Below are positions 1 to 32,000 of a stretch of DNA of 32,000 nt, piece after piece. Under the pieces are notes generated by a model. That model was not told the origin of the DNA, ran no database searches, and saw only the letters and a list, made by a program, of their open reading frames with translations. How positions within the stretch are numbered: position 1 is the first letter of the stretch; each line of letters opens with the position of its first letter. The position numbers and the translations under genes are program-made. Origin of the DNA: a virus; the IMG/VR virus record IMGVR_UViG_3300031576_000027, positions 11,319 to 43,318 of that record. One strand, given 5' to 3'.

Positions 1-799
1 CGAAACCATCGCGGTGGACCTTGAGTTCCTGGACGGCGCCCTGGCCTCCACCGGCACGGTAACCACCGATATTCGCTTCGAAACGCAGCCAGACATTTGG
101 GTGCGTGGCGTAGCGAGTGGCACCGCCCCGGCTGGCACCGCCTATGTCAGGATGACGGTGCGATCCGTGACGCAAGACCTCTACTTCGCAGATGCGGCGC
201 AGCTGGAGCGAGGCACCTACGCCAGCTCCTATTGCGACGGTTCGCTCGGGGACGGGTACGCGTGGGTTGGAGCGGAGCACAACTCCTTCTCAACGCGCGC
301 GGGCGGGTTGCGCACGCTCGGGGACATCGCCGACACGGCTGCGCCGCTAATCGTAATGGATGACGGCTCGGTGCTGCTCGGCGGGCAGGCCAACTTTCGC
401 GCCTTTCGCTTCACTTCATCGCAGAGCATTGCGGCCGGGGCGACGACTCGTGTGGTGTTCAACGTGCAGCAGTTCGATGACGACGCGAGCTACCGCGCCG
501 GCACCGGCATCTTTACCTGCAAGGAAGCAGGCACCTACCTCTTTGCTGCATCCGTTTGGCTATCGGCCATCGGGGCCGGGGTCAACATGGCCGTCTTCAT
601 GCGGCAGAACGGCAACGACCGGGCTACGCACTACGGGTCTTCTGGAGTAGCGGGCTCTCACGTAGGTGGAACGGTGACGGCCCTCTTCAAGTGTCTCGTT
701 GGTGATACGGTGGATGTGTTCGTCTTCAACGGCGGTTTAGTCGCCTACAGCGTCACTGCGCACACCGGGAACCAGTTCTCCGGGCGCCGGGTCGGCTAA
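1..799 (+). CDS. tail fibre / receptor-binding protein, 5'-truncated by window edge, with C-terminal C1q/TNF-like head domain
   Basis: Frame of ORF 14..799 stays open back to position 2. The last ~130 aa follow the C1q jelly-roll pattern (FRAFRF..VVFNVQQFD..GIFTCKEAGTYLFAASVW..LVGDTVDVFVFNGG..NQFSGRRV). Third positions are G/C-rich. Confidence 0.8.
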   Translation, partial: ETIAVDLEFLDGALASTGTVTTDIRFETQPDIWVRGVASGTAPAGTAYVRMTVRSVTQDLYFADAAQLERGTYASSYCDGSLGDGYAWVGAEHNSFSTRAGGLRTLGDIADTAAPLIVMDDGSVLLGGQANFRAFRFTSSQSIAAGATTRVVFNVQQFDDDASYRAGTGIFTCKEAGTYLFAASVWLSAIGAGVNMAVFMRQNGNDRATHYGSSGVAGSHVGGTVTALFKCLVGDTVDVFVFNGGLVAYSVTAHTGNQFSGRRVG

Positions 800-859
800 G
801 GGCTTCCCACCGGCACCATCCGTGCGATAGCCTGAACTTCACCAGCAAGGAGCGACACG

Positions 860-1306
860 ATGCCCGCCTACTCCGTGACCATGCAGCGCACCGCATCCAC
901 CACCCTGGCCGTGGGGGACATCACCGCTTCGGCGTCGGGGCGGTTCAAGCTGTACGACGTGATCGTTGGCAGCGAGGCCGCGGCCGCGGACGGCAGCTTC
1001 CTGTGGCGCTTCCAGAAGCACACCACCAGCGTTGGCACGCGCGGCAGCACCGTGACCCCGCAGAGCCTGGACAGCGCGGACGGCGCGGCCACCAGCGCCG
1101 CCGGCCAGGCGCATACGGCCAACCCGACTGTGACGGCCAACGCCTTCTGCCTGGACATCCCGCTCAACCAGCGGGCCACGTTCCGGTGGGTCGCGGCGCC
1201 AGGCGGCGAACTGGTGGCACCGGCCACGGCCAACAGCGGCTTCACGATCCTGACGCCCACCAGCTCGGCGGTGGCGGTCACTGCCATCTGTCACATCATG
1301 GAGTAA
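860..1306 (+). CDS. hypothetical protein (structural region)
   Basis: AAGGAG lies 7 nt upstream of the ATG. G/C-rich third positions. No recognisable domain. Confidence 0.7.
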   Translation: MPAYSVTMQRTASTTLAVGDITASASGRFKLYDVIVGSEAAAADGSFLWRFQKHTTSVGTRGSTVTPQSLDSADGAATSAAGQAHTANPTVTANAFCLDIPLNQRATFRWVAAPGGELVAPATANSGFTILTPTSSAVAVTAICHIME

Positions 1307-1309
1307 CCC

Positions 1310-1570
1310 ATGCTGCGGCGCCCGCAGGGCCAGGCCATGATCACCAGTCCAGACGGCCCCACCTGGGAAGCCGACACGATCACCTGCGGGCACTGCAACC
1401 GGGTGGCGTTCGTCAAGCCCGGCCCGGATCCTGGCACCGGCTTCTGCCGGCAGTGCATGGGCCACGTATGCGGCCCGTGCGCAGACCTGGGCTCGTGCAC
1501 GCCCTTTGAGCAGCAGCTGGAGCGCGTGGAGGCCCGCGCCCGCCTGCTGCGGTCCATGGGGGTGGGCTAG
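1310..1570 (+). CDS. small Cys-rich (zinc-ribbon-like) protein
   Basis: GGAG upstream of the ATG. Cys pairs CGHC..CRQC..CGPC..C. Confidence 0.65.
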   Translation: MLRRPQGQAMITSPDGPTWEADTITCGHCNRVAFVKPGPDPGTGFCRQCMGHVCGPCADLGSCTPFEQQLERVEARARLLRSMGVG

Positions 1571-1908
1571 TGGACGGCGCGACCGCGACCAGCGCGACCA
1601 ACACGTGGGAGGCCGTGGCGCAGTTCGGGCTGGCCGTTGTGGTGGCGATCCTGCTGCTGGGCACGTTCATCTGGTTCGTGCGGCACATGATCACCGTGGT
1701 GGGGCCGGCCCGCGATGCGCAGTTCCTGGAGGACATGAAACAGGCGCGCACGGACTACCTGACGGACATCAAGCAGTGCCGCGCCGACTTCGCCACCCTG
1801 ATGCACGAGGAGCGGGAATTCCACCGGGCAGAGCACGACGACCTGAAAGCCGAGATCCGCAGCCTGGGTCCGAACGGCCGTGACCGCGACCGCACCAGCA
1901 AGGGGTAA
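1570..1908 (+). CDS. single-pass membrane protein
   Basis: GTG start overlaps the upstream TAG by 1 nt. Hydrophobic segment FGLAVVVAILLLGTFIWFV followed by a charged coiled region. Confidence 0.65.
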   Translation: MDGATATSATNTWEAVAQFGLAVVVAILLLGTFIWFVRHMITVVGPARDAQFLEDMKQARTDYLTDIKQCRADFATLMHEEREFHRAEHDDLKAEIRSLGPNGRDRDRTSKG

Positions 1909-1914
1909 CCGACC

Positions 1915-2259
1915 ATGGGCGCACCCACCACCCGCAACGTCACCATCCTCAACGGCCAGTCCCTGTCGGACGTGCTGGACATGGAGGGGTACAGCGCCTG
2001 GGCCATCGAGATGCCGGCGGCCTGGACGGTGGCCAACCTGACCTTTCAGGCGGCGGCTTCGTTCGCCGGCACGTACAACAACGTCCACGACGATGCCGGC
2101 GCGGAGGTTACCGTCACGGCGGCCGCGGCGCGCGCCATCGGCCTGGACGCGGCCAAGAACGAACTGGCGGCCTACCGCTTCCTCAAGATCCGCAGCGGGA
2201 CCAGCGGCGTGGCCGTCAACCAGGCCGCCGACCGCGTGCTGACCATCCACCTCAAGTGA
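1915..2259 (+). CDS. hypothetical protein, paralog A of a tandem pair
   Basis: ATG with AAGGGG upstream. Homologous over its full length to the next ORF. Confidence 0.7.
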   Translation: MGAPTTRNVTILNGQSLSDVLDMEGYSAWAIEMPAAWTVANLTFQAAASFAGTYNNVHDDAGAEVTVTAAAARAIGLDAAKNELAAYRFLKIRSGTSGVAVNQAADRVLTIHLK

Positions 2260-2323
2260 GCATGCCCTGGCCAAGTACACCCACCGAGCCCTGCAGATCG
2301 CCAGCGGCGCCGCGCTCTCCGAC

Positions 2324-2611
2324 GTGCTGGACCTGGAGAACTACCGCCTGGTGGCGCTCCAGTTTCCGGCCGCGCTGGACGGCACCACCCTGACCTTCCA
2401 GGGCAGCACGGACGGCACGGCGTTCAGCAACATGTACGACGACGCCGGCAAGGAGGTCGAGATTGAAGCCGGCACGTCGCGCATCGTGGCGCTGGACGAC
2501 GAGGACCACATGGGCGCCGCGTACGTGCGATTCCTGCGCTTTCGCACCGGCACCAGCAGCAGCCCAACCAACCAGGGCGCAACCCGAACCCTCACCGCGA
2601 TCCTGAAGTAG
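2324..2611 (+). CDS. hypothetical protein, paralog B of a tandem pair (true start probably upstream of 2324)
   Basis: 2324 is the first GTG in frame, but similarity to paralog A continues upstream to about 2285 (see finding). Confidence 0.65.
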   Translation: MLDLENYRLVALQFPAALDGTTLTFQGSTDGTAFSNMYDDAGKEVEIEAGTSRIVALDDEDHMGAAYVRFLRFRTGTSSSPTNQGATRTLTAILK

Positions 2612-2620
2612 AGTGACCCA

Positions 2621-2905
2621 ATGGCCGCCCGCAAGATCAAGCGCCACAGCCCACGCCGCGTCGTCGTCACGGATCCATCCGACGACACGATCGACCGCGG
2701 CTCCGCGGCCAATCCATTCCCGGTCCTGATCCAGTCGGGCCTGGTGCCGTTCGCGCACGACTTCATCGACCTGGGCTACGACGGCAGCAACCGGTTGACC
2801 ACGGTGGTCTATAAGACCGGCGGCTCTGGCGGCACCACGGTCGCGACGCTCACCATCGTCTACGTCGGCGCCACCCAGCGCATCGACACGGTGACCAGGA
2901 CGTAG
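2621..2905 (+). CDS. hypothetical protein
   Basis: ATG start, G/C-rich third positions, compact spacing with neighbours. Confidence 0.6.
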   Translation: MAARKIKRHSPRRVVVTDPSDDTIDRGSAANPFPVLIQSGLVPFAHDFIDLGYDGSNRLTTVVYKTGGSGGTTVATLTIVYVGATQRIDTVTRT

Positions 2906-2909
2906 TGCC

Positions 2910-4406
2910 GTGCCGTTCTCCTTCAACCCGCTGACTGGTGGCTTCGACCAGATCAACGACCTGCAGGGTGCCTACGACATTTCGTCGGATCCGATGGTCA
3001 CCGTCGCCACCAGCCCCGGCGCGGTGACCATCCGCGATGGAAGCCCGTCCGTCGCACCGTTCTTCAGGCTGCAGAACAACGCCGGCACGATCGACCTGTT
3101 TAGCGTCCGCACGACCGGCGTGAACCAGGTGAACATCGGCAACCTGTCCGCGCTGGGTCCGAACTCGCCGGTCATTTCCATCGACGACACCTCCAGCACG
3201 ATCATGCTGTGGGGCTCATCGGGGTCGATCACGTTCACGACTTCCCCCGGCTTCATGATCCAGTATGCGATGACGGCGATTCACAACTACGCCAACGTGA
3301 GCTACGGGGCTCTGGCGCTCCAGGGAATCGTTGAGCATCAGCAGGCCGGGTTCGCCTTCAACCACTACTTGCTGTTCAACAACGGCAACACCTACCGGAA
3401 CCAGGCAGGCGTTGCGGTGAGCTTCGGGCCTGGGCAGGCGTTCATCGACCAGCCCAGCATCCAGGTCAACGGCTCGGTCGCACTCACGATGTCGCAGCTT
3501 CGGTCGTTCCTGTCGCAACCCGCCTTCGTGCGCACGACGGCTGGCGTCGGGACGTTGACGGTAACCACCGTTTCGCAGTTCCAGGCGTTCGGTTCCGTTG
3601 GCACCGGCATCACCATCACCACCTGGAACCGGATCGAACTCGGCAATTTCACCACGTTCACCGGAACGGTCACGACCTTCCGGCACATTCGGATGGAGAA
3701 CGTCACCGGGCCTACGACGGTGATCGGCCTCTCCTCCGTCATGACCGCTGGGACGTTCATCGACCACACGGGCACTGCCCCGGTGAACCTCGGTGGGCTG
3801 CTGAACCTGGGCGCAGGCGCGACCGTGGACGTGTCGCTGTCGCGTGGTGCAGCCAACCGACTGGACCTGGCTAGCGGAGACAGCTTCCGCATCGTGATCG
3901 GCAACATGGAGGTCGAAGGCGAATACCGCCTCGGCGCTGGTGGGGTATTCGACTGGGCGCTGTCCAGGCTCGCCGCCAACATCGCTACGCTGGCAGACGG
4001 CGACAGCCTCCGGATCACAACCGGCTCGCTGTTCATGGCGACAGGCGGAACGGTAGCGCTGTCCGCGACGGTCGCGAACCGGCTCGATCTCGCGACGGGG
4101 GACTCATTCCGCGTTGTCGGCGGGAACGTGGAGATCGACGGGAGCCTCGTCCTCGGAGGAGGCGGCACGTTCGATTGGTCGGTGTCTCGAACTGCCGTTG
4201 ATGTGGCGAGCCTTGCGGCGGGCGATTCGCTCCGTCTCGCGCCTGGGACGGGGCGCGTGGACTTCGCCGCGCTCGACGCGCTCGGGGGAGGCGCTGGAGC
4301 AACACTCGGGACCATTGGCGGGGCCGGACCAACTGCAGCAGCACAGGCAACGTGGCTTCCCGTCCGCATCGCAGGCGTGGTTCACTGGCTCCCGGCGTGG
4401 GTGTAG
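2910..4406 (+). CDS. tail fibre / spike-like protein with internal ~74-aa tandem repeat
   Basis: 498-aa ORF in the tail-fibre module. Gly/Thr/Ser/Val-rich beta-type composition. ANRLDLA(S/T)GDSFR..GG.FDW..SR....LA.GDSLR unit present twice. Confidence 0.75.
   Translation: MPFSFNPLTGGFDQINDLQGAYDISSDPMVTVATSPGAVTIRDGSPSVAPFFRLQNNAGTIDLFSVRTTGVNQVNIGNLSALGPNSPVISIDDTSSTIMLWGSSGSITFTTSPGFMIQYAMTAIHNYANVSYGALALQGIVEHQQAGFAFNHYLLFNNGNTYRNQAGVAVSFGPGQAFIDQPSIQVNGSVALTMSQLRSFLSQPAFVRTTAGVGTLTVTTVSQFQAFGSVGTGITITTWNRIELGNFTTFTGTVTTFRHIRMENVTGPTTVIGLSSVMTAGTFIDHTGTAPVNLGGLLNLGAGATVDVSLSRGAANRLDLASGDSFRIVIGNMEVEGEYRLGAGGVFDWALSRLAANIATLADGDSLRITTGSLFMATGGTVALSATVANRLDLATGDSFRVVGGNVEIDGSLVLGGGGTFDWSVSRTAVDVASLAAGDSLRLAPGTGRVDFAALDALGGGAGATLGTIGGAGPTAAAQATWLPVRIAGVVHWLPAWV
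3850..4290 (+). repeat. in-frame tandem duplication (2 x ~222 bp) inside the fibre gene
   Basis: AAC of ANRLD sits at 3855 and again at 4077. Unit 1 reads ANRLDLASGDSFRIVIGNMEVEGEYRLGAGGVFDWALSRLAANIATLADGDSLRI. Unit 2 reads ANRLDLATGDSFRVVGGNVEIDGSLVLGGGGTFDWSVSRTAVDVASLAAGDSLRL. Confidence 0.85.
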
Positions 4407-4424
4407 TGTGCATCTGGAGGAACA

Positions 4425-4769
4425 ATGGCGGCAGGAGACTTCACGGCGACGTTCAAGGTGGAAGGCAACTTGGCGGCAATACCACCGATCGTGGACCAGG
4501 TGGTGACCTACGCGCTCCCAGCTGCGCAAGTGGGGCCGTTCCTGGCTGGCTTCCTGCGCCAGTGCCCGATCCCGTTGGATACGCGGCCCAACGCGACCAA
4601 CACCGGCTTCCTGAACGCGCTGCCGGACGGCTCGCCAGCGCCGATGTACACAGCCCTCGTCTGGTTGCAGGAATGGCTGCGCCAGCACGCCAACGGCGCC
4701 AGCAAACGCGGGCTCGCGGAGATCGCCGCGGCAAGCATCACTGATCCGGTCCCAGGAGGTAACACGTGA
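4425..4769 (+). CDS. hypothetical protein
   Basis: CTGGAGGAACA precedes the ATG. G/C-rich third positions. Confidence 0.7.
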   Translation: MAAGDFTATFKVEGNLAAIPPIVDQVVTYALPAAQVGPFLAGFLRQCPIPLDTRPNATNTGFLNALPDGSPAPMYTALVWLQEWLRQHANGASKRGLAEIAAASITDPVPGGNT

Positions 4770-5032
4770 GCAGCCAGGCAAACGGAACGCCGGTACTGGC
4801 GCCTGCGCCAGCCCCCGCACCAGGTGAAGACGAGAAGGGCGCACGCGCGCTGCTGCGCAAGGTGCAGGATGAGCGCGTGCGCGCGTGCGGTGCTGCGCTC
4901 CAGGAGCTGCTGAAGCAGCATCGGTGCACACTGGCCGGCATTCCGCAGTTCGTGCAGCAGCCGAATGGCGGCTACATCACCGTGGTGAACATTCAGCTGC
5001 AGCCGGTGATTGAGCCCGACCCGCCGGCATAA
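4766..5032 (+). CDS. hypothetical protein (Ala/Pro-rich N-terminus)
   Basis: GTGA overlap with the upstream stop. CAGGAGGT lies 5 nt upstream. Ends at TAA 5030-5032. Confidence 0.65.
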   Translation: MSSQANGTPVLAPAPAPAPGEDEKGARALLRKVQDERVRACGAALQELLKQHRCTLAGIPQFVQQPNGGYITVVNIQLQPVIEPDPPA

Positions 5033-5092
5033 AGCTCGCGGACCTGCACCGGGACCGTCATCGACTACCAGGCGGCCCACGTCGGCAGCACG

Positions 5093-5278
5093 GTGTTCCT
5101 GTCCACGCTCAAGGGCATCTTCTCGGTGACCAACATGATCAACGCCGGGGACACGCTGGGTCTGGTGTTCGACGGCGCCTCGGTGACCCTGGCATCCAGC
5201 TGCACCAATGGGCTCTACAACCTGGGCGGGCTGGGCAGCGTCCAGCGCCTCCACACGGCGCTGTTCTTCGCGACCTAG
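5093..5278 (+). CDS. hypothetical protein; coding signal extends upstream to the in-frame TAA at 5030-5032
   Basis: First GTG in frame has no SD. All 20 codons between 5033 and 5092 end in G/C. Same frame as 4766..5032. Confidence 0.5.
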   Translation: MFLSTLKGIFSVTNMINAGDTLGLVFDGASVTLASSCTNGLYNLGGLGSVQRLHTALFFAT

Positions 5279-5310
5279 CGGACGGGCCGCCTGCGCGATA
5301 GCCTTGGGAT

Positions 5311-5784
5311 GTGACGGACCAGGACTTCCGCGATCGTGTCGTGCTGGCGGCGATCGGCCAGGTCGGCAAGCCCTACGTGTGGGGCGGCAACGGACCGGAC
5401 GGCTACGACTGCAGCGGCTTCGTCCTGTGGGTCTGGCGGCAGGTCGGCCTGGACCTGCCGGACCAGACCGCTGACCAGCTGTGGCGTGGACTGCAGCCTG
5501 GGATCGGCCCGCCAAAGGCAGGGGATCTGGCCTTCTACAGCAGCCCTGGGAAGCCCGGCAAGGCCACCCATGTCGTGCTGATCCTGCAAGCGGGTGGCAA
5601 CGTGGTCGCTGGCGCGAACGGCGGCGGCCCGCCGGACAAGGGCGAGACACCGGACGCCTACGCAGCGCGCATGCGCGCGCGCAACGCCATGGTCAGGGTC
5701 GAGGACGCCAGGCGCAACGGGACCCATTACCGCGACGGCCACATGGGGATCCGGCGCCCGCCGCTGGAACGGCTCAAGGTGTGA
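5311..5784 (+). CDS. NlpC/P60-family peptidoglycan endopeptidase (endolysin)
   Basis: GKPYVWGGNGPDGYDCSGFVLWVWRQVGLDLP (catalytic Cys context), then GDLAFY and ATHVVLI (His), the classic NlpC/P60 motif order. Confidence 0.85.
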   Translation: MTDQDFRDRVVLAAIGQVGKPYVWGGNGPDGYDCSGFVLWVWRQVGLDLPDQTADQLWRGLQPGIGPPKAGDLAFYSSPGKPGKATHVVLILQAGGNVVAGANGGGPPDKGETPDAYAARMRARNAMVRVEDARRNGTHYRDGHMGIRRPPLERLKV

Positions 5785-5878
5785 CCCGCCCATGGTTGTG
5801 GACGGGGAGATCACGAACGTGTGGGGCCTACGTCTAGGCAGACCTGGGCGCCCACCGGACGACAACTGGAGGACGGCG

Positions 5879-6136
5879 ATGATCGGACTGCTCAAGAAGC
5901 TGGTAAGCACGGAAACGGTGTCGGGCATGACGGTGGCCAAGGGGCCGCTGGCCAGCCAGCGGAACTGGCTGGCCGCGATCTTGTTCCCGCTGCTGGTCGT
6001 CGCGAATCGGCGCTGGAACCTCGGCCTGACCGACCACGACCTGCTGGTGCTCGCCGGGGTGCTGGGCGCGCTGGTGCTGGGCAAGTCCGCCGAGGACGCC
6101 ATGAAAAGGAGCGCCGCGATCAAGGGGAGCAAGTAG
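5879..6136 (+). CDS. small membrane protein with two hydrophobic segments, holin candidate
   Basis: TGGAGGAC lies 5 nt upstream of ATG 5879 (alternative ATG at 5792 in the same frame). Hydrophobic segments WLAAILFPLLVVA and LLVLAGVLGALVLG. Sits directly after the endolysin. Confidence 0.55.
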   Translation: MIGLLKKLVSTETVSGMTVAKGPLASQRNWLAAILFPLLVVANRRWNLGLTDHDLLVLAGVLGALVLGKSAEDAMKRSAAIKGSK

Positions 6137-6140
6137 GATC

Positions 6141-6250
6141 ACGGCGCCGTGGTCAGGCATGCCCTGGCTGGGCGAGGCGTGGCGAGGTAAGGCGGGCCCG
6201 GGTCGGGCTTGGCGTGGCACAAGGACGGGCCGCTTGGCGACAGGCGGCCC
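6141..6250 (+). repeat. (GGCNN)n pentamer-phased repeat patch
   Basis: ggctg ggcga ggcgt ggcga ggtaa ggcgg ... ggctt ggcgt ggcac. Confidence 0.7.
6227..6250 (+). terminator. GC hairpin after the lysis cassette (weak U-tail)
   Basis: GGGCCGC-ttggcgacag-GCGGCCC followed by gttgatcttc. Confidence 0.4.
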
Positions 6251-6264
6251 GTTGATCTTCGGAG

Positions 6265-6294
6265 TTGCCTGAACTGGTAAGCTGTGGTTACCAT
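6265..6294 (+). promoter_or_regulatory. candidate sigma70/sigmaA-type promoter for the first non-structural operon
   Basis: TTGCCT (6265-6270), 18-nt spacer, TACCAT (6289-6294, TAnnnT), about 20 nt upstream of the SD of gene 6315. Confidence 0.4.
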
Positions 6295-6314
6295 CGGCCC
6301 GACAGGGGGTGACG

Positions 6315-6662
6315 ATGGCAACCGATCCGATCAGACCGCTTTACTGGATCCTCGATGATCACGGGGAACCGATCCCGGCCGACACGCTGACGTGGGCTGC
6401 GTGGTTCGAACAGACGCCGGCTGCGCGACAGCTGGCGTACGAGCGCGTGGGTGACGCGCAGATCAGCACCGTGTTCATCGGACTGGACATGGGGATGGGC
6501 CTTCAGTCGATCCCGCGACTGTGGGAGACGGCGGTGTTCGGCGGCGACCTGGCCGGGATGGTTCAGCGGTACCCGACGCGCGATGCCGCGCTGGCCGGGC
6601 ACGCAGACATCGTCCAGCAGATCCAGGCGATCGCGGACAAGGAGCGCCGATCCGATGACTGA
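6315..6662 (+). CDS. hypothetical phage protein
   Basis: AGGGGG lies 5 nt upstream of ATG 6315 (the track start 6309 is a GTG inside the SD). The LWETAVFGG motif resembles a small family I recall from actinophage genomes (memory only). Confidence 0.7.
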   Translation: MATDPIRPLYWILDDHGEPIPADTLTWAAWFEQTPAARQLAYERVGDAQISTVFIGLDMGMGLQSIPRLWETAVFGGDLAGMVQRYPTRDAALAGHADIVQQIQAIADKERRSDD

Positions 6663-7068
6663 GAATGCGAGACACAGCATGCCTCCAGCCTGTTCGGCGT
6701 GCTTCGTCCCGATCGAGGCGTTCGGCAAGGACCACTGGAGCACCTTCGCCTACATCGAAACGGTGGTCGTGGATCATCGTGGATACCCGGACCGGCGACG
6801 GATGCGCTGCGATGCCACGCTGCACCCAGGGCTGGCACATCTGTCGGGCGCATGTCCGCCAACGCGGATCAAGGACGGCCAGATCAGCAGCCACGATGAT
6901 TGGTCATGTGCGGACGACCTGGAGGCCGCCGGCCTGGTCAAACATGGTGGGACCGGGATGCATCCGCGCTTCGCCCTGACGCCGTACGGCAAGACCGTGG
7001 CGGCGATGCTGCGCGTCCACAAGGCATCTGGTGGACGCTATGCCGACTTCACCCCGGCCGGGCCATGA
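6655..7068 (+). CDS. putative winged-helix DNA-binding protein
   Basis: ATG overlaps the upstream stop by 8 nt, with AAGGAG upstream. C-terminal DDLEAAGLVKHGG..RFALTPYGKTVAAML resembles a MarR-like wing/helix. Confidence 0.55.
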   Translation: MTENARHSMPPACSACFVPIEAFGKDHWSTFAYIETVVVDHRGYPDRRRMRCDATLHPGLAHLSGACPPTRIKDGQISSHDDWSCADDLEAAGLVKHGGTGMHPRFALTPYGKTVAAMLRVHKASGGRYADFTPAGP

Positions 7069-7412
7069 CCCGCCACCCGCGCACCGGCAAGACGCGGCGC
7101 TTCCAGAACCCGCACCATCCGCTGGCGGTCTGGCTGCGCGATCGCGACATGACGTTGCGCGAAGCTGGCAAGCGATGGGGCGTCAGCCACGCGGCCCTGT
7201 CGCTGATCCTGACGCGCAAGCACAGGCCACGATGGAGTTTGGTGGTCAAGATTTCCAAGGACACCCGAATCCCGGTGATGGACCTACTGGATCGGACGCC
7301 TGCGGAACGGGACTTACGACACAGAACGGCGCGTAGCGAGGCCTGCCGCGGCGTGGCAGGGCATGGCGCGGCAAGGCGAGGTACGGCGGGCCAACGAAGG
7401 AGGAGGGGCTGA
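7065..7412 (+). CDS. helix-turn-helix (Cro/XRE-like) DNA-binding protein
   Basis: ATGA overlap with the upstream gene. MTLREAGKRWGVSHAALSLILTRK fits an HTH. The 3' ~70 nt of the ORF run through a (GGCNN)n repeat patch. Confidence 0.6.
   Translation: MTRHPRTGKTRRFQNPHHPLAVWLRDRDMTLREAGKRWGVSHAALSLILTRKHRPRWSLVVKISKDTRIPVMDLLDRTPAERDLRHRTARSEACRGVAGHGAARRGTAGQRRRRG
7328..7395 (+). repeat. (GGCNN)n pentamer-phased repeat patch (inside the 3' end of CDS 7065..7412)
   Basis: gcggc gtggc agggc atggc gcggc aaggc gaggt acggc gggcc. Confidence 0.7.
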
Positions 7413-7687
7413 TGGCCGAATGGACCCACAGGATGTGCGGCGAATGCTGGCTGGTCCAAGAGGGCGAGCTTGCGGATGCCCGTGCTGCGGACCATGCGGC
7501 GAACCATGATGACGATGACGACACGGTGGAGGCCATCCGCTTTACGATCCGGCGGCCGGTGACTGTGCGTCATGCGGCAGTCGGCACATGCTGCTTCTGC
7601 AAGGGGCGCACGTTCCTGGGGATCTACACGCGGCACGACCCGGCGCAGCTGCACTGCGCGGATCAGCACGAGGAGGACGGCGACTAG
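7412..7687 (+). CDS. small Cys-rich acidic protein
   Basis: GAAGGAGGAGG upstream; TGATG overlap. CGEC...CCFC Cys pairs. Confidence 0.65.
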   Translation: MAEWTHRMCGECWLVQEGELADARAADHAANHDDDDDTVEAIRFTIRRPVTVRHAAVGTCCFCKGRTFLGIYTRHDPAQLHCADQHEEDGD

Positions 7688-7695
7688 GAGCCCAT

Positions 7696-7790
7696 GGGAT
7701 GCCAGGGCGTGGCAGGGTTCGGTGAGGCTAGGCTGGCCTGGGCGTGACATGGCAAGGCGAGGTGCGGCGGGTCATGGTGACCGGCCGGCA
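7696..7790 (+). repeat. (GGCNN)n pentamer-phased repeat patch
   Basis: ggcgt ggcag ggttc ggtga ggcta ggctg ... ggcaa ggcga ggtgc ggcgg. Confidence 0.7.
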
Positions 7791-7816
7791 ACGGAAGCGA
7801 TCGACAGGAGGCGGCA

Positions 7817-8491
7817 ATGACGACAGGGAACGGAGCGGCAACGGCGGTCAACGAGGACCAGGTCAAGTACAAGACCGGCAAGACCAGCGGTAAGGGCGTG
7901 GTGGAGTTCGCGGAACCGTACGCGGTGGAAGTGTCCATCGCTGGCACGGAAGTACTCCTGATGCACCGCTGGGACACGGAAGCCGTGGCGGCGAAAGGCC
8001 GAGCCAAAAAAGGCTCTGCCGAGAAGAAGTCCGACAACATCGAAAGCTACTGCTACCGGACGGCGGACGGGGAATTGTGCATCCCGGGCCTGAACATCAA
8101 GGCTGCGATCTGCGAGGCCGCACGCTACATGCAGGACCCCAGGTCCCCGCGCAAGAGCGCGCGTGACTTGTTCCGCGCCGGCATCAAGATCAAGGGCGAC
8201 GCGCTGCTGGGCAAGGACACCTGGGACTTCATCGACACCCGAAAGGTCAACGTTCAGCGCAACGCCGTCCCCCGGTCGCGGCCGGCGTTCAATGCCGGTT
8301 GGTCCACGGACTTCGTCGTGTCGATTCTCCTGCCGGAGTACATCGACCAGGACACGTTGCACCAGGCAATCGAGCGCGCCGGGCGACTGGTCGGGGTCGG
8401 TGACTTCCGGCCGGACTTCGGCTTGTTCAGAATCGACAGTTACAAACTGATGACCGACGACGACGTGAAGGATCGCAAGAAGCGGAAGTGA
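7817..8491 (+). CDS. hypothetical protein (weak RAMP-like motifs, unverified)
   Basis: GACAGGAGG upstream of the ATG. 224 aa with G/C-rich third positions. CIPGLNIKAAICEAAR and C-terminal GRLVGVGDFRPDFGLFRI. Confidence 0.7.
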   Translation: MTTGNGAATAVNEDQVKYKTGKTSGKGVVEFAEPYAVEVSIAGTEVLLMHRWDTEAVAAKGRAKKGSAEKKSDNIESYCYRTADGELCIPGLNIKAAICEAARYMQDPRSPRKSARDLFRAGIKIKGDALLGKDTWDFIDTRKVNVQRNAVPRSRPAFNAGWSTDFVVSILLPEYIDQDTLHQAIERAGRLVGVGDFRPDFGLFRIDSYKLMTDDDVKDRKKRK

Positions 8492-8585
8492 TCGTGGCGG
8501 GGTACGGCGAGCCAGGCTCTGGTCTGGTTTGGCCAGGCGCGGCTGGGCGAGCCACGCCGCGGCGCGGCAAGGCAAGGCGCATCAC

Positions 8586-8613
8586 CCCACGCGCGCCTAT
8601 CCGCGCGCGTGGG
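8586..8613 (+). other. strong GC hairpin (11-bp stem)
   Basis: CCCACGCGCGC-ctatcc-GCGCGCGTGGG. Confidence 0.7.
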
Positions 8614-8909
8614 ACCAAGCAGCTGGTCTTTGACAACCGATGTGGCAGCAGGGCTAGGCTAGGCGCGGTTCGGCAGGACATGGCCAGGTAAGGCGTGTCA
8701 TGTCGGGGTTCGGTTCGGCAAGGCAGGGCAAGCCGTGACGTGGCAAGGTTCGGCGTGGCAAGGCTGGGCTGGGCAAGGATCGGCGCCAGGCAGCGCAGCT
8801 GGCGTCGGCTAGATCAAGGCATGGCGGTCCGAGGCCGGGCGGGATGTGGCTAGGTCTGGCAAGGCCGGGCGGGTCACGGCTGGGCTAGGCGCGGCAAGGC
8901 GAGGCTAGC

Positions 8910-8964
8910 GGGACGTCTGGTTGGACCAGTCCGGTGGCCGGTTCGATTCCGGCACGTTCCATCA
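8910..8964 (+). other. tRNA-like minihelix (acceptor stem plus T-arm, no anticodon arm)
   Basis: GCCGG-TTCGATT-CCGGC T-arm (8937-8953). GGGACGT (8910-8916) pairs with ACGTTCC (8954-8960) with one G-T. Only a 4-bp hairpin (ctgg-ttgga-ccag) lies in between. Confidence 0.45.
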
Positions 8965-9390
8965 GATCCCAGGCGCGGCGGGGCAGTGCATGCCTCGGCA
9001 TGGCTGGGCAAGGCGAGGCGGTCCATGGCGTGGCTTGGCAGGACGTGGTACGGCGTGGACATCGGAGCCGCGGGGTCGCACCTGCGGCGCCGGCCAGGAC
9101 GGGGCGAGGTCAGGCAAGGTGTGGTCAGGTCTGGCGTGGCATGGCCAGGCACGGTCGGGCAAGGCACGGCGGGGCATGGATCGCCGGGCGGCTCAATGCC
9201 GTCCCCGGCGGCTAGTGGTCCGGGCATGGTAGGGCCGGGCACGGCGCGGCTAGGCTTGGCGCGGCGGTGGCGGGGTTGGGCCTGGTTGGGTGGCGGCTAG
9301 GACGACGGGGCATGGCGAGGCAAGGCTTGGTTCGGCCAGGCGTGGTTAGGCGGGGCAAGGCAAGAGGTTGGCGTGGCAAGGCAAGTGTTC

Positions 9391-9419
9391 GACTGGCCGG
9401 GATCGCATCCAGGCCAGTC
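9391..9419 (+). other. hairpin (8-bp stem, 13-nt loop)
   Basis: GACTGGCC-gggatcgcatcca-GGCCAGTC. Confidence 0.6.
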
Positions 9420-9568
9420 GGCTAGATCCAGGCGGGGCTGGGCAAGGTGACGGCGAGGTAAGGCCGGGTTGGGCGTGGCAGGGCTAGGGTAGGTGCGGCA
9501 GGGACAGGCGTGGCATGGCGCCGCATGGCTAGATGCGGCATCGTAGGGATCGAACAGGAGGGACGACC

Positions 9569-11050
9569 GTGAAGATTCTCAATGTCCGTGGCGGTTTCGC
9601 GACCAACAGCAGCAGCACCCACTCTCTGCTGCTCCTGCCACCAGGGATCAAGGCATCCGACGACGTCGATGGCGGCCACTTCGGGTGGGACTTCTTCACG
9701 GCGGCATCCCGGGAGGCCAAACTGGACTACCTGGGCGAGATTCTGCGCGGCAATCTGGAGGCCGTGTTCGCTGCGGACTGGCAGGACGACACGGCGCGGG
9801 AGGCCAGGGATGCCAAGGTGGCCGGCATCGTGGCGGGCCTGATCGGGATGGAACCCAAGGGCGATGGTGTGGACCACCAGTCCGAGTGGGTGCTGCCGCG
9901 CAGCTGGGACGGCCAGGGTCTGGACGCGGACTTCGTGCGGGACCTGATGATCTGGATGATGCAGGACCGCCTGGCGATCCTGGGTGGCAACGACAACACC
10001 GACCAGACCCACCCGCTGGAAGGGCCCAGCGCCAGTGGCTTCCAGTTGCCGCTGGAACGCGATCGCAGATCGGCCGTCACGGTGGCGCGCCGGGATGATC
10101 TGCGCGGCGGGTACTGGGTGGTGTTCTCCCGGGACCACGGCAACAAGGTCCGCTTCCGCTTCGACACGGTCCACGACCGGCAGGCGGCTGCGCCTGACAA
10201 GTCCACCTGGCCGGAACTGGTGGACGTGAAGATCACGGACTGGTGCGACGCCGGCTGCAGCTACTGCTACCAGGGCAGCACGGTCCGCGGACAGCACGCC
10301 GACCTGGACTGGATCACGCGCCTGGCCGACGGCCTGGCCTCGATGCGCGTCTTCGAAGTGGCGCTGGGCGGCGGCGAGCCGACGGCGCATCCACACTTCC
10401 AGCAGATCCTGAACGTGTTCCGCAACCGTGGCGTGGTCCCGAACTTCACGACCAAGTCGCTGACCTGGTTGGACGGCCCCGGCGCGGTGGACATCCTGGA
10501 CACGTGCGGGACCTTCGCCTACAGCTGCGACACTGGCGACGAGGTCAGAATGCTGGCCCGACACTTGGACGCGGGCACCGTCGTGGCCAACCTGGGTGGC
10601 GAGCACCGATCGGACGTGGTCTGGCGCTGGCCGCGCCCCAACGTCCACCACGTCCTGGGATCGCAGGACATCGACGCGCTGCCCTACATCGTCAGGGCCT
10701 GCCACAAGGCGGGCCTGCAGCTGGTCCTGCTGGGCTTCAAGGACCAGGAGCGCGGGCACGGCCACAAGGTCTACCCGCACGATGGCTGGATCGACGCAGT
10801 GCGGTCCGCCTTGTCAGACAAGTCGTACGTGCGTGTCGCCATCGACACCGTCCTGGCCAGCCGGTACCAGGATCAGCTGCGGGCCAAGGGCGTGCCGCAG
10901 GTGATGTTCACGGTGCGGGAGGGAGCGTTCTCCTGCTACGTCGATGCGGTCGGCAAGACAGTCGCCCCGTCGTCCTTCTGCGATCGCGGTATGTACCGGC
11001 CAGTGGCGCCGGACGCGCAGTCGCTGACGATGGCCTACGGGATGTTCTGA
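9569..11050 (+). CDS. two-domain radical SAM enzyme (unknown N-terminal domain plus radical SAM core with Cys-containing C-terminal extension)
   Basis: ACAGGAGGGACGACC precedes GTG 9569. CDAGCSYCY = CxxxCxxC cluster, followed by ALGGGEP (SAM-binding GGEP). C-terminal FSCYVDAVGKTVAPSSFC resembles a twitch/SPASM-type element. The N-terminal ~225 aa (GGFATNSSSTHS...) are unassigned. Confidence 0.8.
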   Translation: MKILNVRGGFATNSSSTHSLLLLPPGIKASDDVDGGHFGWDFFTAASREAKLDYLGEILRGNLEAVFAADWQDDTAREARDAKVAGIVAGLIGMEPKGDGVDHQSEWVLPRSWDGQGLDADFVRDLMIWMMQDRLAILGGNDNTDQTHPLEGPSASGFQLPLERDRRSAVTVARRDDLRGGYWVVFSRDHGNKVRFRFDTVHDRQAAAPDKSTWPELVDVKITDWCDAGCSYCYQGSTVRGQHADLDWITRLADGLASMRVFEVALGGGEPTAHPHFQQILNVFRNRGVVPNFTTKSLTWLDGPGAVDILDTCGTFAYSCDTGDEVRMLARHLDAGTVVANLGGEHRSDVVWRWPRPNVHHVLGSQDIDALPYIVRACHKAGLQLVLLGFKDQERGHGHKVYPHDGWIDAVRSALSDKSYVRVAIDTVLASRYQDQLRAKGVPQVMFTVREGAFSCYVDAVGKTVAPSSFCDRGMYRPVAPDAQSLTMAYGMF

Positions 11051-11105
11051 TGCGGCGTGGCATGTCCAGGCTGGGCTAGGCAGGGCGCGGCAAGGCGGGG
11101 TTTGG
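11051..11105 (+). repeat. (GGCNN)n pentamer-phased repeat patch
   Basis: tgcgg cgtgg catgt ccagg ctggg ctagg caggg cgcgg caagg cgggg. Confidence 0.65.
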
Positions 11106-11139
11106 GCACCGCGCGGTTGACGATCTGACCGCGCGGTGC
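11106..11139 (+). other. 11-bp GC hairpin downstream of the radical SAM gene
   Basis: GCACCGCGCGG-ttgacgatctga-CCGCGCGGTGC; no U-tract. Confidence 0.6.
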
Positions 11140-11152
11140 TGTAGTCCGTGGC

Positions 11153-11525
11153 GGACAGAGGTTCCTTTACTGGATGGGCCGCGGCCTCCTGGTGCGACAC
11201 CAGGCGCTGTTCGTGATGCAGGCGGGTGGGACAGTGACCACGACCGGCTCATACCCGGTGCATCCCGGTGCGATCCCGGGGCCTGCTACCAAGCGCGCCA
11301 AGGCCGGGCAGGCTGCGGCGCAGATCCTATCCACCAACAGCGGACGACCCGACCGTGACGAATCCGGGAGGGAGCGACGGGCCAGGGCAACCTGGCCCGT
11401 TGTCTGTCCAGGGGTTGACGCTGGGCTGGGACATGTCACCATGGTGGTGGTCGTCAGGCGCCGTCAACGGCGCCCGTCGGACCTCCTGTCAGGGGGCCCC
11501 GCTCGTCACGGGGCCCCCGTTTTGT
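11153..11525 (+). ncRNA. candidate structured non-coding RNA / structured 3' UTR ending in an intrinsic terminator
   Basis: No credible ORF. Stable hairpins include GGGCCAGG-GCAA-CCTGGCCC (11379-11398, GNRA loop) and GGCGCCG-tcaa-CGGCGCC (11457-11474). Possible closing helix 11153-11165 / 11479-11490. Terminator at 11492-11525. Confidence 0.4.
11492..11525 (+). terminator. canonical rho-independent terminator
   Basis: GGGGGCCCCG-ctcgtca-CGGGGCCCCC followed by GTTTTGT. Confidence 0.85.
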
Positions 11526-11555
11526 ACGCGGCGCCAGGCCCGCACCTGTATGTGG

Positions 11556-11595
11556 TTATTTTCTTGTTGCATCCAAGGCCGACCTGTGGGATCAT
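11556..11595 (+). promoter_or_regulatory. conserved AT-rich promoter motif, copy 1 (sigma70/sigmaA-like)
   Basis: TTATTTTCTTGTTGCAT: TTGCAT (11567-11572), 17 nt, GATCAT (11590-11595). Followed by the ACAGGAGGACGACGACG start region of gene 11619. Confidence 0.6.
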
Positions 11596-11618
11596 ACCCA
11601 TGACAGGAGGACGACGAC

Positions 11619-11966
11619 GTGATGCACCTAGTGACGACGGACCAGGATCTGCTGGCGCGGTTGTGCCAACTGCTGGATGGCCAGCCGGCCGGCGTGATCA
11701 TGCGCGCGATCGCCAACGGCCAGGCGGTCCCCTACGCCGACATGATGCGCGCGCTGCTGGACGCGATGCGGTCCGTAGAGGGTGACGACCGCCTGCGGAT
11801 CGTGGCCTGCGCATCCGCAGCGACGCGGACGCGGTTCGACGCCGAGGGCCGCGTGCGCAAGATGGACCGTGACGAGCGGATGGCCGTGGCCCCGTGGTCC
11901 CCGATCCTGCGCAGCATGGGGATCCTGGACCCGCGGTACATCCCCCCGTTGCCCAGCCCGGACTGA
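11619..11966 (+). CDS. hypothetical protein (first gene of the MoxR/VWA operon)
   Basis: ACAGGAGGACGACGAC precedes GTG 11619 / ATG 11622. G/C-rich third positions. Confidence 0.7.
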   Translation: MMHLVTTDQDLLARLCQLLDGQPAGVIMRAIANGQAVPYADMMRALLDAMRSVEGDDRLRIVACASAATRTRFDAEGRVRKMDRDERMAVAPWSPILRSMGILDPRYIPPLPSPD

Positions 11967-12016
11967 TCCTGCTACAAGACCGCAGCACCTGACCCGATCC
12001 GACAGGAGACGACGAC

Positions 12017-13207
12017 ATGACGACGACCCCCGCAGCAACCGCGCTGGCCCTGGCCGTACAGGCACGACTGCCTGTCTTGATGGAGGGTGACCCGGGCGTG
12101 GGCAAGACCAGCTTCACGATCGCCCTGGCCGGTGCGCTCAAGGAGCACCTGGAGGTGGTCATCGCGTCGATCCGCGAGCCCGCCGACTTCGCCGGGCTGC
12201 CCGTGATCGACAAGGACGACACGCAATCCACCGTCCAGGCGCTGCTGGCGCTGGGTCTGGTGGATGCGGACAAGATCCAGGGCGCCAAACTGGACAGCGC
12301 CCGGCACGCGCCCAACGTCTACCTGGCGGCGCCGGCCTGGGCCCGCCGGCTGGCCAAGACGGGCGGCATCCTGTTCCTGGACGAGATCAGCTGCACCCCG
12401 CCGGCCGTCCAGGCTGCGCTGTTGCGCGTGATCCTGGACCGGGTGGTGGGCGATCTGGAACTGTCGCCGGACAAGGTCGCGATCGTGGCGGCCTGCAACC
12501 CGGCGGACCGGGCCGCGGGAGGGTGGGACCTGGCCCCGCCGCTGGCCAACCGCTTCCTGCACCTGCGCTGGCGGATGCAGGCTGACCAGTGGATCGAGGG
12601 CATGGTCGCCGGATGGGGCAGCCCGGTGGTGCCAACGCTGCCCAAGGGCTGGCGCGAGCAGCGGCCTCGCTCCGCGGCACTGATCGCGTCCTTCATCCAG
12701 GCGCGGCGCCAACTGCTGCACCAGTTCCCCAAGGAGGAGTCGCAGCAGTCCAAGGCGTGGGCCAGCCCGCGGACCTGGGACATGGCCGCAACGGCGCTGT
12801 GCGCGGCGGACGGTGCCGGCGCCGGGGATGACGTCCAGGTGGAACTGGTTGCCGGATGCGTGGGCGAGGCGGCCGCCATGGAGTTTCTGAACTGGCGGAA
12901 GGAACTGGACCTGCCGGACCCGGAAGACCTGCTGGCCAACCCCGCGAGCCTCAAACTGCCTGGCCGTGGCGATCGCGCCTACGCGGTGCTGTCCAGCGTG
13001 GCGTCCGCAGTGCTGTCCAAGAACACCCCGGAGCGGTGGGCGGCCGGCTGGAAGGTGCTGGCCCGGGCCACGGCGCTCAACTCCAGCGACGTCGCGGCCG
13101 CGGCCGCCCGCGCGCTCGCGCGCAACGTCCCTAAGGGCGCCAAGGTCCCCAAGGAGGCGGCGGACTTCGCGCCGCTGCTGCAGGCCGCCGGCCTGATGTC
13201 GCGCTGA
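12017..13207 (+). CDS. MoxR-like AAA+ ATPase (AAA_5 type)
   Basis: Walker A LMEGDPGVGKTS, Walker B ILFLDEIS, sensor-1 VAACNP. ACAGGAGACGACGAC precedes the ATG. Confidence 0.85.
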   Translation: MTTTPAATALALAVQARLPVLMEGDPGVGKTSFTIALAGALKEHLEVVIASIREPADFAGLPVIDKDDTQSTVQALLALGLVDADKIQGAKLDSARHAPNVYLAAPAWARRLAKTGGILFLDEISCTPPAVQAALLRVILDRVVGDLELSPDKVAIVAACNPADRAAGGWDLAPPLANRFLHLRWRMQADQWIEGMVAGWGSPVVPTLPKGWREQRPRSAALIASFIQARRQLLHQFPKEESQQSKAWASPRTWDMAATALCAADGAGAGDDVQVELVAGCVGEAAAMEFLNWRKELDLPDPEDLLANPASLKLPGRGDRAYAVLSSVASAVLSKNTPERWAAGWKVLARATALNSSDVAAAAARALARNVPKGAKVPKEAADFAPLLQAAGLMSR

Positions 13208-13221
13208 CTGGAGGGATGACG

Positions 13222-14517
13222 ATGGATGCCCATACCGCCTTCGCCGCAGCCCGCCTGCGCGCCGCAACCGATCGGCCCTACCTGTCCAGCGCGCTGTGGG
13301 CGCTGATCCCCGTGGTCAAGCCCGGGGTCCCGACCATGGCCTGCGACAAGTACTGGCGGGTCTACTACGACCCGGACGTGATCACGACCTGGCCGCTGGA
13401 TCAGGCGGCCGGCGCCGTCTATCACGAGGTCAGCCACCTGCTGCGCGAGCACGCGGAGCGGATGGAGGCGTACCCGTGGCCCACGGACCTGCTGCCCGAA
13501 GTCGTGCAGATCATCAACAACCTGGCGACGGACGCCGAGGAGAACGACGACCTGCTGGCCGAGGGCGTCAAGTTCCCGGTGGATCCGGTGACGCCCGCTA
13601 GCCTGGGCAAGATGGTCGGCAAGACGGTGGACAAGGGCCAGTTGGCCGAGGTCTACGTCCAGATCCTGCTGGACAACCTCCCCGCGCAGGCGGGTGGCAA
13701 ATGCGCCGGCAAGGGCCTAGGTGCCAGCGGGATGGCCAAGGGCGTGGGCGGCGGCAAGTGTGGCAGCTGCAGCCACGGCGGCCAGGATCCCTGGGAGGAA
13801 CCGGCGCCAGGTGACAAGGCCGGCAAGGACGCGGCGCCTGGCATCGGCAAGGCAGAGGGGGAGCTGATCCGCCGGCAGGTCGCCCGCGAGATCCAAGAGG
13901 CCAGCAAGACGCAGGGCAACATCCCTGGCGGCTGGCGGCGCTGGGCGGACGCCAAGCTCAAGCCCCAGGTGGATTGGCGCAAGCAGCTGCGGTCCATGGT
14001 CCGGGCGGCCGCGTACGAGGTCATGGGCGCGGCGGACTACAGCTACCGTCGCCCGGCCCGCCGGCAGGATGTGGCGCCGCGCGTCGTCCTGCCGTCGCTG
14101 CGACAGCCCGTGCCGTCGATCGCCTTCGTGATCGACACGTCCGGGTCCATGGCCAATGAGCAGGTGGCGCAGGGGATCGTGGAGGTCGGTGGGGCGCTCA
14201 AGGGCCTGGGACTGCGGGACGGTGTGCACGTGCTGGCCGTGGACGCGGCGGTGCACAGCTGCAAGCGGGTCTTCGACGCCCGGCAGATCCAGCCCCTGGG
14301 TGGTGGTGGCACGGACATGACGCTAGGGATCCAGCGCGCCATGGCGATCCGGCCCAAGCCCCAGGTGGTGGTGGTGCTGACGGACGGGTACACGGGTTGG
14401 CCTGCCCAGCGGCCGGCCGGCACGCGCGTCGTTGTCGGCATGATCGGCACCAAGGAGAAGGCGCCGGACTGGGCGCGGGTGCTGCACATTCCGGTGCACG
14501 GCAAGGCCGCGGCCTGA
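13222..14517 (+). CDS. VWA-domain protein with N-terminal HExxH metallopeptidase-like domain (DUF2201-like architecture)
   Basis: GGAGGG lies 6 nt upstream of ATG 13222 (track start 13216 is in the same frame). YHEVSHLLREH (HExxH). MIDAS motif AFVIDTSGSM. VVVLTDG. Confidence 0.85.
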   Translation: MDAHTAFAAARLRAATDRPYLSSALWALIPVVKPGVPTMACDKYWRVYYDPDVITTWPLDQAAGAVYHEVSHLLREHAERMEAYPWPTDLLPEVVQIINNLATDAEENDDLLAEGVKFPVDPVTPASLGKMVGKTVDKGQLAEVYVQILLDNLPAQAGGKCAGKGLGASGMAKGVGGGKCGSCSHGGQDPWEEPAPGDKAGKDAAPGIGKAEGELIRRQVAREIQEASKTQGNIPGGWRRWADAKLKPQVDWRKQLRSMVRAAAYEVMGAADYSYRRPARRQDVAPRVVLPSLRQPVPSIAFVIDTSGSMANEQVAQGIVEVGGALKGLGLRDGVHVLAVDAAVHSCKRVFDARQIQPLGGGGTDMTLGIQRAMAIRPKPQVVVVLTDGYTGWPAQRPAGTRVVVGMIGTKEKAPDWARVLHIPVHGKAAA

Positions 14518-14542
14518 TGCGCGGACAACCCGACTGCCACAA

Positions 14543-14944
14543 GTGTCGTGGCCACGGTTGGCTGTGCATGATCAGGGTGCGCAGTTGTGGGACGCCAGCG
14601 CCCCGAGCGGACAAGCCACCGTCATCTGCCCGACCTGCGATGGGGCCATGAGGCTGGCCGGCGATCCTGCCGGCGCAGCAGTCGTGGACGCCCTGCGAGG
14701 TCCAGGGCCGCGGTTCCTGCGTGTCGAACGCGCGGTGTCGGATCTGGCGGCGCGGTCAGCGGCTGATTTCGAGCACGTCGTACTGGCCATCCTGGACAGC
14801 CTGCATGACGAGGTCTTGAGCCAGATCCCGGCGGGCCGCGGTGGGGACTACGACCTGACCGTGACACGCCATCTGGACCCGGGCGCGATGACCCAACGCT
14901 TCACCCTGTTCGCCAGGCGCAGGCCGGTCGGTCCAGCCACCTAG
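14543..14944 (+). CDS. hypothetical zinc-ribbon protein; start unresolved, possible -1 frameshift from an ORF starting at 14517
   Basis: Frame-2 ORF with CPTCDG. An ATG at 14517 (TGATG overlap with the VWA gene) opens a different frame encoding MRGQPDCHKCRGHGWL. See finding. Confidence 0.5.
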   Translation: MSWPRLAVHDQGAQLWDASAPSGQATVICPTCDGAMRLAGDPAGAAVVDALRGPGPRFLRVERAVSDLAARSAADFEHVVLAILDSLHDEVLSQIPAGRGGDYDLTVTRHLDPGAMTQRFTLFARRRPVGPAT

Positions 14945-15077
14945 CACGAGGGGGCGGTATACCCCTCCTCTGCGGACATCGAGTCGCGGAGGCCGGGTCA
15001 GGCACGGCCTAAGCCTCCGATTTTGCGTTGGTGTGTCGTGTATAGACACTGGCATGCGTCGTGTATAGACAAGACGC
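14945..15077 (+). promoter_or_regulatory. intergenic module copy A: hairpin + conserved spacer + tandem GTATAGAC boxes/promoter
   Basis: Hairpin 14948-14967 (GAGGGG/CCCCTC). CTGCGGACATCGAGTCGCG. Box1 GTGTATAGACA 15038-15048; TGGCAT 15050-15055; box2 GTGTATAGACA 15061-15071; ATG 15078. Confidence 0.8.
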
Positions 15078-15350
15078 ATGGAAAACATCCTCAACCACCG
15101 CCTGCTGACCTGGATCGCGGCGCAGTCCGTCCTGTGCGCGGAGGCCAGCGAGATCGGGCTGCCGGCGGGCCAGGCCCCGGCTGCCGAGATCACGGTGGTG
15201 GGCCGGCACGATGCGGTGACCTACCGCTACGTCGGGGCCGAGGTGGTGAACGAGGGCGAGATCCGCAGCTGGGAGTACGCGCCGACCGCGGCCAGCCTGG
15301 TTGACTGCCCTGCGGCGCACGGTACCCGCCTGGTGATCTTCAACGACTGA
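15078..15350 (+). CDS. hypothetical protein (apparently leaderless start)
   Basis: ATG lies 8 nt after TATAGA of module A with no SD. G/C-rich third positions. Confidence 0.7.
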   Translation: MENILNHRLLTWIAAQSVLCAEASEIGLPAGQAPAAEITVVGRHDAVTYRYVGAEVVNEGEIRSWEYAPTAASLVDCPAAHGTRLVIFND

Positions 15351-15373
15351 TCGTGTCAGACAGGAGAGCGACG

Positions 15374-16051
15374 ATGACGACCATGGACAAGGCAGCAGCG
15401 GCGATCGCGGAACTGGCCCGTCGGCAGCAGGCTGTCAAGGACGCCGAGGCGGCGGTGGACAAGGCCGGCAACGACCTGATCCCGGCGCTGCGCGCGGAGT
15501 GGATCCTGCGCGGCGGCTGCGACAAGTGCAAGGGTCAGGGCTTCACGATGGAGCACTTCACCCTGGACTACATCGCCGGGGAGCCGGTGGACTGCACGTG
15601 CGATCGCAAGGCGGGCCTGGCGCCGGCCTATGGGTCCAACGGATCCAGCGACACGGACCCGCGGATCACCGAGGCGCTGGCGCCCTACCGCGCCACCCTC
15701 CGTGCGGCGCAGGTCGCGCTGGGCTGGCTGACGGTCGTGGACAAGGGCGTCCAGGTGGTGGTGGTCAAGGGCCGCAAGGTCGCGCACGGGACCACGGGCG
15801 TGGTGATCTGGCTGGGCGGATCGGCCTACAACAACGACGTGCGGCTGGGGATCAAGGACGCGGACGGCACCGTCCACTGGACGGCGAAGTCCAACGTGGT
15901 GGTGGACGCGGACCACGCGGATGCGCGCGCGGCTGCGCAGGCGCGCGGCAACGCGGCCCAGGCGCCCGGCGCCACGACCAGCAGCAGCAACGTGCCCACC
16001 GGACGGTGGGTGGGCAGCAGCTACCGGCGCCGCGGCTACCGCGGCCGGTGA
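15374..16051 (+). CDS. hypothetical protein with a CxxCxGxG zinc-finger motif
   Basis: ACAGGAGAGCGACG precedes ATG 15374 (track start 15353 is in the same frame). GGCDKCKGQGF. C-terminal Arg/Gly/Tyr-rich tail. Confidence 0.7.
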   Translation: MTTMDKAAAAIAELARRQQAVKDAEAAVDKAGNDLIPALRAEWILRGGCDKCKGQGFTMEHFTLDYIAGEPVDCTCDRKAGLAPAYGSNGSSDTDPRITEALAPYRATLRAAQVALGWLTVVDKGVQVVVVKGRKVAHGTTGVVIWLGGSAYNNDVRLGIKDADGTVHWTAKSNVVVDADHADARAAAQARGNAAQAPGATTSSSNVPTGRWVGSSYRRRGYRGR

Positions 16052-16082
16052 TCAACGACGACGACAGGAGAGGACGACGACC

Positions 16083-16922
16083 ATGCGCGAAGACGCCATC
16101 AACATCTGCGGTGCCGTGACCTGCTGGGTCCTGGCTGGCGAGTCCAGCCGGCAGACCCTGGTGGCCGACATGCCGGGCCAGCTGGTGGACCTGGTGCCGG
16201 AACCCCGGACGCACTACGCGGCCCTGCGATACGCCCTGGTGGATGTCTGCCAGGGCCAGCGGCGCCTGATCCGCCCGCTGGAGTCGCGCGGCGGGTTCAG
16301 CGTCGTGACCGAGACTGCCGACGGCGATCGCCTGGCCTATACCCAGGACATCATCGCGCTGGTGTCGGACAGCGGCCGGCTGACCATCACACCGTCCGGT
16401 CACGCGGATGGCGGGTCCGTCGAGCACAGCTACCAGCGGGCCCTGGGGACCGTGTCGTCCCAGGCCGTCGGGGAGATGCTGGCGCAGGCGGTCAACCGCC
16501 TGGGTGGCGTCCCGCTGCGGGATCACGGCGGGGTCTACTGGGTCCCGGAGCCGTCCCTTGAGGCATGGGCTGCGGTCGTGCGCGCGGTCGAGCGCGCGGG
16601 CACGGGGTCGCTGGTGTCGCTGGTCCGCACGGCCATGGACGAGCGCGGGATCAAGTCGGTGGTAGCGGCGCTGCAGGCCGACGTCAACGGGGACCTGGCG
16701 CGGATCGAGCGGGAGATCGCGGAGGGCGACCTGGGGCAGCGCGGCTGCCGCAACCGCGCTGATGAGGCCGCGGCGCTGGCATCCAAGGTGGCGCGGTACG
16801 AGGGCCTGCTGGGTGTGACCCTGGATCAGCTGCGTGCGACCGCCAGCCAGGTCGAGGCCAATGCGGCGGTGGCGGCCATGGCGGCCATGGGCGGATCCGA
16901 CAAGCAGGGGTCGCTGCTGTGA
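16083..16922 (+). CDS. hypothetical protein
   Basis: ACAGGAGAGGACGACGACC precedes ATG 16083. 279 aa with G/C-rich third positions. Confidence 0.75.
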   Translation: MREDAINICGAVTCWVLAGESSRQTLVADMPGQLVDLVPEPRTHYAALRYALVDVCQGQRRLIRPLESRGGFSVVTETADGDRLAYTQDIIALVSDSGRLTITPSGHADGGSVEHSYQRALGTVSSQAVGEMLAQAVNRLGGVPLRDHGGVYWVPEPSLEAWAAVVRAVERAGTGSLVSLVRTAMDERGIKSVVAALQADVNGDLARIEREIAEGDLGQRGCRNRADEAAALASKVARYEGLLGVTLDQLRATASQVEANAAVAAMAAMGGSDKQGSLL

Positions 16923-17140
16923 CCCCGGACTGGATCGTGGACGAGATCACGCCGACACAGGACGCACTGCGCTCCCCGCAGCATGCGTACTACCGCCTGC
17001 ACATCAGACTGCGGAACCTGTCCGCAGGCGGCGCCGTGCAGTCCTGGACGGTGCGCGATGTGGCGGACCCGCGGTACGACATCAGCGGCGCGACGATCGA
17101 CCCGCGGGCCAGGCCCTTCCTGAGGCGGACGGAGCCCTGA
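16919..17140 (+). CDS. hypothetical protein
   Basis: GTGA overlap with the upstream stop. Confidence 0.6.
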   Translation: MTPDWIVDEITPTQDALRSPQHAYYRLHIRLRNLSAGGAVQSWTVRDVADPRYDISGATIDPRARPFLRRTEP

Positions 17141-17610
17141 TGGGCCAACGCTTCCTGCGCTGCTCCTTCGACTGGATCGTGGACGTCCTGCGTGGGGATG
17201 GCGCGCGGACCGTCACGATCACCAACGGGATCCCGGCCGGCGCCAAGGTGGTCAAGATTGGTGGCGCCATGCAAGCGCACGGGCCCGACATCCTGGAGAT
17301 GTTCTTGGAGCACCTCCACTGGCCGGATGCACAGCCAACGCCGACCATCCGGCCCATCTTCCACGTGATCAAGGCGCCTGCGGACGACATGCTGCTGGCC
17401 GAGATCCGGCGGGCCTTGCGCGCGGCCTACCCGGACCGGGCGGACGTGCTGATGGCGCAACTGATGTTCCGCCTGCATCGGCCTGTCGGGGGGGCCGTTG
17501 CCACGCAGGTCTACTGCCCAGCCTGTGGCCACGACGACCAGGAACACGGCAGTCCCGTCGGGTGCACGGCGCAGATCGGGGACGGGCACCACTGCGGCTG
17601 CCCGCGCTGA
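17140..17610 (+). CDS. hypothetical protein with C-terminal Cys/His cluster
   Basis: TGATG overlap. C-terminus reads YCPACGHDDQEHGSPVGCTAQIGDGHHCGC. Confidence 0.7.
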   Translation: MGQRFLRCSFDWIVDVLRGDGARTVTITNGIPAGAKVVKIGGAMQAHGPDILEMFLEHLHWPDAQPTPTIRPIFHVIKAPADDMLLAEIRRALRAAYPDRADVLMAQLMFRLHRPVGGAVATQVYCPACGHDDQEHGSPVGCTAQIGDGHHCGCPR

Positions 17611-17614
17611 CTGT

Positions 17615-17932
17615 CTATATCGGCTGACCGCCAGGCGCGTGCACTGACCGGTGGCAGGCGCTGCACAACCATACGACACTGCGAGGATTGCGATAATCGG
17701 GATGGTGGCCCTGTGCTGGCGTACCGCCGCACCGCTTGCACGACTGACGCTGCAGATGGCCGCGGCGCACCATCGAGTTTGTGTATGAGCGGCAATTAGC
17801 CTTCAACCGTTGTTCGTCCGTCAGATCGCTGTGGCGCGGGCGCTTGGCGCGCATCCATGCCGCATGACACACGCGCCCCCATCGCTGGCCAGGTCGTCGC
17901 GGTTCAGCCTTACATTTTGTGCACAAGCCCAT
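17615..17932 (-). CDS. HNH endonuclease
   Basis: CKRCGG..GHHPDYRNPRSVVWLCSACHRSVH (HNH beta-beta-alpha metal motif). Opposite strand to its neighbours. Noticeably more A/T-ending codons than the rest of the window. Confidence 0.8.
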   Translation of the reverse strand: MGLCTKCKAEPRRPGQRWGRVCHAAWMRAKRPRHSDLTDEQRLKANCRSYTNSMVRRGHLQRQSCKRCGGTPAQGHHPDYRNPRSVVWLCSACHRSVHAPGGQPI

Positions 17933-17972
17933 ACCGCGATTGTACTAGTTCCACGGGTGTTTCAGTGGAACA

Positions 17973-18293
17973 CTAGTCCAGCGGGATGACCTGCAACTGC
18001 ATGCCGACCAGCCCAGGTGGCCGGGGGGTGCCTGCCCGCGCCAGGACCAGGTGAGCCGGGTTGCAGCACCCAGAGGTCCCGCAGGTCGGCCGGACCGCCA
18101 GGTCCCGCGGTACGGGCCCGTGACGCAGCCTGTAGGCCAGCCTGCTGGCTGGCCAGGACGTCCCGCGCCAGGACACCGTGGGGTGGCTGGCCGCCTGCCC
18201 GTGTGGCGCCCGGTACGGCCAGCAGCCGTCCGGCCCTGCGGCCTGGTCCGTCCGACTCCAGAAGGCCGCTTCCGTCACTGGTTCCCGTGTCAT
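17973..18293 (-). CDS. HNH-family (GCW..NP.HL type) homing-endonuclease-like protein, catalytic residues apparently substituted
   Basis: GCWPYRAP...ASRLAYRLRHGPVPRDLAVRPTCGTSGCCNPAHLVL matches the phage GCWxW...AHRxxY...G.IP.GL.V.H.C.N..C.NP.HL pattern, but with RP where DH/H is expected. Confidence 0.6.
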   Translation of the reverse strand: MTREPVTEAAFWSRTDQAAGPDGCWPYRAPHGQAASHPTVSWRGTSWPASRLAYRLRHGPVPRDLAVRPTCGTSGCCNPAHLVLARAGTPRPPGLVGMQLQVIPLD

Positions 18294-18311
18294 GGATCAC
18301 AAGCTATCACA

Positions 18312-18444
18312 TCCAGGAGGGGGATGGTGCCCCCTCTTCTGCGGATCCTATGTCGCGCTGTGGATAGACTTGCGGTGTAAGTCTCTGATATTGCGCCAAC
18401 CTACGGTATAGACACGTGGCACGGTCGGTGTATAGACACAAGCC
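18312..18444 (+). promoter_or_regulatory. intergenic module copy B
   Basis: Hairpin 18317-18336 (GAGGGGG/CCCCCTC). CTGCGGATCCTATGTCGCGCTGTGGATAGA. Box1 CGGTATAGACA 18404-18414; TGGCACG 18417-18423; box2 GTGTATAGACA 18428-18438; ATG 18445. Confidence 0.8.
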
Positions 18445-18699
18445 ATGGCGCTGTGCATCGACATCAAGACCACGGACGGACGGGATGCGTCCATCTCCTT
18501 CGCCCGCATCGAGCGCGAGCGCAATGTTGTCGTCCTGGGCGCCTGGGTCGATGGCGTCCCTGGGGACCACGTCCTTACCATCGGGCTGGACGTCCTGGAC
18601 ATGGGCAACCTCTGGATCTGCCTCCCGGGCGGCGCGGCGCTGGAAGGCGCGGCTGCGCGCCGGGTCGCTGACCTGGTCCGCGCGGGGGCTGCGTCGTGA
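18445..18699 (+). CDS. hypothetical protein (apparently leaderless start)
   Basis: ATG lies 8 nt after TATAGA of module B, with no SD. Confidence 0.7.
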   Translation: MALCIDIKTTDGRDASISFARIERERNVVVLGAWVDGVPGDHVLTIGLDVLDMGNLWICLPGGAALEGAAARRVADLVRAGAAS

Positions 18700-18938
18700 G
18701 GCGCCCCGTCCTGGCCGTCGAGCAGTGCCGCGGCTGCGGCGCCGACGTGGTCCAGAAGACCAAACACCTGGAGGATCCCGTCTGCAGCAGCTGCCGGTCC
18801 AAGGCACGGCGCCAGCCCAAGGCGATCGCCAATCCGGCGGCCGTCCAGGCGCCGGCCACCTGCCCGGACTGCGGCGGCCTGGGCGTCCTGGGTCCGGCCA
18901 AGCCCTGCCTGCGCTGCGGGCAGCGGGGGGTCGTCTGA
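18696..18938 (+). CDS. small DnaJ-type (CxxCxGxG) zinc-finger protein
   Basis: GTGA overlap. CRGCG, CSSC, CPDCGGLG, CLRCGQRG. Confidence 0.7.
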   Translation: MRRPVLAVEQCRGCGADVVQKTKHLEDPVCSSCRSKARRQPKAIANPAAVQAPATCPDCGGLGVLGPAKPCLRCGQRGVV

Positions 18939-19219
18939 TGCGCAACCTGCACCGACGCCAGACCTGCGACTGCTGCGGCGGATCGGCCGACATCGTCGGG
19001 CCCCAGGCGCCGGTCGTGGACGGGAGGCCGCGGTGCCCATACGCCCACGTGGGGGACCACGGCCGATGCCTGACCCACGGCGTGGACCTGGTCTTCGGCC
19101 GCAGCGGCGGGGCTTGGCAGGATGCCGACGGCAGGGACCACAGCGGGCACTACCTGTGGGGGTGGCCGGCCGTCCCGTGCTGGCTGGTGGTGACCCGGCC
19201 GGACCGTCGGGAGGGGTGA
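18938..19219 (+). CDS. hypothetical Cys/His-rich protein
   Basis: TGATG overlap. Its stop TGA (19217-19219) lies in the loop of the module C hairpin. Confidence 0.65.
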   Translation: MRNLHRRQTCDCCGGSADIVGPQAPVVDGRPRCPYAHVGDHGRCLTHGVDLVFGRSGGAWQDADGRDHSGHYLWGWPAVPCWLVVTRPDRREG

Positions 19220-19340
19220 GGATTCCCCTCCTCCGGGGACTCTGAGTCGCAGCGTGGATGACCGGAGGGCGTGATCCTGCGGAGTTGCGCACGGAGTGAC
19301 GTGTATATACGCTGGCACGCGACGTGTATAGACATATGGC
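19205..19340 (+). promoter_or_regulatory. intergenic module copy C
   Basis: Hairpin 19210-19231 (GGAGGGG/CCCCTCC). GGGGACTCTGAGTCGCAGCGTGGATGA. Box1 GTGTATATACG 19301-19311; TGGCACG 19313-19319; box2 GTGTATAGACA 19324-19334. Confidence 0.8.
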
Positions 19341-19373
19341 GTGACCAACACGATCCGACAGGGGGCGACGACG

Positions 19374-19679
19374 ATGGCGATCAAGGCAGCGATCCACCTC
19401 TACGGCACCAGCGACGCGGGCGGCTACATCGTGGCCGTGCGCACGGGCGCCACGGCAGGTGACGGCAACCCCAAGGCCGGCCGGTCGCTGACCGAAACCC
19501 TCTGGATCGCGCGGGACGCGATCTACGACATGGGCCTGGGCCCGCGTGACCTGGTGGCCGTGCACCTCGACGTCGCGCGTGGCGCTGGCCTCAAGGAGCC
19601 GCACGTGGCCACGGTGGCGCTGGGCGACGTCCGGTACTTCGGGGACCTCCGCTTCGTCGGATCGGGGGTGCTGGCGTGA
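19374..19679 (+). CDS. hypothetical protein (alternative leaderless GTG start at 19341)
   Basis: CAGGGGGCGACGACG precedes ATG 19374. In the same frame, GTG 19341 lies exactly 8 nt after TATAGA of module C. Confidence 0.7.
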   Translation: MAIKAAIHLYGTSDAGGYIVAVRTGATAGDGNPKAGRSLTETLWIARDAIYDMGLGPRDLVAVHLDVARGAGLKEPHVATVALGDVRYFGDLRFVGSGVLA

Positions 19680-19915
19680 AGACCTACGATGGCCAAGTGA
19701 TCACCCTGGAGATCGCCACCAAGCAGATCCTGGAGGGTGCCCAGGGCGGCTGGTACATGGCGTGTGATCCATGGGGACGTCCACTGCTGGCCCGCCCGAC
19801 ACAGGATCAAGCGATGCGCGACGGGCAGGACTTCCTCCGCAGGAACCCGAGCCCGGAGATGAAGGTCTGCGGCGTGGTCGTGAAGGGCGTGAACGAGCCG
19901 CGGTGCGCAACGTGA
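19676..19915 (+). CDS. hypothetical protein
   Basis: GTGA overlap. G/C-rich third positions. Confidence 0.65.
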   Translation: MKTYDGQVITLEIATKQILEGAQGGWYMACDPWGRPLLARPTQDQAMRDGQDFLRRNPSPEMKVCGVVVKGVNEPRCAT

Positions 19916-20128
19916 TCGCCCGTTGGCCCAACGGGATCGGGGACGTGGGCGACGATGCGGAGGTGATCGAGCGCCCGGACGGGACCTGGCTGGGTGCGGA
20001 TCCAGGACCCCGACGATCCGTGGCGCTGGGCTCTGTCCGAGATCATGCCGGCTGTGGTCGGGCTGTACGGACCAGATCCGGCAGCTGCCGTCCATGCAGC
20101 CAGGGCCTGGGCTGTCGGCCAGGCGTGA
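19912..20128 (+). CDS. hypothetical protein; apparent +1 frame change near 19967-20000 (or two overlapping small ORFs)
   Basis: GTGA-coupled start at 19912 in one frame. The stop at the module D hairpin (TGA 20126-20128) is in the +1 frame. Third-position G/C switches frame accordingly. Confidence 0.4.
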
Positions 20129-20258
20129 GCGGGGGTTGTACCCCCCTCATCTGCGGCAAACGAGTCGCGACGCGGGTGCCTGGGCTACGTGTAGTCGGAG
20201 GGTTACGGGCGTAGTCATGTGTCTATACCCTGGCATGCGTCGTGTATAGACATATGAC
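20126..20258 (+). promoter_or_regulatory. intergenic module copy D
   Basis: Hairpin about 20130-20147 (GGGGGT/ACCCCC). CTGCGGCAAACGAGTCGCGA. Box1 GTGTCTATACC 20219-20229 (inverted orientation); TGGCATG; box2 GTGTATAGACA 20242-20252; ATG 20259. Confidence 0.8.
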
Positions 20259-20504
20259 ATGGCGAACGTGATGATCTTCAGCAACCGGACGATGGCAGCC
20301 AAGCTCCACTCCGAGGCGTGCCCCTGCGTGGTCAGGATCAAGGCGGTGGGCAAGACCAGCAAGAACCAGGACAAGGTGCCGGTCGCGTGGCACTCCCGGG
20401 ACGGTCAGCACGTTGTCATCACCCTGGACCGGTGGGACGCCGCGGATGCGGCCGAGCGCGGGATCAAGGTGGGGAAGTGCAGCTGCGCCGAGCCGGCCAG
20501 CTGA
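20259..20504 (+). CDS. hypothetical protein (apparently leaderless start)
   Basis: ATG lies 8 nt after TATAGA of module D, with no SD. Confidence 0.7.
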   Translation: MANVMIFSNRTMAAKLHSEACPCVVRIKAVGKTSKNQDKVPVAWHSRDGQHVVITLDRWDAADAAERGIKVGKCSCAEPAS

Positions 20505-20520
20505 CCGACGGGGGGACGAC

Positions 20521-20728
20521 GATGAGGACGGGGACGCGGGTGCAGACCAGGGGGACGTTGCAACAGACCGGGCAGCCGGTCGTGCCGGCCGGGACGACCG
20601 GGACGGTGGTGGCCGTGCAGGTGGTCGGGCCGGCCTTCCTTGGGGTCCGGGTCCACCAGGTTGCCTGGGCGACCGGACAGACCACGACCGTGGCCAACGC
20701 GCACTTGCTGCTGGCGGTGGTGCCGTGA
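20521..20728 (+). CDS. hypothetical protein
   Basis: GGGGGGACGACG precedes ATG 20521. Confidence 0.65.
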
Positions 20729-21048
20729 CCCGCCTAAGCCCCACGCAGCAGACGCTGGTGGACCGGCTGCGCCGGGAGTCCATGGGCGGCCGGATCGAGC
20801 GGCGCCCGGGAGGCTTCTGGACGGCGCCCGAAACGATCAGCAGCGCGGACGGCGTGCCGGACTGGTACGTCACCACCCACACGATCCAGGCGCTTGCCAA
20901 GCGCGGCGTGCTGGTCCAGACCGCGACCAGGACCAACGGGAGCGGCGGGCTTTTCGTGGTGGAGTACCAGCTGGCCGAGATGGCCAGGCCGGGCGTCACC
21001 GTGCCGCAGGGCACGCTGCAGGACGACGACAACACAGGAGGGACCTGA
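20725..21048 (+). CDS. hypothetical protein
   Basis: GTGA overlap. G/C-rich third positions. Confidence 0.65.
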   Translation: MTRLSPTQQTLVDRLRRESMGGRIERRPGGFWTAPETISSADGVPDWYVTTHTIQALAKRGVLVQTATRTNGSGGLFVVEYQLAEMARPGVTVPQGTLQDDDNTGGT

Positions 21049-21050
21049 CG

Positions 21051-21437
21051 ATGTCCACGATGCCGATGCACGACCCGCTGATCAACAAGGTGCTCCGCTG
21101 GCTGCGCGAGGACGTGGCACTACGCCAGGCCGACCTGCGCACCTGGGCGGGCAAGTTCATGGCCGACCCGGCCGACCGCCTACAGTGGTCGCTGGAGGAA
21201 TTTGCGAACGCTGCTCGTGTCCAGATCTTCGGTGCTGCCATCGACGCCTTGCTGGGCGGCCGCAGCATCCCTGACCTGATCGCCTTTGCGAAGGATCAGG
21301 CCATGCATGCGACGCTCTACCCGTCGCGCAGCACGTCACCGACGCACAACTTGATGGAGCAGGAACGCGCGGCCGCCTGGGCGCGGTTGGCTGCAGAGCT
21401 TGGTTGCCTGCTGGCGGACCACAAGGAAGGAGCCTGA
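21051..21437 (+). CDS. hypothetical protein
   Basis: ACAGGAGGGACCTGACG precedes ATG 21051. Confidence 0.7.
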   Translation: MSTMPMHDPLINKVLRWLREDVALRQADLRTWAGKFMADPADRLQWSLEEFANAARVQIFGAAIDALLGGRSIPDLIAFAKDQAMHATLYPSRSTSPTHNLMEQERAAAWARLAAELGCLLADHKEGA

Positions 21438-21439
21438 CG

Positions 21440-21784
21440 ATGGCCACGATGCCCTGCAAGACCTGCGCGGGTGTCCGCGCCTTCGATGATCCGTCGCAGT
21501 GCCCGGACTGCGCGGGTGGGCGCGTAGTCTATGTGCCGATCGAGCGCGACGACCACATCCGCCTGGACGCCAGCCTGGTCAACAAGCTGATCCGGGATGC
21601 CTTCAAGGAAGGAACCAGGATCGGCACCCACTTCGTGGCGTGCGATCGCGCCCTGATCGTCGGCAAGCAGTGCGTGTCGGGCCTGACCGACGACCAGATC
21701 CTGGCGATCGCGCGCGGCGATGCCGAACTGTTCGGCTGCACGCCAGAGCCGATCGGGTACCGCGTGGTCGGGGGTGGCGGATGA
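21440..21784 (+). CDS. hypothetical protein with N-terminal CxxC..CxxCxGG zinc-finger
   Basis: AAGGAAGGAGCCTGACG precedes ATG 21440. CKTCAG and CPDCAGGR. Confidence 0.7.
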   Translation: MATMPCKTCAGVRAFDDPSQCPDCAGGRVVYVPIERDDHIRLDASLVNKLIRDAFKEGTRIGTHFVACDRALIVGKQCVSGLTDDQILAIARGDAELFGCTPEPIGYRVVGGGG

Positions 21785-22035
21785 CGGCCAAGCAGCACAA
21801 GCGCCAGGAGCGGGAGCGGCAGGAACGGCAGGCGGACCTGCACGAGGCCCGTGCGCGGGTCCGCGACGCGATCATCATGGCTCTCCGATTGGAAGGCACG
21901 CTGGCCAACGCGCTGATGGGCGCCGCGTCCACGGGCTACCCGATGAACACTGCGGTCAACGTGGCCGTCACGGAACTGGACCTGGTCTTCGCGCAGCTGG
22001 TCCAGGCGCAGCGACTGCTGCAGGGTGGGCGCTGA
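21781..22035 (+). CDS. hypothetical protein (charged N-terminal helix)
   Basis: ATGA overlap. Confidence 0.65.
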   Translation: MTAKQHKRQERERQERQADLHEARARVRDAIIMALRLEGTLANALMGAASTGYPMNTAVNVAVTELDLVFAQLVQAQRLLQGGR

Positions 22036-22036
22036 C

Positions 22037-22489
22037 ATGCGTGCTGGCACCCGGCAGGTCCCGATCATGTGTAACGTGTCCTGCAATGGCAGCCGTCACA
22101 GCATCGGCGTGACAACTACCGGCAAGGTCGTGCTGATGTCGCACATCCAGGACCGGACCGCCGTTGCAGCTGCATCTGCCCTGGGCACGCCATGCCGATG
22201 CTTGGACGTGGAGCGGCGCTGGGCGCGGGCCACCAACGCCGTGCTGTCCACTGGACACCGACGATCGCTGGCGCGGGGTCTGCCACCGATCCTGGAACGC
22301 GCGGCGATTTACGGGGTCCCGCGGACGGTGGACTGGCTGTCAAGGCGGACCCCCGACGCGCTGGCGCAGAAGCGCGCGGATCACGCGCGCGCGAAGGTGC
22401 GGGATCTGACCAGGCGGATCAAGGCGCTGCAGACGCGCCTCCATGGCTGGCGGCGTAAGGTGGAAAACTACGAGCGAGGAGGCAAATGA
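22037..22489 (+). CDS. hypothetical protein
   Basis: ATG lies 1 nt after the upstream TGA (a GTG at 22025 is in the same frame). Confidence 0.65.
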   Translation: MRAGTRQVPIMCNVSCNGSRHSIGVTTTGKVVLMSHIQDRTAVAAASALGTPCRCLDVERRWARATNAVLSTGHRRSLARGLPPILERAAIYGVPRTVDWLSRRTPDALAQKRADHARAKVRDLTRRIKALQTRLHGWRRKVENYERGGK

Positions 22490-22511
22490 CCCGCCGGTTT
22501 TACCCGGCGGG
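22490..22511 (+). terminator. hairpin after gene 22037..22489 (no U-tail)
   Basis: CCCGCCGG-ttttac-CCGGCGGG. Confidence 0.4.
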
Positions 22512-22514
22512 CCC

Positions 22515-22585
22515 AATGCACCACGCCTTGCCTAACCCCGCCGCACCACACCGTGCCTTGGCTTGCCCACCCGCGCCTTGCCAGA
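22515..22585 (-). repeat. (GGCNN)n repeat patch in inverted orientation
   Basis: cgcct tgcct aaccc cgccg cacca caccg tgcct tggct tgccc acccg cgcct tgcca. GCCTTGCC is the reverse complement of GGCAAGGC. Confidence 0.65.
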
Positions 22586-22637
22586 CGTGGATGATTGTAA
22601 TGGGCGACATTCGACAACAACAAGGAGGGACCTGATC

Positions 22638-23048
22638 GTGGACAAGATGCTGACCGTGAGAGATTGCTCGTACGTCGTAGGATCCAAGATGCGCGGCCGC
22701 GCAACGGAACGCTGCGGCAAGCCGGCGGTTGTCCAGGCCATCAAACCGGACCCGATCTACGGCCGCGAACTGGTCCTGGACCGCGGCTGCAAGTTGCACA
22801 TGACGGAGCGGTTCGCCAGCCCCGACCAGATCGCGGCCGGCGTCAAGCTGGTGGCCATCGAGCAGCGCAAGTCTGACGCGCCGCAGCACGATCCAAAGAC
22901 CGGCGAGGACAGGCACGTCTTCGTCGTCCGGGTCCGCAAGTCCACCTGGCGATCGCTGCTGGCGCTGGCCAAGGCGCAGGGCAAGACGGCATCGGCCGTG
23001 ATCCATTCGTTGATCGAGAGGGCGGCCAACGATCACCCGGCGCCCTGA
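22638..23048 (+). CDS. putative ribbon-helix-helix (CopG/Arc-like) DNA-binding protein
   Basis: CAAGGAGGGACCTGATC precedes GTG 22638. The C-terminus HVFVVRVRKSTWRSLLALAKAQGKTASAVIHSLIERA fits a beta-strand/helix/helix RHH pattern. Confidence 0.55.
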   Translation: MDKMLTVRDCSYVVGSKMRGRATERCGKPAVVQAIKPDPIYGRELVLDRGCKLHMTERFASPDQIAAGVKLVAIEQRKSDAPQHDPKTGEDRHVFVVRVRKSTWRSLLALAKAQGKTASAVIHSLIERAANDHPAP

Positions 23049-23071
23049 CCGGCGCCAGCAGGAGGACGACG

Positions 23072-23356
23072 ATGGCAAAGCGGGATGACACGGCGGACCA
23101 GGCCGAGCGGGATCGGATCGCCTGGATGGAATGGGCGTCTACGGACGGCAAGGTGCGGGCCTGGTCCGAGGCGTCGAGCATGGTCCGGGAACTGGCGGGG
23201 AGGCTGTTCATGGAACACCAGGACGCGGCCGCGGACATGACACGCGCCCTTGCGCTGCAGCTGCATGACCTGGCCTTGAAGGAGACAGACGTGCGGACGG
23301 AACTGCGCCGGGCCCTGGACGGGCGCAACCGTCGCCGCAAGCCCAAGGAGGGGTGA
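23072..23356 (+). CDS. hypothetical protein
   Basis: CAGGAGGACGACG precedes ATG 23072. Its stop TGA (23354-23356) lies in the loop of the module E hairpin. Confidence 0.7.
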   Translation: MAKRDDTADQAERDRIAWMEWASTDGKVRAWSEASSMVRELAGRLFMEHQDAAADMTRALALQLHDLALKETDVRTELRRALDGRNRRRKPKEG

Positions 23357-23476
23357 ATCGCCCCCTCTTCCGCGGACATCGAGTCGCACTGTGGATGGAT
23401 CCGGGGCGCAAGTCTCTGATCTGCCGTAGGCGTGTAGGTATATACGATGGCACACGACGTGTATAGACACACAGGT
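23345..23476 (+). promoter_or_regulatory. intergenic module copy E
   Basis: Hairpin 23348-23367 (GAGGGG/CCCCTC). CGCGGACATCGAGTCGCACTGTGGATGGA. Box1 GGTATATACG 23437-23446; TGGCACA; box2 GTGTATAGACA 23459-23469; ATG 23477. Confidence 0.8.
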
Positions 23477-24040
23477 ATGAAGACCATTGCCCAGGTGCTG
23501 CTGCCAAACGGGACGATCGCGGAACGGCAGAGCGCGAGCCGGACCTACACCCACGCCATCCTGGTGATCGACACGCCGGCTGCCAAGGCGGCCCGTGTCG
23601 CCCGCGCCCAGGCCGAGCTTGCCAGGGTGCAGGCCAAGCTGGCGGCCATCCCGACGGTTGGCGACGAGGCGGCGGCCAGGGCCGAGGCCGGGGCCATGAA
23701 GGCCAAGCTGGACCTCGGCAGCGGCGATGCGGAATGGGGATCCCCTGACCGCAAGGCCAATTGGGACGCCTGGTGCGCGCTCAACCACCGCTACCACAAC
23801 CTGCCCGTGATCCTGCGCGACTCGGCCAACTGGGAGCTTGGCATTGCCAGCGAACGACTGGCGGACGCCCAGCGCGACGAGGCGCCCAGCATCAACCAGT
23901 GGTCCATGTCCGGATCCAACGCCCGCAAGGGCGCCAGCACCCTCGCGAAGAAGCCCTACATGGCCGGCTACGACATCTCGGTGGTGCCCACCACGCAGGC
24001 GACCAAGGCCGCCAAGGTGGCGACGCGGGGTGTCCGGTGA
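23477..24040 (+). CDS. hypothetical protein (apparently leaderless start)
   Basis: ATG 23477 lies 9 nt after TATAGA. The track start 23447 falls inside the TGGCAC promoter element and is unlikely. Confidence 0.7.
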   Translation: MKTIAQVLLPNGTIAERQSASRTYTHAILVIDTPAAKAARVARAQAELARVQAKLAAIPTVGDEAAARAEAGAMKAKLDLGSGDAEWGSPDRKANWDAWCALNHRYHNLPVILRDSANWELGIASERLADAQRDEAPSINQWSMSGSNARKGASTLAKKPYMAGYDISVVPTTQATKAAKVATRGVR

Positions 24041-24267
24041 TCACCATGACCGATGTGCTGGTGTCGGACCTCAAGGTTGGCGACCAGGTTGCCGAACGGG
24101 ACAGCTACCTGCTGACGGTCGTGGAGATCATGCCGGTGGCTGGCAACCGTCGTGGCCTGGACACCCGCGTGACCTTCAAGGCGGACGGACCCTGCGGAAC
24201 CATCCAGACCTTCATGAGCGGGACGTCACGTGTGCGCCTGGTCCTGCGGGACGGGGTGGCGTCGTGA
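24037..24267 (+). CDS. hypothetical protein
   Basis: GTGA overlap (alternative ATG at 24046). Confidence 0.6.
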   Translation: MITMTDVLVSDLKVGDQVAERDSYLLTVVEIMPVAGNRRGLDTRVTFKADGPCGTIQTFMSGTSRVRLVLRDGVAS

Positions 24268-24440
24268 TCCGCACACGCGAGGCAGCGTCCTGGGCGGACG
24301 TCCTGGCGGCGATCGACCGGGTCGCGGCAATGCAGGAGGACTACCGGCACGGCGGCAGCGAGGCGGACCTGCGCCGGGCGCTGCGGGATCTGGACAGGGT
24401 GCGCCGCGACTACAAGGCGGCACTGGAGTGCGGACGATGA
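24264..24440 (+). CDS. hypothetical protein
   Basis: GTGA overlap. 58 aa with G/C-rich third positions. Confidence 0.55.
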   Translation: MIRTREAASWADVLAAIDRVAAMQEDYRHGGSEADLRRALRDLDRVRRDYKAALECGR

Positions 24441-24661
24441 CCGCCATGATCACCCTGCAGGTCTTCGCCGCGGCGCTGGGCTGCGACCGGGACTGGACCT
24501 TGGAGCACATCGGCCCTGGCGGGGTCGGGTACTGGGTCTGTCAAGGCACGCGCTGGACGGTCCGCAACGACAGGCCGCGCTACCAGTGGGGGCTGTACTG
24601 GGCCGGCGACTACGTCGGGACCTACGCGACGATGCAGGCAGCTGCGGAGGCGATCACGTGA
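24437..24661 (+). CDS. hypothetical protein
   Basis: ATGA overlap. Confidence 0.6.
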   Translation: MTAMITLQVFAAALGCDRDWTLEHIGPGGVGYWVCQGTRWTVRNDRPRYQWGLYWAGDYVGTYATMQAAAEAIT

Positions 24662-24996
24662 CCATGCCAGATCCCAGGCGCAAGCAGCTGCGCATGCTGG
24701 CCATGCGCATCACGCGGATCCGGCGCTGGTCGGTCGAGGTCGTGGACCTGGCCGCGTCCAAGCTCCGATGGACCTGCAAGACCTGCGGTTGGTCCCAGGT
24801 GCGCGTCGAGGTGAGCGGGCCCAAGCGCAATGGCAAGCACATCAAGGCGCTGTCGCGCCCTGTCAACCCAGTGCTGCTGGCCAAGTTGGCGCGCTACTGG
24901 TCCGACCCGAACAGCGCGGGATGCACTGGCAGGTGCGCCCGGTGCACCAAGCAGGCACGGGACGAGGCATATCCCGGGTGGGACGCCCGTGGCTGA
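24658..24996 (+). CDS. hypothetical Cys-rich protein
   Basis: GTGA overlap (ATG 24664 in the same frame). CKTCGW and CTGRCARC. Confidence 0.6.
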   Translation: MTMPDPRRKQLRMLAMRITRIRRWSVEVVDLAASKLRWTCKTCGWSQVRVEVSGPKRNGKHIKALSRPVNPVLLAKLARYWSDPNSAGCTGRCARCTKQARDEAYPGWDARG

Positions 24997-25273
24997 TCTG
25001 ATCGTCGTGCGCTGTGGCTGCCGGCAGACCTACACCCAGGCGCAGTGGGATCAGCTGCCGCTGGTGGGCTACCAGGACGCGCCGGCCGACTGGTCGGACT
25101 GCGATTGCAGGGTCCGCAAGAACAAGCGCGGCAGTCACAGCACGACCTGCGCCGGGCATGCCTACCGACTGGAACTCCGAAACTGCCTGGCCGTGCACCG
25201 TGGCTATCCGTGCGGCACGACCCTGACCCGGGAAGTCGCCCGCGGCGAGCGGTTGCCACCCAAGCCGGGGTGA
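24989..25273 (+). CDS. hypothetical Cys-rich protein
   Basis: GTG with 8-nt overlap. Its stop TGA (25271-25273) sits at the module F hairpin. Confidence 0.6.
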   Translation: MADLIVVRCGCRQTYTQAQWDQLPLVGYQDAPADWSDCDCRVRKNKRGSHSTTCAGHAYRLELRNCLAVHRGYPCGTTLTREVARGERLPPKPG

Positions 25274-25392
25274 GGTATCCCCTCCTCTGCGGACTCTCTG
25301 TCGCGCTGTTGATGGATTTGGCAGCTAACTCCGCGTTCCTGCGTAGCCTGTCGCGTCTATACACTGGCACGGGTAGTGTATAGACATACCAC
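25264..25392 (+). promoter_or_regulatory. intergenic module copy F (degenerate hairpin)
   Basis: GGGG-tgaggtat-CCCC. CTGCGGACTCTCTGTCGCGCTGTTGATGGA. Box1 GCGTCTATACA 25353-25363 (inverted orientation); TGGCACG; box2 GTGTATAGACA 25376-25386; ATG 25393. Confidence 0.75.
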
Positions 25393-26289
25393 ATGACCAC
25401 GCTGACCAACCTGGACGATGCCAAGGCCGCTGCAGCACGGGGCGCCCTCTTTGTCGTGTCGCACTCGGGCGGCAAGGACAGCCAGGCGCAGATGATCAAG
25501 GTGCTGGAGATCGTGCCCGCCAGCCAGGTCGTGGTGGTCCATGCGGACCTGGCCGAGGTCGAGTGGGCCGGGACCCGCGAGCACGCGGAAGCCCAGGCCA
25601 AGGCGGCCGGCGTCCCCTTCGTCGCGGCCAAGGCGCACACCAAGGCCGGCGACGACCTGACCTTCCTGGGCATGGCCGCCCGCCGTCACGCGCAGCGTCC
25701 CGAGGTCCCCAGCTGGCCGTCCAGCAGCACCCGGCAGTGCACCAGCGACCTCAAGCGCGGCCCGATCGCCCGCGAGGTCCGGGCCTACGCCAAGGCGAAC
25801 GGGTACACGGAGATCGTGATGGTCGAGGGCCTGCGCGCTGCGGAGTCCCCCAAGCGCGCGAAGTTGGACGCCTGGACCAAGGACGCGCGCAACAGCACGG
25901 GTGGCCGGACCTGGTGGGTGTGGCTCCCGATCCATCAGATGACCACCGCCGAAGTCTTCGCGACGATCAAGGCCGCAGGCCAGGAGCCGCACTGGGCGTA
26001 CGCGGTCGGCAACGATCGGCTCAGTTGCACCTTCTGCATCATGGGGTCGCGCGGCGATGCGCAGCGCGGCGCCATCTACAACCCGGCGCTCTTTGCCGCC
26101 TACGTCGAGATGGAGCGCCGGACCGGCTACACCGCGCACATGAGCCGCAAGTCGATCGAGGAGGTGGCTGGGATGACCGTGGCGCAGGCGCAGGCCGCCA
26201 ACGCGGACATCAAGGCTGGCCGGCGGCCGGGGCTCCCGGTGATCCAGGACGAGCCGGCGCGGGACATCCCGCCCTGCATGGGACGCTAA
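25393..26289 (+). CDS. PAPS-reductase-family PP-loop ATP pyrophosphatase-like protein
   Basis: VSHSGGKDS PP-loop near the N-terminus, CTSDLKRGP, EGLRAAES, and C-terminal LSCTFC, in the order typical of the PAPS reductase/DndC-type fold. Apparently leaderless ATG 8 nt after TATAGA. Confidence 0.8.
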   Translation: MTTLTNLDDAKAAAARGALFVVSHSGGKDSQAQMIKVLEIVPASQVVVVHADLAEVEWAGTREHAEAQAKAAGVPFVAAKAHTKAGDDLTFLGMAARRHAQRPEVPSWPSSSTRQCTSDLKRGPIAREVRAYAKANGYTEIVMVEGLRAAESPKRAKLDAWTKDARNSTGGRTWWVWLPIHQMTTAEVFATIKAAGQEPHWAYAVGNDRLSCTFCIMGSRGDAQRGAIYNPALFAAYVEMERRTGYTAHMSRKSIEEVAGMTVAQAQAANADIKAGRRPGLPVIQDEPARDIPPCMGR

Positions 26290-26304
26290 CAGGAGGACGC
26301 TACG

Positions 26305-27531
26305 ATGACCCGAACGCACGCAATCAAACTGGGCAGGACGCGGGGGCGCGCGCGCGTCTACCTGCAGGGGCGCTGGCTGGTCAAGGCCGGCTTCCAGGTG
26401 GGCGCCGCGCTGGCGGTGACCTTCGGTCAGGGCCGGGTGGTCCTGGCGCTGGGCGGCGATCGCACGGTCAGCGGCAAGTCGGACGTCCCGGTGATCGACG
26501 TGACCGGCGCGCAGCTGGAACAGGCGCTGTCCGGGGCATCAGACCTGGTCGTCAGGGCGCGCAACGGCCAGCTGGTGATCACGCCGTCCAGGACGGCGGC
26601 CAAGCTCGCCAGTCGGTGCCGCAACGGCAAGGAGGGCGCGATCTTCGCCGGGGCCGGGCTGCTGTCGGAGGCGGCGCGGCAGGCGGGATACGCCCCGGCC
26701 TGGGCGATCGAGTGGGACGAGCGGTACGCGGACGCCTACGAGCGCAACCATCCCGGCGCCGTGATGCACTGCCAGTCCGTCAGCGAGGTGGCGGTGGCGG
26801 ACCTGTCGCCCGTCGAACTGCTGACCATCGGCGTCCCGTGCGAGCCGTTCAGCACCAAGCGCCAAAAGGGCGGACAGGTCCCGGAGGCGCACGAACTGGG
26901 CGACATGACCGCCTGGGCACTGATCCTCGTGGACGCCGTCAACCCGGCCACGGTGGTGGTGGAGAACGTGCCGGGATACCTGACCAGCGGGGCCGGCATG
27001 ATCATGCAGCACGCGCTGCGCCGGATGGGCTACCAGGTGGAGGCACGGGTGATCGACCCCGCGGACCACGGCCAGCTGGCCGGCCGTCGCCGGGCAGTGA
27101 TCCTGGCGACCAGCGGCGCGGCCCCGCGCTTCCAGGCTCCGTCCGACAGCGTCGCACGCTTGGGCGATGTCCTGGACCCCGATGCCGGCGAGTGGTTCGA
27201 CCGGACCAGCAAGCCATGGGTCTTCGCCCACTGGGATCGGCAGCGCGCCAAGGGCAACGGCTTCACAGAGGGCCGGGTGCTGACGGCGGACACGACGCGG
27301 GTGCCGTGCCTGTCCAAGCGGTACCTGAACGGCCAGGGCGATGGCGTGGTCGTGGCCCACCCGACCAAGCCGGACACCTACCGCTGGCTGACGCTGGGCG
27401 AGATCCGCACGCTGCACGGCGTGCCTGAGCACTACCAACTGCCGGGCGCCAAGACCGTCGCGGGCGAAGTGCTGGGGCAGGCGGTTGTGGTCCCGGTCTG
27501 GCGGGACCTGATCCTGGCGCAGCGCGGCTAA
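26305..27531 (+). CDS. dcm: DNA (cytosine-5)-methyltransferase with N-terminal SymE/AbrB-like domain
   Basis: Motif I FAGAGLL, motif IV GVPCEPFS, motif VI VVVENVPG, motif VIII QLAGRRRAVILAT, motif IX RWLTLGEIRTLHGVPEHY, motif X GQAVVVPV. N-terminal RVYLQGRWLVKAGFQVGAALAVTFGQGRVVL. Confidence 0.9.
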   Translation: MTRTHAIKLGRTRGRARVYLQGRWLVKAGFQVGAALAVTFGQGRVVLALGGDRTVSGKSDVPVIDVTGAQLEQALSGASDLVVRARNGQLVITPSRTAAKLASRCRNGKEGAIFAGAGLLSEAARQAGYAPAWAIEWDERYADAYERNHPGAVMHCQSVSEVAVADLSPVELLTIGVPCEPFSTKRQKGGQVPEAHELGDMTAWALILVDAVNPATVVVENVPGYLTSGAGMIMQHALRRMGYQVEARVIDPADHGQLAGRRRAVILATSGAAPRFQAPSDSVARLGDVLDPDAGEWFDRTSKPWVFAHWDRQRAKGNGFTEGRVLTADTTRVPCLSKRYLNGQGDGVVVAHPTKPDTYRWLTLGEIRTLHGVPEHYQLPGAKTVAGEVLGQAVVVPVWRDLILAQRG

Positions 27532-27551
27532 CGCGGAGCGTCACAGGCTGC

Positions 27552-27591
27552 TAATTTTCTTGTTGCACCGACCTTGGACCTGTGGCACATT
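27552..27591 (+). promoter_or_regulatory. conserved AT-rich promoter motif, copy 2
   Basis: TAATTTTCTTGTTGCAC: TTGCAC (27563-27568), 17 nt, CACATT (27586-27591), then ACAGGAGGACGGT-ATG. Confidence 0.6.
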
Positions 27592-27614
27592 GGGATCGTA
27601 GACAGGAGGACGGT

Positions 27615-28802
27615 ATGACGGTCACCAAAGAAGCGGTCCTGGCAGCGATCAAGCAGTGCGACGAGATGGGCGCCGAGGCCTTCTGCAAGGCGCACGGGTA
27701 CAGCCTGTCGGTCAAGTACGTGCTGGTCCACGGCGGCAAGCCCTACCCGTCCAAGGCCATCCTGGGCGTGGCGGCCGGCCTGCGCGGCCGGGACTTCTCG
27801 GGTGGCGCCTACCACGTCGGCCGGGTCCTGGGCCGGCTGGGCTTCAAGGTGCGTGGCTTCACGCGGACCGTGGCGGCCATGTTTGCCGCGGCCGCGGCGC
27901 TGGGTTACGCGGGCGTCGCGGAGGCTGAACTGGCGGACCGTCCGGTGGCCTACTTCGCCAGCGGGTCCAACCACGCGGGGGAGATCGCCGGCTGGGCCAA
28001 GATCGGGCACGACATCGGCGTGGCCGCCCCCGAGATCAACGCCGCGGCCGAGGCGGCGCTGGGTCGCCTGGCCGGCACCGACATCCAGATCTTCGTGGAC
28101 AGCGGCGCCTTCTCGGAAGTCGCCTTCGGGGCTGACGGTCCCAAGGTGGTCAAGCCGATCAGCGACGCGGACTGGCGGGAACGGATCGACCTCTACAAGC
28201 GCCTGGCGGCCAAGTTGGGCGACCAGCTGCATGTGGTGGCGCCGGATCAGGTGGGCTTCCAGCAGGAGACGCTGGACCGGCTGACGCGCTACGCGGATGA
28301 CATGCGGCAGCTGCACGCCATGGGCGCGCGGGTGCTGGTCCCGATGCAGAAGGGCCAGATGACCCAGGCGGATTTCGCCAAGGCCGCGGATGCGGTCCTT
28401 GGCTTCGACTACGTCCCCAGTTTGCCGCTCAAGAAGGCCGCGACGACGGTGGCCGAGGTCGCGGCCTTCGTCCAGGCGCGGCAGCCCCGCCAGTTGCATC
28501 TGCTGGGGCTGGGCGTCAGCAACCGCAACGCCGAGGATTACTTCGACGCGGTCCACGGCAACGCCCCGGACTGCCTCTTTACCTGCGACAGCAACCTGAT
28601 CCGGGCTCACGTCGGTCGCGGCGGATCCAAGGGCGACCGTAAGCCGGGCCGGCTGACGATGGCGATGGACGTGCTGGCGCGGGTCTTCGATCAGGCGACA
28701 TGGACGACGGCGCGCCGCAAGGCGGCCGGTATCGTCCTTTGCTTCGGTTGGGGCACCTGGATCGCCACGAACGCGGGCGGCGCAGCGCCGCAACTTGGCT
28801 GA
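27615..28802 (+). CDS. TGT/DpdA-like DNA or RNA base-exchange (transglycosylase) protein fused to an N-terminal reader-like domain
   Basis: ACAGGAGGACGGT precedes ATG 27615. The C-terminal ~290 aa carry IFVDSGAFS, VVAPDQ, LHLLGLGVS and LFTCDSNLIRAHVGRGG, in the same order as the TGT motifs DSGGFQ / DEC / MGVG / FDCV.PTR.AR.G. N-terminus: KYVLVHGGKPYPSKAILGVAAG..FSGG..LGRLGFKV. Confidence 0.55.
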   Translation: MTVTKEAVLAAIKQCDEMGAEAFCKAHGYSLSVKYVLVHGGKPYPSKAILGVAAGLRGRDFSGGAYHVGRVLGRLGFKVRGFTRTVAAMFAAAAALGYAGVAEAELADRPVAYFASGSNHAGEIAGWAKIGHDIGVAAPEINAAAEAALGRLAGTDIQIFVDSGAFSEVAFGADGPKVVKPISDADWRERIDLYKRLAAKLGDQLHVVAPDQVGFQQETLDRLTRYADDMRQLHAMGARVLVPMQKGQMTQADFAKAADAVLGFDYVPSLPLKKAATTVAEVAAFVQARQPRQLHLLGLGVSNRNAEDYFDAVHGNAPDCLFTCDSNLIRAHVGRGGSKGDRKPGRLTMAMDVLARVFDQATWTTARRKAAGIVLCFGWGTWIATNAGGAAPQLG

Positions 28803-28830
28803 CGCAGTCTACAGGAGGAGGACGACGACG

Positions 28831-29136
28831 ATGGCGAAGACGAAGAACACAGCAGCAGCCAGGCCGACCGGCAGACCCGCAGGTGACGTCAGCGGCCGGC
28901 TCGCCTTCACGGCGATCGTGGACCCGGACAACGGCTACATCCTCGGGATCGCGGAGGAGAACGTGGCCGGGTACTCGCCGGTCGTGGACAAGTGGGGTGC
29001 GCCCTTCAACACGTACAACCAGGCCAAGATTGCGGCCGACGCGCAGAACGCCCGGCTTGGCCTGACCCCCAAGGAGGCGTGGCTGATCGTGGCGTCATCC
29101 ATGGGCGCCCAGCGGCGGACGCGGGGTGGGACGTGA
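28831..29136 (+). CDS. hypothetical protein
   Basis: ACAGGAGGAGGACGACGACG precedes ATG 28831. Confidence 0.7.
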   Translation: MAKTKNTAAARPTGRPAGDVSGRLAFTAIVDPDNGYILGIAEENVAGYSPVVDKWGAPFNTYNQAKIAADAQNARLGLTPKEAWLIVASSMGAQRRTRGGT

Positions 29137-29363
29137 CGCCAGGCGAGCAGTGCACGGCCCGCGTGCAGGACGGGTCCGCAGGGCGCCAGGTCATGCCCAG
29201 GCGCTGCAGACGACGCGGTAGCATCGCTGGGCGCTGTCGCCAGCATCCACCTCCTTGCGGCCGCTGCCAGACGGTCAGCGGCGTGGTGCCGACGACGAAC
29301 TATGGCAAGGACACTGGCGAGTGGTGGTGCCGCGGCTGCGGCGCGCACGTGGTGGCGTCATGA
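29133..29363 (+). CDS. hypothetical Cys-rich protein
   Basis: GTGA overlap. CGRC and CRGCG. Confidence 0.55.
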   Translation: MTPGEQCTARVQDGSAGRQVMPRRCRRRGSIAGRCRQHPPPCGRCQTVSGVVPTTNYGKDTGEWWCRGCGAHVVAS

Positions 29364-29770
29364 GCATGCGACCCGTCTACGAGGTCCGGTCCAACAGCGG
29401 CTACGAGGGATGCGACGACCTGGACCAGTACTACGACACCCTCCAGGAGGCTCGCGCGGAATGCCGGCGGCTGCGGTCCGAACGGCACGACTACCAACTA
29501 TCGCGGATCGTCCTGGCGAGCATGCCGGTCCGCAAGCTGCTGGTCAGGGCGATGAACGGCGGCGGCTACTCGGCCTTCTCTGTGGCGGTGGAGTGGTTCG
29601 ATCCGTGCTGCGATCCGCAGCCGCATGACTGGATGGCGGATCAGGTGCGGCTGGGGCCTGGCGATCATGCGGACGGCTGCACGGTGGAGAAGCGGCGGGC
29701 AGCCAGGCCGCAGCCTGGGGAGCGGCCGAGCATCTTCCGCACCGACAAGGAGGACCGCGATGCCGGTTGA
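29360..29770 (+). CDS. hypothetical protein
   Basis: ATGA overlap. G/C-rich third positions. Confidence 0.65.
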   Translation: MSMRPVYEVRSNSGYEGCDDLDQYYDTLQEARAECRRLRSERHDYQLSRIVLASMPVRKLLVRAMNGGGYSAFSVAVEWFDPCCDPQPHDWMADQVRLGPGDHADGCTVEKRRAARPQPGERPSIFRTDKEDRDAG

Positions 29771-29948
29771 CAGGATCAAGCAGGGCATAGCCGTGTCCCA
29801 GGGGATGCGCCAGATGTGGGCGGCGCGGCGCCGATGCAGCATGGCCTGGAAGCAGTGCCCGATCTGCAAGGCCCGACCGGACGGGACGCCGCGCTACCAC
29901 CGGGTGGGCCACAGGCACATCAAGGAGGTCGCGGATGGCGGCGCGTGA
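29760..29948 (+). CDS. hypothetical small protein
   Basis: AAGGAGGA lies 6 nt upstream of ATG 29760. CPIC motif. Confidence 0.55.
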   Translation: MPVDRIKQGIAVSQGMRQMWAARRRCSMAWKQCPICKARPDGTPRYHRVGHRHIKEVADGGA

Positions 29949-30177
29949 CATCGACGGGATGGTGCGCTGGTGTCAGATGCAGGCGCGCACCTGGGAGCCA
30001 TGGTCGTCCATTTGGCTGGCGATCGACAACTGGCCTACGGAGAAGATCGGCCAGCTGATCGAGCAGTCCAACGCCACCACCAACCGCGGCGCTGTGCGCG
30101 TTCTGTTCCGGGCCGCGCGCACCGAGCTTGGGCTGGGCCCGCGTGATGGCGGGATCCCGGGTGGTGATCGGTCATGA
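29935..30177 (+). CDS. hypothetical protein
   Basis: AAGGAGG upstream of ATG 29935. Confidence 0.65.
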   Translation: MAARDIDGMVRWCQMQARTWEPWSSIWLAIDNWPTEKIGQLIEQSNATTNRGAVRVLFRAARTELGLGPRDGGIPGGDRS

Positions 30178-30476
30178 AGGATCACACGCGCAGACGCCCG
30201 CCCCAGGGCACCATCCAGGTCATCGAGGGTGCGGCGTCGGACAAGGAGATCCGCCGCGGTCGCGGCGTGGCCGCAGTACAGGCGCTGGCGTCGGCGCTGG
30301 AGAGGGCTGATCCACAGCTGGGCGATCTACAGGACGCCATGGATGATCGGGACGATCAGGAGATCGCACGCCTAGTGCGGGTCTTGCGGGACCGCTACGG
30401 CGCGGAGGTTTGGGACACCGTCGCGCGTGTGGTCCTGGTGTCCCGCGGCCGGTGGATCAGCAGGAGACGACGGTGA
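30174..30476 (+). CDS. hypothetical protein
   Basis: ATGA overlap. Confidence 0.65.
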   Translation: MKDHTRRRPPQGTIQVIEGAASDKEIRRGRGVAAVQALASALERADPQLGDLQDAMDDRDDQEIARLVRVLRDRYGAEVWDTVARVVLVSRGRWISRRRR

Positions 30477-30823
30477 TGGCGGCGCGGAAGCCCAAGCGGG
30501 CCAAGCGGGCCGCCTATCGCCCAGCCGTTGGCGATCGCGTTGCCGTGTCCTGGCCTGAGCACCCATTCGGCTGGGCCTTTGGCACCGTCATGTCCACCTG
30601 GCAGTGGGGGCCGCGTAGCGCCGTCGTGACGGTGACGGTCGCCGTCGATGATGACCCATCAGCTGCAACGCATCCGACGCGCACCTTCCGGCCGGAAGAA
30701 GTCCGCCCGGAGGCCGACGTCAAGGCGCAGATGGCCGTGGATGCACTGGCAGGCAAGGCGTGCATCTGCGGTCGTTCGCTGACGGCTCCGTTGATCTGCC
30801 CGGTCCACGGGATCCGGCGATGA
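30476..30823 (+). CDS. hypothetical protein, paralog A of a second tandem pair
   Basis: CAGGAGACGACG precedes GTGATG. Homologous to the next ORF (GDRV.V.W...G..FG.V....VVT/RI..V..DDD....T..F...EV....VKA....D.LA....CIC......CP.HG). Confidence 0.7.
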   Translation: MAARKPKRAKRAAYRPAVGDRVAVSWPEHPFGWAFGTVMSTWQWGPRSAVVTVTVAVDDDPSAATHPTRTFRPEEVRPEADVKAQMAVDALAGKACICGRSLTAPLICPVHGIRR

Positions 30824-31176
30824 TCCGCAGTAGGTATCGCGCTGGGTATCGCGCTGGCGATCGCGTGGGCGTGAAGTGGTTCAGCGCGGCGGGCGGCTAT
30901 CGTTTTGGGGCCGTCGTGGGATTCTGGCCGGACAGACGGGTTGTCAGGATCATGTACGTCCGCCTGGACGACGACTTCCCCGACACCACGCGCAACTTCC
31001 ATCTCAACGAGGTGGAGCTAGAAGTGACGGTCAAGGCCCGCGGCGTGGTGGATAGCCTTGCCACTGCCGGCCTCGCGTGCATTTGCGATACAGCACGCGG
31101 GCCTGCGCCATGGACATGTCCGCGGCACGGGACGGTGGTGTCGCTGGATGCGGACAGCCCCCTGGAGGACGACTGA
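30820..31176 (+). CDS. hypothetical protein, paralog B of a second tandem pair
   Basis: ATGA overlap. Homologous to 30476..30823. Confidence 0.7.
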   Translation: MIRSRYRAGYRAGDRVGVKWFSAAGGYRFGAVVGFWPDRRVVRIMYVRLDDDFPDTTRNFHLNEVELEVTVKARGVVDSLATAGLACICDTARGPAPWTCPRHGTVVSLDADSPLEDD

Positions 31177-31565
31177 TGACCCGCGCTGACGTCAAGGCCG
31201 TGCTGCAGTCCATCGGCACGTTCAAGTGGGCCGAGTCCCTGTACGGCTTCGACCTGCCGGCACCTGTCATTGCCCGATCGCCAGGCCAGGTCGGCTACAA
31301 GTCGCGCCCGGATTACCGCATCAGCAAGGGCAGCGGGATCGCGGCCGACAACCGGTGGTCCCTGCGCGCGGTCCAGGGCGACGACCTGGCGCGCGTCGCG
31401 TCCACCAGGCGCCAGCTGCGGACCATCCTGATCGAGTGGCTGACGGAGCAGGACTCTGGACCCAAGCCGGTGCCGCGACCTGGGTACCGGGTCTATGCGC
31501 AGATGCACCACAACCTCAACGGGTCGTTCTACATCTGGTGCTACCGCAGGACGAGGCGACCATGA
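31176..31565 (+). CDS. hypothetical protein
   Basis: CTGGAGGACGAC upstream; TGATG overlap. Confidence 0.7.
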   Translation: MTRADVKAVLQSIGTFKWAESLYGFDLPAPVIARSPGQVGYKSRPDYRISKGSGIAADNRWSLRAVQGDDLARVASTRRQLRTILIEWLTEQDSGPKPVPRPGYRVYAQMHHNLNGSFYIWCYRRTRRP

Positions 31566-31768
31566 AGCGTGAGTGGCGATCGGTCGTGGACTGGTGCCTG
31601 GCGCCAGGCGGCAGCATGGCCCAGTCAAGGCCGAGCATGACGGCCGTGGTCCTGCTGGATCTGGCGTGCGGGCACAGGGTCGTGCGTCGGGTTCGGTCCG
31701 CGCGGGACGGGTCCATGCCACGCAGGGTCAGCTGTTCGCTGTGCCACCAGGCCAAGCACGCGCGCTAA
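31562..31768 (+). CDS. hypothetical small Cys-containing protein
   Basis: ATGA overlap. Its TAA stop (31766-31768) forms the start of promoter motif copy 3. Confidence 0.55.
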   Translation: MKREWRSVVDWCLAPGGSMAQSRPSMTAVVLLDLACGHRVVRRVRSARDGSMPRRVSCSLCHQAKHAR

Positions 31769-31805
31769 TTTTCTTGTTGCGCGCAGACCCGCACCAGGCT
31801 ACTGT
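31766..31805 (+). promoter_or_regulatory. conserved AT-rich promoter motif, copy 3
   Basis: TAATTTTCTTGTTGCGC: TTGCGC (31777-31782), 17 nt, TACTGT (31800-31805), then ACAGGAGGACGACGACG-ATG. Confidence 0.6.
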
Positions 31806-31829
31806 AGGGATGACAGGAGGACGACGACG

Positions 31830-32000
31830 ATGGAAGCGATGGTGACGATCTGTGGACTGGGTGAGGACGTGGAGTACGAGGTAGCAGCCGAGATCCGGCT
31901 GTACCCGCGCGACGGGCAGACGGGCCACAGCGCGGTGGACCTGGACATCACCGAGGTGGTTCTGCTGGAGCACGACGGTCCCCGGTGCAAGCGGACAGCG
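31830..32000 (+). CDS. hypothetical protein, 3'-truncated by window edge
   Basis: ACAGGAGGACGACGACG precedes ATG 31830. The frame (MEAMVTICGLGEDVEYEV...) stays open to the end of the window with G/C-rich third positions. Absent from the ORF track, presumably because it is short and incomplete. Confidence 0.6.
   Translation, partial: MEAMVTICGLGEDVEYEVAAEIRLYPRDGQTGHSAVDLDITEVVLLEHDGPRCKRTA

What the first reader, a model, noticed from the sequence alone, without database searches (positions are those of the whole stretch)
8492..9560. 1.07-kb non-coding tract built from 5-nt-phased GGC triplets: (GGCNN)n
The largest gap in this otherwise compact genome is not random sequence. Over long runs a GGC triplet (CNNGG read in the other register) recurs every 5 nt in an unbroken phase. 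In 8649-8783, 27 consecutive pentamers read caggg ctagg ctagg cgcgg ttcgg cagga catgg ccagg taagg cgtgt catgt cgggg ttcgg ttcgg caagg caggg caagc cgtga cgtgg caagg ttcgg cgtgg caagg ctggg ctggg caagg atcgg. Of these, 22 end in GG and 21 begin with C. A 5-nt period cannot be coding and is half a helical turn of DNA. The closest precedent I know is the binding site of ring-shaped proteins such as TRAP, which reads (G/U)AG triplets separated by 2-3-nt spacers. By analogy, the tract could wrap an oligomeric ring or filament protein as RNA or ssDNA. It could also be an iteron-like origin or partition site, or a decoy/sponge. It also contains strong hairpins (8586-8613, 9391-9419) and a tRNA-like element. 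It is flanked by an unassigned protein (7817..8491) and a radical SAM enzyme.
Basis: seen in the sequence. Interest (0 to 1): 0.7.

Follow-up and report, generated by a model that had tools for sequence, protein, structure and literature searches.

The report
Phage VIPR guide-RNA array (GGYNN repeats)
The 1.07-kb "non-coding" tract is a real, highly non-random array of 5-nt GGY-N-N repeats that encodes guide RNAs (vrRNAs) for the neighbouring Cas7-like Vipr protein, so it is a new example of the VIPR RNA-guided DNA-silencing systems of phages first described in 2026 preprints.

Summary
GGC recurs at lag 5, 10 ... 30 in 8492-9560 at z = 17-24 over dinucleotide shuffles, on the + strand only. 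The unit is GGY-N-N: GGY is conserved and NN is near-random.

A filament protein does read one triplet per 5 nt of RNA, but the tract is not a decoy, origin or partition site.

The "unassigned" 224-aa ORF just upstream (7817-8491) is a homolog of the solved SUSP1 Vipr protein (PDB 36pp; profile E 9e-14; hhalign 98.6%). It keeps the GGY-contacting residues, and its predicted fold matches Cas7/Csm3.

Two 2026 bioRxiv preprints define VIPR systems as exactly this combination: Vipr plus vrRNAs of alternating GGY/NN. The NN dinucleotides pair with dsDNA under a 1-nt-skip rule to silence competing phages.

The association holds in both directions. 76 of 120 viral loci found by the DNA pattern alone encode Vipr. 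71 of 77 genome loci found by Vipr alone carry the tract on the same strand.

Four more short tracts lie in nearby spacers, so the locus spans 6148-11105.

I found no natural targets, no vap accessory gene and no conserved tail.

Verdict: a new member of a known (very recently described) kind.

The parts
7817..8491 (+). vipr gene: a 224-aa Cas7-like RAMP protein, the predicted vrRNA-binding filament subunit.
   Evidence: The only PDB sequence match is 36pp 'SUSP1 Vipr protein' (phmmer E 4.8e-7; profile E 8.7e-14 over chain residues 5-189). hhalign against SUSP1 Vipr gives 98.6%, E 1.2e-15. H50, R155, D196, F197 and R198 align to the SUSP1 GGY-contact residues H17, R138, D177, W178 and R179. 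The AF2 model (pLDDT 82) has its best matches to Csm3, type VII Cas7 and Cmr4, E about 1e-6. It also matches phrog_4652.
7703..7778 (+). Upstream solitary vrRNA candidate of about 15 GGYNN units, ending in the GGCAA GGCGA GGTGC GGCGG module.
   Evidence: HMM parse and sequence. It sits in the same position as vrRNA1 upstream of vipr in SUSP1.
8493..9548 (+). Main downstream vrRNA array (the finding). It has seven repeat blocks separated by 30-87-nt spacers: 8493-8578 (17 units), 8648-8784 (27), 8815-8908 (19), 8969-9058 (18), 9089-9179 (18), 9220-9364 (9+19) and 9452-9548 (19).
   Evidence: Periodicity statistics, unit composition and HMM parse. The same parser recovers the published vrRNAs of SUSP1.
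8586..8613 (+). GC-rich 11-bp hairpin after block 1. Candidate 3' cap, terminator or processing structure.
   Evidence: strand folding on 8579-8647: -31.6 kcal/mol, z = -2.85.
8910..8961 (+). tRNA-like element between blocks 3 and 4. It has a 7-bp acceptor-like stem (GGGACGT/ACGTTCC), a small hairpin and a canonical T-arm (GCCGG-TTCGATT-CCGGC). Possible RNase P/Z processing signal (inferred).
   Evidence: Sequence. Full-length but sub-threshold match to mascRNA-menRNA RF01684 (16.1 bits, E 0.33) and a tmRNA T-arm match (E 0.0096). Not called by ARAGORN. The MFE fold is an alternative rod.
9063..9092 (+). GC hairpin after block 4.
   Evidence: strand folding: -22.3 kcal/mol, z = -3.33.
9182..9210 (+). 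GC hairpin after block 5.
   Evidence: strand folding: -24.5 kcal/mol, z = -2.36.
9387..9422 (+).
   Evidence: strand folding: -24.9 kcal/mol, z = -3.54. Repeat family D7.
6148..6253 (+). Solitary vrRNA-like tract (about 14 units, 6148-6218) directly after a stop codon, plus a 13-bp hairpin at 6224-6253.
   Evidence: Hairpin: -27 kcal/mol, z = -4.07.
7331..7390 (+). Solitary vrRNA-like tract (about 12 units) ending in GGCGC GGCAA GGCGA GGTAC GGCGG. It overlaps the 3' end of the called ORF 7065-7412.
   Evidence: Gene calls.
11051..11140 (+). Solitary vrRNA-like tract (about 11 units, 11051-11105) directly after the radical SAM stop codon, plus a 14-bp hairpin at 11105-11140.
   Evidence: Hairpin: -29 kcal/mol, z = -3.85.

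Best explanation
The tract is the downstream guide-RNA array of a phage-encoded VIPR (Viral Interference Programmable Repeat) system, and its protein component is the adjacent ORF 7817-8491 (Vipr).

Inferred mechanism, by homology to the characterised SUSP1 and P. fulva systems:
1. The + strand is transcribed and cut or terminated into vrRNAs. Each vrRNA is a run of GGY-N-N units, here about 17-27 per block, closed by a few conserved units (GGCAA GGCGA GG...) and a GC hairpin.
2. Vipr protomers polymerise along each vrRNA, one per 5-nt unit. They bury G1, G2 and Y3 using H50, R155, D196, F197 and R198, and expose N4N5.
3. The exposed dinucleotides pair with a dsDNA target of the form xNN xNN ... 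(1-nt skip, typically the codon wobble base). This forms a gapped R-loop/triplex that blocks transcription of a competing phage, satellite or prophage.

Shown here: the periodicity, the GGY/NN information pattern, the strand specificity, Vipr homology and fold, conservation of the RNA-contact residues, and the two-way genomic association of tract and gene.

Inferred: transcription, processing, filament formation, DNA targeting and the biological targets.
For: - Periodicity z = 17-24. Entropy is 0.17/0.76/0.83 bits for GGY against 1.90/1.97 bits for NN. The signal is on the + strand only.
- Vipr homology: PDB 36pp 'SUSP1 Vipr protein' is the sole sequence hit. hhalign gives 98.6%. The fold matches Cas7-family RAMPs.
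- The published definition of VIPR is a Vipr RAMP plus vrRNAs of 9-16 (up to 30) YNNGG repeats, one upstream and an array downstream, mostly in phages (10.64898/2026.04.26.720920; 10.64898/2026.04.26.720927).
- Positive control: my parser applied to the SUSP1 locus returns 1 upstream and 3 downstream vrRNAs of 11-16 units.
- Association: 76 of 120 viral loci retrieved only by (GGYNN)x10 encode a Vipr-profile hit. 71 of 77 genome loci retrieved only by Vipr protein carry a dense GGY lag-5 tract on the vipr strand, against 1 of 77 on the other strand.
- The closest annotated phage, DSL-LC04 (51% aa identity, 53% GC), has a roughly 300-nt GGYNN tract next to its homolog, so the period is conserved while the sequence is not.
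- Phage context: tail-fibre-like protein, NlpC/P60 and PHROG hits.
Against: - No natural target obeying the 1-nt-skip rule was found, although the searches were restricted to exact seeds in capped scans.
- No vap accessory gene could be identified.
- The spacers after the blocks are not a conserved 'tail' as in SUSP1. They are different hairpins.
- vrRNA boundaries are unknown and no sigma-70-like promoter was detected.
- The identity to SUSP1 Vipr is low (about 28% over 170 columns), so this is a distant clade whose biochemistry has not been tested.
- The supporting literature is two preprints from one laboratory.
Confidence: 0.88

Rival explanations
1. The tract is a protein sponge or decoy rather than a set of guides. 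In this reading it is a long GGY-rich RNA that titrates a host or rival RNA-binding protein, for example the Vipr of a competing phage, or a TRAP/CsrA-like regulator. Its NN content would then be irrelevant.
For: GGY is common to all VIPR types, so any Vipr could in principle load onto it. The array is unusually long, with more than 125 units. No targets were found. The tails are heterogeneous.
Against: The phage encodes its own Vipr immediately upstream, on the same strand. The block sizes of 17-27 units, separated by structured spacers, look like discrete guides, as in SUSP1. NN entropy is near-maximal rather than drifting to the 68% GC background. No TRAP or CsrA homolog is associated.
Confidence: 0.05
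2. The tract is a DNA-level element. It could be an iteron-type replication origin, a partition (centromere) site or a packaging site, bound as dsDNA by a protein that reads GGC every half helical turn.
For: It is the largest non-coding gap in the region where gene calls are available. It is repetitive and contains hairpins.
Against: The signal is strictly strand-asymmetric: GGY is on the gene strand in 71 of 77 loci and on the other strand in 1 of 77. It is scattered over five spacers. Its conserved partner is an RRM/Cas7-fold RNA-binding protein. Published sRNA-seq and cryo-EM show the homologous repeats act as RNA.
Confidence: 0.02
3. The tract forms arrays of two-tetrad G-quadruplexes (GG N3 repeats) in RNA or ssDNA. 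These would act as a structural or regulatory element independent of any dedicated protein.
For: GG recurs every 5 nt for long runs, which formally satisfies G2N3 quadruplex patterns.
Against: Position 3 is a pyrimidine in 177 of 180 units, which a G4 does not require but the Vipr Y-pocket does. The tract co-occurs tightly with Vipr. In the solved complex the guanines are held by protein.
Confidence: 0.02
4. The tract is a decaying microsatellite: a slippage-generated pentanucleotide repeat with no function.
For: A few viral loci do carry perfect pentanucleotide microsatellites (L060, L112, L119, L120).
Against: 15 of the 16 possible dinucleotides occur at NN while GGY stays fixed. Decay would erode all five positions equally. 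Tandem Repeats Finder sees only weak period-15 fragments. The pattern is conserved across loci with 36-71% GC.
Confidence: 0.01

Closest known systems
VIPR systems, type II, exemplified by Escherichia phage SUSP1 (bioRxiv 10.64898/2026.04.26.720920 and 10.64898/2026.04.26.720927; PDB 36pp)
   Same: A Vipr homolog with conserved GGY-contact residues. vrRNA tracts of GGY/NN units on the same strand, with one tract upstream of vipr and an array downstream. GGY is fixed and NN is hypervariable. The context is a phage genome. The last units of each guide are conserved (GGTAT GG in SUSP1; GGCAA GGCGA GG here).
   Different: - About 28% identity to SUSP1 Vipr, with F197 in place of W178.
- No vap gene between vipr and the array, and no vap1 homolog anywhere in the window.
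- Blocks of 17-27 units against 11-16 in SUSP1.
- At least 7 blocks downstream against 3 in SUSP1.
- The spacers are different GC hairpins and one tRNA-like element, instead of a conserved 68-72-nt pseudoknot tail.
- Three further solitary tracts lie in neighbouring spacers, interleaved with unrelated genes, including a radical SAM enzyme.
Class 1 CRISPR-Cas backbone filaments (Cas7/Csm3/Cmr4 on crRNA)
   Same: The predicted fold of the 224-aa protein matches Csm3, Cas7 and Cmr4 (E about 1e-6, TM about 0.5). In both systems protomers polymerise along a guide RNA and a thumb flips bases periodically.
   Different: The period is 5 nt with three guide bases sequestered, against 6 nt with one flipped. 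There is no CRISPR repeat-spacer array, no other cas genes and no adaptation module. The guide is read non-contiguously.
TRAP (trp RNA-binding attenuation protein) bound to (G/U)AG-N2-3 repeats
   Different: There is no TRAP homolog here. The triplet is GGY, not GAG/UAG. The assembly is an open helical filament of unlimited length rather than an 11-mer ring. The spacers carry the information (DNA targeting) instead of being irrelevant. The function is DNA silencing, not attenuation.

Membership tests
VIPR system | Encodes a Vipr protein: a RAMP homolog with an RRM core, G-loop and thumb. | tested here: met
   ORF 7817-8491. PDB 36pp 'SUSP1 Vipr protein' is the only PDB sequence hit (E 4.8e-7 single sequence; 8.7e-14 profile). 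hhalign gives 98.6%. The AF2 model's top matches are Cas7-family RAMPs. The G-loop motif GVGDFRP aligns to GVGDWRP.
VIPR system | Residues that recognise the GGY motif are conserved (SUSP1 H17, R138, D177, W178, R179). | tested here: met
   They align to H50, R155, D196, F197 and R198. H50, R155, D196 and R198 are invariant in 27 homologs. W to F keeps an aromatic residue. The equivalent of K33 is ambiguous (A63 or K65) within a Lys-rich segment.
VIPR system | vrRNA loci: tandem YNNGG (GGY/NN) repeats flanking vipr on its strand. The paper requires at least 4 units; 9-16 is typical and up to 30 is reported. | tested here: met
   125 perfect units occur in chains of at least 3 within 8492-9560, and the longest chain has 16 units. 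Blocks have 17-27 units. All are on the + strand. There is one tract upstream (7703-7778) and an array downstream, as in SUSP1.
VIPR system | GGY is conserved while NN is hypervariable. | tested here: met
   Entropy is 0.17/0.76/0.83 bits for GGY against 1.90/1.97 bits for NN over 180 units. 15 of the 16 dinucleotides are used.
VIPR system | Each vrRNA ends in a conserved, structured 3' tail (a pseudoknot in the SUSP1 clade). | tested here: inconclusive
   Most blocks end in a shared module, GGCGC GGCAA GGCGA GG.. (10 sense and 0 antisense copies of GGYAAGGYRRG), and are followed by stable GC hairpins. The hairpins differ in sequence, and no pseudoknot or common tail was found.
VIPR system | An accessory gene (vap1-6) accompanies vipr. 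The paper says 'typically', so this is not universal. | tested here: inconclusive
   The window has no homolog of SUSP1 vap1 or of the DSL-LC04 downstream gene. None of the window's neighbouring genes (HTH-like 7065-7412, Cys-rich 7412-7687, radical SAM 9569-11050) recurs next to vipr in about 200 loci. Sequences of vap2-6 are not available to test.
VIPR system | vrRNAs are expressed as discrete small RNAs and co-purify with Vipr as a helical filament. | not testable with these tools
   This needs sRNA-seq, pull-down or cryo-EM. Only hairpins were seen, and no sigma-70-like promoters.
VIPR system | The NN dinucleotides match natural DNA targets under the 1-nt-skip rule (>=80% NN match), usually in competing mobile elements. 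| tested here: inconclusive
   No target was found. Exact-seed scans of viral, metagenome and genome collections gave either no hits or seed hits that fail on extension. The local 2-Mb scan is at the level of shuffles. The best match is guide v4 against the phage's own vipr gene, 22/28 = 79%. The tools do not allow a mismatch-tolerant search of large collections.
VIPR system | A viral or proviral genomic context. | tested here: met
   PHROG hits for six of the ten proteins scanned. Tail-fibre-like and NlpC/P60 genes lie upstream on a 79-kb contig. The nearest annotated relative is phage DSL-LC04.
TRAP-RNA attenuation system | A TRAP (MtrB) 11-mer ring protein and (G/U)AG triplet repeats in a leader RNA. 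| tested here: not met
   The triplet is GGY. The partner protein has a Cas7/RRM fold, not TRAP. Pfam gives no hit for the partner protein.
CRISPR-Cas (class 1) | A repeat-spacer CRISPR array plus a multi-gene cas operon. | tested here: not met
   The repeat finder and TRF show no 25-40-nt direct repeats with unique spacers. The only Cas-like gene is the single Cas7-like Vipr.

The most novel reading that the evidence does not exclude
This locus may represent an undescribed VIPR architecture with four features.
1. It lacks a vap gene.
2. Its multi-guide array is punctuated by heterogeneous hairpins and a tRNA-like minihelix (8910-8961), which would recruit host RNase P/Z for processing, in the way hammerhead-interspersed arrays use ribozymes.
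3. Single-guide cassettes are appended to the 3' ends of several neighbouring early genes.
4. One guide (8496-8565) is directed at the most conserved segment of vipr genes. It matches the phage's own vipr at 22/28 NN positions in wobble-skip register. This would imply either autoregulation of vipr or an anti-VIPR weapon aimed at rival phages that stays just below the self-targeting threshold.
Probability: 0.2. Interest if true: 0.6.

Novelty: new member of a known kind. Interest (0 to 1): 0.42.

Why it matters
VIPR is a very recently reported class of RNA-guided DNA recognition, proposed as an ancestor of CRISPR RAMPs, and it uses a non-contiguous guide code. This window adds a distant, high-GC, metagenomic member with an unusually large array: at least 7 downstream blocks plus 4 solitary tracts, about 180 units in all.

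It also shows that the system can be recognised from raw sequence by one simple signature, a strand-specific 5-nt GGY periodicity. That signature alone retrieved more than 120 viral contigs. Standard tools miss it: Tandem Repeats Finder reports only period-15 fragments, Rfam has no model, and gene callers translate through the repeats.

The differences seen here bear on how vrRNAs are matured and on whether VIPR systems regulate or attack one another. These are the absence of vap, the heterogeneous hairpin spacers, the tRNA-like element and the near-self-matching guide.

Tried and rejected
**Searches for the tract or its relatives that gave nothing**
- Megablast of 7000-12000 against phages: no match.
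- Single-protein search for related loci in viral contigs: nothing.
- Rfam: no family in 5500-12000 at E <= 1, hence no hammerhead or other ribozyme in the array. Only sub-threshold matches at the tRNA-like element.
- Sigma-70 promoter scan: none. Intrinsic-terminator scan: nothing relevant.
- Tandem Repeats Finder: only period-15 or period-21 fragments, so it does not detect the period-5 structure.

**Target hunting under the 1-nt-skip rule**
- Local scans of the window plus about 2 Mb of fetched loci are at shuffle level, except guide v4 against its own vipr.
- Collection scans:
  - v4 units 5-14, viral: 0 hits.
  - v4 relaxed self-compatible pattern, viral: 0 hits.
  - v4 units 5-14, metagenome: 1 hit, which fails on extension (1 of 8 positions in the four upstream flanking units), 46% GC and no vipr.
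  - v10 units 3-13, genomes: 0 hits.
  - v10 and v12 9-unit seeds, viral: 0 hits.
  - v14b and v4 8-unit seeds, viral: 8 and 6 hits, all random on extension.
- None of the 120 closest Vipr homolog proteins is more codon-compatible with guide v4 than the phage's own protein.

**vap search**
- blastp and tblastn of the window's neighbouring genes against all loci: no co-occurrence with vipr.
- Clustering of the ORFs next to vipr: only translated-repeat artefacts and a phage replication-module synteny that is absent from the window.
- SUSP1 vap1 and the DSL-LC04 downstream gene: no homolog in the window.

**tRNA-like elements in other arrays**
- Only L088 has a comparable T-arm. A second, stricter script was uninformative.

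**Readings considered and rejected**
- G-quadruplex array, iteron/partition site, TRAP-like attenuator and microsatellite. See the rival explanations.
Full report
**1. The observation**

The 27 pentamers quoted for 8649-8783 are reproduced exactly, with 22 ending in GG and 21 beginning with C.

In 8492-9560 the GGC autocorrelation at lags 5, 10, 15, 20, 25 and 30 is 57, 57, 44, 45, 43 and 41. Dinucleotide-preserving shuffles give 4.6 +/- 2.1, so z = 17-24. Of 115 consecutive GGC spacings, 57 are exactly 5 and 22 are exactly 10. The complementary triplet GCC has no such signal, so the feature is strand-specific.

The real unit is GGY-N-N. In chains of at least 3 perfect units there are 125 units, and position 3 is C in 93 and T in 25. 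Over 180 units parsed across the window, the entropy is 0.17, 0.76 and 0.83 bits for G, G and Y, and 1.90 and 1.97 bits for the two N positions. That is nearly maximal despite a 68% G+C genome.

The feature is not confined to the reported coordinates. The same repeats fill four other + strand spacers: 6148-6218, 7331-7390, 7703-7778 and 11051-11105. Tandem Repeats Finder reports only period-15 fragments and Rfam has no match.

**2. What it is**

These span 38-71% G+C and carry tracts of 200-1700 nt. Nearly all have degenerate NN, and only five are simple microsatellites.

The closest annotated phage by the adjacent 224-aa protein is DSL-LC04 (51% identity, 53% G+C). It has a roughly 300-nt GGYNN tract next to its homolog. 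The period is therefore conserved while the sequence is not.

A literature search for 'GGYNN' found bioRxiv 10.64898/2026.04.26.720920 and its structural companion 10.64898/2026.04.26.720927. They describe VIPR systems as follows:
- A phage-encoded Vipr protein, an ancestral Cas7-like RAMP.
- vrRNAs made of 9-16 (up to 30) GGY/NN repeats with a structured 3' tail, encoded upstream and in an array downstream of vipr.
- Vipr protomers polymerise on the vrRNA, one per repeat, and sequester GGY.
- The NN dinucleotides pair with dsDNA in which every third base is skipped.
- The result is transcriptional repression of competing phages, satellites or prophages.

**3. Membership tests**

*The protein.* The ORF 7817-8491 has a single PDB sequence match, 36pp 'SUSP1 Vipr protein' (E 4.8e-7). 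A 27-sequence profile raises this to E 8.7e-14 over chain residues 5-189, and hhalign gives 98.6%.

The residues that the cryo-EM paper reports as contacting GGY (H17, R138, D177, W178, R179) align to H50, R155, D196, F197 and R198. Four of these are invariant in the family alignment.

An AlphaFold model (pLDDT 82) matches Csm3, type VII Cas7 and Cmr4 best (E about 1e-6). That structure library predates the Vipr entry.

*Positive control.* My repeat parser applied to the SUSP1 locus returns exactly the published layout. There is one vrRNA upstream of vipr, then vap1, then three vrRNAs of 11-16 units. In the downstream array the first two vrRNAs are each followed by a conserved 68-72-nt tail spacer.

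*The window layout.* The parser finds a 15-unit tract upstream of vipr and seven downstream blocks of 17-28 units.

*Association.* It holds in both directions:
- 76 of 120 viral loci found by DNA pattern alone encode a Vipr-profile hit.
- 71 of 77 bacterial or archaeal genome loci found by Vipr protein alone carry a dense GGY lag-5 tract on the vipr strand, against 1 of 77 on the opposite strand.

*Distribution.* The Vipr clade is spread over many phyla, with Phycisphaerales most frequent, so no host can be assigned to this phage. The source is a 78,981-bp ENA metagenome contig with phage structural and lysis genes upstream.

**4. How it most likely works here**

By homology, the + strand tracts are transcribed and matured into vrRNAs. 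Vipr then coats each one, with one protomer per 5-nt unit. GGY is buried and N4N5 are displayed to read xNN-coded dsDNA targets and silence them.

Shown here: the sequence code, the partner protein and its contact residues, and the association between them. Inferred: transcription, processing, filament formation and targeting.

Most blocks end in a shared module, GGCGC GGCAA GGCGA GG.... There are 10 sense and 0 antisense copies of GGYAAGGYRRG in the window. A related boundary recurs every 58-146 nt in L096. The blocks are followed by GC-rich hairpins of unrelated sequence. I take these as the constant 3' ends and caps of the guides.

**5. What differs from, or is unresolved relative to, the described systems**

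- **No vap gene.** None could be identified. Nothing lies between vipr and the array, there is no vap1 homolog, and none of the neighbouring genes (HTH-like, Cys-rich, radical SAM) recurs beside vipr in about 200 loci.
- **No conserved tail.** The spacers are not a conserved tail sequence.
- **A tRNA-like minihelix.** One spacer, at 8910-8961, has this form, with a sub-threshold mascRNA-like match. It could serve as an RNase P/Z processing signal. Only one other locus (L088) shows something similar.
- **No natural targets.** They gave either no hit or seed hits that are random on extension. A mismatch-tolerant scan of 2 Mb of fetched loci is at shuffle level.
- **One above-chance match.** The guide at 8496-8565 matches the phage's own vipr gene at 7942-7983 in 22 of 28 NN positions. 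No shuffle out of 500 reaches that score. The skip base falls on codon position 3, and the site encodes the conserved beta-strand carrying H50. This is just below the paper's 80% threshold. It is compatible with an anti-VIPR guide or with autoregulation, but it is not proof of either.

**6. Rivals**

- A DNA-level iteron or partition site is contradicted by the strict strand asymmetry and by the RNA-binding partner protein.
- A G-quadruplex array does not explain the pyrimidine at position 3.
- A decaying microsatellite does not explain GGY staying fixed while NN is free.
- A sponge or decoy role cannot be fully excluded. It is unnecessary, though, given a cognate Vipr gene and discrete guide-sized blocks.

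**7. Verdict**

The locus is a new, distant member of the VIPR systems. That kind is known only from 2026 preprints, so the novelty call is 'new member of a known kind'. Interest is moderate, and rests on the array size, the absence of vap, the spacer architecture and the near-self guide.

Noticed in passing
window 8496-8565 versus 7942-7983: [quoted passage not shown] 0 of 500 unit-order shuffles reach 22 in the window. Its next-best local hit (21/28) lies about 80 nt into the vipr gene of another locus, L178.
   Followed up: partly
window 8910-8961 (also L088 around 946): A tRNA-like minihelix sits inside the array. It has a 7-bp acceptor-like stem, a small hairpin and a canonical T-arm with a TTCGATT loop. 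It makes a full-length but sub-threshold match to the RNase P/Z-processed mascRNA model (16.1 bits). Only one other fetched locus (L088) has a T-arm-like motif at a tract end.
   Followed up: partly
window 11217-11291: ARAGORN calls a tRNA-Met (CAT) here, but Rfam's tRNA model gives no match even at E <= 10 on a 141-nt stretch. The element contains a 10-nt tandem repeat (CCCGGTGCGAT x2.5). It may be a degenerate or tRNA-like element rather than a functional tRNA. It lies about 110 nt downstream of a solitary vrRNA-like tract.
   Followed up: partly
window 7065-7412: The gene call for the HTH-like protein runs through the 7331-7390 GGYNN tract, giving a C-terminus of ...RGVAGHGAARRGTAGQRRRRG. 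G-rich repeats contain no stop codons, so ORF finders extend or invent ORFs across vrRNA tracts. In clustering, translated repeats formed a spurious 59-locus 'protein family'.
   Followed up: partly
NN positions of all window tracts (180 units): C is depleted at both N positions (13% and 17%, against 32% in the window), and the dinucleotide CC never occurs. This is possibly selection against pairing with the many GG motifs, which would keep the guides unstructured.
   Followed up: no
window 9569-11050: A 493-aa radical SAM protein is flanked on both sides by vrRNA-like tracts. It has a long N-terminal extension and is 33% identical over 97% of its length to a Salmonella phage Arash protein. 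It does not co-occur with vipr in other loci, so it is probably cargo rather than an accessory gene.
   Followed up: partly
window 17610-18450: This is the second-largest non-coding gap. It contains an inverted repeat (about 17944-17977, ACTAGTTCCAC...GTGGAACACTAGT) and direct repeats GTATAGACAC at about 18406 and about 18430, just before the next + strand gene. It is probably a regulatory or operator region, and it has no GGY periodicity.
   Followed up: no
L096 3411-3770 (IMG/VR contig, 39% G+C): In this low-GC relative the array shows a recurring boundary, GGTAAGGTGAGGTAAGGCTAATGGG, at 58-146-nt spacings (146, 131 and 58 nt between the four copies). It is the AT-rich counterpart of the window's GGCAAGGCGAGG end module, and it suggests a clade-wide conserved guide terminus.
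   Followed up: partly
L181, L176, L161, L125 (genome loci): Some cellular or proviral loci carry uninterrupted perfect runs of 22-72 GGYNN units (L181: 72 units). This is far longer than the 9-30 repeats quoted for vrRNAs.
   Followed up: no

Follow-up and report, generated by a model that had tools for sequence, protein, structure and literature searches.

Six Repeated Intergenic Modules as Candidate Transcription-Unit Boundaries in the Small-Gene Region of a Phage Genome

We found that six homologous modules of ~135 bp, each situated between the end of one gene and the start of another, are repeated in the small-gene region of a phage genome. The window, which is the whole 32,000-nt stretch of viral DNA under analysis and the source of the coordinates in Table 1, belongs to a genome that was reconstructed as complete and circular at 78,840 bp (78.8 kb). 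The reading we favor, with moderate confidence and from sequence alone, is that each module would serve as a self-contained transcription-unit boundary carrying a phage-specific promoter or operator. The original prediction of a unit boundary with its own promoter is retained for the position at gene boundaries, the start codons lacking a Shine-Dalgarno (SD) sequence and the distinct promoter part, but not for a phage RNA polymerase. T4-type phages and phiC31 already provide examples of the overall design; what is new is the sequence and, probably, the leaderless mRNAs.

All six modules align at the coordinates first proposed for them; the columns average 68% identity, and long blocks do not vary at all. 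Every copy lies on the coding strand within 10.4 kb. A profile search of the rest of the genome had been suggested along with the original prediction, and nhmmer run against the complete 78,840-bp genome returned exactly six matches (E 1e-30 to 1e-33), which are the known copies; together with a box scan, it found no seventh or partial copy in the complete genome. The 8-bp box GTMTAKAC occurs 12 times per complete genome, two in each module and zero elsewhere. The composite TGGCAY-N5-GTGTATAGACA is exact in 6/6 modules, compared to 0.06 chance matches expected, and allowing up to 2 mismatches in GTGTATAGACA gave 17 matches against 1.8 expected. The invariance claimed for GTGTATAGACA (box 2) thus holds in all six copies, and modules B and E do share the AAGTCTCTGAT block. 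The conservation suggests selection and not recent duplication: the genes on either side of the modules are not paralogues, the variable columns have diverged almost to saturation (45-70% identity) around invariant blocks of 5-11 bp, and internal indels compensate one another, which keeps CCCCTC and box 2 either 97 or 99 bp apart. No relatives of the phage genome were found in any collection searched, and apparent JGI variants differ solely in the notation of the start codon, V or M.

Table 1. Coordinates of the six modules, the cassettes and the sigma-70-type promoters
Feature	Position	Strand	Upstream boundary, hairpin and tract	Promoter part and start codon
Module A	14945..15077	+	Upstream gene stop TAG 14942-14944; hairpin 14948-14970; CCCCTC plus tract from 14962	Box 1 GTATAGAC 15040-15047; TGGCAT 15050-15055; box 2 GTGTATAGACA 15061-15071; N6; ATG 15078
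Module B	18312..18444	+	No + strand gene end; weak minus-strand HNH-like ORF 17973-18293 adjoins module; hairpin 18315-18338, 9-bp stem	Box 1 GTATAGAC 18406-18413 (24 bp to box 2); TGGCAC 18417-18422; box 2 18428-18438; ATG 18445
Module C	19205..19340	+	Hairpin 19209-19232; upstream gene TGA 19217-19219 in loop	Box 1 GTATATAC 19303-19310; TGGCAC 19313-19318; box 2 19324-19334; GTG 19341
Module D	20126..20258	+	TGA 20126-20128 at hairpin foot; arms GAGCGGGGG/CCCCCCTCA; CCCCTC at 20143	Box 1 GTCTATAC (reverse orientation) 20221-20228; TGGCAT 20231-20236; box 2 20242-20252; ATG 20259
Module E	23345..23476	+	Hairpin 23346-23369; upstream TGA 23354-23356 in loop	Box 1 GTATATAC 23438-23445; TGGCAC 23448-23453; box 2 23459-23469; N7; ATG 23477
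Module F	25264..25392	+	Degenerate hairpin, GGGG/CCCC only; upstream TGA 25271-25273 in loop; CCCCTCCTCTGCGGAC from 25279, fully conserved	Box 1 GTCTATAC (reverse orientation) 25355-25362; TGGCAC 25365-25370; box 2 25376-25386; ATG 25393
Five small-gene cassettes	15078..25273	+		A 15078-17610; B 18445-19219; C 19341-20128; D 20259-23356; E 23477-25273
Sigma-70-type promoter and leader	11553..11618	+		AT tract; TTGTTGC; 18-bp spacer; GATCAT; leader with GACAGGAGGACGACG
Further sigma-70-type promoter copy	27549-27614			
Further sigma-70-type promoter copy	31763-31829			

The predicted placement at gene boundaries was borne out, with the upstream stop codon just before the hairpin or at its foot in modules A and D and in its loop in C, E and F (5/6 copies in all). 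At the other end of the module the start codon follows box 2 directly, as had been noted, at a distance of 6 nt in five copies and 7 nt in E, and is SD-less in each case; the starts at modules A, B, D and F agree with independent gene calls in a public collection. The SD core was present at 0/6 module genes compared to 23/46 other uncoupled genes (Fisher p = 0.03), and genes internal to the cassettes have AGGAGG ribosome-binding sites or overlap with the preceding gene. Cassette proteins matched no Pfam, PHROG or NCBIfam family and have no paralogues, and the start codon that follows module F belongs to a PAPS-reductase-like gene. We conclude that the modules probably split the small-gene region into expression cassettes with mRNAs that lack a leader.

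The GGAGGGG-loop-CCCCTCC hairpin ascribed to every copy is conserved as sequence but is degenerate in module F, where the left arm reads GCCGGGG and 4 G-C pairs are left, so that the stem is nearly lost, yet the right-arm sequence is retained. Covariation was not above controls, since 70/500 shuffles equaled the observed number of pairs changed on both sides, the stability of the hairpins was no higher than that of shuffled controls, and the loop sequences vary among copies. A canonical intrinsic terminator was considered for the module hairpins and rejected: the GC stem is present, but the tail holds only 0-2 T. Genome-wide there is a single canonical intrinsic terminator, at 11492-11518, and the other gene-end hairpins also lack a T-tract.

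Box 1 had been described as GTATA(G/T)AC, which does not hold throughout: it is GTATAGAC in modules A and B, GTCTATAC, the reverse orientation, in D and F, and the perfect palindrome GTATATAC in C and E. Box 1 is a pseudo-palindrome, GTMTAKAC, without fixed orientation because two copies are reversed and two are palindromic, and this points to recognition as double-stranded DNA. The TGGCA core that follows is invariant across the six modules; the longer form TGGCA(C/T)G holds in five of them and reads TGGCACA in module E. Boxes 1 and 2 occupy the -35 and -10 positions, and the spacing of 23 bp (24 bp in module B) is as first reported. The hexamer in the -10 position is TAGACA in 6/6 modules, lacking the final T of TANNNT, and can alternatively be read as TATAGA, 8 bp from the start codon. 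A consensus scan found no sigma-70 promoter with an AT-rich upstream tract within the modules. The genome does have three sigma-70-type promoters of its own, with leaders and ribosome-binding sites, the first of which precedes the operon 11619-14944 that ends at module A, and the promoter part of the modules differs from all three, in line with the earlier view that it is not a generic one. The presence of ordinary leadered promoters in the same genome sets the modules apart as a separate promoter class.

The closest analogues of the modules are the promoter-early stem-loops (PeSLs) of T4-type phages and the early promoters of phiC31. PeSLs (Arbiol et al. 2010, PMC2839356; Comeau et al. 2014, PMC4122927) have been shown experimentally to act as promoter and terminator, and recombination between copies, which creates indels or mini-circles, is shown for them. 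Like the modules, they combine terminator and promoter in one small motif that recurs many times where small ORFans are abundant. They preferentially flank ORFans (here, the cassette proteins without family or paralogues), and each copy turns the downstream ORFan or ORFans into an autonomous expression cassette. Both have a stem-loop, typically GGGG...CCCC, directly upstream of the promoter in one repeated intergenic motif (PMC2839356). However, PeSL promoters follow the sigma-70 consensus of E. coli and have an AT-rich tract upstream, which the module promoters do not. The modules further differ in their conserved spacer of ~60 bp, the overall length of which is fixed, in their pair of pseudo-palindromic boxes and in an SD-less start codon 6-7 nt after the last box. 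The module phage also has a high-GC, siphovirus-like genome unrelated to T4-type phages.

The phiC31 precedent that accompanied the original prediction proved real when the motifs were checked directly in the sequence record (NC_001978), where the early region has ~10 intergenic copies of GGGTTGCCGACTCCCTTAC and ~10 of the inverted repeat CCTACTCACGTGAGTAGG. As with the modules, a high-GC phage carries many intergenic copies of one conserved non-sigma-70 motif, in phiC31 within the early region, the promoter motif is often preceded closely by a second conserved element, an inverted repeat, and the coding-strand motifs cut the region into short operons. The sequences themselves, TGGCAY-N5-GTGTATAGACA and GGAGGGG/CCCCTCC in the modules, have no similarity to those of phiC31, and the phiC31 motifs lie 22-37 nt before start codons, indicating that phiC31 mRNAs have leaders, unlike those predicted for the modules. 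Phage phiC31 encodes gp12, an annotated sigma factor, and the known repressor c, and tblastn found no homologue of either in the module genome. Membership in a phiC31-type system was rejected on the differing motifs and these absences.

We propose that the GGGG/CCCC hairpin at the upstream stop may end, attenuate or stabilize the incoming transcript and that the 3' third of the module (box 1 GTMTAKAC, TGGCAY, N5, GTGTATAGACA) would be a phage-specific promoter. Because TAGACA ends 6-7 bp before an SD-less ATG or GTG in 6/6 copies, transcription would begin at the start codon or within 1-3 nt of it, and the first gene of each cassette would be translated from a leaderless or near-leaderless mRNA. 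Host RNA polymerase would presumably need a phage-encoded specificity factor or activator at the modules, given a hexamer that is TAGACA and not TANNNT and an invariant stretch far longer than a -10 element. Alternatively or additionally, the boxes 23 bp apart may be operators through which one regulator could switch all six cassettes together. The length-compensated tract (97 or 99 bp) is most simply taken as a putative upstream protein-binding region at a fixed distance from the promoter, and the copies of the module would also, by analogy with T4-type PeSLs, supply homologous sites through which cassettes could be gained, lost and shuffled.

We next consider which factor might read these sites. 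Precomputed Pfam tables and scans of the complete genome revealed no recognizable phage RNA polymerase or sigma factor, which makes the earlier suggestion of a phage-encoded RNA polymerase unlikely, and a T7-like single-subunit RNA polymerase promoter was rejected since no cognate polymerase family appeared in the gene tables or scans. The sole match to a DNA-binding regulator in the genome is a 43-aa Arc-like ribbon-helix-helix (RHH) protein encoded far from the modules, and structure prediction for two candidate proteins yielded low-confidence models without a significant fold match. A sigma-like or regulatory factor remains putative. It is possible, and we offer it tentatively, that the modules are a new promoter class in which an unrecognized phage factor reads TGGCA-N6-GTGTATAGACA, with a leaderless start and an upstream CCCCTCYTCYGSGG...GTCGC element as enhancer or insulator. 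If so, one of the ORFans would code for the factor, either a sigma-like protein that has diverged or a sigma appropriator, the element, distance-locked and ~100 bp away, would be an enhancer-like or insulator site, and the phage would carry a portable, self-contained cassette of terminator, enhancer, promoter and leaderless start.

A host housekeeping sigma factor might instead use the modules as leaderless promoters with a weak -10 element (TATAGA or TAGACA), the boxes being operators for a phage repressor, such as the small RHH protein, that shuts off or delays the six cassettes, and a new specificity factor would then be unnecessary. We consider this unlikely. Box 1 is pseudo-palindromic and occurs in either orientation, as dimer binding sites would be, the boxes span the -35 and -10 positions, the genome codes for an Arc-like RHH protein, and phiC31 has repeated operators beside its repeated promoters; however, the hexamer ends in A and not T in 6/6 copies, at a position central to contact with housekeeping sigma factors, the box sequence is absent near the RHH gene and elsewhere in the genome, nothing connects the RHH protein with the boxes, and the gene tables show neither an integrase nor a lysogeny module. 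Near-saturated variable columns argue against recent homogenization, and no related genome or strain variant that could show module-bounded indels was found in the collections searched, so that we regard as improbable a recombination device, that is, a PeSL-like mobile regulatory cassette that shuffles ORFans, whose copies are kept alike by gene conversion or recombination and whose promoter and terminator activity is secondary. The layout of a GGGG...CCCC stem-loop followed by a promoter, with ORFan flanks in a variable region, does match PeSLs (PMC2839356, PMC4122927), the hairpin is kept as sequence without covariation, and similarities among copies differ by part: module D, for example, diverges most of all in the spacer, and its promoter part ranks with the closest. 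Such a device is in any case compatible with the promoter reading and does not exclude it.

RNA-level elements are, taken jointly, very improbable. On this reading, the upstream transcript would carry in its hairpin and tract a signal for 3' end formation, processing or antitermination, and box 2, lying in a short 5' UTR with the start site farther upstream, would serve as a translational operator or would load ribosomes without an SD. The invariant 11-nt box 2 does occupy the usual place of an SD, RNAalifold predicts a second hairpin within the spacer, and modules C, D, E and F have a TACNCT hexamer, the last base of which is the T of TGGCA, that could act as a -10 element with a leader of ~21 nt, but the would-be -35 element, TTGCGY, is too variable at 15-17 bp from that hexamer. 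Box 1 is inverted in two copies, which fits recognition of DNA and not RNA, covariation is no higher than controls, the hairpin loops are not conserved, and Rfam gave no match at gathering score in the 32,000-nt window. A sigma-54-type -24/-12 promoter (TGGCAC-N5-nTGnA), with the inverted repeat as enhancer and a neighboring AAA+ ATPase as activator, is hardly credible and was rejected: the -12 dinucleotide is GT in 6/6 copies, where GC is nearly invariant, the ATPase is of the MoxR/AAA_5 type and lacks any GAFTGA-like motif, and there is no convincing RpoN box in the genome. This is despite the fit of TGGCAC to the -24 element, a correctly spaced next block with a predicted start 2 nt before the ATG, an inverted repeat ~100 bp upstream and a partial PF00158 match in the MoxR-like ATPase. 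Sigma-54 is not known from Deinococcota or Actinomycetota, the best-supported host groups.

Short repeats at gene starts or boundaries that serve phage-wide regulation are also found in actinobacteriophages. Cluster A stoperators are asymmetric sites of 13-14 bp that number more than 20 in each genome, follow the direction of transcription and bind the immunity repressor, and the start-associated sequences of Cluster K mycobacteriophages include the ribosome-binding region. The modules differ from both in being six composite 135-bp units, in one 10-kb region only and without an SD. The spacing at the start matches that of Deinococcus-Thermus leaderless promoters, which are also common in Actinomycetota, in that a hexamer in the -10 position ends 6-7 bp before an SD-less start. 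In leaderless genes of D. radiodurans, the ORF begins about 6-7 bp after a TANNNT -10 motif (PMC12340547); in D. deserti, leaderless transcripts make up 60% of mRNAs (PMC4007540). The modules, in contrast, have TAGACA (or TATAGA at 8 bp) without the final T, and their hexamer is inside an invariant 11-mer with TGGCA 5 bp upstream and a second box at -35. TANNNT followed after 6 or 7 nt by a start codon without an SD does occur at about five other genes of the phage, including the lysin at 5311 and the portal at 57785.

The six ~135-bp repeats (modules A to F) that precede the same-lettered gene groups, or cassettes, of mostly small ORFans align as homologous stretches at the positions originally predicted, with a mean column identity of 68% and long invariant blocks. 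Each module runs from a GGGG/CCCC hairpin through a conserved spacer to box 1, TGGCAY, the 11-mer box 2 and a start codon. Box 2 had been called invariant, and we found GTGTATAGACA to be exact in 6/6 modules; the combined core, TGGCAY-N5-GTGTATAGACA, is likewise exact in all six against a chance expectation of 0.06 matches, and the 11-mer with two or fewer mismatches has 17 matches where 1.8 are expected. The predicted distance of 23 bp from box start to box start (24 bp in module B) was confirmed, as was a start codon right after box 2, which lies 6 nt downstream (7 nt in module E). Three other claims were correct in part. An 8-bp box 1 is present in each module, but it is not simply GTATA(G/T)AC; it is a pseudo-palindrome, GTMTAKAC, that reads GTATAGAC in modules A and B, forms the perfect palindrome GTATATAC in C and E, and stands in reverse orientation, GTCTATAC, in D and F. 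TGGCA(C/T)G follows box 1 in five modules, and the remaining copy departs from TGGCAYG. The GGAGGGG/CCCCTCC hairpin expected in every module is nearly gone from module F, yet the right arm and the tract CCCCTCCTCTGCGGAC are intact there; GGGG...CCCCTC is invariant, and the conservation of the hairpin is at the level of sequence and not of covariation.

Coordinates of the modules and other features (window numbering unless noted)
Feature	Position	Strand	Detail
Module A	14945-15077	+	
Module B	18312-18444	+	
Module C	19205-19340	+	
Module D	20126-20258	+	
Module E	23345-23476	+	
Module F	25264-25392	+	
Sigma-70-type promoters with leader	11553-11618, 27549-27614, 31763-31829		leader includes GACAGGAGGACGACG, then start codon
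TANNNT 6-7 bp before SD-less start	2621, 5311		
TANNNT 6-7 bp before SD-less start	33204, 57785		genome, window-based coordinates
TANNNT 6-7 bp before SD-less start	63380	-	genome, window-based coordinates
tRNA-Met (CAT)	11217-11291		
Canonical terminator	11492-11518		10-bp all-GC stem, then GTTTTGT; adjoins first sigma-70-type promoter
(NNGGY)n dense arrays	6164-9484, 11067-11101	+	5-bp periodicity
(NNGGY)n dense array	22520-22559	-	5-bp periodicity; inside cassette D
HNH_3-like ORF	17973-18293	-	adjoins module B
Second HNH_3 gene	L026 1365-1616	-	among tail genes
Cassette F genes	25393-28802		
GACAACACAGGAGGGACCTGAcgATG junctions (~37 nt)	21028-21064, 21417-21453, 22615-22651		before three internal cassette D genes
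Portal gene	L085 17365-19563		732 aa; genome ~57.8-60.0 kb

A metagenomic contig of 78,981 bp (ENA ERZ27247320 k141_3047319), assembled from overlapping pieces, encodes a protein with 100% identity to the PAPS-reductase-like product of the gene that follows module F. The window agrees exactly with this contig and runs across the point where its deposited ends join. Because the two ends overlap by 141 bp, the genome is circular and 78,840 bp long. Its GC content is 68.4%; the window has 68% GC, with confident genes all on the + strand. Two other assemblies carry sequence identical to this genome, and a supposed second strain in JGI is the same sequence, with "variant" proteins that differ only in a GTG start written as V or M. 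The profile scan of the remaining genome proposed with the original prediction recovered only the same six modules: a six-copy nhmmer profile gave exactly six matches (E 1e-30 to 1e-33), with the + strand otherwise empty. Each module has two of the 12 copies of the 8-bp box present in the 78.8 kb, and in the whole-genome scan the hairpin arm with its tract was found in the modules only. Searches of three public collections (viral, genome and metagenome contigs) for the exact module motifs returned single chance matches only, mostly on low-GC contigs; two high-GC matches (L037 and L064) were rejected as module relatives, being single-copy and unrelated. The modules are unlikely to be a MITE or another kind of mobile element, as there are no terminal inverted repeats, no copies off gene boundaries and no partial copies. 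We conclude that the modules are a genuine, statistically solid and well-organised regulatory repeat.

In order, the genome encodes terminase, portal, a MuF-like protein, a small minus-strand cluster, protease and capsid, and tail genes, followed by a C1q-like fibre, an NlpC/P60 lysin, a largely non-coding stretch and tRNA-Met. A radical SAM protein, a MoxR-like ATPase and a VWA/DUF2201 protein come next, then the six modules with their cassettes, PAPS reductase, C5 methylase, a YqaJ-type exonuclease, RusA and many small genes. This gene content and order therefore identify a tailed phage. It is effectively a singleton, and none of the proteins tested has a homologue above about 62% identity: among isolated phages the closest capsid is at most 35% identical and the closest terminase at most 40%, and for two module-adjacent proteins a collection of 5.8 billion proteins offers next-best homologues of 47-62% identity, all from unrelated lineages. 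No close relative was found by megablast and blastn against phages, by tblastn with the VWA, structural, radical SAM, terminase and capsid proteins, or by large protein searches with the PAPS reductase, the VWA protein and the lysin, the last of which had no named relatives in such a search. The MoxR protein gave one match of 41% identity, to a low-GC 154-kb phage without a comparable module. PAPS-reductase homologues on 80-92-kb contigs belong to unrelated phages, in all of which the gene overlaps the one before it. The PAPS reductase has its best named homologues in Deinococcus and the VWA protein has matches on actinobacterial plasmids; these similarities may hint at the host and are the only clues to it.

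The upstream stop codon lies directly before the hairpin in modules A and D, and a TGA lies inside the hairpin loop in modules C, E and F. The sole canonical hairpin-plus-T-tract terminator in the genome follows tRNA-Met. Because T-tracts are absent from the module hairpins and likewise from other strong gene-end hairpins (for example, after the capsid gene), a role for the module hairpins as terminators or attenuators is plausible but unproven. Box 2 lies 97 bp (B, E and F) or 99 bp (A, C and D) from CCCCTC, and the spacer has internal indels between copies, with only 45-70% identity. Selection appears to act on total length, on a few blocks (CCCCTCYTCYGSGG and GTCGC) and on the promoter part. 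The genes flanking the modules are mutually non-paralogous, so the modules are not remnants of a recent segmental duplication; duplication of whole cassettes is ruled out by the lack of paralogous cassette proteins.

With the first base of the start codon as +1, box 2 occupies -17 to -7, TGGCAY -28 to -23 and box 1 about -38 to -31. A Shine-Dalgarno (SD) core is absent from the 6-7 nt gap between box 2 and the start codon in all six modules (0/6), as compared with 23/46 other uncoupled genes that have one (Fisher p = 0.03), and internal cassette genes carry AGGAGG. Leaderless genes of Deinococcus-Thermus have a TANNNT -10 motif about 6-7 bp upstream of the ORF (PMC12340547), and 60% of D. deserti mRNAs are leaderless (PMC4007540). 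The modules share this geometry, but their hexamer at the -10 position is TAGACA in 6/6, without the conserved T that ends TANNNT. Invariance also extends over 11 bp here and recurs upstream in TGGCA. Three sigma-70-type promoters in the same genome, probably read by host polymerase alone, have an AT tract, TTGTTGC, a 17-19-bp spacer, nAnnnT and a ~20-nt leader with GGAGGA; the first is predicted to drive the operon that ends at module A. From the missing T, the long invariant block and the presence of these three promoters, we conclude that the modules form a second, non-canonical promoter class. About five other genes, the lysin and portal genes among them, have canonical TANNNT-N6/7-start without an SD. 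These sites are possible housekeeping-sigma leaderless promoters and would hint at a host able to translate leaderless mRNAs.

The position, exclusivity, spacing and lack of an SD of the module were observed, and we propose that it would act as a composite boundary, with promoter activity, the points where transcripts begin and end, and any factor involved being inferred. The hairpin would end or attenuate upstream transcription, the downstream 45 bp would serve as a phage-specific promoter/operator launching a leaderless or near-leaderless mRNA, and the spacer would hold an upstream binding region at a fixed distance. The free orientation of box 1 points to recognition of double-stranded DNA by a symmetric protein, and the fixed orientation and invariance of box 2 point to an added directional constraint, i.e., promoter function. 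The main alternative is a host-sigma promoter combined with repressor operators; the genome does encode an Arc-like 43-aa ribbon-helix-helix protein that could suit this arrangement, but nothing ties that protein to the boxes. A sigma-70-like reading (TTGCGY as -35, TACNCT as -10) was rejected because its spacer would range from 15 to 17 bp, and a sigma-54 promoter fails on the marks sought (the -12 GC, GAFTGA and RpoN).

A role for the modules at the RNA level is weakened by the inversion of box 1 in some copies and by the lack of covariation; a second RNAalifold hairpin in the spacer did no better than covariation controls, and Rfam gave zero matches in the window. A recombination role like that of the promoter-early stem-loops (PeSLs) of T4-type phages would be compatible with the promoter reading. 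PeSLs are composites of a stem-loop (GGGG...CCCC) and promoter motifs that flank ORFans, and promoter and terminator activity as well as recombination have been demonstrated for them (PMC2839356, PMC4122927). They share the architecture of the modules but differ in promoter type, spacer, leaderless geometry and phage lineage. The phage phiC31, named in the original prediction as a precedent with repeated early promoters, indeed has ~10 intergenic copies of GGGTTGCCGACTCCCTTAC in the early region of its record, together with about 10 copies of an 18-bp inverted repeat and a protein, gp12, annotated as a sigma factor. There is no sequence or protein homology between the two phages, and the phiC31 motifs lie 22-37 nt from start codons, as compared with 6-7 nt for box 2.

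The suggestion of a phage-encoded RNA polymerase or sigma factor gained no support, as neither family is recognisable in the gene tables of the complete genome; the integrase family is absent from the same tables, and phiC31 gp12 has no homologue here. Searches of Pfam, PHROGs and NCBIfam with the early-operon proteins and each cassette's first protein gave no family. The AlphaFold models of gp11619 and of the first cassette-D protein were of low confidence (pLDDT 59 and 46), with no Foldseek match at E < 1.

Repeated terminator/promoter cassettes and phage-specific promoter classes have precedents; what is new here is the sequence, together with the conserved spacer of fixed length and a leaderless geometry whose hexamer is not TANNNT. 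The value is limited in that the general architecture is known and we infer module function throughout. If confirmed, the module would be a compact, portable expression unit (insulating hairpin, promoter and leaderless start) taken from a phage that branches deeply and has a high-GC host, and it would point to a factor steering host RNA polymerase to a promoter without TANNNT. It would also carry the PeSL idea, of ORFan regions divided up and probably shuffled by repeated regulatory cassettes, beyond T4-type myoviruses into a phage lineage unrelated to them.

Several other features were observed. Arrays of (NNGGY)n fill the largely non-coding interval between the lysin and radical SAM genes, and one run lies on the opposite strand; the + strand has 16 runs of at least 5 consecutive units (113 units in total), where shuffles expect 0.08 runs. 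Since both N positions are variable, nothing specific connects the arrays with TGGCA. The sole minus-strand candidate of the cassette region is an ORF that scores low as coding sequence and weakly resembles HNH_3 endonucleases (E 1.6e-4, below Pfam's cutoff); it may be a decayed homing endonuclease. Cassette F holds the PAPS-reductase (DndC-like) gene, the C5 cytosine methylase, which has a SymE/AbrB-like N-terminal domain, and a protein with a ScoMcrA_N-like domain; together these look like a DNA-modification or modification-sensing module. The GACAACACAGGAGGGACCTGAcgATG junction, conserved within cassette D, reads as a predicted shared ribosome-binding and stop-restart context. Lastly, the portal protein has a uracil-DNA-glycosylase (PF03167) match in a precomputed table, which would be an unusual fusion.

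What the first reader, a model, noticed from the sequence alone, without database searches (positions are those of the whole stretch)
25393..28802. Three-gene DNA-modification island with an unreported enzyme combination: PP-loop enzyme + C5-MTase + DpdA/TGT-like transglycosylase
Three consecutive genes make up the island. (1) A PAPS-reductase-family PP-loop protein (SGGKDS), the same superfamily as the DndC/SspD ATP pyrophosphatases of DNA phosphorothioation; QueC of 7-deazaguanine synthesis is another PP-loop ATPase. (2) A complete C5-cytosine methyltransferase. (3) A protein whose C-terminal ~290 aa carry the TGT/DpdA motif series (DSG.F ... PD ... LLGLG ... CDS..IRA..GRG). DpdA-type enzymes are known to swap guanine in DNA for 7-deazaguanine derivatives and protect phage DNA from restriction. 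No folE/queD/queE/queC set is visible in this window. That means either a host-derived base is inserted or the PP-loop enzyme supplies or finishes a different substituent. I do not recognise a PAPS-reductase-like enzyme, a Dcm and a DpdA-like protein as a known unit, so it may specify a novel or compound hypermodification. The unit is split between two promoter classes: module F drives genes 1-2 and AT-rich promoter copy 2 drives gene 3.
Basis: partly seen in the sequence, partly recalled or inferred. Interest (0 to 1): 0.75.

Follow-up and report, generated by a model that had tools for sequence, protein, structure and literature searches.

The report
Phage DNA-modification cluster with new DpdA-like enzyme
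Three neighbouring genes of an uncultured ~79-kb phage encode three separate DNA-modifying enzymes, and the third belongs to a large, undescribed branch of the enzymes that swap guanine in DNA for 7-deazaguanine, here without the usual genes that make that base.

Summary
The three genes are real: 25393-26289, 26305-27531 and 27615-28802, all on the + strand.

- **Gene 1** is a PP-loop PAPS-reductase-family protein. It is closest to the DNA-phosphorothioation enzymes BrxP, DndC and SspD, and has three invariant cysteines.
- **Gene 2** is a complete C5 cytosine methyltransferase with an extra AbrB/SymE-like N-terminal domain.
- **Gene 3** has two domains. The C-terminal ~290 aa form a TIM barrel. 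Its 48 best PDB fold matches are all tRNA-guanine transglycosylases. It aligns with phage DpdA profiles (hhalign 89%, E 2e-6), with all three catalytic aspartates in register.

The TGT/DpdA call is therefore supported. The "single three-enzyme pathway" reading is not.

- The gene-3 family has about 4,000 cluster representatives and no match in cultured phages.
- It sits among varying anti-restriction genes (C5 or N6 methylases, Mom, ArdA, PAPS reductases) or inside giant polyvalent proteins.
- A PAPS reductase lies nearby in only 7 of 49 phage loci.
- QueC plus QueE flank it in one lineage only. No preQ0 genes were found in the 46 kb of this genome that I could inspect.

Best reading: a mosaic anti-restriction cluster containing a new DpdA-like subfamily that probably uses a host-made base.

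The parts
25356..25386 (+). Promoter/operator-like element upstream of gene 1. It is a perfect inverted repeat, GTCTATACAC-N11-GTGTATAGAC. Its right arm, GTGTATAGACA, recurs 17 nt before other start codons in the window.
   Evidence: GTGTATAGACA also occurs at 15038, 15061, 18428, 19324, 20242 and 23459. Function not tested.
25393..26289 (+). Gene 1, 298 aa. PP-loop ATP pyrophosphatase of the PAPS-reductase family, BrxP/DndC/SspD-like, with SGGKDS and three invariant cysteines (C116, C212, C215).
   Evidence: PF01507 E 2.6e-9. phrog_424 E 5e-41. PADLOC BrxP 1.2e-19, DndC 4e-7, SspD 2.6e-5. Family invariants.
26305..27531 (+). Gene 2, 408 aa. C5 cytosine DNA methyltransferase (aa 113-402) with an N-terminal SymE/AbrB-like domain (aa 18-47). 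It starts 15 nt after the gene 1 stop codon.
   Evidence: PF00145 E 6e-30 and PF08845 E 1.4e-8. TIGR00675 E 1.5e-23. Motifs FAGAG, PC and ENV are visible in the translation.
27550..27614 (+). Second promoter-like module, followed by the gene 3 ribosome-binding site. GCTAATTTTCTTGTTGCA ... TTGGGAT ... AGGAGG (27604-27609).
   Evidence: Three copies in the window (11554, 27550, 31764) against 0 expected. Alignment. Function not tested.
27615..27914 (+). Gene 3, N-terminal domain (aa 1-100). ScoMcrA_N 'head' domain, whose function is unknown even in ScoMcrA.
   Evidence: PDB 5zmm residues 5-97, E 3.3e-6 and profile E 2.2e-16. PF26345 precomputed on all full-length relatives. PADLOC mREase_IV 2.7e-7.
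27915..28802 (+). Gene 3, C-terminal domain (aa ~105-395). An (alpha/beta)8 barrel of the TGT/DpdA kind. Predicted catalytic residues: D162 (codon 28098-28100, DSGAF, end of strand 3), D211 (28245-28247, APD.VG) and D325 (28587-28589, DS, end of strand 8).
   Evidence: AF2 pLDDT 92.4 and 91.4. Foldseek PDB top hits are all TGT. hhalign against phage DpdA 77.5% and 89%. The three Asp align in register. Family invariants.

Best explanation
The region is a mosaic anti-restriction (DNA-modification) cluster in the early-gene region of a ~78.8-kb high-GC phage. It encodes three enzymes that most likely act independently on phage DNA.

**Gene 2** methylates cytosine C5 at an unknown motif.

**Gene 1** is a stand-alone BrxP/DndC-like PP-loop enzyme with a three-Cys site (inferred Fe-S). 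By analogy it adenylates and sulfurates a nucleic-acid target, or otherwise counters phosphorothioate-based defence. This is inferred only.

**Gene 3** is the notable part. It is a member of a large, previously undescribed subfamily of the TGT/DpdA base-exchange enzymes.
- Inferred mechanism, by homology to TGT and to S. Montevideo DpdA: D325 attacks C1' of a target deoxyguanosine and displaces guanine, forming a covalent enzyme-DNA intermediate.
- A free 7-deazaguanine-type base is then inserted.
- The ScoMcrA_N domain probably helps DNA binding or targeting.
- No preQ0 genes were found in the inspected 58% of this genome, and they were found beside only one lineage among the 81 relatives' loci. 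The base is therefore most likely scavenged from the host queuosine pathway (preQ0, preQ1 or CDG).
- The same domain occurs inside virion-delivered polyvalent proteins. This suggests it can act on incoming DNA before any phage gene is expressed.

**Shown:** gene structure, domain identities, fold, conserved residues, distribution and contexts.
**Inferred:** substrate, chemistry, and independence of the three enzymes.
For: **Fold**
- The full-length model has TGT as PDB ranks 1-19 (E 2e-5).
- The domain-only model has TGT as ranks 1-48 (best E 6.3e-7, TMq 0.45-0.50). The first non-TGT hit is rank 49 at E 3e-4.
- BFVD also returns Arthrobacter phage Mufasa8 DpdA (E 5.6e-4).

**Profile comparison**
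- hhalign against 16 phage DpdAs gives Prob 77.5%, E 1.9e-5.
- A more diverse domain profile gives 89%, E 2.3e-6.
- The extended alignment pairs g3 D162, D211 and D325 with 9g DpdA D72, D114 and D215. It also pairs QKG with HxGE and HLLGLG with HGFG.
- These Asp are invariant or >=90% conserved across the family.
- They sit at the ends of strands 3, 4 and 8. In S. Montevideo DpdA, D95 immediately precedes the beta3/alpha3-loop insertion (residues 97-109) and D256 sits where the beta8/alpha8-loop insertion begins (PMC10164549).

**Context**
- The L043 lineage has QueC (PF06508, E 8e-30) and a QueE-like radical SAM (38% identical to 9g QueE) directly downstream, with no other DpdA in the locus.
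- Elsewhere the neighbours or fusion partners are DNA modifiers and anti-restriction genes: C5 and N6 methylases, Mom, ArdA, AcrF31, PAPS reductase, ART-PolyVal, SNF2, LPD1 and LPD22.
- A divergent member (L064) weakly hits phrog_887, 'queuine tRNA-ribosyltransferase' (E 0.0047).

**Genes 1 and 2:**
Against: - No Pfam, PHROG or NCBIfam TGT model matches gene 3, or any of 45 relatives scanned against Pfam-A. However, the validated phage 9g DpdA also carries no precomputed Pfam domain.
- TM-scores to TGT are only about 0.5, and rmsd is 8-9 A over long alignments.
- The strand-6 'LGG' element of DpdA and TGT, which lines the pocket for the 7-substituent, is replaced by an invariant P..KK.AT motif. 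The inserted base may therefore differ.
- No ParB/DpdB-like partner was found in the window. Among the 81 relatives' loci only three showed weak ParB-like tblastn hits.
- preQ0 genes are absent from 48 of 49 phage loci and from all 32 bacterial-genome loci.
- The host is unknown, so availability of preQ0 or preQ1 cannot be checked.
- 33 kb of the genome could not be inspected.
Confidence: 0.55

Rival explanations
1. The PP-loop enzyme, the C5 methylase and the DpdA-like protein form one pathway that builds a compound or novel hypermodified base. For example, gene 1 might make or finish the base that gene 3 inserts.
For: - In L003, a gene with only a faint PAPS_reduct hit starts 43 nt before the gene-3 homologue ends.
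- A PAPS_reduct domain is fused in one 1,909-aa protein with the TGT-like domain and ART-PolyVal (L040).
- L122 repeats the set: Mom, g3 homologue, C5 methylase, PAPS_reduct.
- A PAPS reductase lies 1-7 kb away in L006, L042 and L050 and in 6 of 32 bacterial-genome loci.
- QueC, the usual DpdA partner, is also a PP-loop ATPase (established knowledge).
Against: - 42 of 49 phage loci have no PAPS reductase within about 10 kb.
- The gene-1 family is a huge, tightly conserved, stand-alone family (3,601+ hits at about 60% identity), most from contigs outside the gene-3 search set.
- Its nearest relatives are backbone-sulfur enzymes (BrxP, DndC, SspD), not QueC.
- Gene 3 has its own repeated promoter-like module, separate from genes 1-2.
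- Fusion inside a polyvalent protein does not imply a shared pathway, because such proteins concatenate unrelated effectors (PMC5512222).
Confidence: 0.12
2. The gene-3 barrel keeps the TGT-like scaffold but is not a 7-deazaguanine transglycosylase. It could be a DNA glycosylase or hydrolase, or an exchanger of a different base or substrate, used as an anti-defence effector.
For: - There are no preQ0 genes in almost all contexts.
- The pocket motif differs: P..KK.AT replaces LGG.
- There is no TGT zinc subdomain and no consistent ParB/DpdB partner.
- Fold similarity is moderate (TM about 0.5).
- The domain is deployed in polyvalent proteins next to ART, SNF2 and InPase effector domains.
Against: - All three catalytic Asp and the DSGAF and HxxGxG motifs of DpdA are retained and nearly invariant.
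- One lineage shows QueC/QueE adjacency.
- The recurrent neighbours are DNA modifiers that protect phage DNA, not nucleases.
Confidence: 0.25
3. Gene 3 acts on tRNA, like canonical TGT, to reprogram host or phage tRNA rather than DNA.
For: The closest solved structures are tRNA-guanine transglycosylases.
Against: - At profile level the closest match among the families I compared is phage DNA DpdA.
- There is no TGT zinc or C-terminal tRNA-binding subdomain.
- The N-terminal domain is shared with a DNA restriction enzyme.
- The neighbours are DNA modifiers.
Confidence: 0.05

Closest known systems
Phage DpdA1 (e.g. Enterobacteria phage 9g gp3; actinophage 'queuine tRNA-ribosyltransferase' genes)
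   Same: - TIM-barrel base-exchange scaffold.
- Shared motifs, in order: F.DSGAFS, D.(V/I)G, (H/Q).G, H..G.G, DS.
- No zinc subdomain.
- Phage-encoded, lying among DNA-metabolism or anti-restriction genes.
   Different: - No BLAST-level similarity: tblastn of g3 and of the L043 homologue against 50,697 phage records finds nothing.
- DpdA1 genes lie beside FolE, QueD, QueE or QueC, and often beside a ParB-like gene. Gene 3 does not.
- Gene 3 has an extra ScoMcrA_N domain.
- The strand-6 motif is P..KK.AT instead of LGG.
Bacterial DpdA of the DpdABC system (S. Montevideo; PMC10164549)
   Same: Same inferred double-displacement chemistry. The general acid/base Asp lies after strand 3, there is a base-reading Asp, and the nucleophile Asp lies after strand 8.
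   Different: - Bacterial DpdA needs the ParB-like ATPase DpdB. It also has a large insertion in the beta8/alpha8 loop (residues 256-383), which gene 3 lacks.
- It is part of a host restriction-modification system, not a phage counter-defence.
tRNA-guanine transglycosylase (Z. mobilis, T. maritima, mouse QTRT1)
   Same: Best structural matches in the PDB.
   Different: - 13-16% identity and no PF01702 hit.
- No CxCxxC...H zinc site.
- The substrate is tRNA.
ScoMcrA (PDB 5zmm), a phosphorothioate-dependent type IV restriction endonuclease
   Same: The N-terminal ~90-residue head domain is homologous.
   Different: Gene 3 has no SBD, SRA or HNH domains. The function of the head domain is unknown even in ScoMcrA (PMC6224610).
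DndC / SspD / BrxP PAPS-reductase-like sulfurtransferases, and stand-alone phage PAPS reductases
   Same: - Gene 1 shares the PP-loop and conserved cysteines. Its best PADLOC hits are BrxP, DndC and SspD.
- Phage PAPS reductases cluster in anti-defence hotspots, and one is reported to help evade Dnd (PMC13551039, citing Piel et al. 2022).
   Different: - Gene 1 is much shorter (298 aa against about 450-780) and scores far below the equivalog cut-offs (28.7 against 290 bits).
- No DndA, DndD or DndE, or SspB or SspC, partners appear in the 46 kb inspected.
Polyvalent proteins of phages and conjugative elements (Iyer et al. 2017, PMC5512222)
   Same: The gene-3 barrel domain is a module of 1,000-4,300-aa proteins. 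Other domains in these proteins include LPD1, LPD22, ART-PolyVal, SNF2, C5 methylase, Mom, InPase and PAPS_reduct.
   Different: - Gene 3 itself is a small two-domain protein.
- The 2017 survey text mentions no TGT, queuine, deazaguanine or barrel domain.

Membership tests
TGT/DpdA base-exchange superfamily (gene 3, C-terminal domain) | (alpha/beta)8 barrel whose nearest solved folds are TGTs | tested here: met
   AF2 pLDDT 91-92 with eight strand-helix units. Foldseek PDB ranks 1-48 are all TGT, with best E 6.3e-7 and TMq about 0.5.
TGT/DpdA base-exchange superfamily (gene 3, C-terminal domain) | Three invariant aspartates: general acid/base in DSG.F, base-reading Asp, and nucleophile Asp | tested here: met
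   D162, D211 and D325 are invariant or >=90% conserved. They align with 9g DpdA D72, D114 and D215. Their roles are taken from PMC10164549. Spatial clustering was not checked because no coordinates were available.
TGT/DpdA base-exchange superfamily (gene 3, C-terminal domain) | Recognition by curated sequence models (PF01702, phrog_887) | tested here: not met
   No hit for gene 3 in Pfam, PHROGs or NCBIfam, and none for 45 relatives in Pfam-A. Only L064 hits phrog_887, weakly (E 0.0047). The validated 9g DpdA also lacks a precomputed Pfam domain.
Canonical TGT (tRNA enzyme) | Zinc-binding CxCxxC...H subdomain after the barrel | tested here: not met
   The family has no conserved Cys or His after D325. 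Only about 70 helical residues follow.
Phage or bacterial DpdA systems | Genomic linkage to 7-deazaguanine synthesis genes (FolE, QueD, QueE, QueC) | tested here: not met
   None in the window or in 46 of ~78.8 kb of the genome. The only radical SAM gene is SPASM/MoaA-like. The feature is met only in the L043 lineage of the family.
Phage or bacterial DpdA systems | ParB-like ATPase partner (DpdB) | tested here: not met
   tblastn with two phage ParB-like queries finds nothing in the window and hits only L042, L055 and L085 among 81 loci. Sensitivity is limited.
Phage or bacterial DpdA systems | Guanine exchange activity, or 7-deazaguanine present in DNA | not testable with these tools
   Needs LC-MS/MS of DNA or an in vitro exchange assay.
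DndC / SspD / BrxP (gene 1) | PP-loop SGGKDS plus conserved cysteines | tested here: met
   SGGKDS, C116, C212 and C215 are invariant in 26 relatives.
DndC / SspD / BrxP (gene 1) | Score above the family cut-off, and presence of partner genes (DndA/D/E, SspB/C, BREX core) | tested here: not met
   TIGR03183 scores 28.7 bits against a cut-off of 290. No partner families appear in the Pfam tables for 46 kb.
C5 cytosine DNA methyltransferase (gene 2) | Full PF00145 domain with catalytic motifs I (F.G.G), IV (PC) and VI (ENV) | tested here: met
   PF00145 E 6.2e-30 over profile positions 6-318 of 324. FAGAG, GVPCEPFS and VVENVPG are present in the translation.

The most novel reading that the evidence does not exclude
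The gene-3 family is a fifth phage type of DNA base-exchange enzyme. It needs no phage-encoded synthesis pathway.

- Delivered as a free protein, or as a module of injected polyvalent proteins, it would rewrite guanines in the incoming genome using a base already present in the host.
- Because of its altered P..KK.AT pocket, it might instead insert a base not yet seen in DNA.
- In the subset of phages that also carry the BrxP/DndC-like enzyme (window, L003, L040, L122), that enzyme might further derivatise the inserted base, for example by thiolation.
Probability: 0.15. Interest if true: 0.85.

Novelty: new variant of a known kind. Interest (0 to 1): 0.6.

Why it matters
DpdA is currently treated as a signature protein for 7-deazaguanine DNA and is defined by five subfamilies, nearly all found next to preQ0-pathway genes (PMC10516641).

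The family found here has about 4,000 cluster representatives at 50% identity. It is absent from about 50,000 cultured-phage records and from PHROGs. It would enlarge that picture in three ways.
- Many uncultured phages of soil and aquatic bacteria may carry modified guanines that current annotation misses.
- The modification may depend on host metabolites.
- Base exchange may be one of the activities that polyvalent proteins carry into the cell with the DNA.

This bears on restriction and CRISPR evasion, on sequencing and cloning artefacts in metagenomic phage DNA, and on enzyme tools for site-specific DNA base replacement. Genes 1 and 2 on their own are ordinary.

Tried and rejected
- **Nucleotide search.** Megablast of the island against INPHARED phages found no match.
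- **Protein search in cultured phages.** tblastn of gene 3 and of the L043 homologue against all phage records found no match. The family therefore cannot be assigned to DpdA1-4 by similarity.
- **PDB sequence searches.** phmmer and hmmsearch of gene 3 against PDB sequences matched only the ScoMcrA head domain. Phage 9g DpdA against PDB sequences matched nothing useful.
- **Family scans.** Pfam, PHROGs and NCBIfam scans of gene 3, and a Pfam-A scan of 45 relatives, gave no TGT model hit.
- **QueD in L043.** I tested whether the 135-aa gene next to QueC in L043 is QueD. It is not, by BLASTP, Pfam or PHROGs.
- **QueE in the window.** I considered the 505-aa radical SAM gene at 9533-11050 as a QueE. 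I rejected this because it has only weak SPASM/MoaA-type matches and no tblastn match to 9g QueE.
- **Conserved partner gene.** Clustering neighbours in 45 loci found no conserved partner. The largest neighbour clusters cover only 4-5 loci each.
- **Literature.** Searches for DpdA5, DpdA-like proteins, ScoMcrA head-domain fusions, and TGT domains in polyvalent proteins found no description of this family. Piel et al. 2022 could not be read.
- **Rest of the genome.** The remaining 33 kb of the ~78.8-kb genome could not be fetched with the allowed look-ups.

Full report
**1. What is there**

The window has 64-72% G+C and is phage DNA. Tail, lysin and many small early genes surround the region. 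GC3 values of 0.89-0.93 single out three consecutive + strand genes:
- gene 1, 25393-26289 (298 aa)
- gene 2, 26305-27531 (408 aa)
- gene 3, 27615-28802 (395 aa)

The longer GTG start at 27582 is less likely for two reasons. AGGAGG sits at 27604-27609, just before the ATG at 27615. Public gene calls also use the 395-aa product.

The identical genes lie on an ENA contig of 78,981 bp and a Logan contig of 51,930 bp. Window position 25006 maps to ENA position 1 and window position 25146 maps to ENA position 78,981. The window therefore runs across the contig ends with a 141-bp overlap. The genome is circular or circularly permuted and about 78.8 kb long.

**2. Genes 1 and 2**

Gene 1:
- It matches PF01507 (E 2.6e-9) and phrog_424 (E 5e-41).
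- Among defence-system models it is closest to BrxP (1.2e-19), DndC (4e-7) and SspD (2.6e-5).
- It scores far below the equivalog cut-offs.
- It belongs to a very large family of stand-alone proteins of about 255-300 aa, roughly 60% identical to each other, with 3,601+ hits.
- SGGKDS and three cysteines (C116, C212, C215) are invariant.
- Phage PAPS reductases are viewed in the literature as probable DNA-modification or anti-defence genes, and one is reported to help evade Dnd (PMC13551039). Their chemistry is not established.

Gene 2 is a complete C5 methyltransferase (PF00145, E 6e-30). It carries an additional SymE/AbrB-like N-terminal domain (PF08845, E 1.4e-8).

**3. Gene 3 has two domains**

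Residues 1-100 are the "head" domain of the phosphorothioate-dependent restriction enzyme ScoMcrA. The match to PDB 5zmm has E 3e-6 with the single sequence and 2e-16 with a family profile, and PF26345 is precomputed on all full-length relatives. The function of this domain is unknown even in ScoMcrA (PMC6224610).

Residues ~105-395 match no curated family. More than 440 full-length relatives exist, all unnamed. Their alignment shows invariant motifs at the C-terminal ends of successive strands: FASG.N, F.DSGAF.E, VAPD.VG.Q, Q.G, P..KK.AT, HLLGLG and DS.

**4. Is the C-terminal domain TGT/DpdA-like?**

- *Fold.* AF2 models are confident, with pLDDT 92.4 full-length and 91.4 domain-only. Foldseek against the PDB returns only tRNA-guanine transglycosylases at ranks 1-19 for the full-length model. 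For the domain-only model, ranks 1-48 are all TGT (best E 6.3e-7, TMq 0.45-0.50), and the first other barrel appears at rank 49 with E 3e-4. Against viral models, Arthrobacter phage Mufasa8 DpdA is among the hits (E 5.6e-4).
- *Profiles.* I built an alignment of 16 phage DpdAs (9g plus ten diverse phages fetched from GenBank records). hhalign gives 77.5% (E 1.9e-5). With a more diverse domain profile it gives 89% (E 2.3e-6).
- *Catalytic residues.* The extended alignment puts D162, D211 and D325 opposite the three DpdA aspartates (9g D72, D114, D215). It also pairs QKG with HxGE and HLLGLG with HGFG. In S. Montevideo DpdA the equivalent residues (D95, D130, D256) are the general acid/base, the base-reading residue and the nucleophile, and D95A or D256A abolishes guanine exchange (PMC10164549). 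D95 immediately precedes the beta3/alpha3-loop insertion and D256 sits where the beta8/alpha8-loop insertion begins. D162 and D325 occupy the matching strand ends in the model.
- *Context.* In one lineage (L043, L045, L046) the homologue is followed directly by QueC (PF06508, E 8e-30) and a QueE-like radical SAM protein. There is no other DpdA in that locus.
- *Weak sequence link.* A divergent member weakly hits phrog_887, "queuine tRNA-ribosyltransferase".

Differences from known members:
- There is no zinc subdomain.
- There is no PF01702 match. The validated 9g DpdA also has no precomputed Pfam domain.
- The strand-6 LGG element is replaced by P..KK.AT.

**5. How the family is distributed**

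- A profile search of 1.84 billion cluster representatives finds 4,015 proteins at E <= 1e-3, 2,329 at E <= 1e-10 and 566 at E <= 1e-30. The profile included the head domain, so part of the weak tail may be head-only proteins.
- There is no tblastn match in 50,697 cultured-phage records.
- In IMG/VR there are 48 loci. In GTDB genomes, 32 loci carry the barrel, mostly in Acidobacteriaceae, Myxococcota and Alphaproteobacteria on prophage-like or mobile DNA. Another 17 loci carry only the head domain.
- Many copies of the barrel sit inside proteins of 855-4,300 aa, together with other domains:
  - L039 (4,108 aa): LPD22 and a C5 methylase.
  - L040 (1,909 aa): ART-PolyVal and PAPS_reduct.
  - L044: SNF2.
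  - L062: a C5 methylase and Mom.
  - L066: LPD1.
  - L031: InPase.
  - L041: DUF6884.
- The best viral fold match is an 877-aa "ART-PolyVal-like" protein (E 1e-15, 28% identity).
- These are polyvalent proteins in the sense of Iyer et al. 2017. The text of that paper mentions no TGT-like or barrel module.

**6. Is the trio a unit?**

Counts among 49 independent phage-contig loci:

| Neighbour of the gene-3 homologue (within ~10 kb, or fused) | Loci | Which |
|---|---|---|
| PAPS reductase | 7 | window; L003 (faint Pfam hit, genes overlap by 43 nt); L006; L040 (fused); L042; L050; L122 |
| C5 methylase | 11 | three of them fused |
| Mom | 7 | one of them fused |
| QueC + QueE | 1 | L043 |

- ArdA, AcrF31 and N6 methylases also occur as neighbours.
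- L122 repeats the window's set in another order: Mom, homologue, C5 methylase, then PAPS_reduct.
- In bacterial genomes a PAPS reductase lies within 8 kb in 6 of 32 loci, and Que genes in none.
- No neighbour is obligatory.
- Gene 3 has its own repeated promoter-like module, with three copies in the window. Genes 1-2 follow a different repeated element.

I read this as an anti-restriction hotspot that assembles DNA modifiers combinatorially. A functional link between genes 1 and 3 remains possible, given the fusion, the overlap and the repeated proximity. It is the minority hypothesis.

**7. Mechanism proposed**

Gene 3 most likely exchanges guanine in double-stranded phage DNA for a 7-deazaguanine-type base by the TGT/DpdA double-displacement route, with D325 as nucleophile and D162 as acid/base. 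The base would come from the host, because no FolE, QueD, QueE or QueC was found in the 46 kb inspected.

The presence of the domain in polyvalent proteins fits action on incoming DNA with pre-existing host metabolites. The altered pocket motif and the missing DpdB-like partner leave room for a different base or a different reaction. Every step beyond fold, residues and context is inference.

**8. Verdict**

The TGT/DpdA idea is supported. The "single novel three-enzyme pathway" is not. The real point of interest is a large, unannotated DpdA-like subfamily with a ScoMcrA_N fusion and deployment in polyvalent proteins, which is a new variant of a known kind.

Noticed in passing
window 25006-25146, compared with ENA contig k141_3047319 (L002, L068, L069): The window runs across both ends of the 78,981-bp ENA contig, with a 141-bp (k-mer sized) overlap. 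The Logan contig also spans this junction. The genome is therefore circular or circularly permuted, about 78.8 kb long, and probably complete.
   Followed up: partly
window 15038, 15061, 18428, 19324, 20242, 23459, 25376: The 11-mer GTGTATAGACA recurs seven times. In five cases it lies exactly 17 nt before a start codon (15078, 18445, 19341, 20259, 25393). It is a likely early promoter or leader element. At gene 1 it forms the right arm of a perfect 10-bp inverted repeat.
   Followed up: partly
window 11554-11640, 27550-27636, 31764-31850: Three copies of a second promoter-like module: TAATTTTCTTGTTGCA, then a spacer, then TAGGGAT-like, then GACAGGAGGACG, then the start codon. Zero copies are expected by chance.
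   Followed up: partly
window 9533-14517: A cluster of three genes. The first is a 505-aa radical SAM protein with weak SPASM/MoaA-type matches, and it is not QueE. The second is an AAA_5 (MoxR-like) ATPase. The third is a DUF2201_N/DUF2201 protein (phrog_1314, labelled 'HNH endonuclease'). The function in a phage is unknown.
   Followed up: partly
window 26356-26445 (gene 2, aa 18-47): The C5 methyltransferase carries an N-terminal SymE-toxin/AbrB-like fold domain (PF08845, E 1.4e-8). This is an unusual addition that may give extra DNA binding.
   Followed up: no
L043 9959-12343 (IMGVR_UViG_3300029787_000023): The gene-3-family homologue (433 aa) lies directly next to QueE-like and QueC genes, with a Mom gene 2.4 kb further on. 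This is the only locus linking the family to 7-deazaguanine synthesis. No QueD or FolE was found in the ~20.7-kb locus (about 10 kb either side).
   Followed up: yes
L040 7346-13075; L039 1943-14269; L062 8561-12094; L044 6071-12250: Giant polyvalent proteins (1,177-4,108 aa) carry the TGT-like barrel together with other domains. L040 has ART-PolyVal plus PAPS_reduct. L039 has a C5 methylase plus LPD22. L062 has a C5 methylase plus Mom. L044 has SNF2.
   Followed up: partly
L120 6503-7240: A dGTP_diPhyd_N (PF18909) protein lies 3 kb upstream of a gene-3 homologue. A dGTP-degrading enzyme near a guanine-exchange enzyme could be meaningful.
   Followed up: no
L006 8213-8461: An AcrF31-family anti-CRISPR gene lies immediately downstream of a gene-3 homologue. 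This supports an anti-defence neighbourhood.
   Followed up: no
L010, L012, L013, L014, L016, L018 (actinophage and Cellulophaga phage DpdA loci): Canonical phage DpdA genes are almost always directly flanked by a ParB-like gene, as well as by QueC or QueD. This mirrors bacterial DpdA-DpdB. No such partner accompanies gene 3.
   Followed up: partly
L097-L118 (bacterial genomes): The ScoMcrA_N head domain alone occurs in many bacterial genomes (Saccharothrix, Amycolatopsis, Sphingobium, Novosphingobium, Photobacterium and others). It is presumably attached there to other effector domains such as type IV restriction enzymes.
   Followed up: no

Follow-up and report, generated by a model that had tools for sequence, protein, structure and literature searches.

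The window, a stretch of 32,000 nt of viral DNA, carries a gene for a 395-aa protein that runs to a stop codon ending at 28802; this gene and all of its features given below lie on the plus strand. The open reading frame is real (ATG at 27615, GC3 of 0.89), a Shine-Dalgarno sequence (AGGAGG, 27604..27609) stands 5 nt before the start codon, and P0003, a recorded 395-aa protein, is identical to its product. The product consists of an N-terminal domain, which we call the head (residues 1-82, 27615..27860), an alanine-rich helical linker (residues 83-107, 27861..27935) and a (beta/alpha)8 barrel of the TGT/DpdA superfamily (residues 108-395 and the stop codon, 27936..28802), the last being recognized from its AF2 fold and a profile match. 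The head is made up of two helices, a beta-hairpin, a helix, an FSGG loop, a helix and a strand. It carries the motif YPSKA (residues 44-48, 27744..27758) where the hairpin meets the helix, and its FSGG loop (residues 61-64, 27795..27806) is nearly invariant across the head family. AF2 confidence was high for the head (pLDDT 90) and the barrel (pLDDT 92) and lower for the linker (75-78). The whole-protein model has a pTM of 0.91, suggesting that the head may be fixed on the barrel, an observation that does not separate the readings of the head discussed below. The initial annotation of this DNA had placed the N-terminal domain at 27615-27900. Its translation of that span was reproduced and its start is correct, but the folded domain ends at 27860, so that the proposed end falls within the linker.

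Sequence and fold comparisons demonstrated that residues 1-82 are the N-terminal module that precedes HNH in ScoMcrA-like type IV restriction enzymes, as had been proposed. A single-sequence phmmer search of PDB sequences matched residues 7-97 of ScoMcrA (5ZMM; E 3.3e-6), and the family profile matched residues 5-97 (E 1e-17), the entire match being confined there. The head was also matched by positions 6-102 of the PADLOC model mREase_IV (E 2.7e-7), and the protein carries a precomputed PF26345 (ScoMcrA_N) label, an assignment for which the precomputed labels and the ESM Atlas are the source. When the whole protein and its two halves were scanned against Pfam, PHROGs and NCBIfam, the sole match was a weak one to the SCO5918 family (E 0.029). 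With the AF2 model of the head, 5ZMM was the sole Foldseek match (probability 1.0, E 1.6e-4, TMq 0.66-0.69), and VIA superposed 77 residues of the two at an rmsd of 2.8 A and 35% identity (Z 10.1). No second fold relative was found by VIA or Foldseek in the PDB, the next-best VIA Z being 3.0; TetR-type helix-turn-helix and winged-helix domains, which scored 2.3-3.0, were discarded as noise.

The window head and the ScoMcrA head share the N-terminal position and the pattern Y-x-S-K-A...G-V-A...F-S-G-G...L-G-F, with K47 and A48 (nearly) invariant over the whole head family. They differ in the loop between GVA and FSGG, which is 8-9 residues shorter here, and in what follows the head, which is a TGT-fold barrel here and SBD-SRA-HNH in ScoMcrA. 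The window head is basic (pI 9.8, net charge +7); the median for heads is a pI of 9.8 with a net charge of +4.6, compared with a pI of 7.5 for the barrel. In the structural study of ScoMcrA the head is small, flexibly attached and has no function assigned to it, and the constructs used for the DNA-complex structures were SBD-SRA and SBD (PMC6224610). That 2018 paper was the only literature found on the ScoMcrA head domain, PF26345 or ScoMcrA_N.

The initial annotation had gone further, suggesting that the N-terminal domain is related to the sulfur-binding domain (SBD), with YPSKA as its phosphorothioate (PT) pocket, so that the protein, together with a DndC-like neighbour, would couple the reading of PT or 5mC to the installation of a second mark. 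YPSKA is indeed present and superficially resembles the Y-P-x-x-A of the ScoMcrA pocket, which consists of H116, R117, Y164, P165 and A168 (YPFWA, residues 164-168) (PMC6224610). However, the motif aligns to Y48-D49-S50-K51-A52 of the ScoMcrA head and not to Y164-P165...A168, and most heads have Asp rather than Pro at this position (YDSKA 87 versus YPSKA 23 in the wider head family), Pro being the residue of the fused family. Head and SBD are separate domains of ScoMcrA and distinct families in Pfam 38.1 (ScoMcrA_N, PF26345; DNA-SBD_ScoMcrA, PF26340). The SBD (PDB 5ZMO), with its ten helices, three-stranded sheet and pocket residues at 116-117 and 164-168, binds PT-DNA, and the SRA-like domain recognizes 5mC (PMC6224610). 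What the SBD has in common with the window head amounts to the five-residue Y-P-x-x-A and the frequent position of SBDs next to heads. The homology is limited to the head part of ScoMcrA; the pocket residues sit in another domain, which is absent from the protein, only 25 residues separating head from barrel. SBD or SRA chains gave no match to the whole protein at E <= 10 in searches with the single sequence and the profile against PDB sequences, and neither domain was among the listed Foldseek and VIA matches of the head model. The two domains often occur in the same proteins, and this is probably why they were confused. A PAPS-reductase/DndC-superfamily gene does lie two genes upstream, but its PP-loop product matched BrxP best among PADLOC models (1.2e-19) and DndC weakly (4e-7), and of about 95 loci 11 had such a gene within 8 kb, the 10 full-fusion loci having none, which speaks against a conserved partnership. 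These data make the SBD interpretation very improbable, and annotations must not treat a YP..A within a head as a phosphorothioate pocket.

A survey of the head family indicated the company that this domain keeps. Nearly all of the 136 representative head proteins (128) matched the N-terminal ~90 positions of mREase_IV, and Pfam assigned HNH to 11 of them, HNH_2 to 10 and NOV_C to 11. The catalytic domains fused to the head are HNH, HNH_2, NOV_C, GIY-YIG, HEPN and DUF6884, the last being a predicted DNA base-flipping fold (PMC11701544) with weak DpdC matches; EVE, SRA, MrcB_N, Mrr_N and PUA-like domains also occur alongside it. In some proteins the head and a catalytic domain are the only two domains, as in head-HNH (236 aa) and head-DUF6884 (224-233 aa). 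The head is almost confined to DNA-acting proteins of phage-host conflict. One could still suppose that the head does not bind nucleic acid at all and is a regulatory, oligomerization or small-ligand domain that gates its catalytic partner. The head is flexibly attached in the ScoMcrA crystal, where dimer contacts come from the other three domains (PMC6224610), tandem or mid-protein copies exist (P0158, P0164, P0153 and P0168) as do many stand-alone copies of 80-140 aa, and the invariant Lys and Gly-rich loop could form a site for a ligand that carries a phosphate. Nevertheless, we regard a purely regulatory head as unlikely, given its strongly basic charge, the nearly exclusive association with DNA-acting partners, and the two-domain proteins, some of which offer no other DNA binder.

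It may also be asked whether the head reads some other DNA mark or lesion, such as a host modification or 5mC from an adjacent C5-methylase, and sends the barrel to the marked sites. A C5-methylase gene adjoins the gene here and in one related locus (L061), the head is concentrated in modification-dependent restriction architectures, and the near-invariant K47, A48 and FSGG loop suggest a defined ligand site. On the other hand, a methylase is near in only ~9 of 95 loci, and the fold of the head is unlike that of any known reader. In ScoMcrA-type enzymes the head already stands beside dedicated readers (SBD, SRA, EVE or MrcB_N), so that there is less need for a second reader, and the ScoMcrA study gives PT to the SBD and 5mC to the SRA-like domain, leaving nothing for the head (PMC6224610). 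Taken together, we consider a mark-reading head unlikely. Across the loci, PP-loop and methylase genes occur only sporadically nearby, and no conserved neighbour was found among the ~95 loci (contexts of metagenomic homologues came from the related-locus search only); candidate neighbour clusters turned out to be antisense shadow ORFs or to be restricted to one prophage lineage.

The proposed relationship of the second domain to TGT/DpdA-like enzymes held up on two lines of evidence, a barrel fold similarity with Z of about 14 and a partial profile match to the DpdA of phage 9g. The best structural matches are TGTs: Foldseek aligned the barrel with them at probability 1.0 (E 3e-6), and the VIA matches (Z 13.5-14.4 over 200-240 aligned residues) were led by archaeosine TGT (14.4), with the Zymomonas mobilis and human enzymes at ~13.8. 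TGT clusters are likewise included in the ESM Atlas structure rows. At the sequence level the TGTs are not similar (signature TDSGGFQ versus FVDSGAFS here), and hhalign gave no match of the barrel to E. coli Tgt. An hhalign comparison of 46 diverse barrel sequences (alignment A5) with 9g-type DpdA, in contrast, reached 94.6% probability (E 7e-8) over 84 columns, a partial match covering motifs 1-3 only and spanning FxDSGAFS and D-x-[VI]-G-D. The broader alignment was needed because comparisons with a single 9g DpdA sequence or with the close-family profile (A2) were only suggestive. The Pfam models for TGT (PF01702) and DpdA (PF23859) and the PADLOC DpdA models gave no match to the barrel at E <= 10; as the DpdA of phage 9g itself has no Pfam hit, the missing Pfam match is weak counter-evidence. 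In the whole genome, neither PF23859 nor Beta_protein (PF14350) had a match, and PF23859 had none in the genomes of five distant relatives.

The invariant residues of the barrel all lie at the C-terminal ends of its strands, and several of them can tentatively be placed against the active site of the Salmonella Montevideo DpdA, which comprises Asp95, Asp130, Asp256 and a stacking Phe (PMC10164549). FVDSGAFSE (residues 160-168, 28092..28118) is invariant in the 46 diverse relatives; its D162 and F166 are matched with DSGAF in the alignment to 9g DpdA and have the D-x3-F spacing of Asp95 and Phe99 (PMC10164549). In VVAPDQVG (residues 207-214, 28233..28256), D211 aligns to D114 of 9g DpdA (LDGIGD) and is, by this alignment, a candidate counterpart of Asp130. 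Further on are QKG at the end of strand 5 (residues 245-247, 28347..28355; Q245 and G247 invariant in the close family) and HLLGLG at the end of strand 7 (residues 295-300, 28497..28514; H, L and G invariant in the broad family). The last motif, CDS (residues 324-326, 28584..28592), is at the end of strand 8, and D325 within it is invariant, with at least 90% conservation in the broad set. Judging from motif order and strand-end position, D325 is the candidate nucleophile (compare SCDSSSW of 9g DpdA, and Asp256), and the distance from the first to the last Asp is 163 residues here and 161 in S. Montevideo DpdA. The protein thus resembles DpdA, of the 9g type (DpdA1) and of S. Montevideo, in F-x-D-S-G-A-F-S, a second Asp motif and C-D-S near strand 8. 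It departs from DpdA in having the head and in lacking the large Ins8 and the zinc-site motif, the latter being a difference from TGTs as well: there is no CxCxxC...H, and 82 family members have no conserved Cys/His cluster past D325, their sole nearly invariant Cys being C272.

Known DpdA systems come with preQ0 synthesis genes (FolE, QueD, QueE and QueC), whereas searches of this complete genome for QueC, QueD, FolE and TGT found none of them. QueD was found in 0 of 45 related viral records as against 5 of 5 9g-like controls, and QueC gave one marginal match in 50 such records. These results lend no support to a 7-deazaguanine as the substrate. A DpdB partner was likewise not seen, a further difference from DpdA systems; some known phages have DpdA alone (PMC10516641). 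As with phage DpdA, the barrel gene sits among phage DNA-metabolism genes, and its neighbours in other viral contigs belong to replication and recombination (primase-helicase, RecT, AAA_24) or encode a C5-methylase. The large terminase is at best 40% identical to its matches, which come from unrelated phages, and gave no host assignment.

The fusion of head and barrel is not unique to this virus; hundreds of proteins have it, most of them from viruses and metagenomes. Of 208 barrel relatives, 115 have the head and many do not. On the barrel tree, the presence of the head requires 4 changes, compared with a mean of 68 after shuffling, and the head-bearing proteins group together. The intact head-barrel module also occurs within a 3378-aa polyvalent phage protein, and in distant relatives the barrel is one segment of a 2000-5400-aa ORF with LPD23, LPD38 or DUF3560. 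In such large polyvalent proteins, which belong to phages and conjugative elements (Iyer et al., 2017; PMC5512222), the barrel is embedded, whereas the window protein is the product of a free-standing 395-aa gene. A text search of that 2017 survey finds no mention of a TGT-like domain (PMC5512222), and tblastn against 50,697 GenBank phage records revealed no relative. The initial annotation had held that the fusion would lose its novelty if a DpdA family routinely carried this N-terminal domain in a known role. Routine carriage was found, but a known role was not, and the papers searched contain no description of the head-barrel combination.

Rather than exchanging bases, the barrel might be a DNA glycosylase or another kind of hydrolase with the TGT fold, damaging or processing DNA such as that of the host, or it might act on RNA. 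Such an activity would fit a family that has no base-synthesis genes and no zinc-site motif, whose barrel recurs in injected-type polyvalent proteins beside other effector domains and whose head is usually partnered with nucleases. Yet the set of motifs (D-S-G-A-F, D, QKG, HxxGxG and C-D-S) parallels the exchange residues of DpdA, and the placement of the gene among replication and modification genes resembles that of a phage DpdA. We accordingly judge a hydrolytic or RNA-directed barrel improbable.

The most likely interpretation is that the basic head serves as a DNA tether for an enzyme that exchanges DNA bases. The identities of the two domains, their conserved fusion, the conserved motifs and the absence of the pathway genes are results of the analysis, and from them we infer DNA binding, base exchange and an anti-restriction role. 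In the mechanism that we propose, the gene product would be a two-domain enzyme in which the head (residues 1-82) serves as a DNA-tethering or substrate-selecting part and the divergent barrel (residues 108-395) acts on double-stranded DNA, exchanging a base (or perhaps just taking it out) by DpdA-type double-displacement chemistry. D162 would act as acid/base, F166 would stack on the base and D325 would be the nucleophile. The incoming base would not derive from a phage-encoded preQ0 pathway; it may be supplied by the host or may not be a 7-deazaguanine. As an outcome, the phage would mark its own DNA and so counter restriction. For this scheme as a whole, head as tether or selector, barrel as base exchanger or remover, and anti-restriction as its purpose, we see the chances as about evenly balanced.

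In summary, both domains are of known kinds, the head belonging to an existing Pfam family and the barrel to the TGT/DpdA superfamily, and at this locus a domain of host restriction enzymes is joined to a phage enzyme whose probable task is the rewriting of bases in DNA. With two domains and the head as its sole accessory part, this enzyme offers a tractable test case for the ScoMcrA head. Since the family is frequent among viral metagenomes but has none of the deazaguanine synthesis genes by which known DpdA systems are defined, it may point to an undescribed DNA modification. More tentatively, the head-barrel proteins, their head-less relatives and the polyvalent forms could possibly constitute a large undescribed branch of DpdA/TGT enzymes that installs or removes a DNA base without a virus-encoded 7-deazaguanine pathway, with the head as a portable DNA-targeting module. 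If so, this would be a novel type of base replacement in phage DNA, and the ScoMcrA head would be the first recognized portable DNA-targeting module to serve both host type IV restriction and phage DNA-modifying enzymes.

The gene for the 395-aa protein lies on the plus strand, from an ATG at 27615 to a stop codon ending at 28802, with AGGAGG 5 nt before the start. An in-frame GTG at 27582, upstream of this ATG, lacks a comparable AGGAGG signal, and an identical recorded protein (P0003) starts at the same ATG. The source record is a complete virus of 78,961 bp that carries direct terminal repeats and has a G+C content of 68%; its large terminase shares at most 40% identity with that of any isolated phage.

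The N-terminal domain (residues 1–82) is confirmed as a head domain of the ScoMcrA type, catalogued as ScoMcrA_N (PF26345). Plain phmmer against PDB sequences gave a single real match, residues 7–97 of ScoMcrA (5ZMM; E = 3.3e-6), and a profile from 82 family members aligned to ScoMcrA over residues 5–97 (E = 1e-17). The AF2 model of residues 1–92 (pLDDT 90) consists of two helices, a beta-hairpin, a helix, a Gly-rich loop, a helix and a strand. Foldseek matched this model to ScoMcrA chains only in the PDB (probability 1.0, TMq 0.66–0.69), and VIA, run exhaustively against 48,161 representative chains, placed ScoMcrA at Z 10.1 (rmsd 2.8 Å, 77 residues, 35% identity), the second-best match reaching Z 3.0. 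The initial annotation was thus right in naming the N-terminal module of McrA-like enzymes.

[quoted passage not shown] ScoMcrA has four domains, head, SBD, SRA-like and HNH, and its head was described as a small domain on a flexible attachment, with no function assigned to it (PMC6224610). The sulfur pocket lies within the SBD, where H116, R117, Y164 and A168 form its lining and P165 its floor; SBD helix 8 reads YPFWA (residues 164–168) (PMC6224610). We rejected the sulfur-binding reading, which is highly improbable, because YPSKA aligns with Y48-D49-S50-K51-A52 of the ScoMcrA head, residues that belong to a separate domain and precede the pocket by over 110 positions; because Pfam 38.1 keeps ScoMcrA_N and DNA-SBD_ScoMcrA (PF26340) as distinct families; because YDSKA is commoner than YPSKA in the wider head family (87 vs 23), the Pro of Y-x-SKA being typical only of the barrel-fused family (76 of 81); because no part of the 395-aa protein matched an SBD or SRA chain in the PDB by phmmer or family profile; and because only 25 residues separate head from barrel. 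The two domains were probably conflated because they often occur within single proteins.

When 1.84 billion representative proteins were scanned in full with HMMER, 1257 proved to have the head (E ≤ 0.001). In 136 of the best-scoring proteins, Pfam identified as partners NOV_C (11), HNH (11), HNH_2 (10), EVE (6), DUF6884 (5), MrcB_N (4), AAA_5 (3), SRA (2), and HEPN, HD, Mrr_N, PUA-like, GIY-YIG and ResIII (1 each). A PADLOC type IV restriction model aligns, over its N-terminal ~90 positions, with 128 of these 136 proteins. Minimal two-domain proteins join the head to a catalytic domain alone, either HNH (236 aa) or DUF6884 (224–233 aa). With a median pI of 9.8 and a net charge of +4.6 the head is strongly basic, in contrast to the neutral barrel that it is joined to (pI 7.5). 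K47 is the sole invariant column across the 136 head proteins; K47, A48 and A53 are invariant, and the FSGG loop nearly so, in 32 short, largely head-only members. These partners, two-domain proteins, charge and conserved residues point to an accessory module of enzymes acting on DNA. That the head is regulatory or ligand-binding rather than DNA-binding is unlikely, weighing the residues conserved in head-only members against the basic charge and the partners; that it reads a non-sulfur mark, with MrcB_N and SRA among its partners, is similarly unlikely.

DUF6884 has a YaaA-like fold and is a predicted flipper of DNA bases (PMC11701544). Two head–DUF6884 fusions (P0143 and P0176) match PDC-M57A, and P0143 has weak DpdC matches in PADLOC; the head is found joined both to a DpdA-related barrel and to a fold weakly resembling DpdC. 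Some bacterial proteins (P0158, P0164, P0153 and P0168) carry two heads, which in P0164 flank an MrcB_N reader domain with a McrB-type AAA_5 GTPase downstream.

In the whole-protein model (pLDDT 92.4, pTM 0.91) an eight-stranded barrel starts at residue 108. Foldseek ranked tRNA-guanine transglycosylases (TGTs) first (E = 3e-6, probability 1.0), and VIA aligned 200–240 barrel residues to archaeosine TGT (Z 14.4) and to bacterial and human TGT (Z ~13.8). At sequence level the barrel falls outside every Pfam, PHROG, NCBIfam and PADLOC model. The missing Pfam match is not decisive, since phage 9g DpdA (L115:3007–3960, minus strand) likewise matches neither TGT nor DpdA (PF23859), nor any other Pfam family, at E ≤ 0.001; phage DpdA-like enzymes will therefore escape screens that rely on Pfam. 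A profile of 46 diverse barrels (down to 20% identity) matched the 9g-type DpdA profile (94.6% probability, E = 7e-8, 84 columns), pairing FVDSGAFSE with FLDSGAFSA and VAPD-VG-Q with VLDGIGDP.

All family-invariant residues lie at the C-terminal ends of barrel strands, in the motifs FASGSN (residues 114–119), F-x-D-S-G-A-F (D162, F166), A-P-D (D211), Q-K-G (Q245, G247), H-L-L-G-x-G (H295, G298, G300) and C-D-S (D325). The DpdA of S. Montevideo uses Asp95 as acid/base and Asp256 as nucleophile, with Phe99 stacked on the base and Asp130 recognising the base edge; a structural zinc site is conserved there too (PMC10164549). The D-x3-F spacing is identical in the barrel and the first-to-last Asp span is 163 residues (D162–D325) compared with 161. 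The barrel family lacks a conserved Cys/His cluster after D325. On the fold matches, the profile match and the motif spacing, we place the barrel, as a divergent branch without the zinc-site motif, in the DpdA/TGT superfamily, so that the DpdA-like partner named in the initial annotation stands; we infer that D325 is a candidate counterpart of the DpdA nucleophile.

Word-index searches returned more than 440 full-length relatives (~380–430 aa, covering 85–97% of the query), all with PF26345; this full-length family routinely carries the head. A barrel-only profile found 470 relatives. Among the best 120, roughly one in three has the head, and the others are bare barrels of ~275–300 aa or are extended at the C-terminus. 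When 208 barrels (115 head-bearing) were placed on a FastTree phylogeny, the head label needed 4 changes against a mean of 68 when shuffled, which points to a single old fusion event, or very few, kept since. Of 72 related loci in IMG/VR, 10 are full fusions; head-less versions occur in MAGs of Acidobacteriota, Myxococcota and Alphaproteobacteria, and no relatives were found in GenBank phages. A further 100–340 residues without a Pfam match lie C-terminal to head plus barrel at L058:8033–10189, L048:4404–6524 and L061:8033–9541, and N-terminal to it in P0148; many head-less barrels of 360–490 aa are likewise extended at the C-terminus.

Distant barrels are embedded in single viral ORFs of 2000–5400 aa (L077, L084, L085, L089, L090, L092, L097, L102, L103, L109 and L110 in IMG/VR), which are large polyvalent proteins because they carry LPD23, LPD38 or DUF3560. 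The module is present intact (head 2024–2106, barrel 2140–2411) in one such protein, P0144, which is 3378 aa long. Searching the text of the 2017 survey of polyvalent proteins turned up no mention of a TGT-like domain.

Two plus-strand genes precede the fusion, a PAPS-reductase-family PP-loop gene (25393–26289) and a C5-cytosine methyltransferase gene with a SymE/AbrB-like N-terminus (26305–27531; PF08845, E = 1.4e-8, residues 18–47, methylase core from residue 113). The PP-loop gene that the initial annotation assigned to the DndC superfamily is present, but its product scores best against BrxP of BREX (PADLOC, 1.2e-19) and phrog_424 (5e-41), with weak matches to DndC (4e-7) and SspD. Of ~95 loci, 11 have a PP-loop relative within 8 kb, none of these being a full-fusion locus, and ~9 have a methylase nearby; these genes are not conserved partners. 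Neighbours at other loci (primase-helicase, RecT, AAA_24, C5-methylase) form a phage DNA-metabolism module. In Acidobacteriaceae MAG contigs (L005, L007, L010, L019, L020 and L021) the head-less barrel sits in a conserved block with a TOTE-type AEP-primase, a PLD-like nuclease and a Rad52-family annealing protein, probably one prophage lineage.

Phage DpdAs are usually accompanied by base-synthesis genes, although singletons exist (PMC10516641). The complete 78,961-bp genome has no QueC, QueD or FolE; QueD was found in none of 45 related viral records, compared with all 5 control records with 9g-type DpdA, and QueC gave one marginal match in 50 related viral records. That the barrel is a hydrolase, such as a glycosylase, and does not exchange bases is unlikely, with these gene counts on one side and the DpdA-like motifs on the other. 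The alternatives are not strictly exclusive, some concerning the head and others the barrel.

ScoMcrA_N is already catalogued in Pfam, but its stable fusion to a DpdA-like barrel without a deazaguanine pathway is undescribed in the literature searched. We give about an even chance to a mechanism in which the basic head would hold the enzyme on DNA or pick its sites, and the barrel would flip a base into a pocket of D162, F166, D211 and D325 and exchange it through covalent double displacement, as DpdA does, so that the exchanged base would mark phage DNA against restriction.
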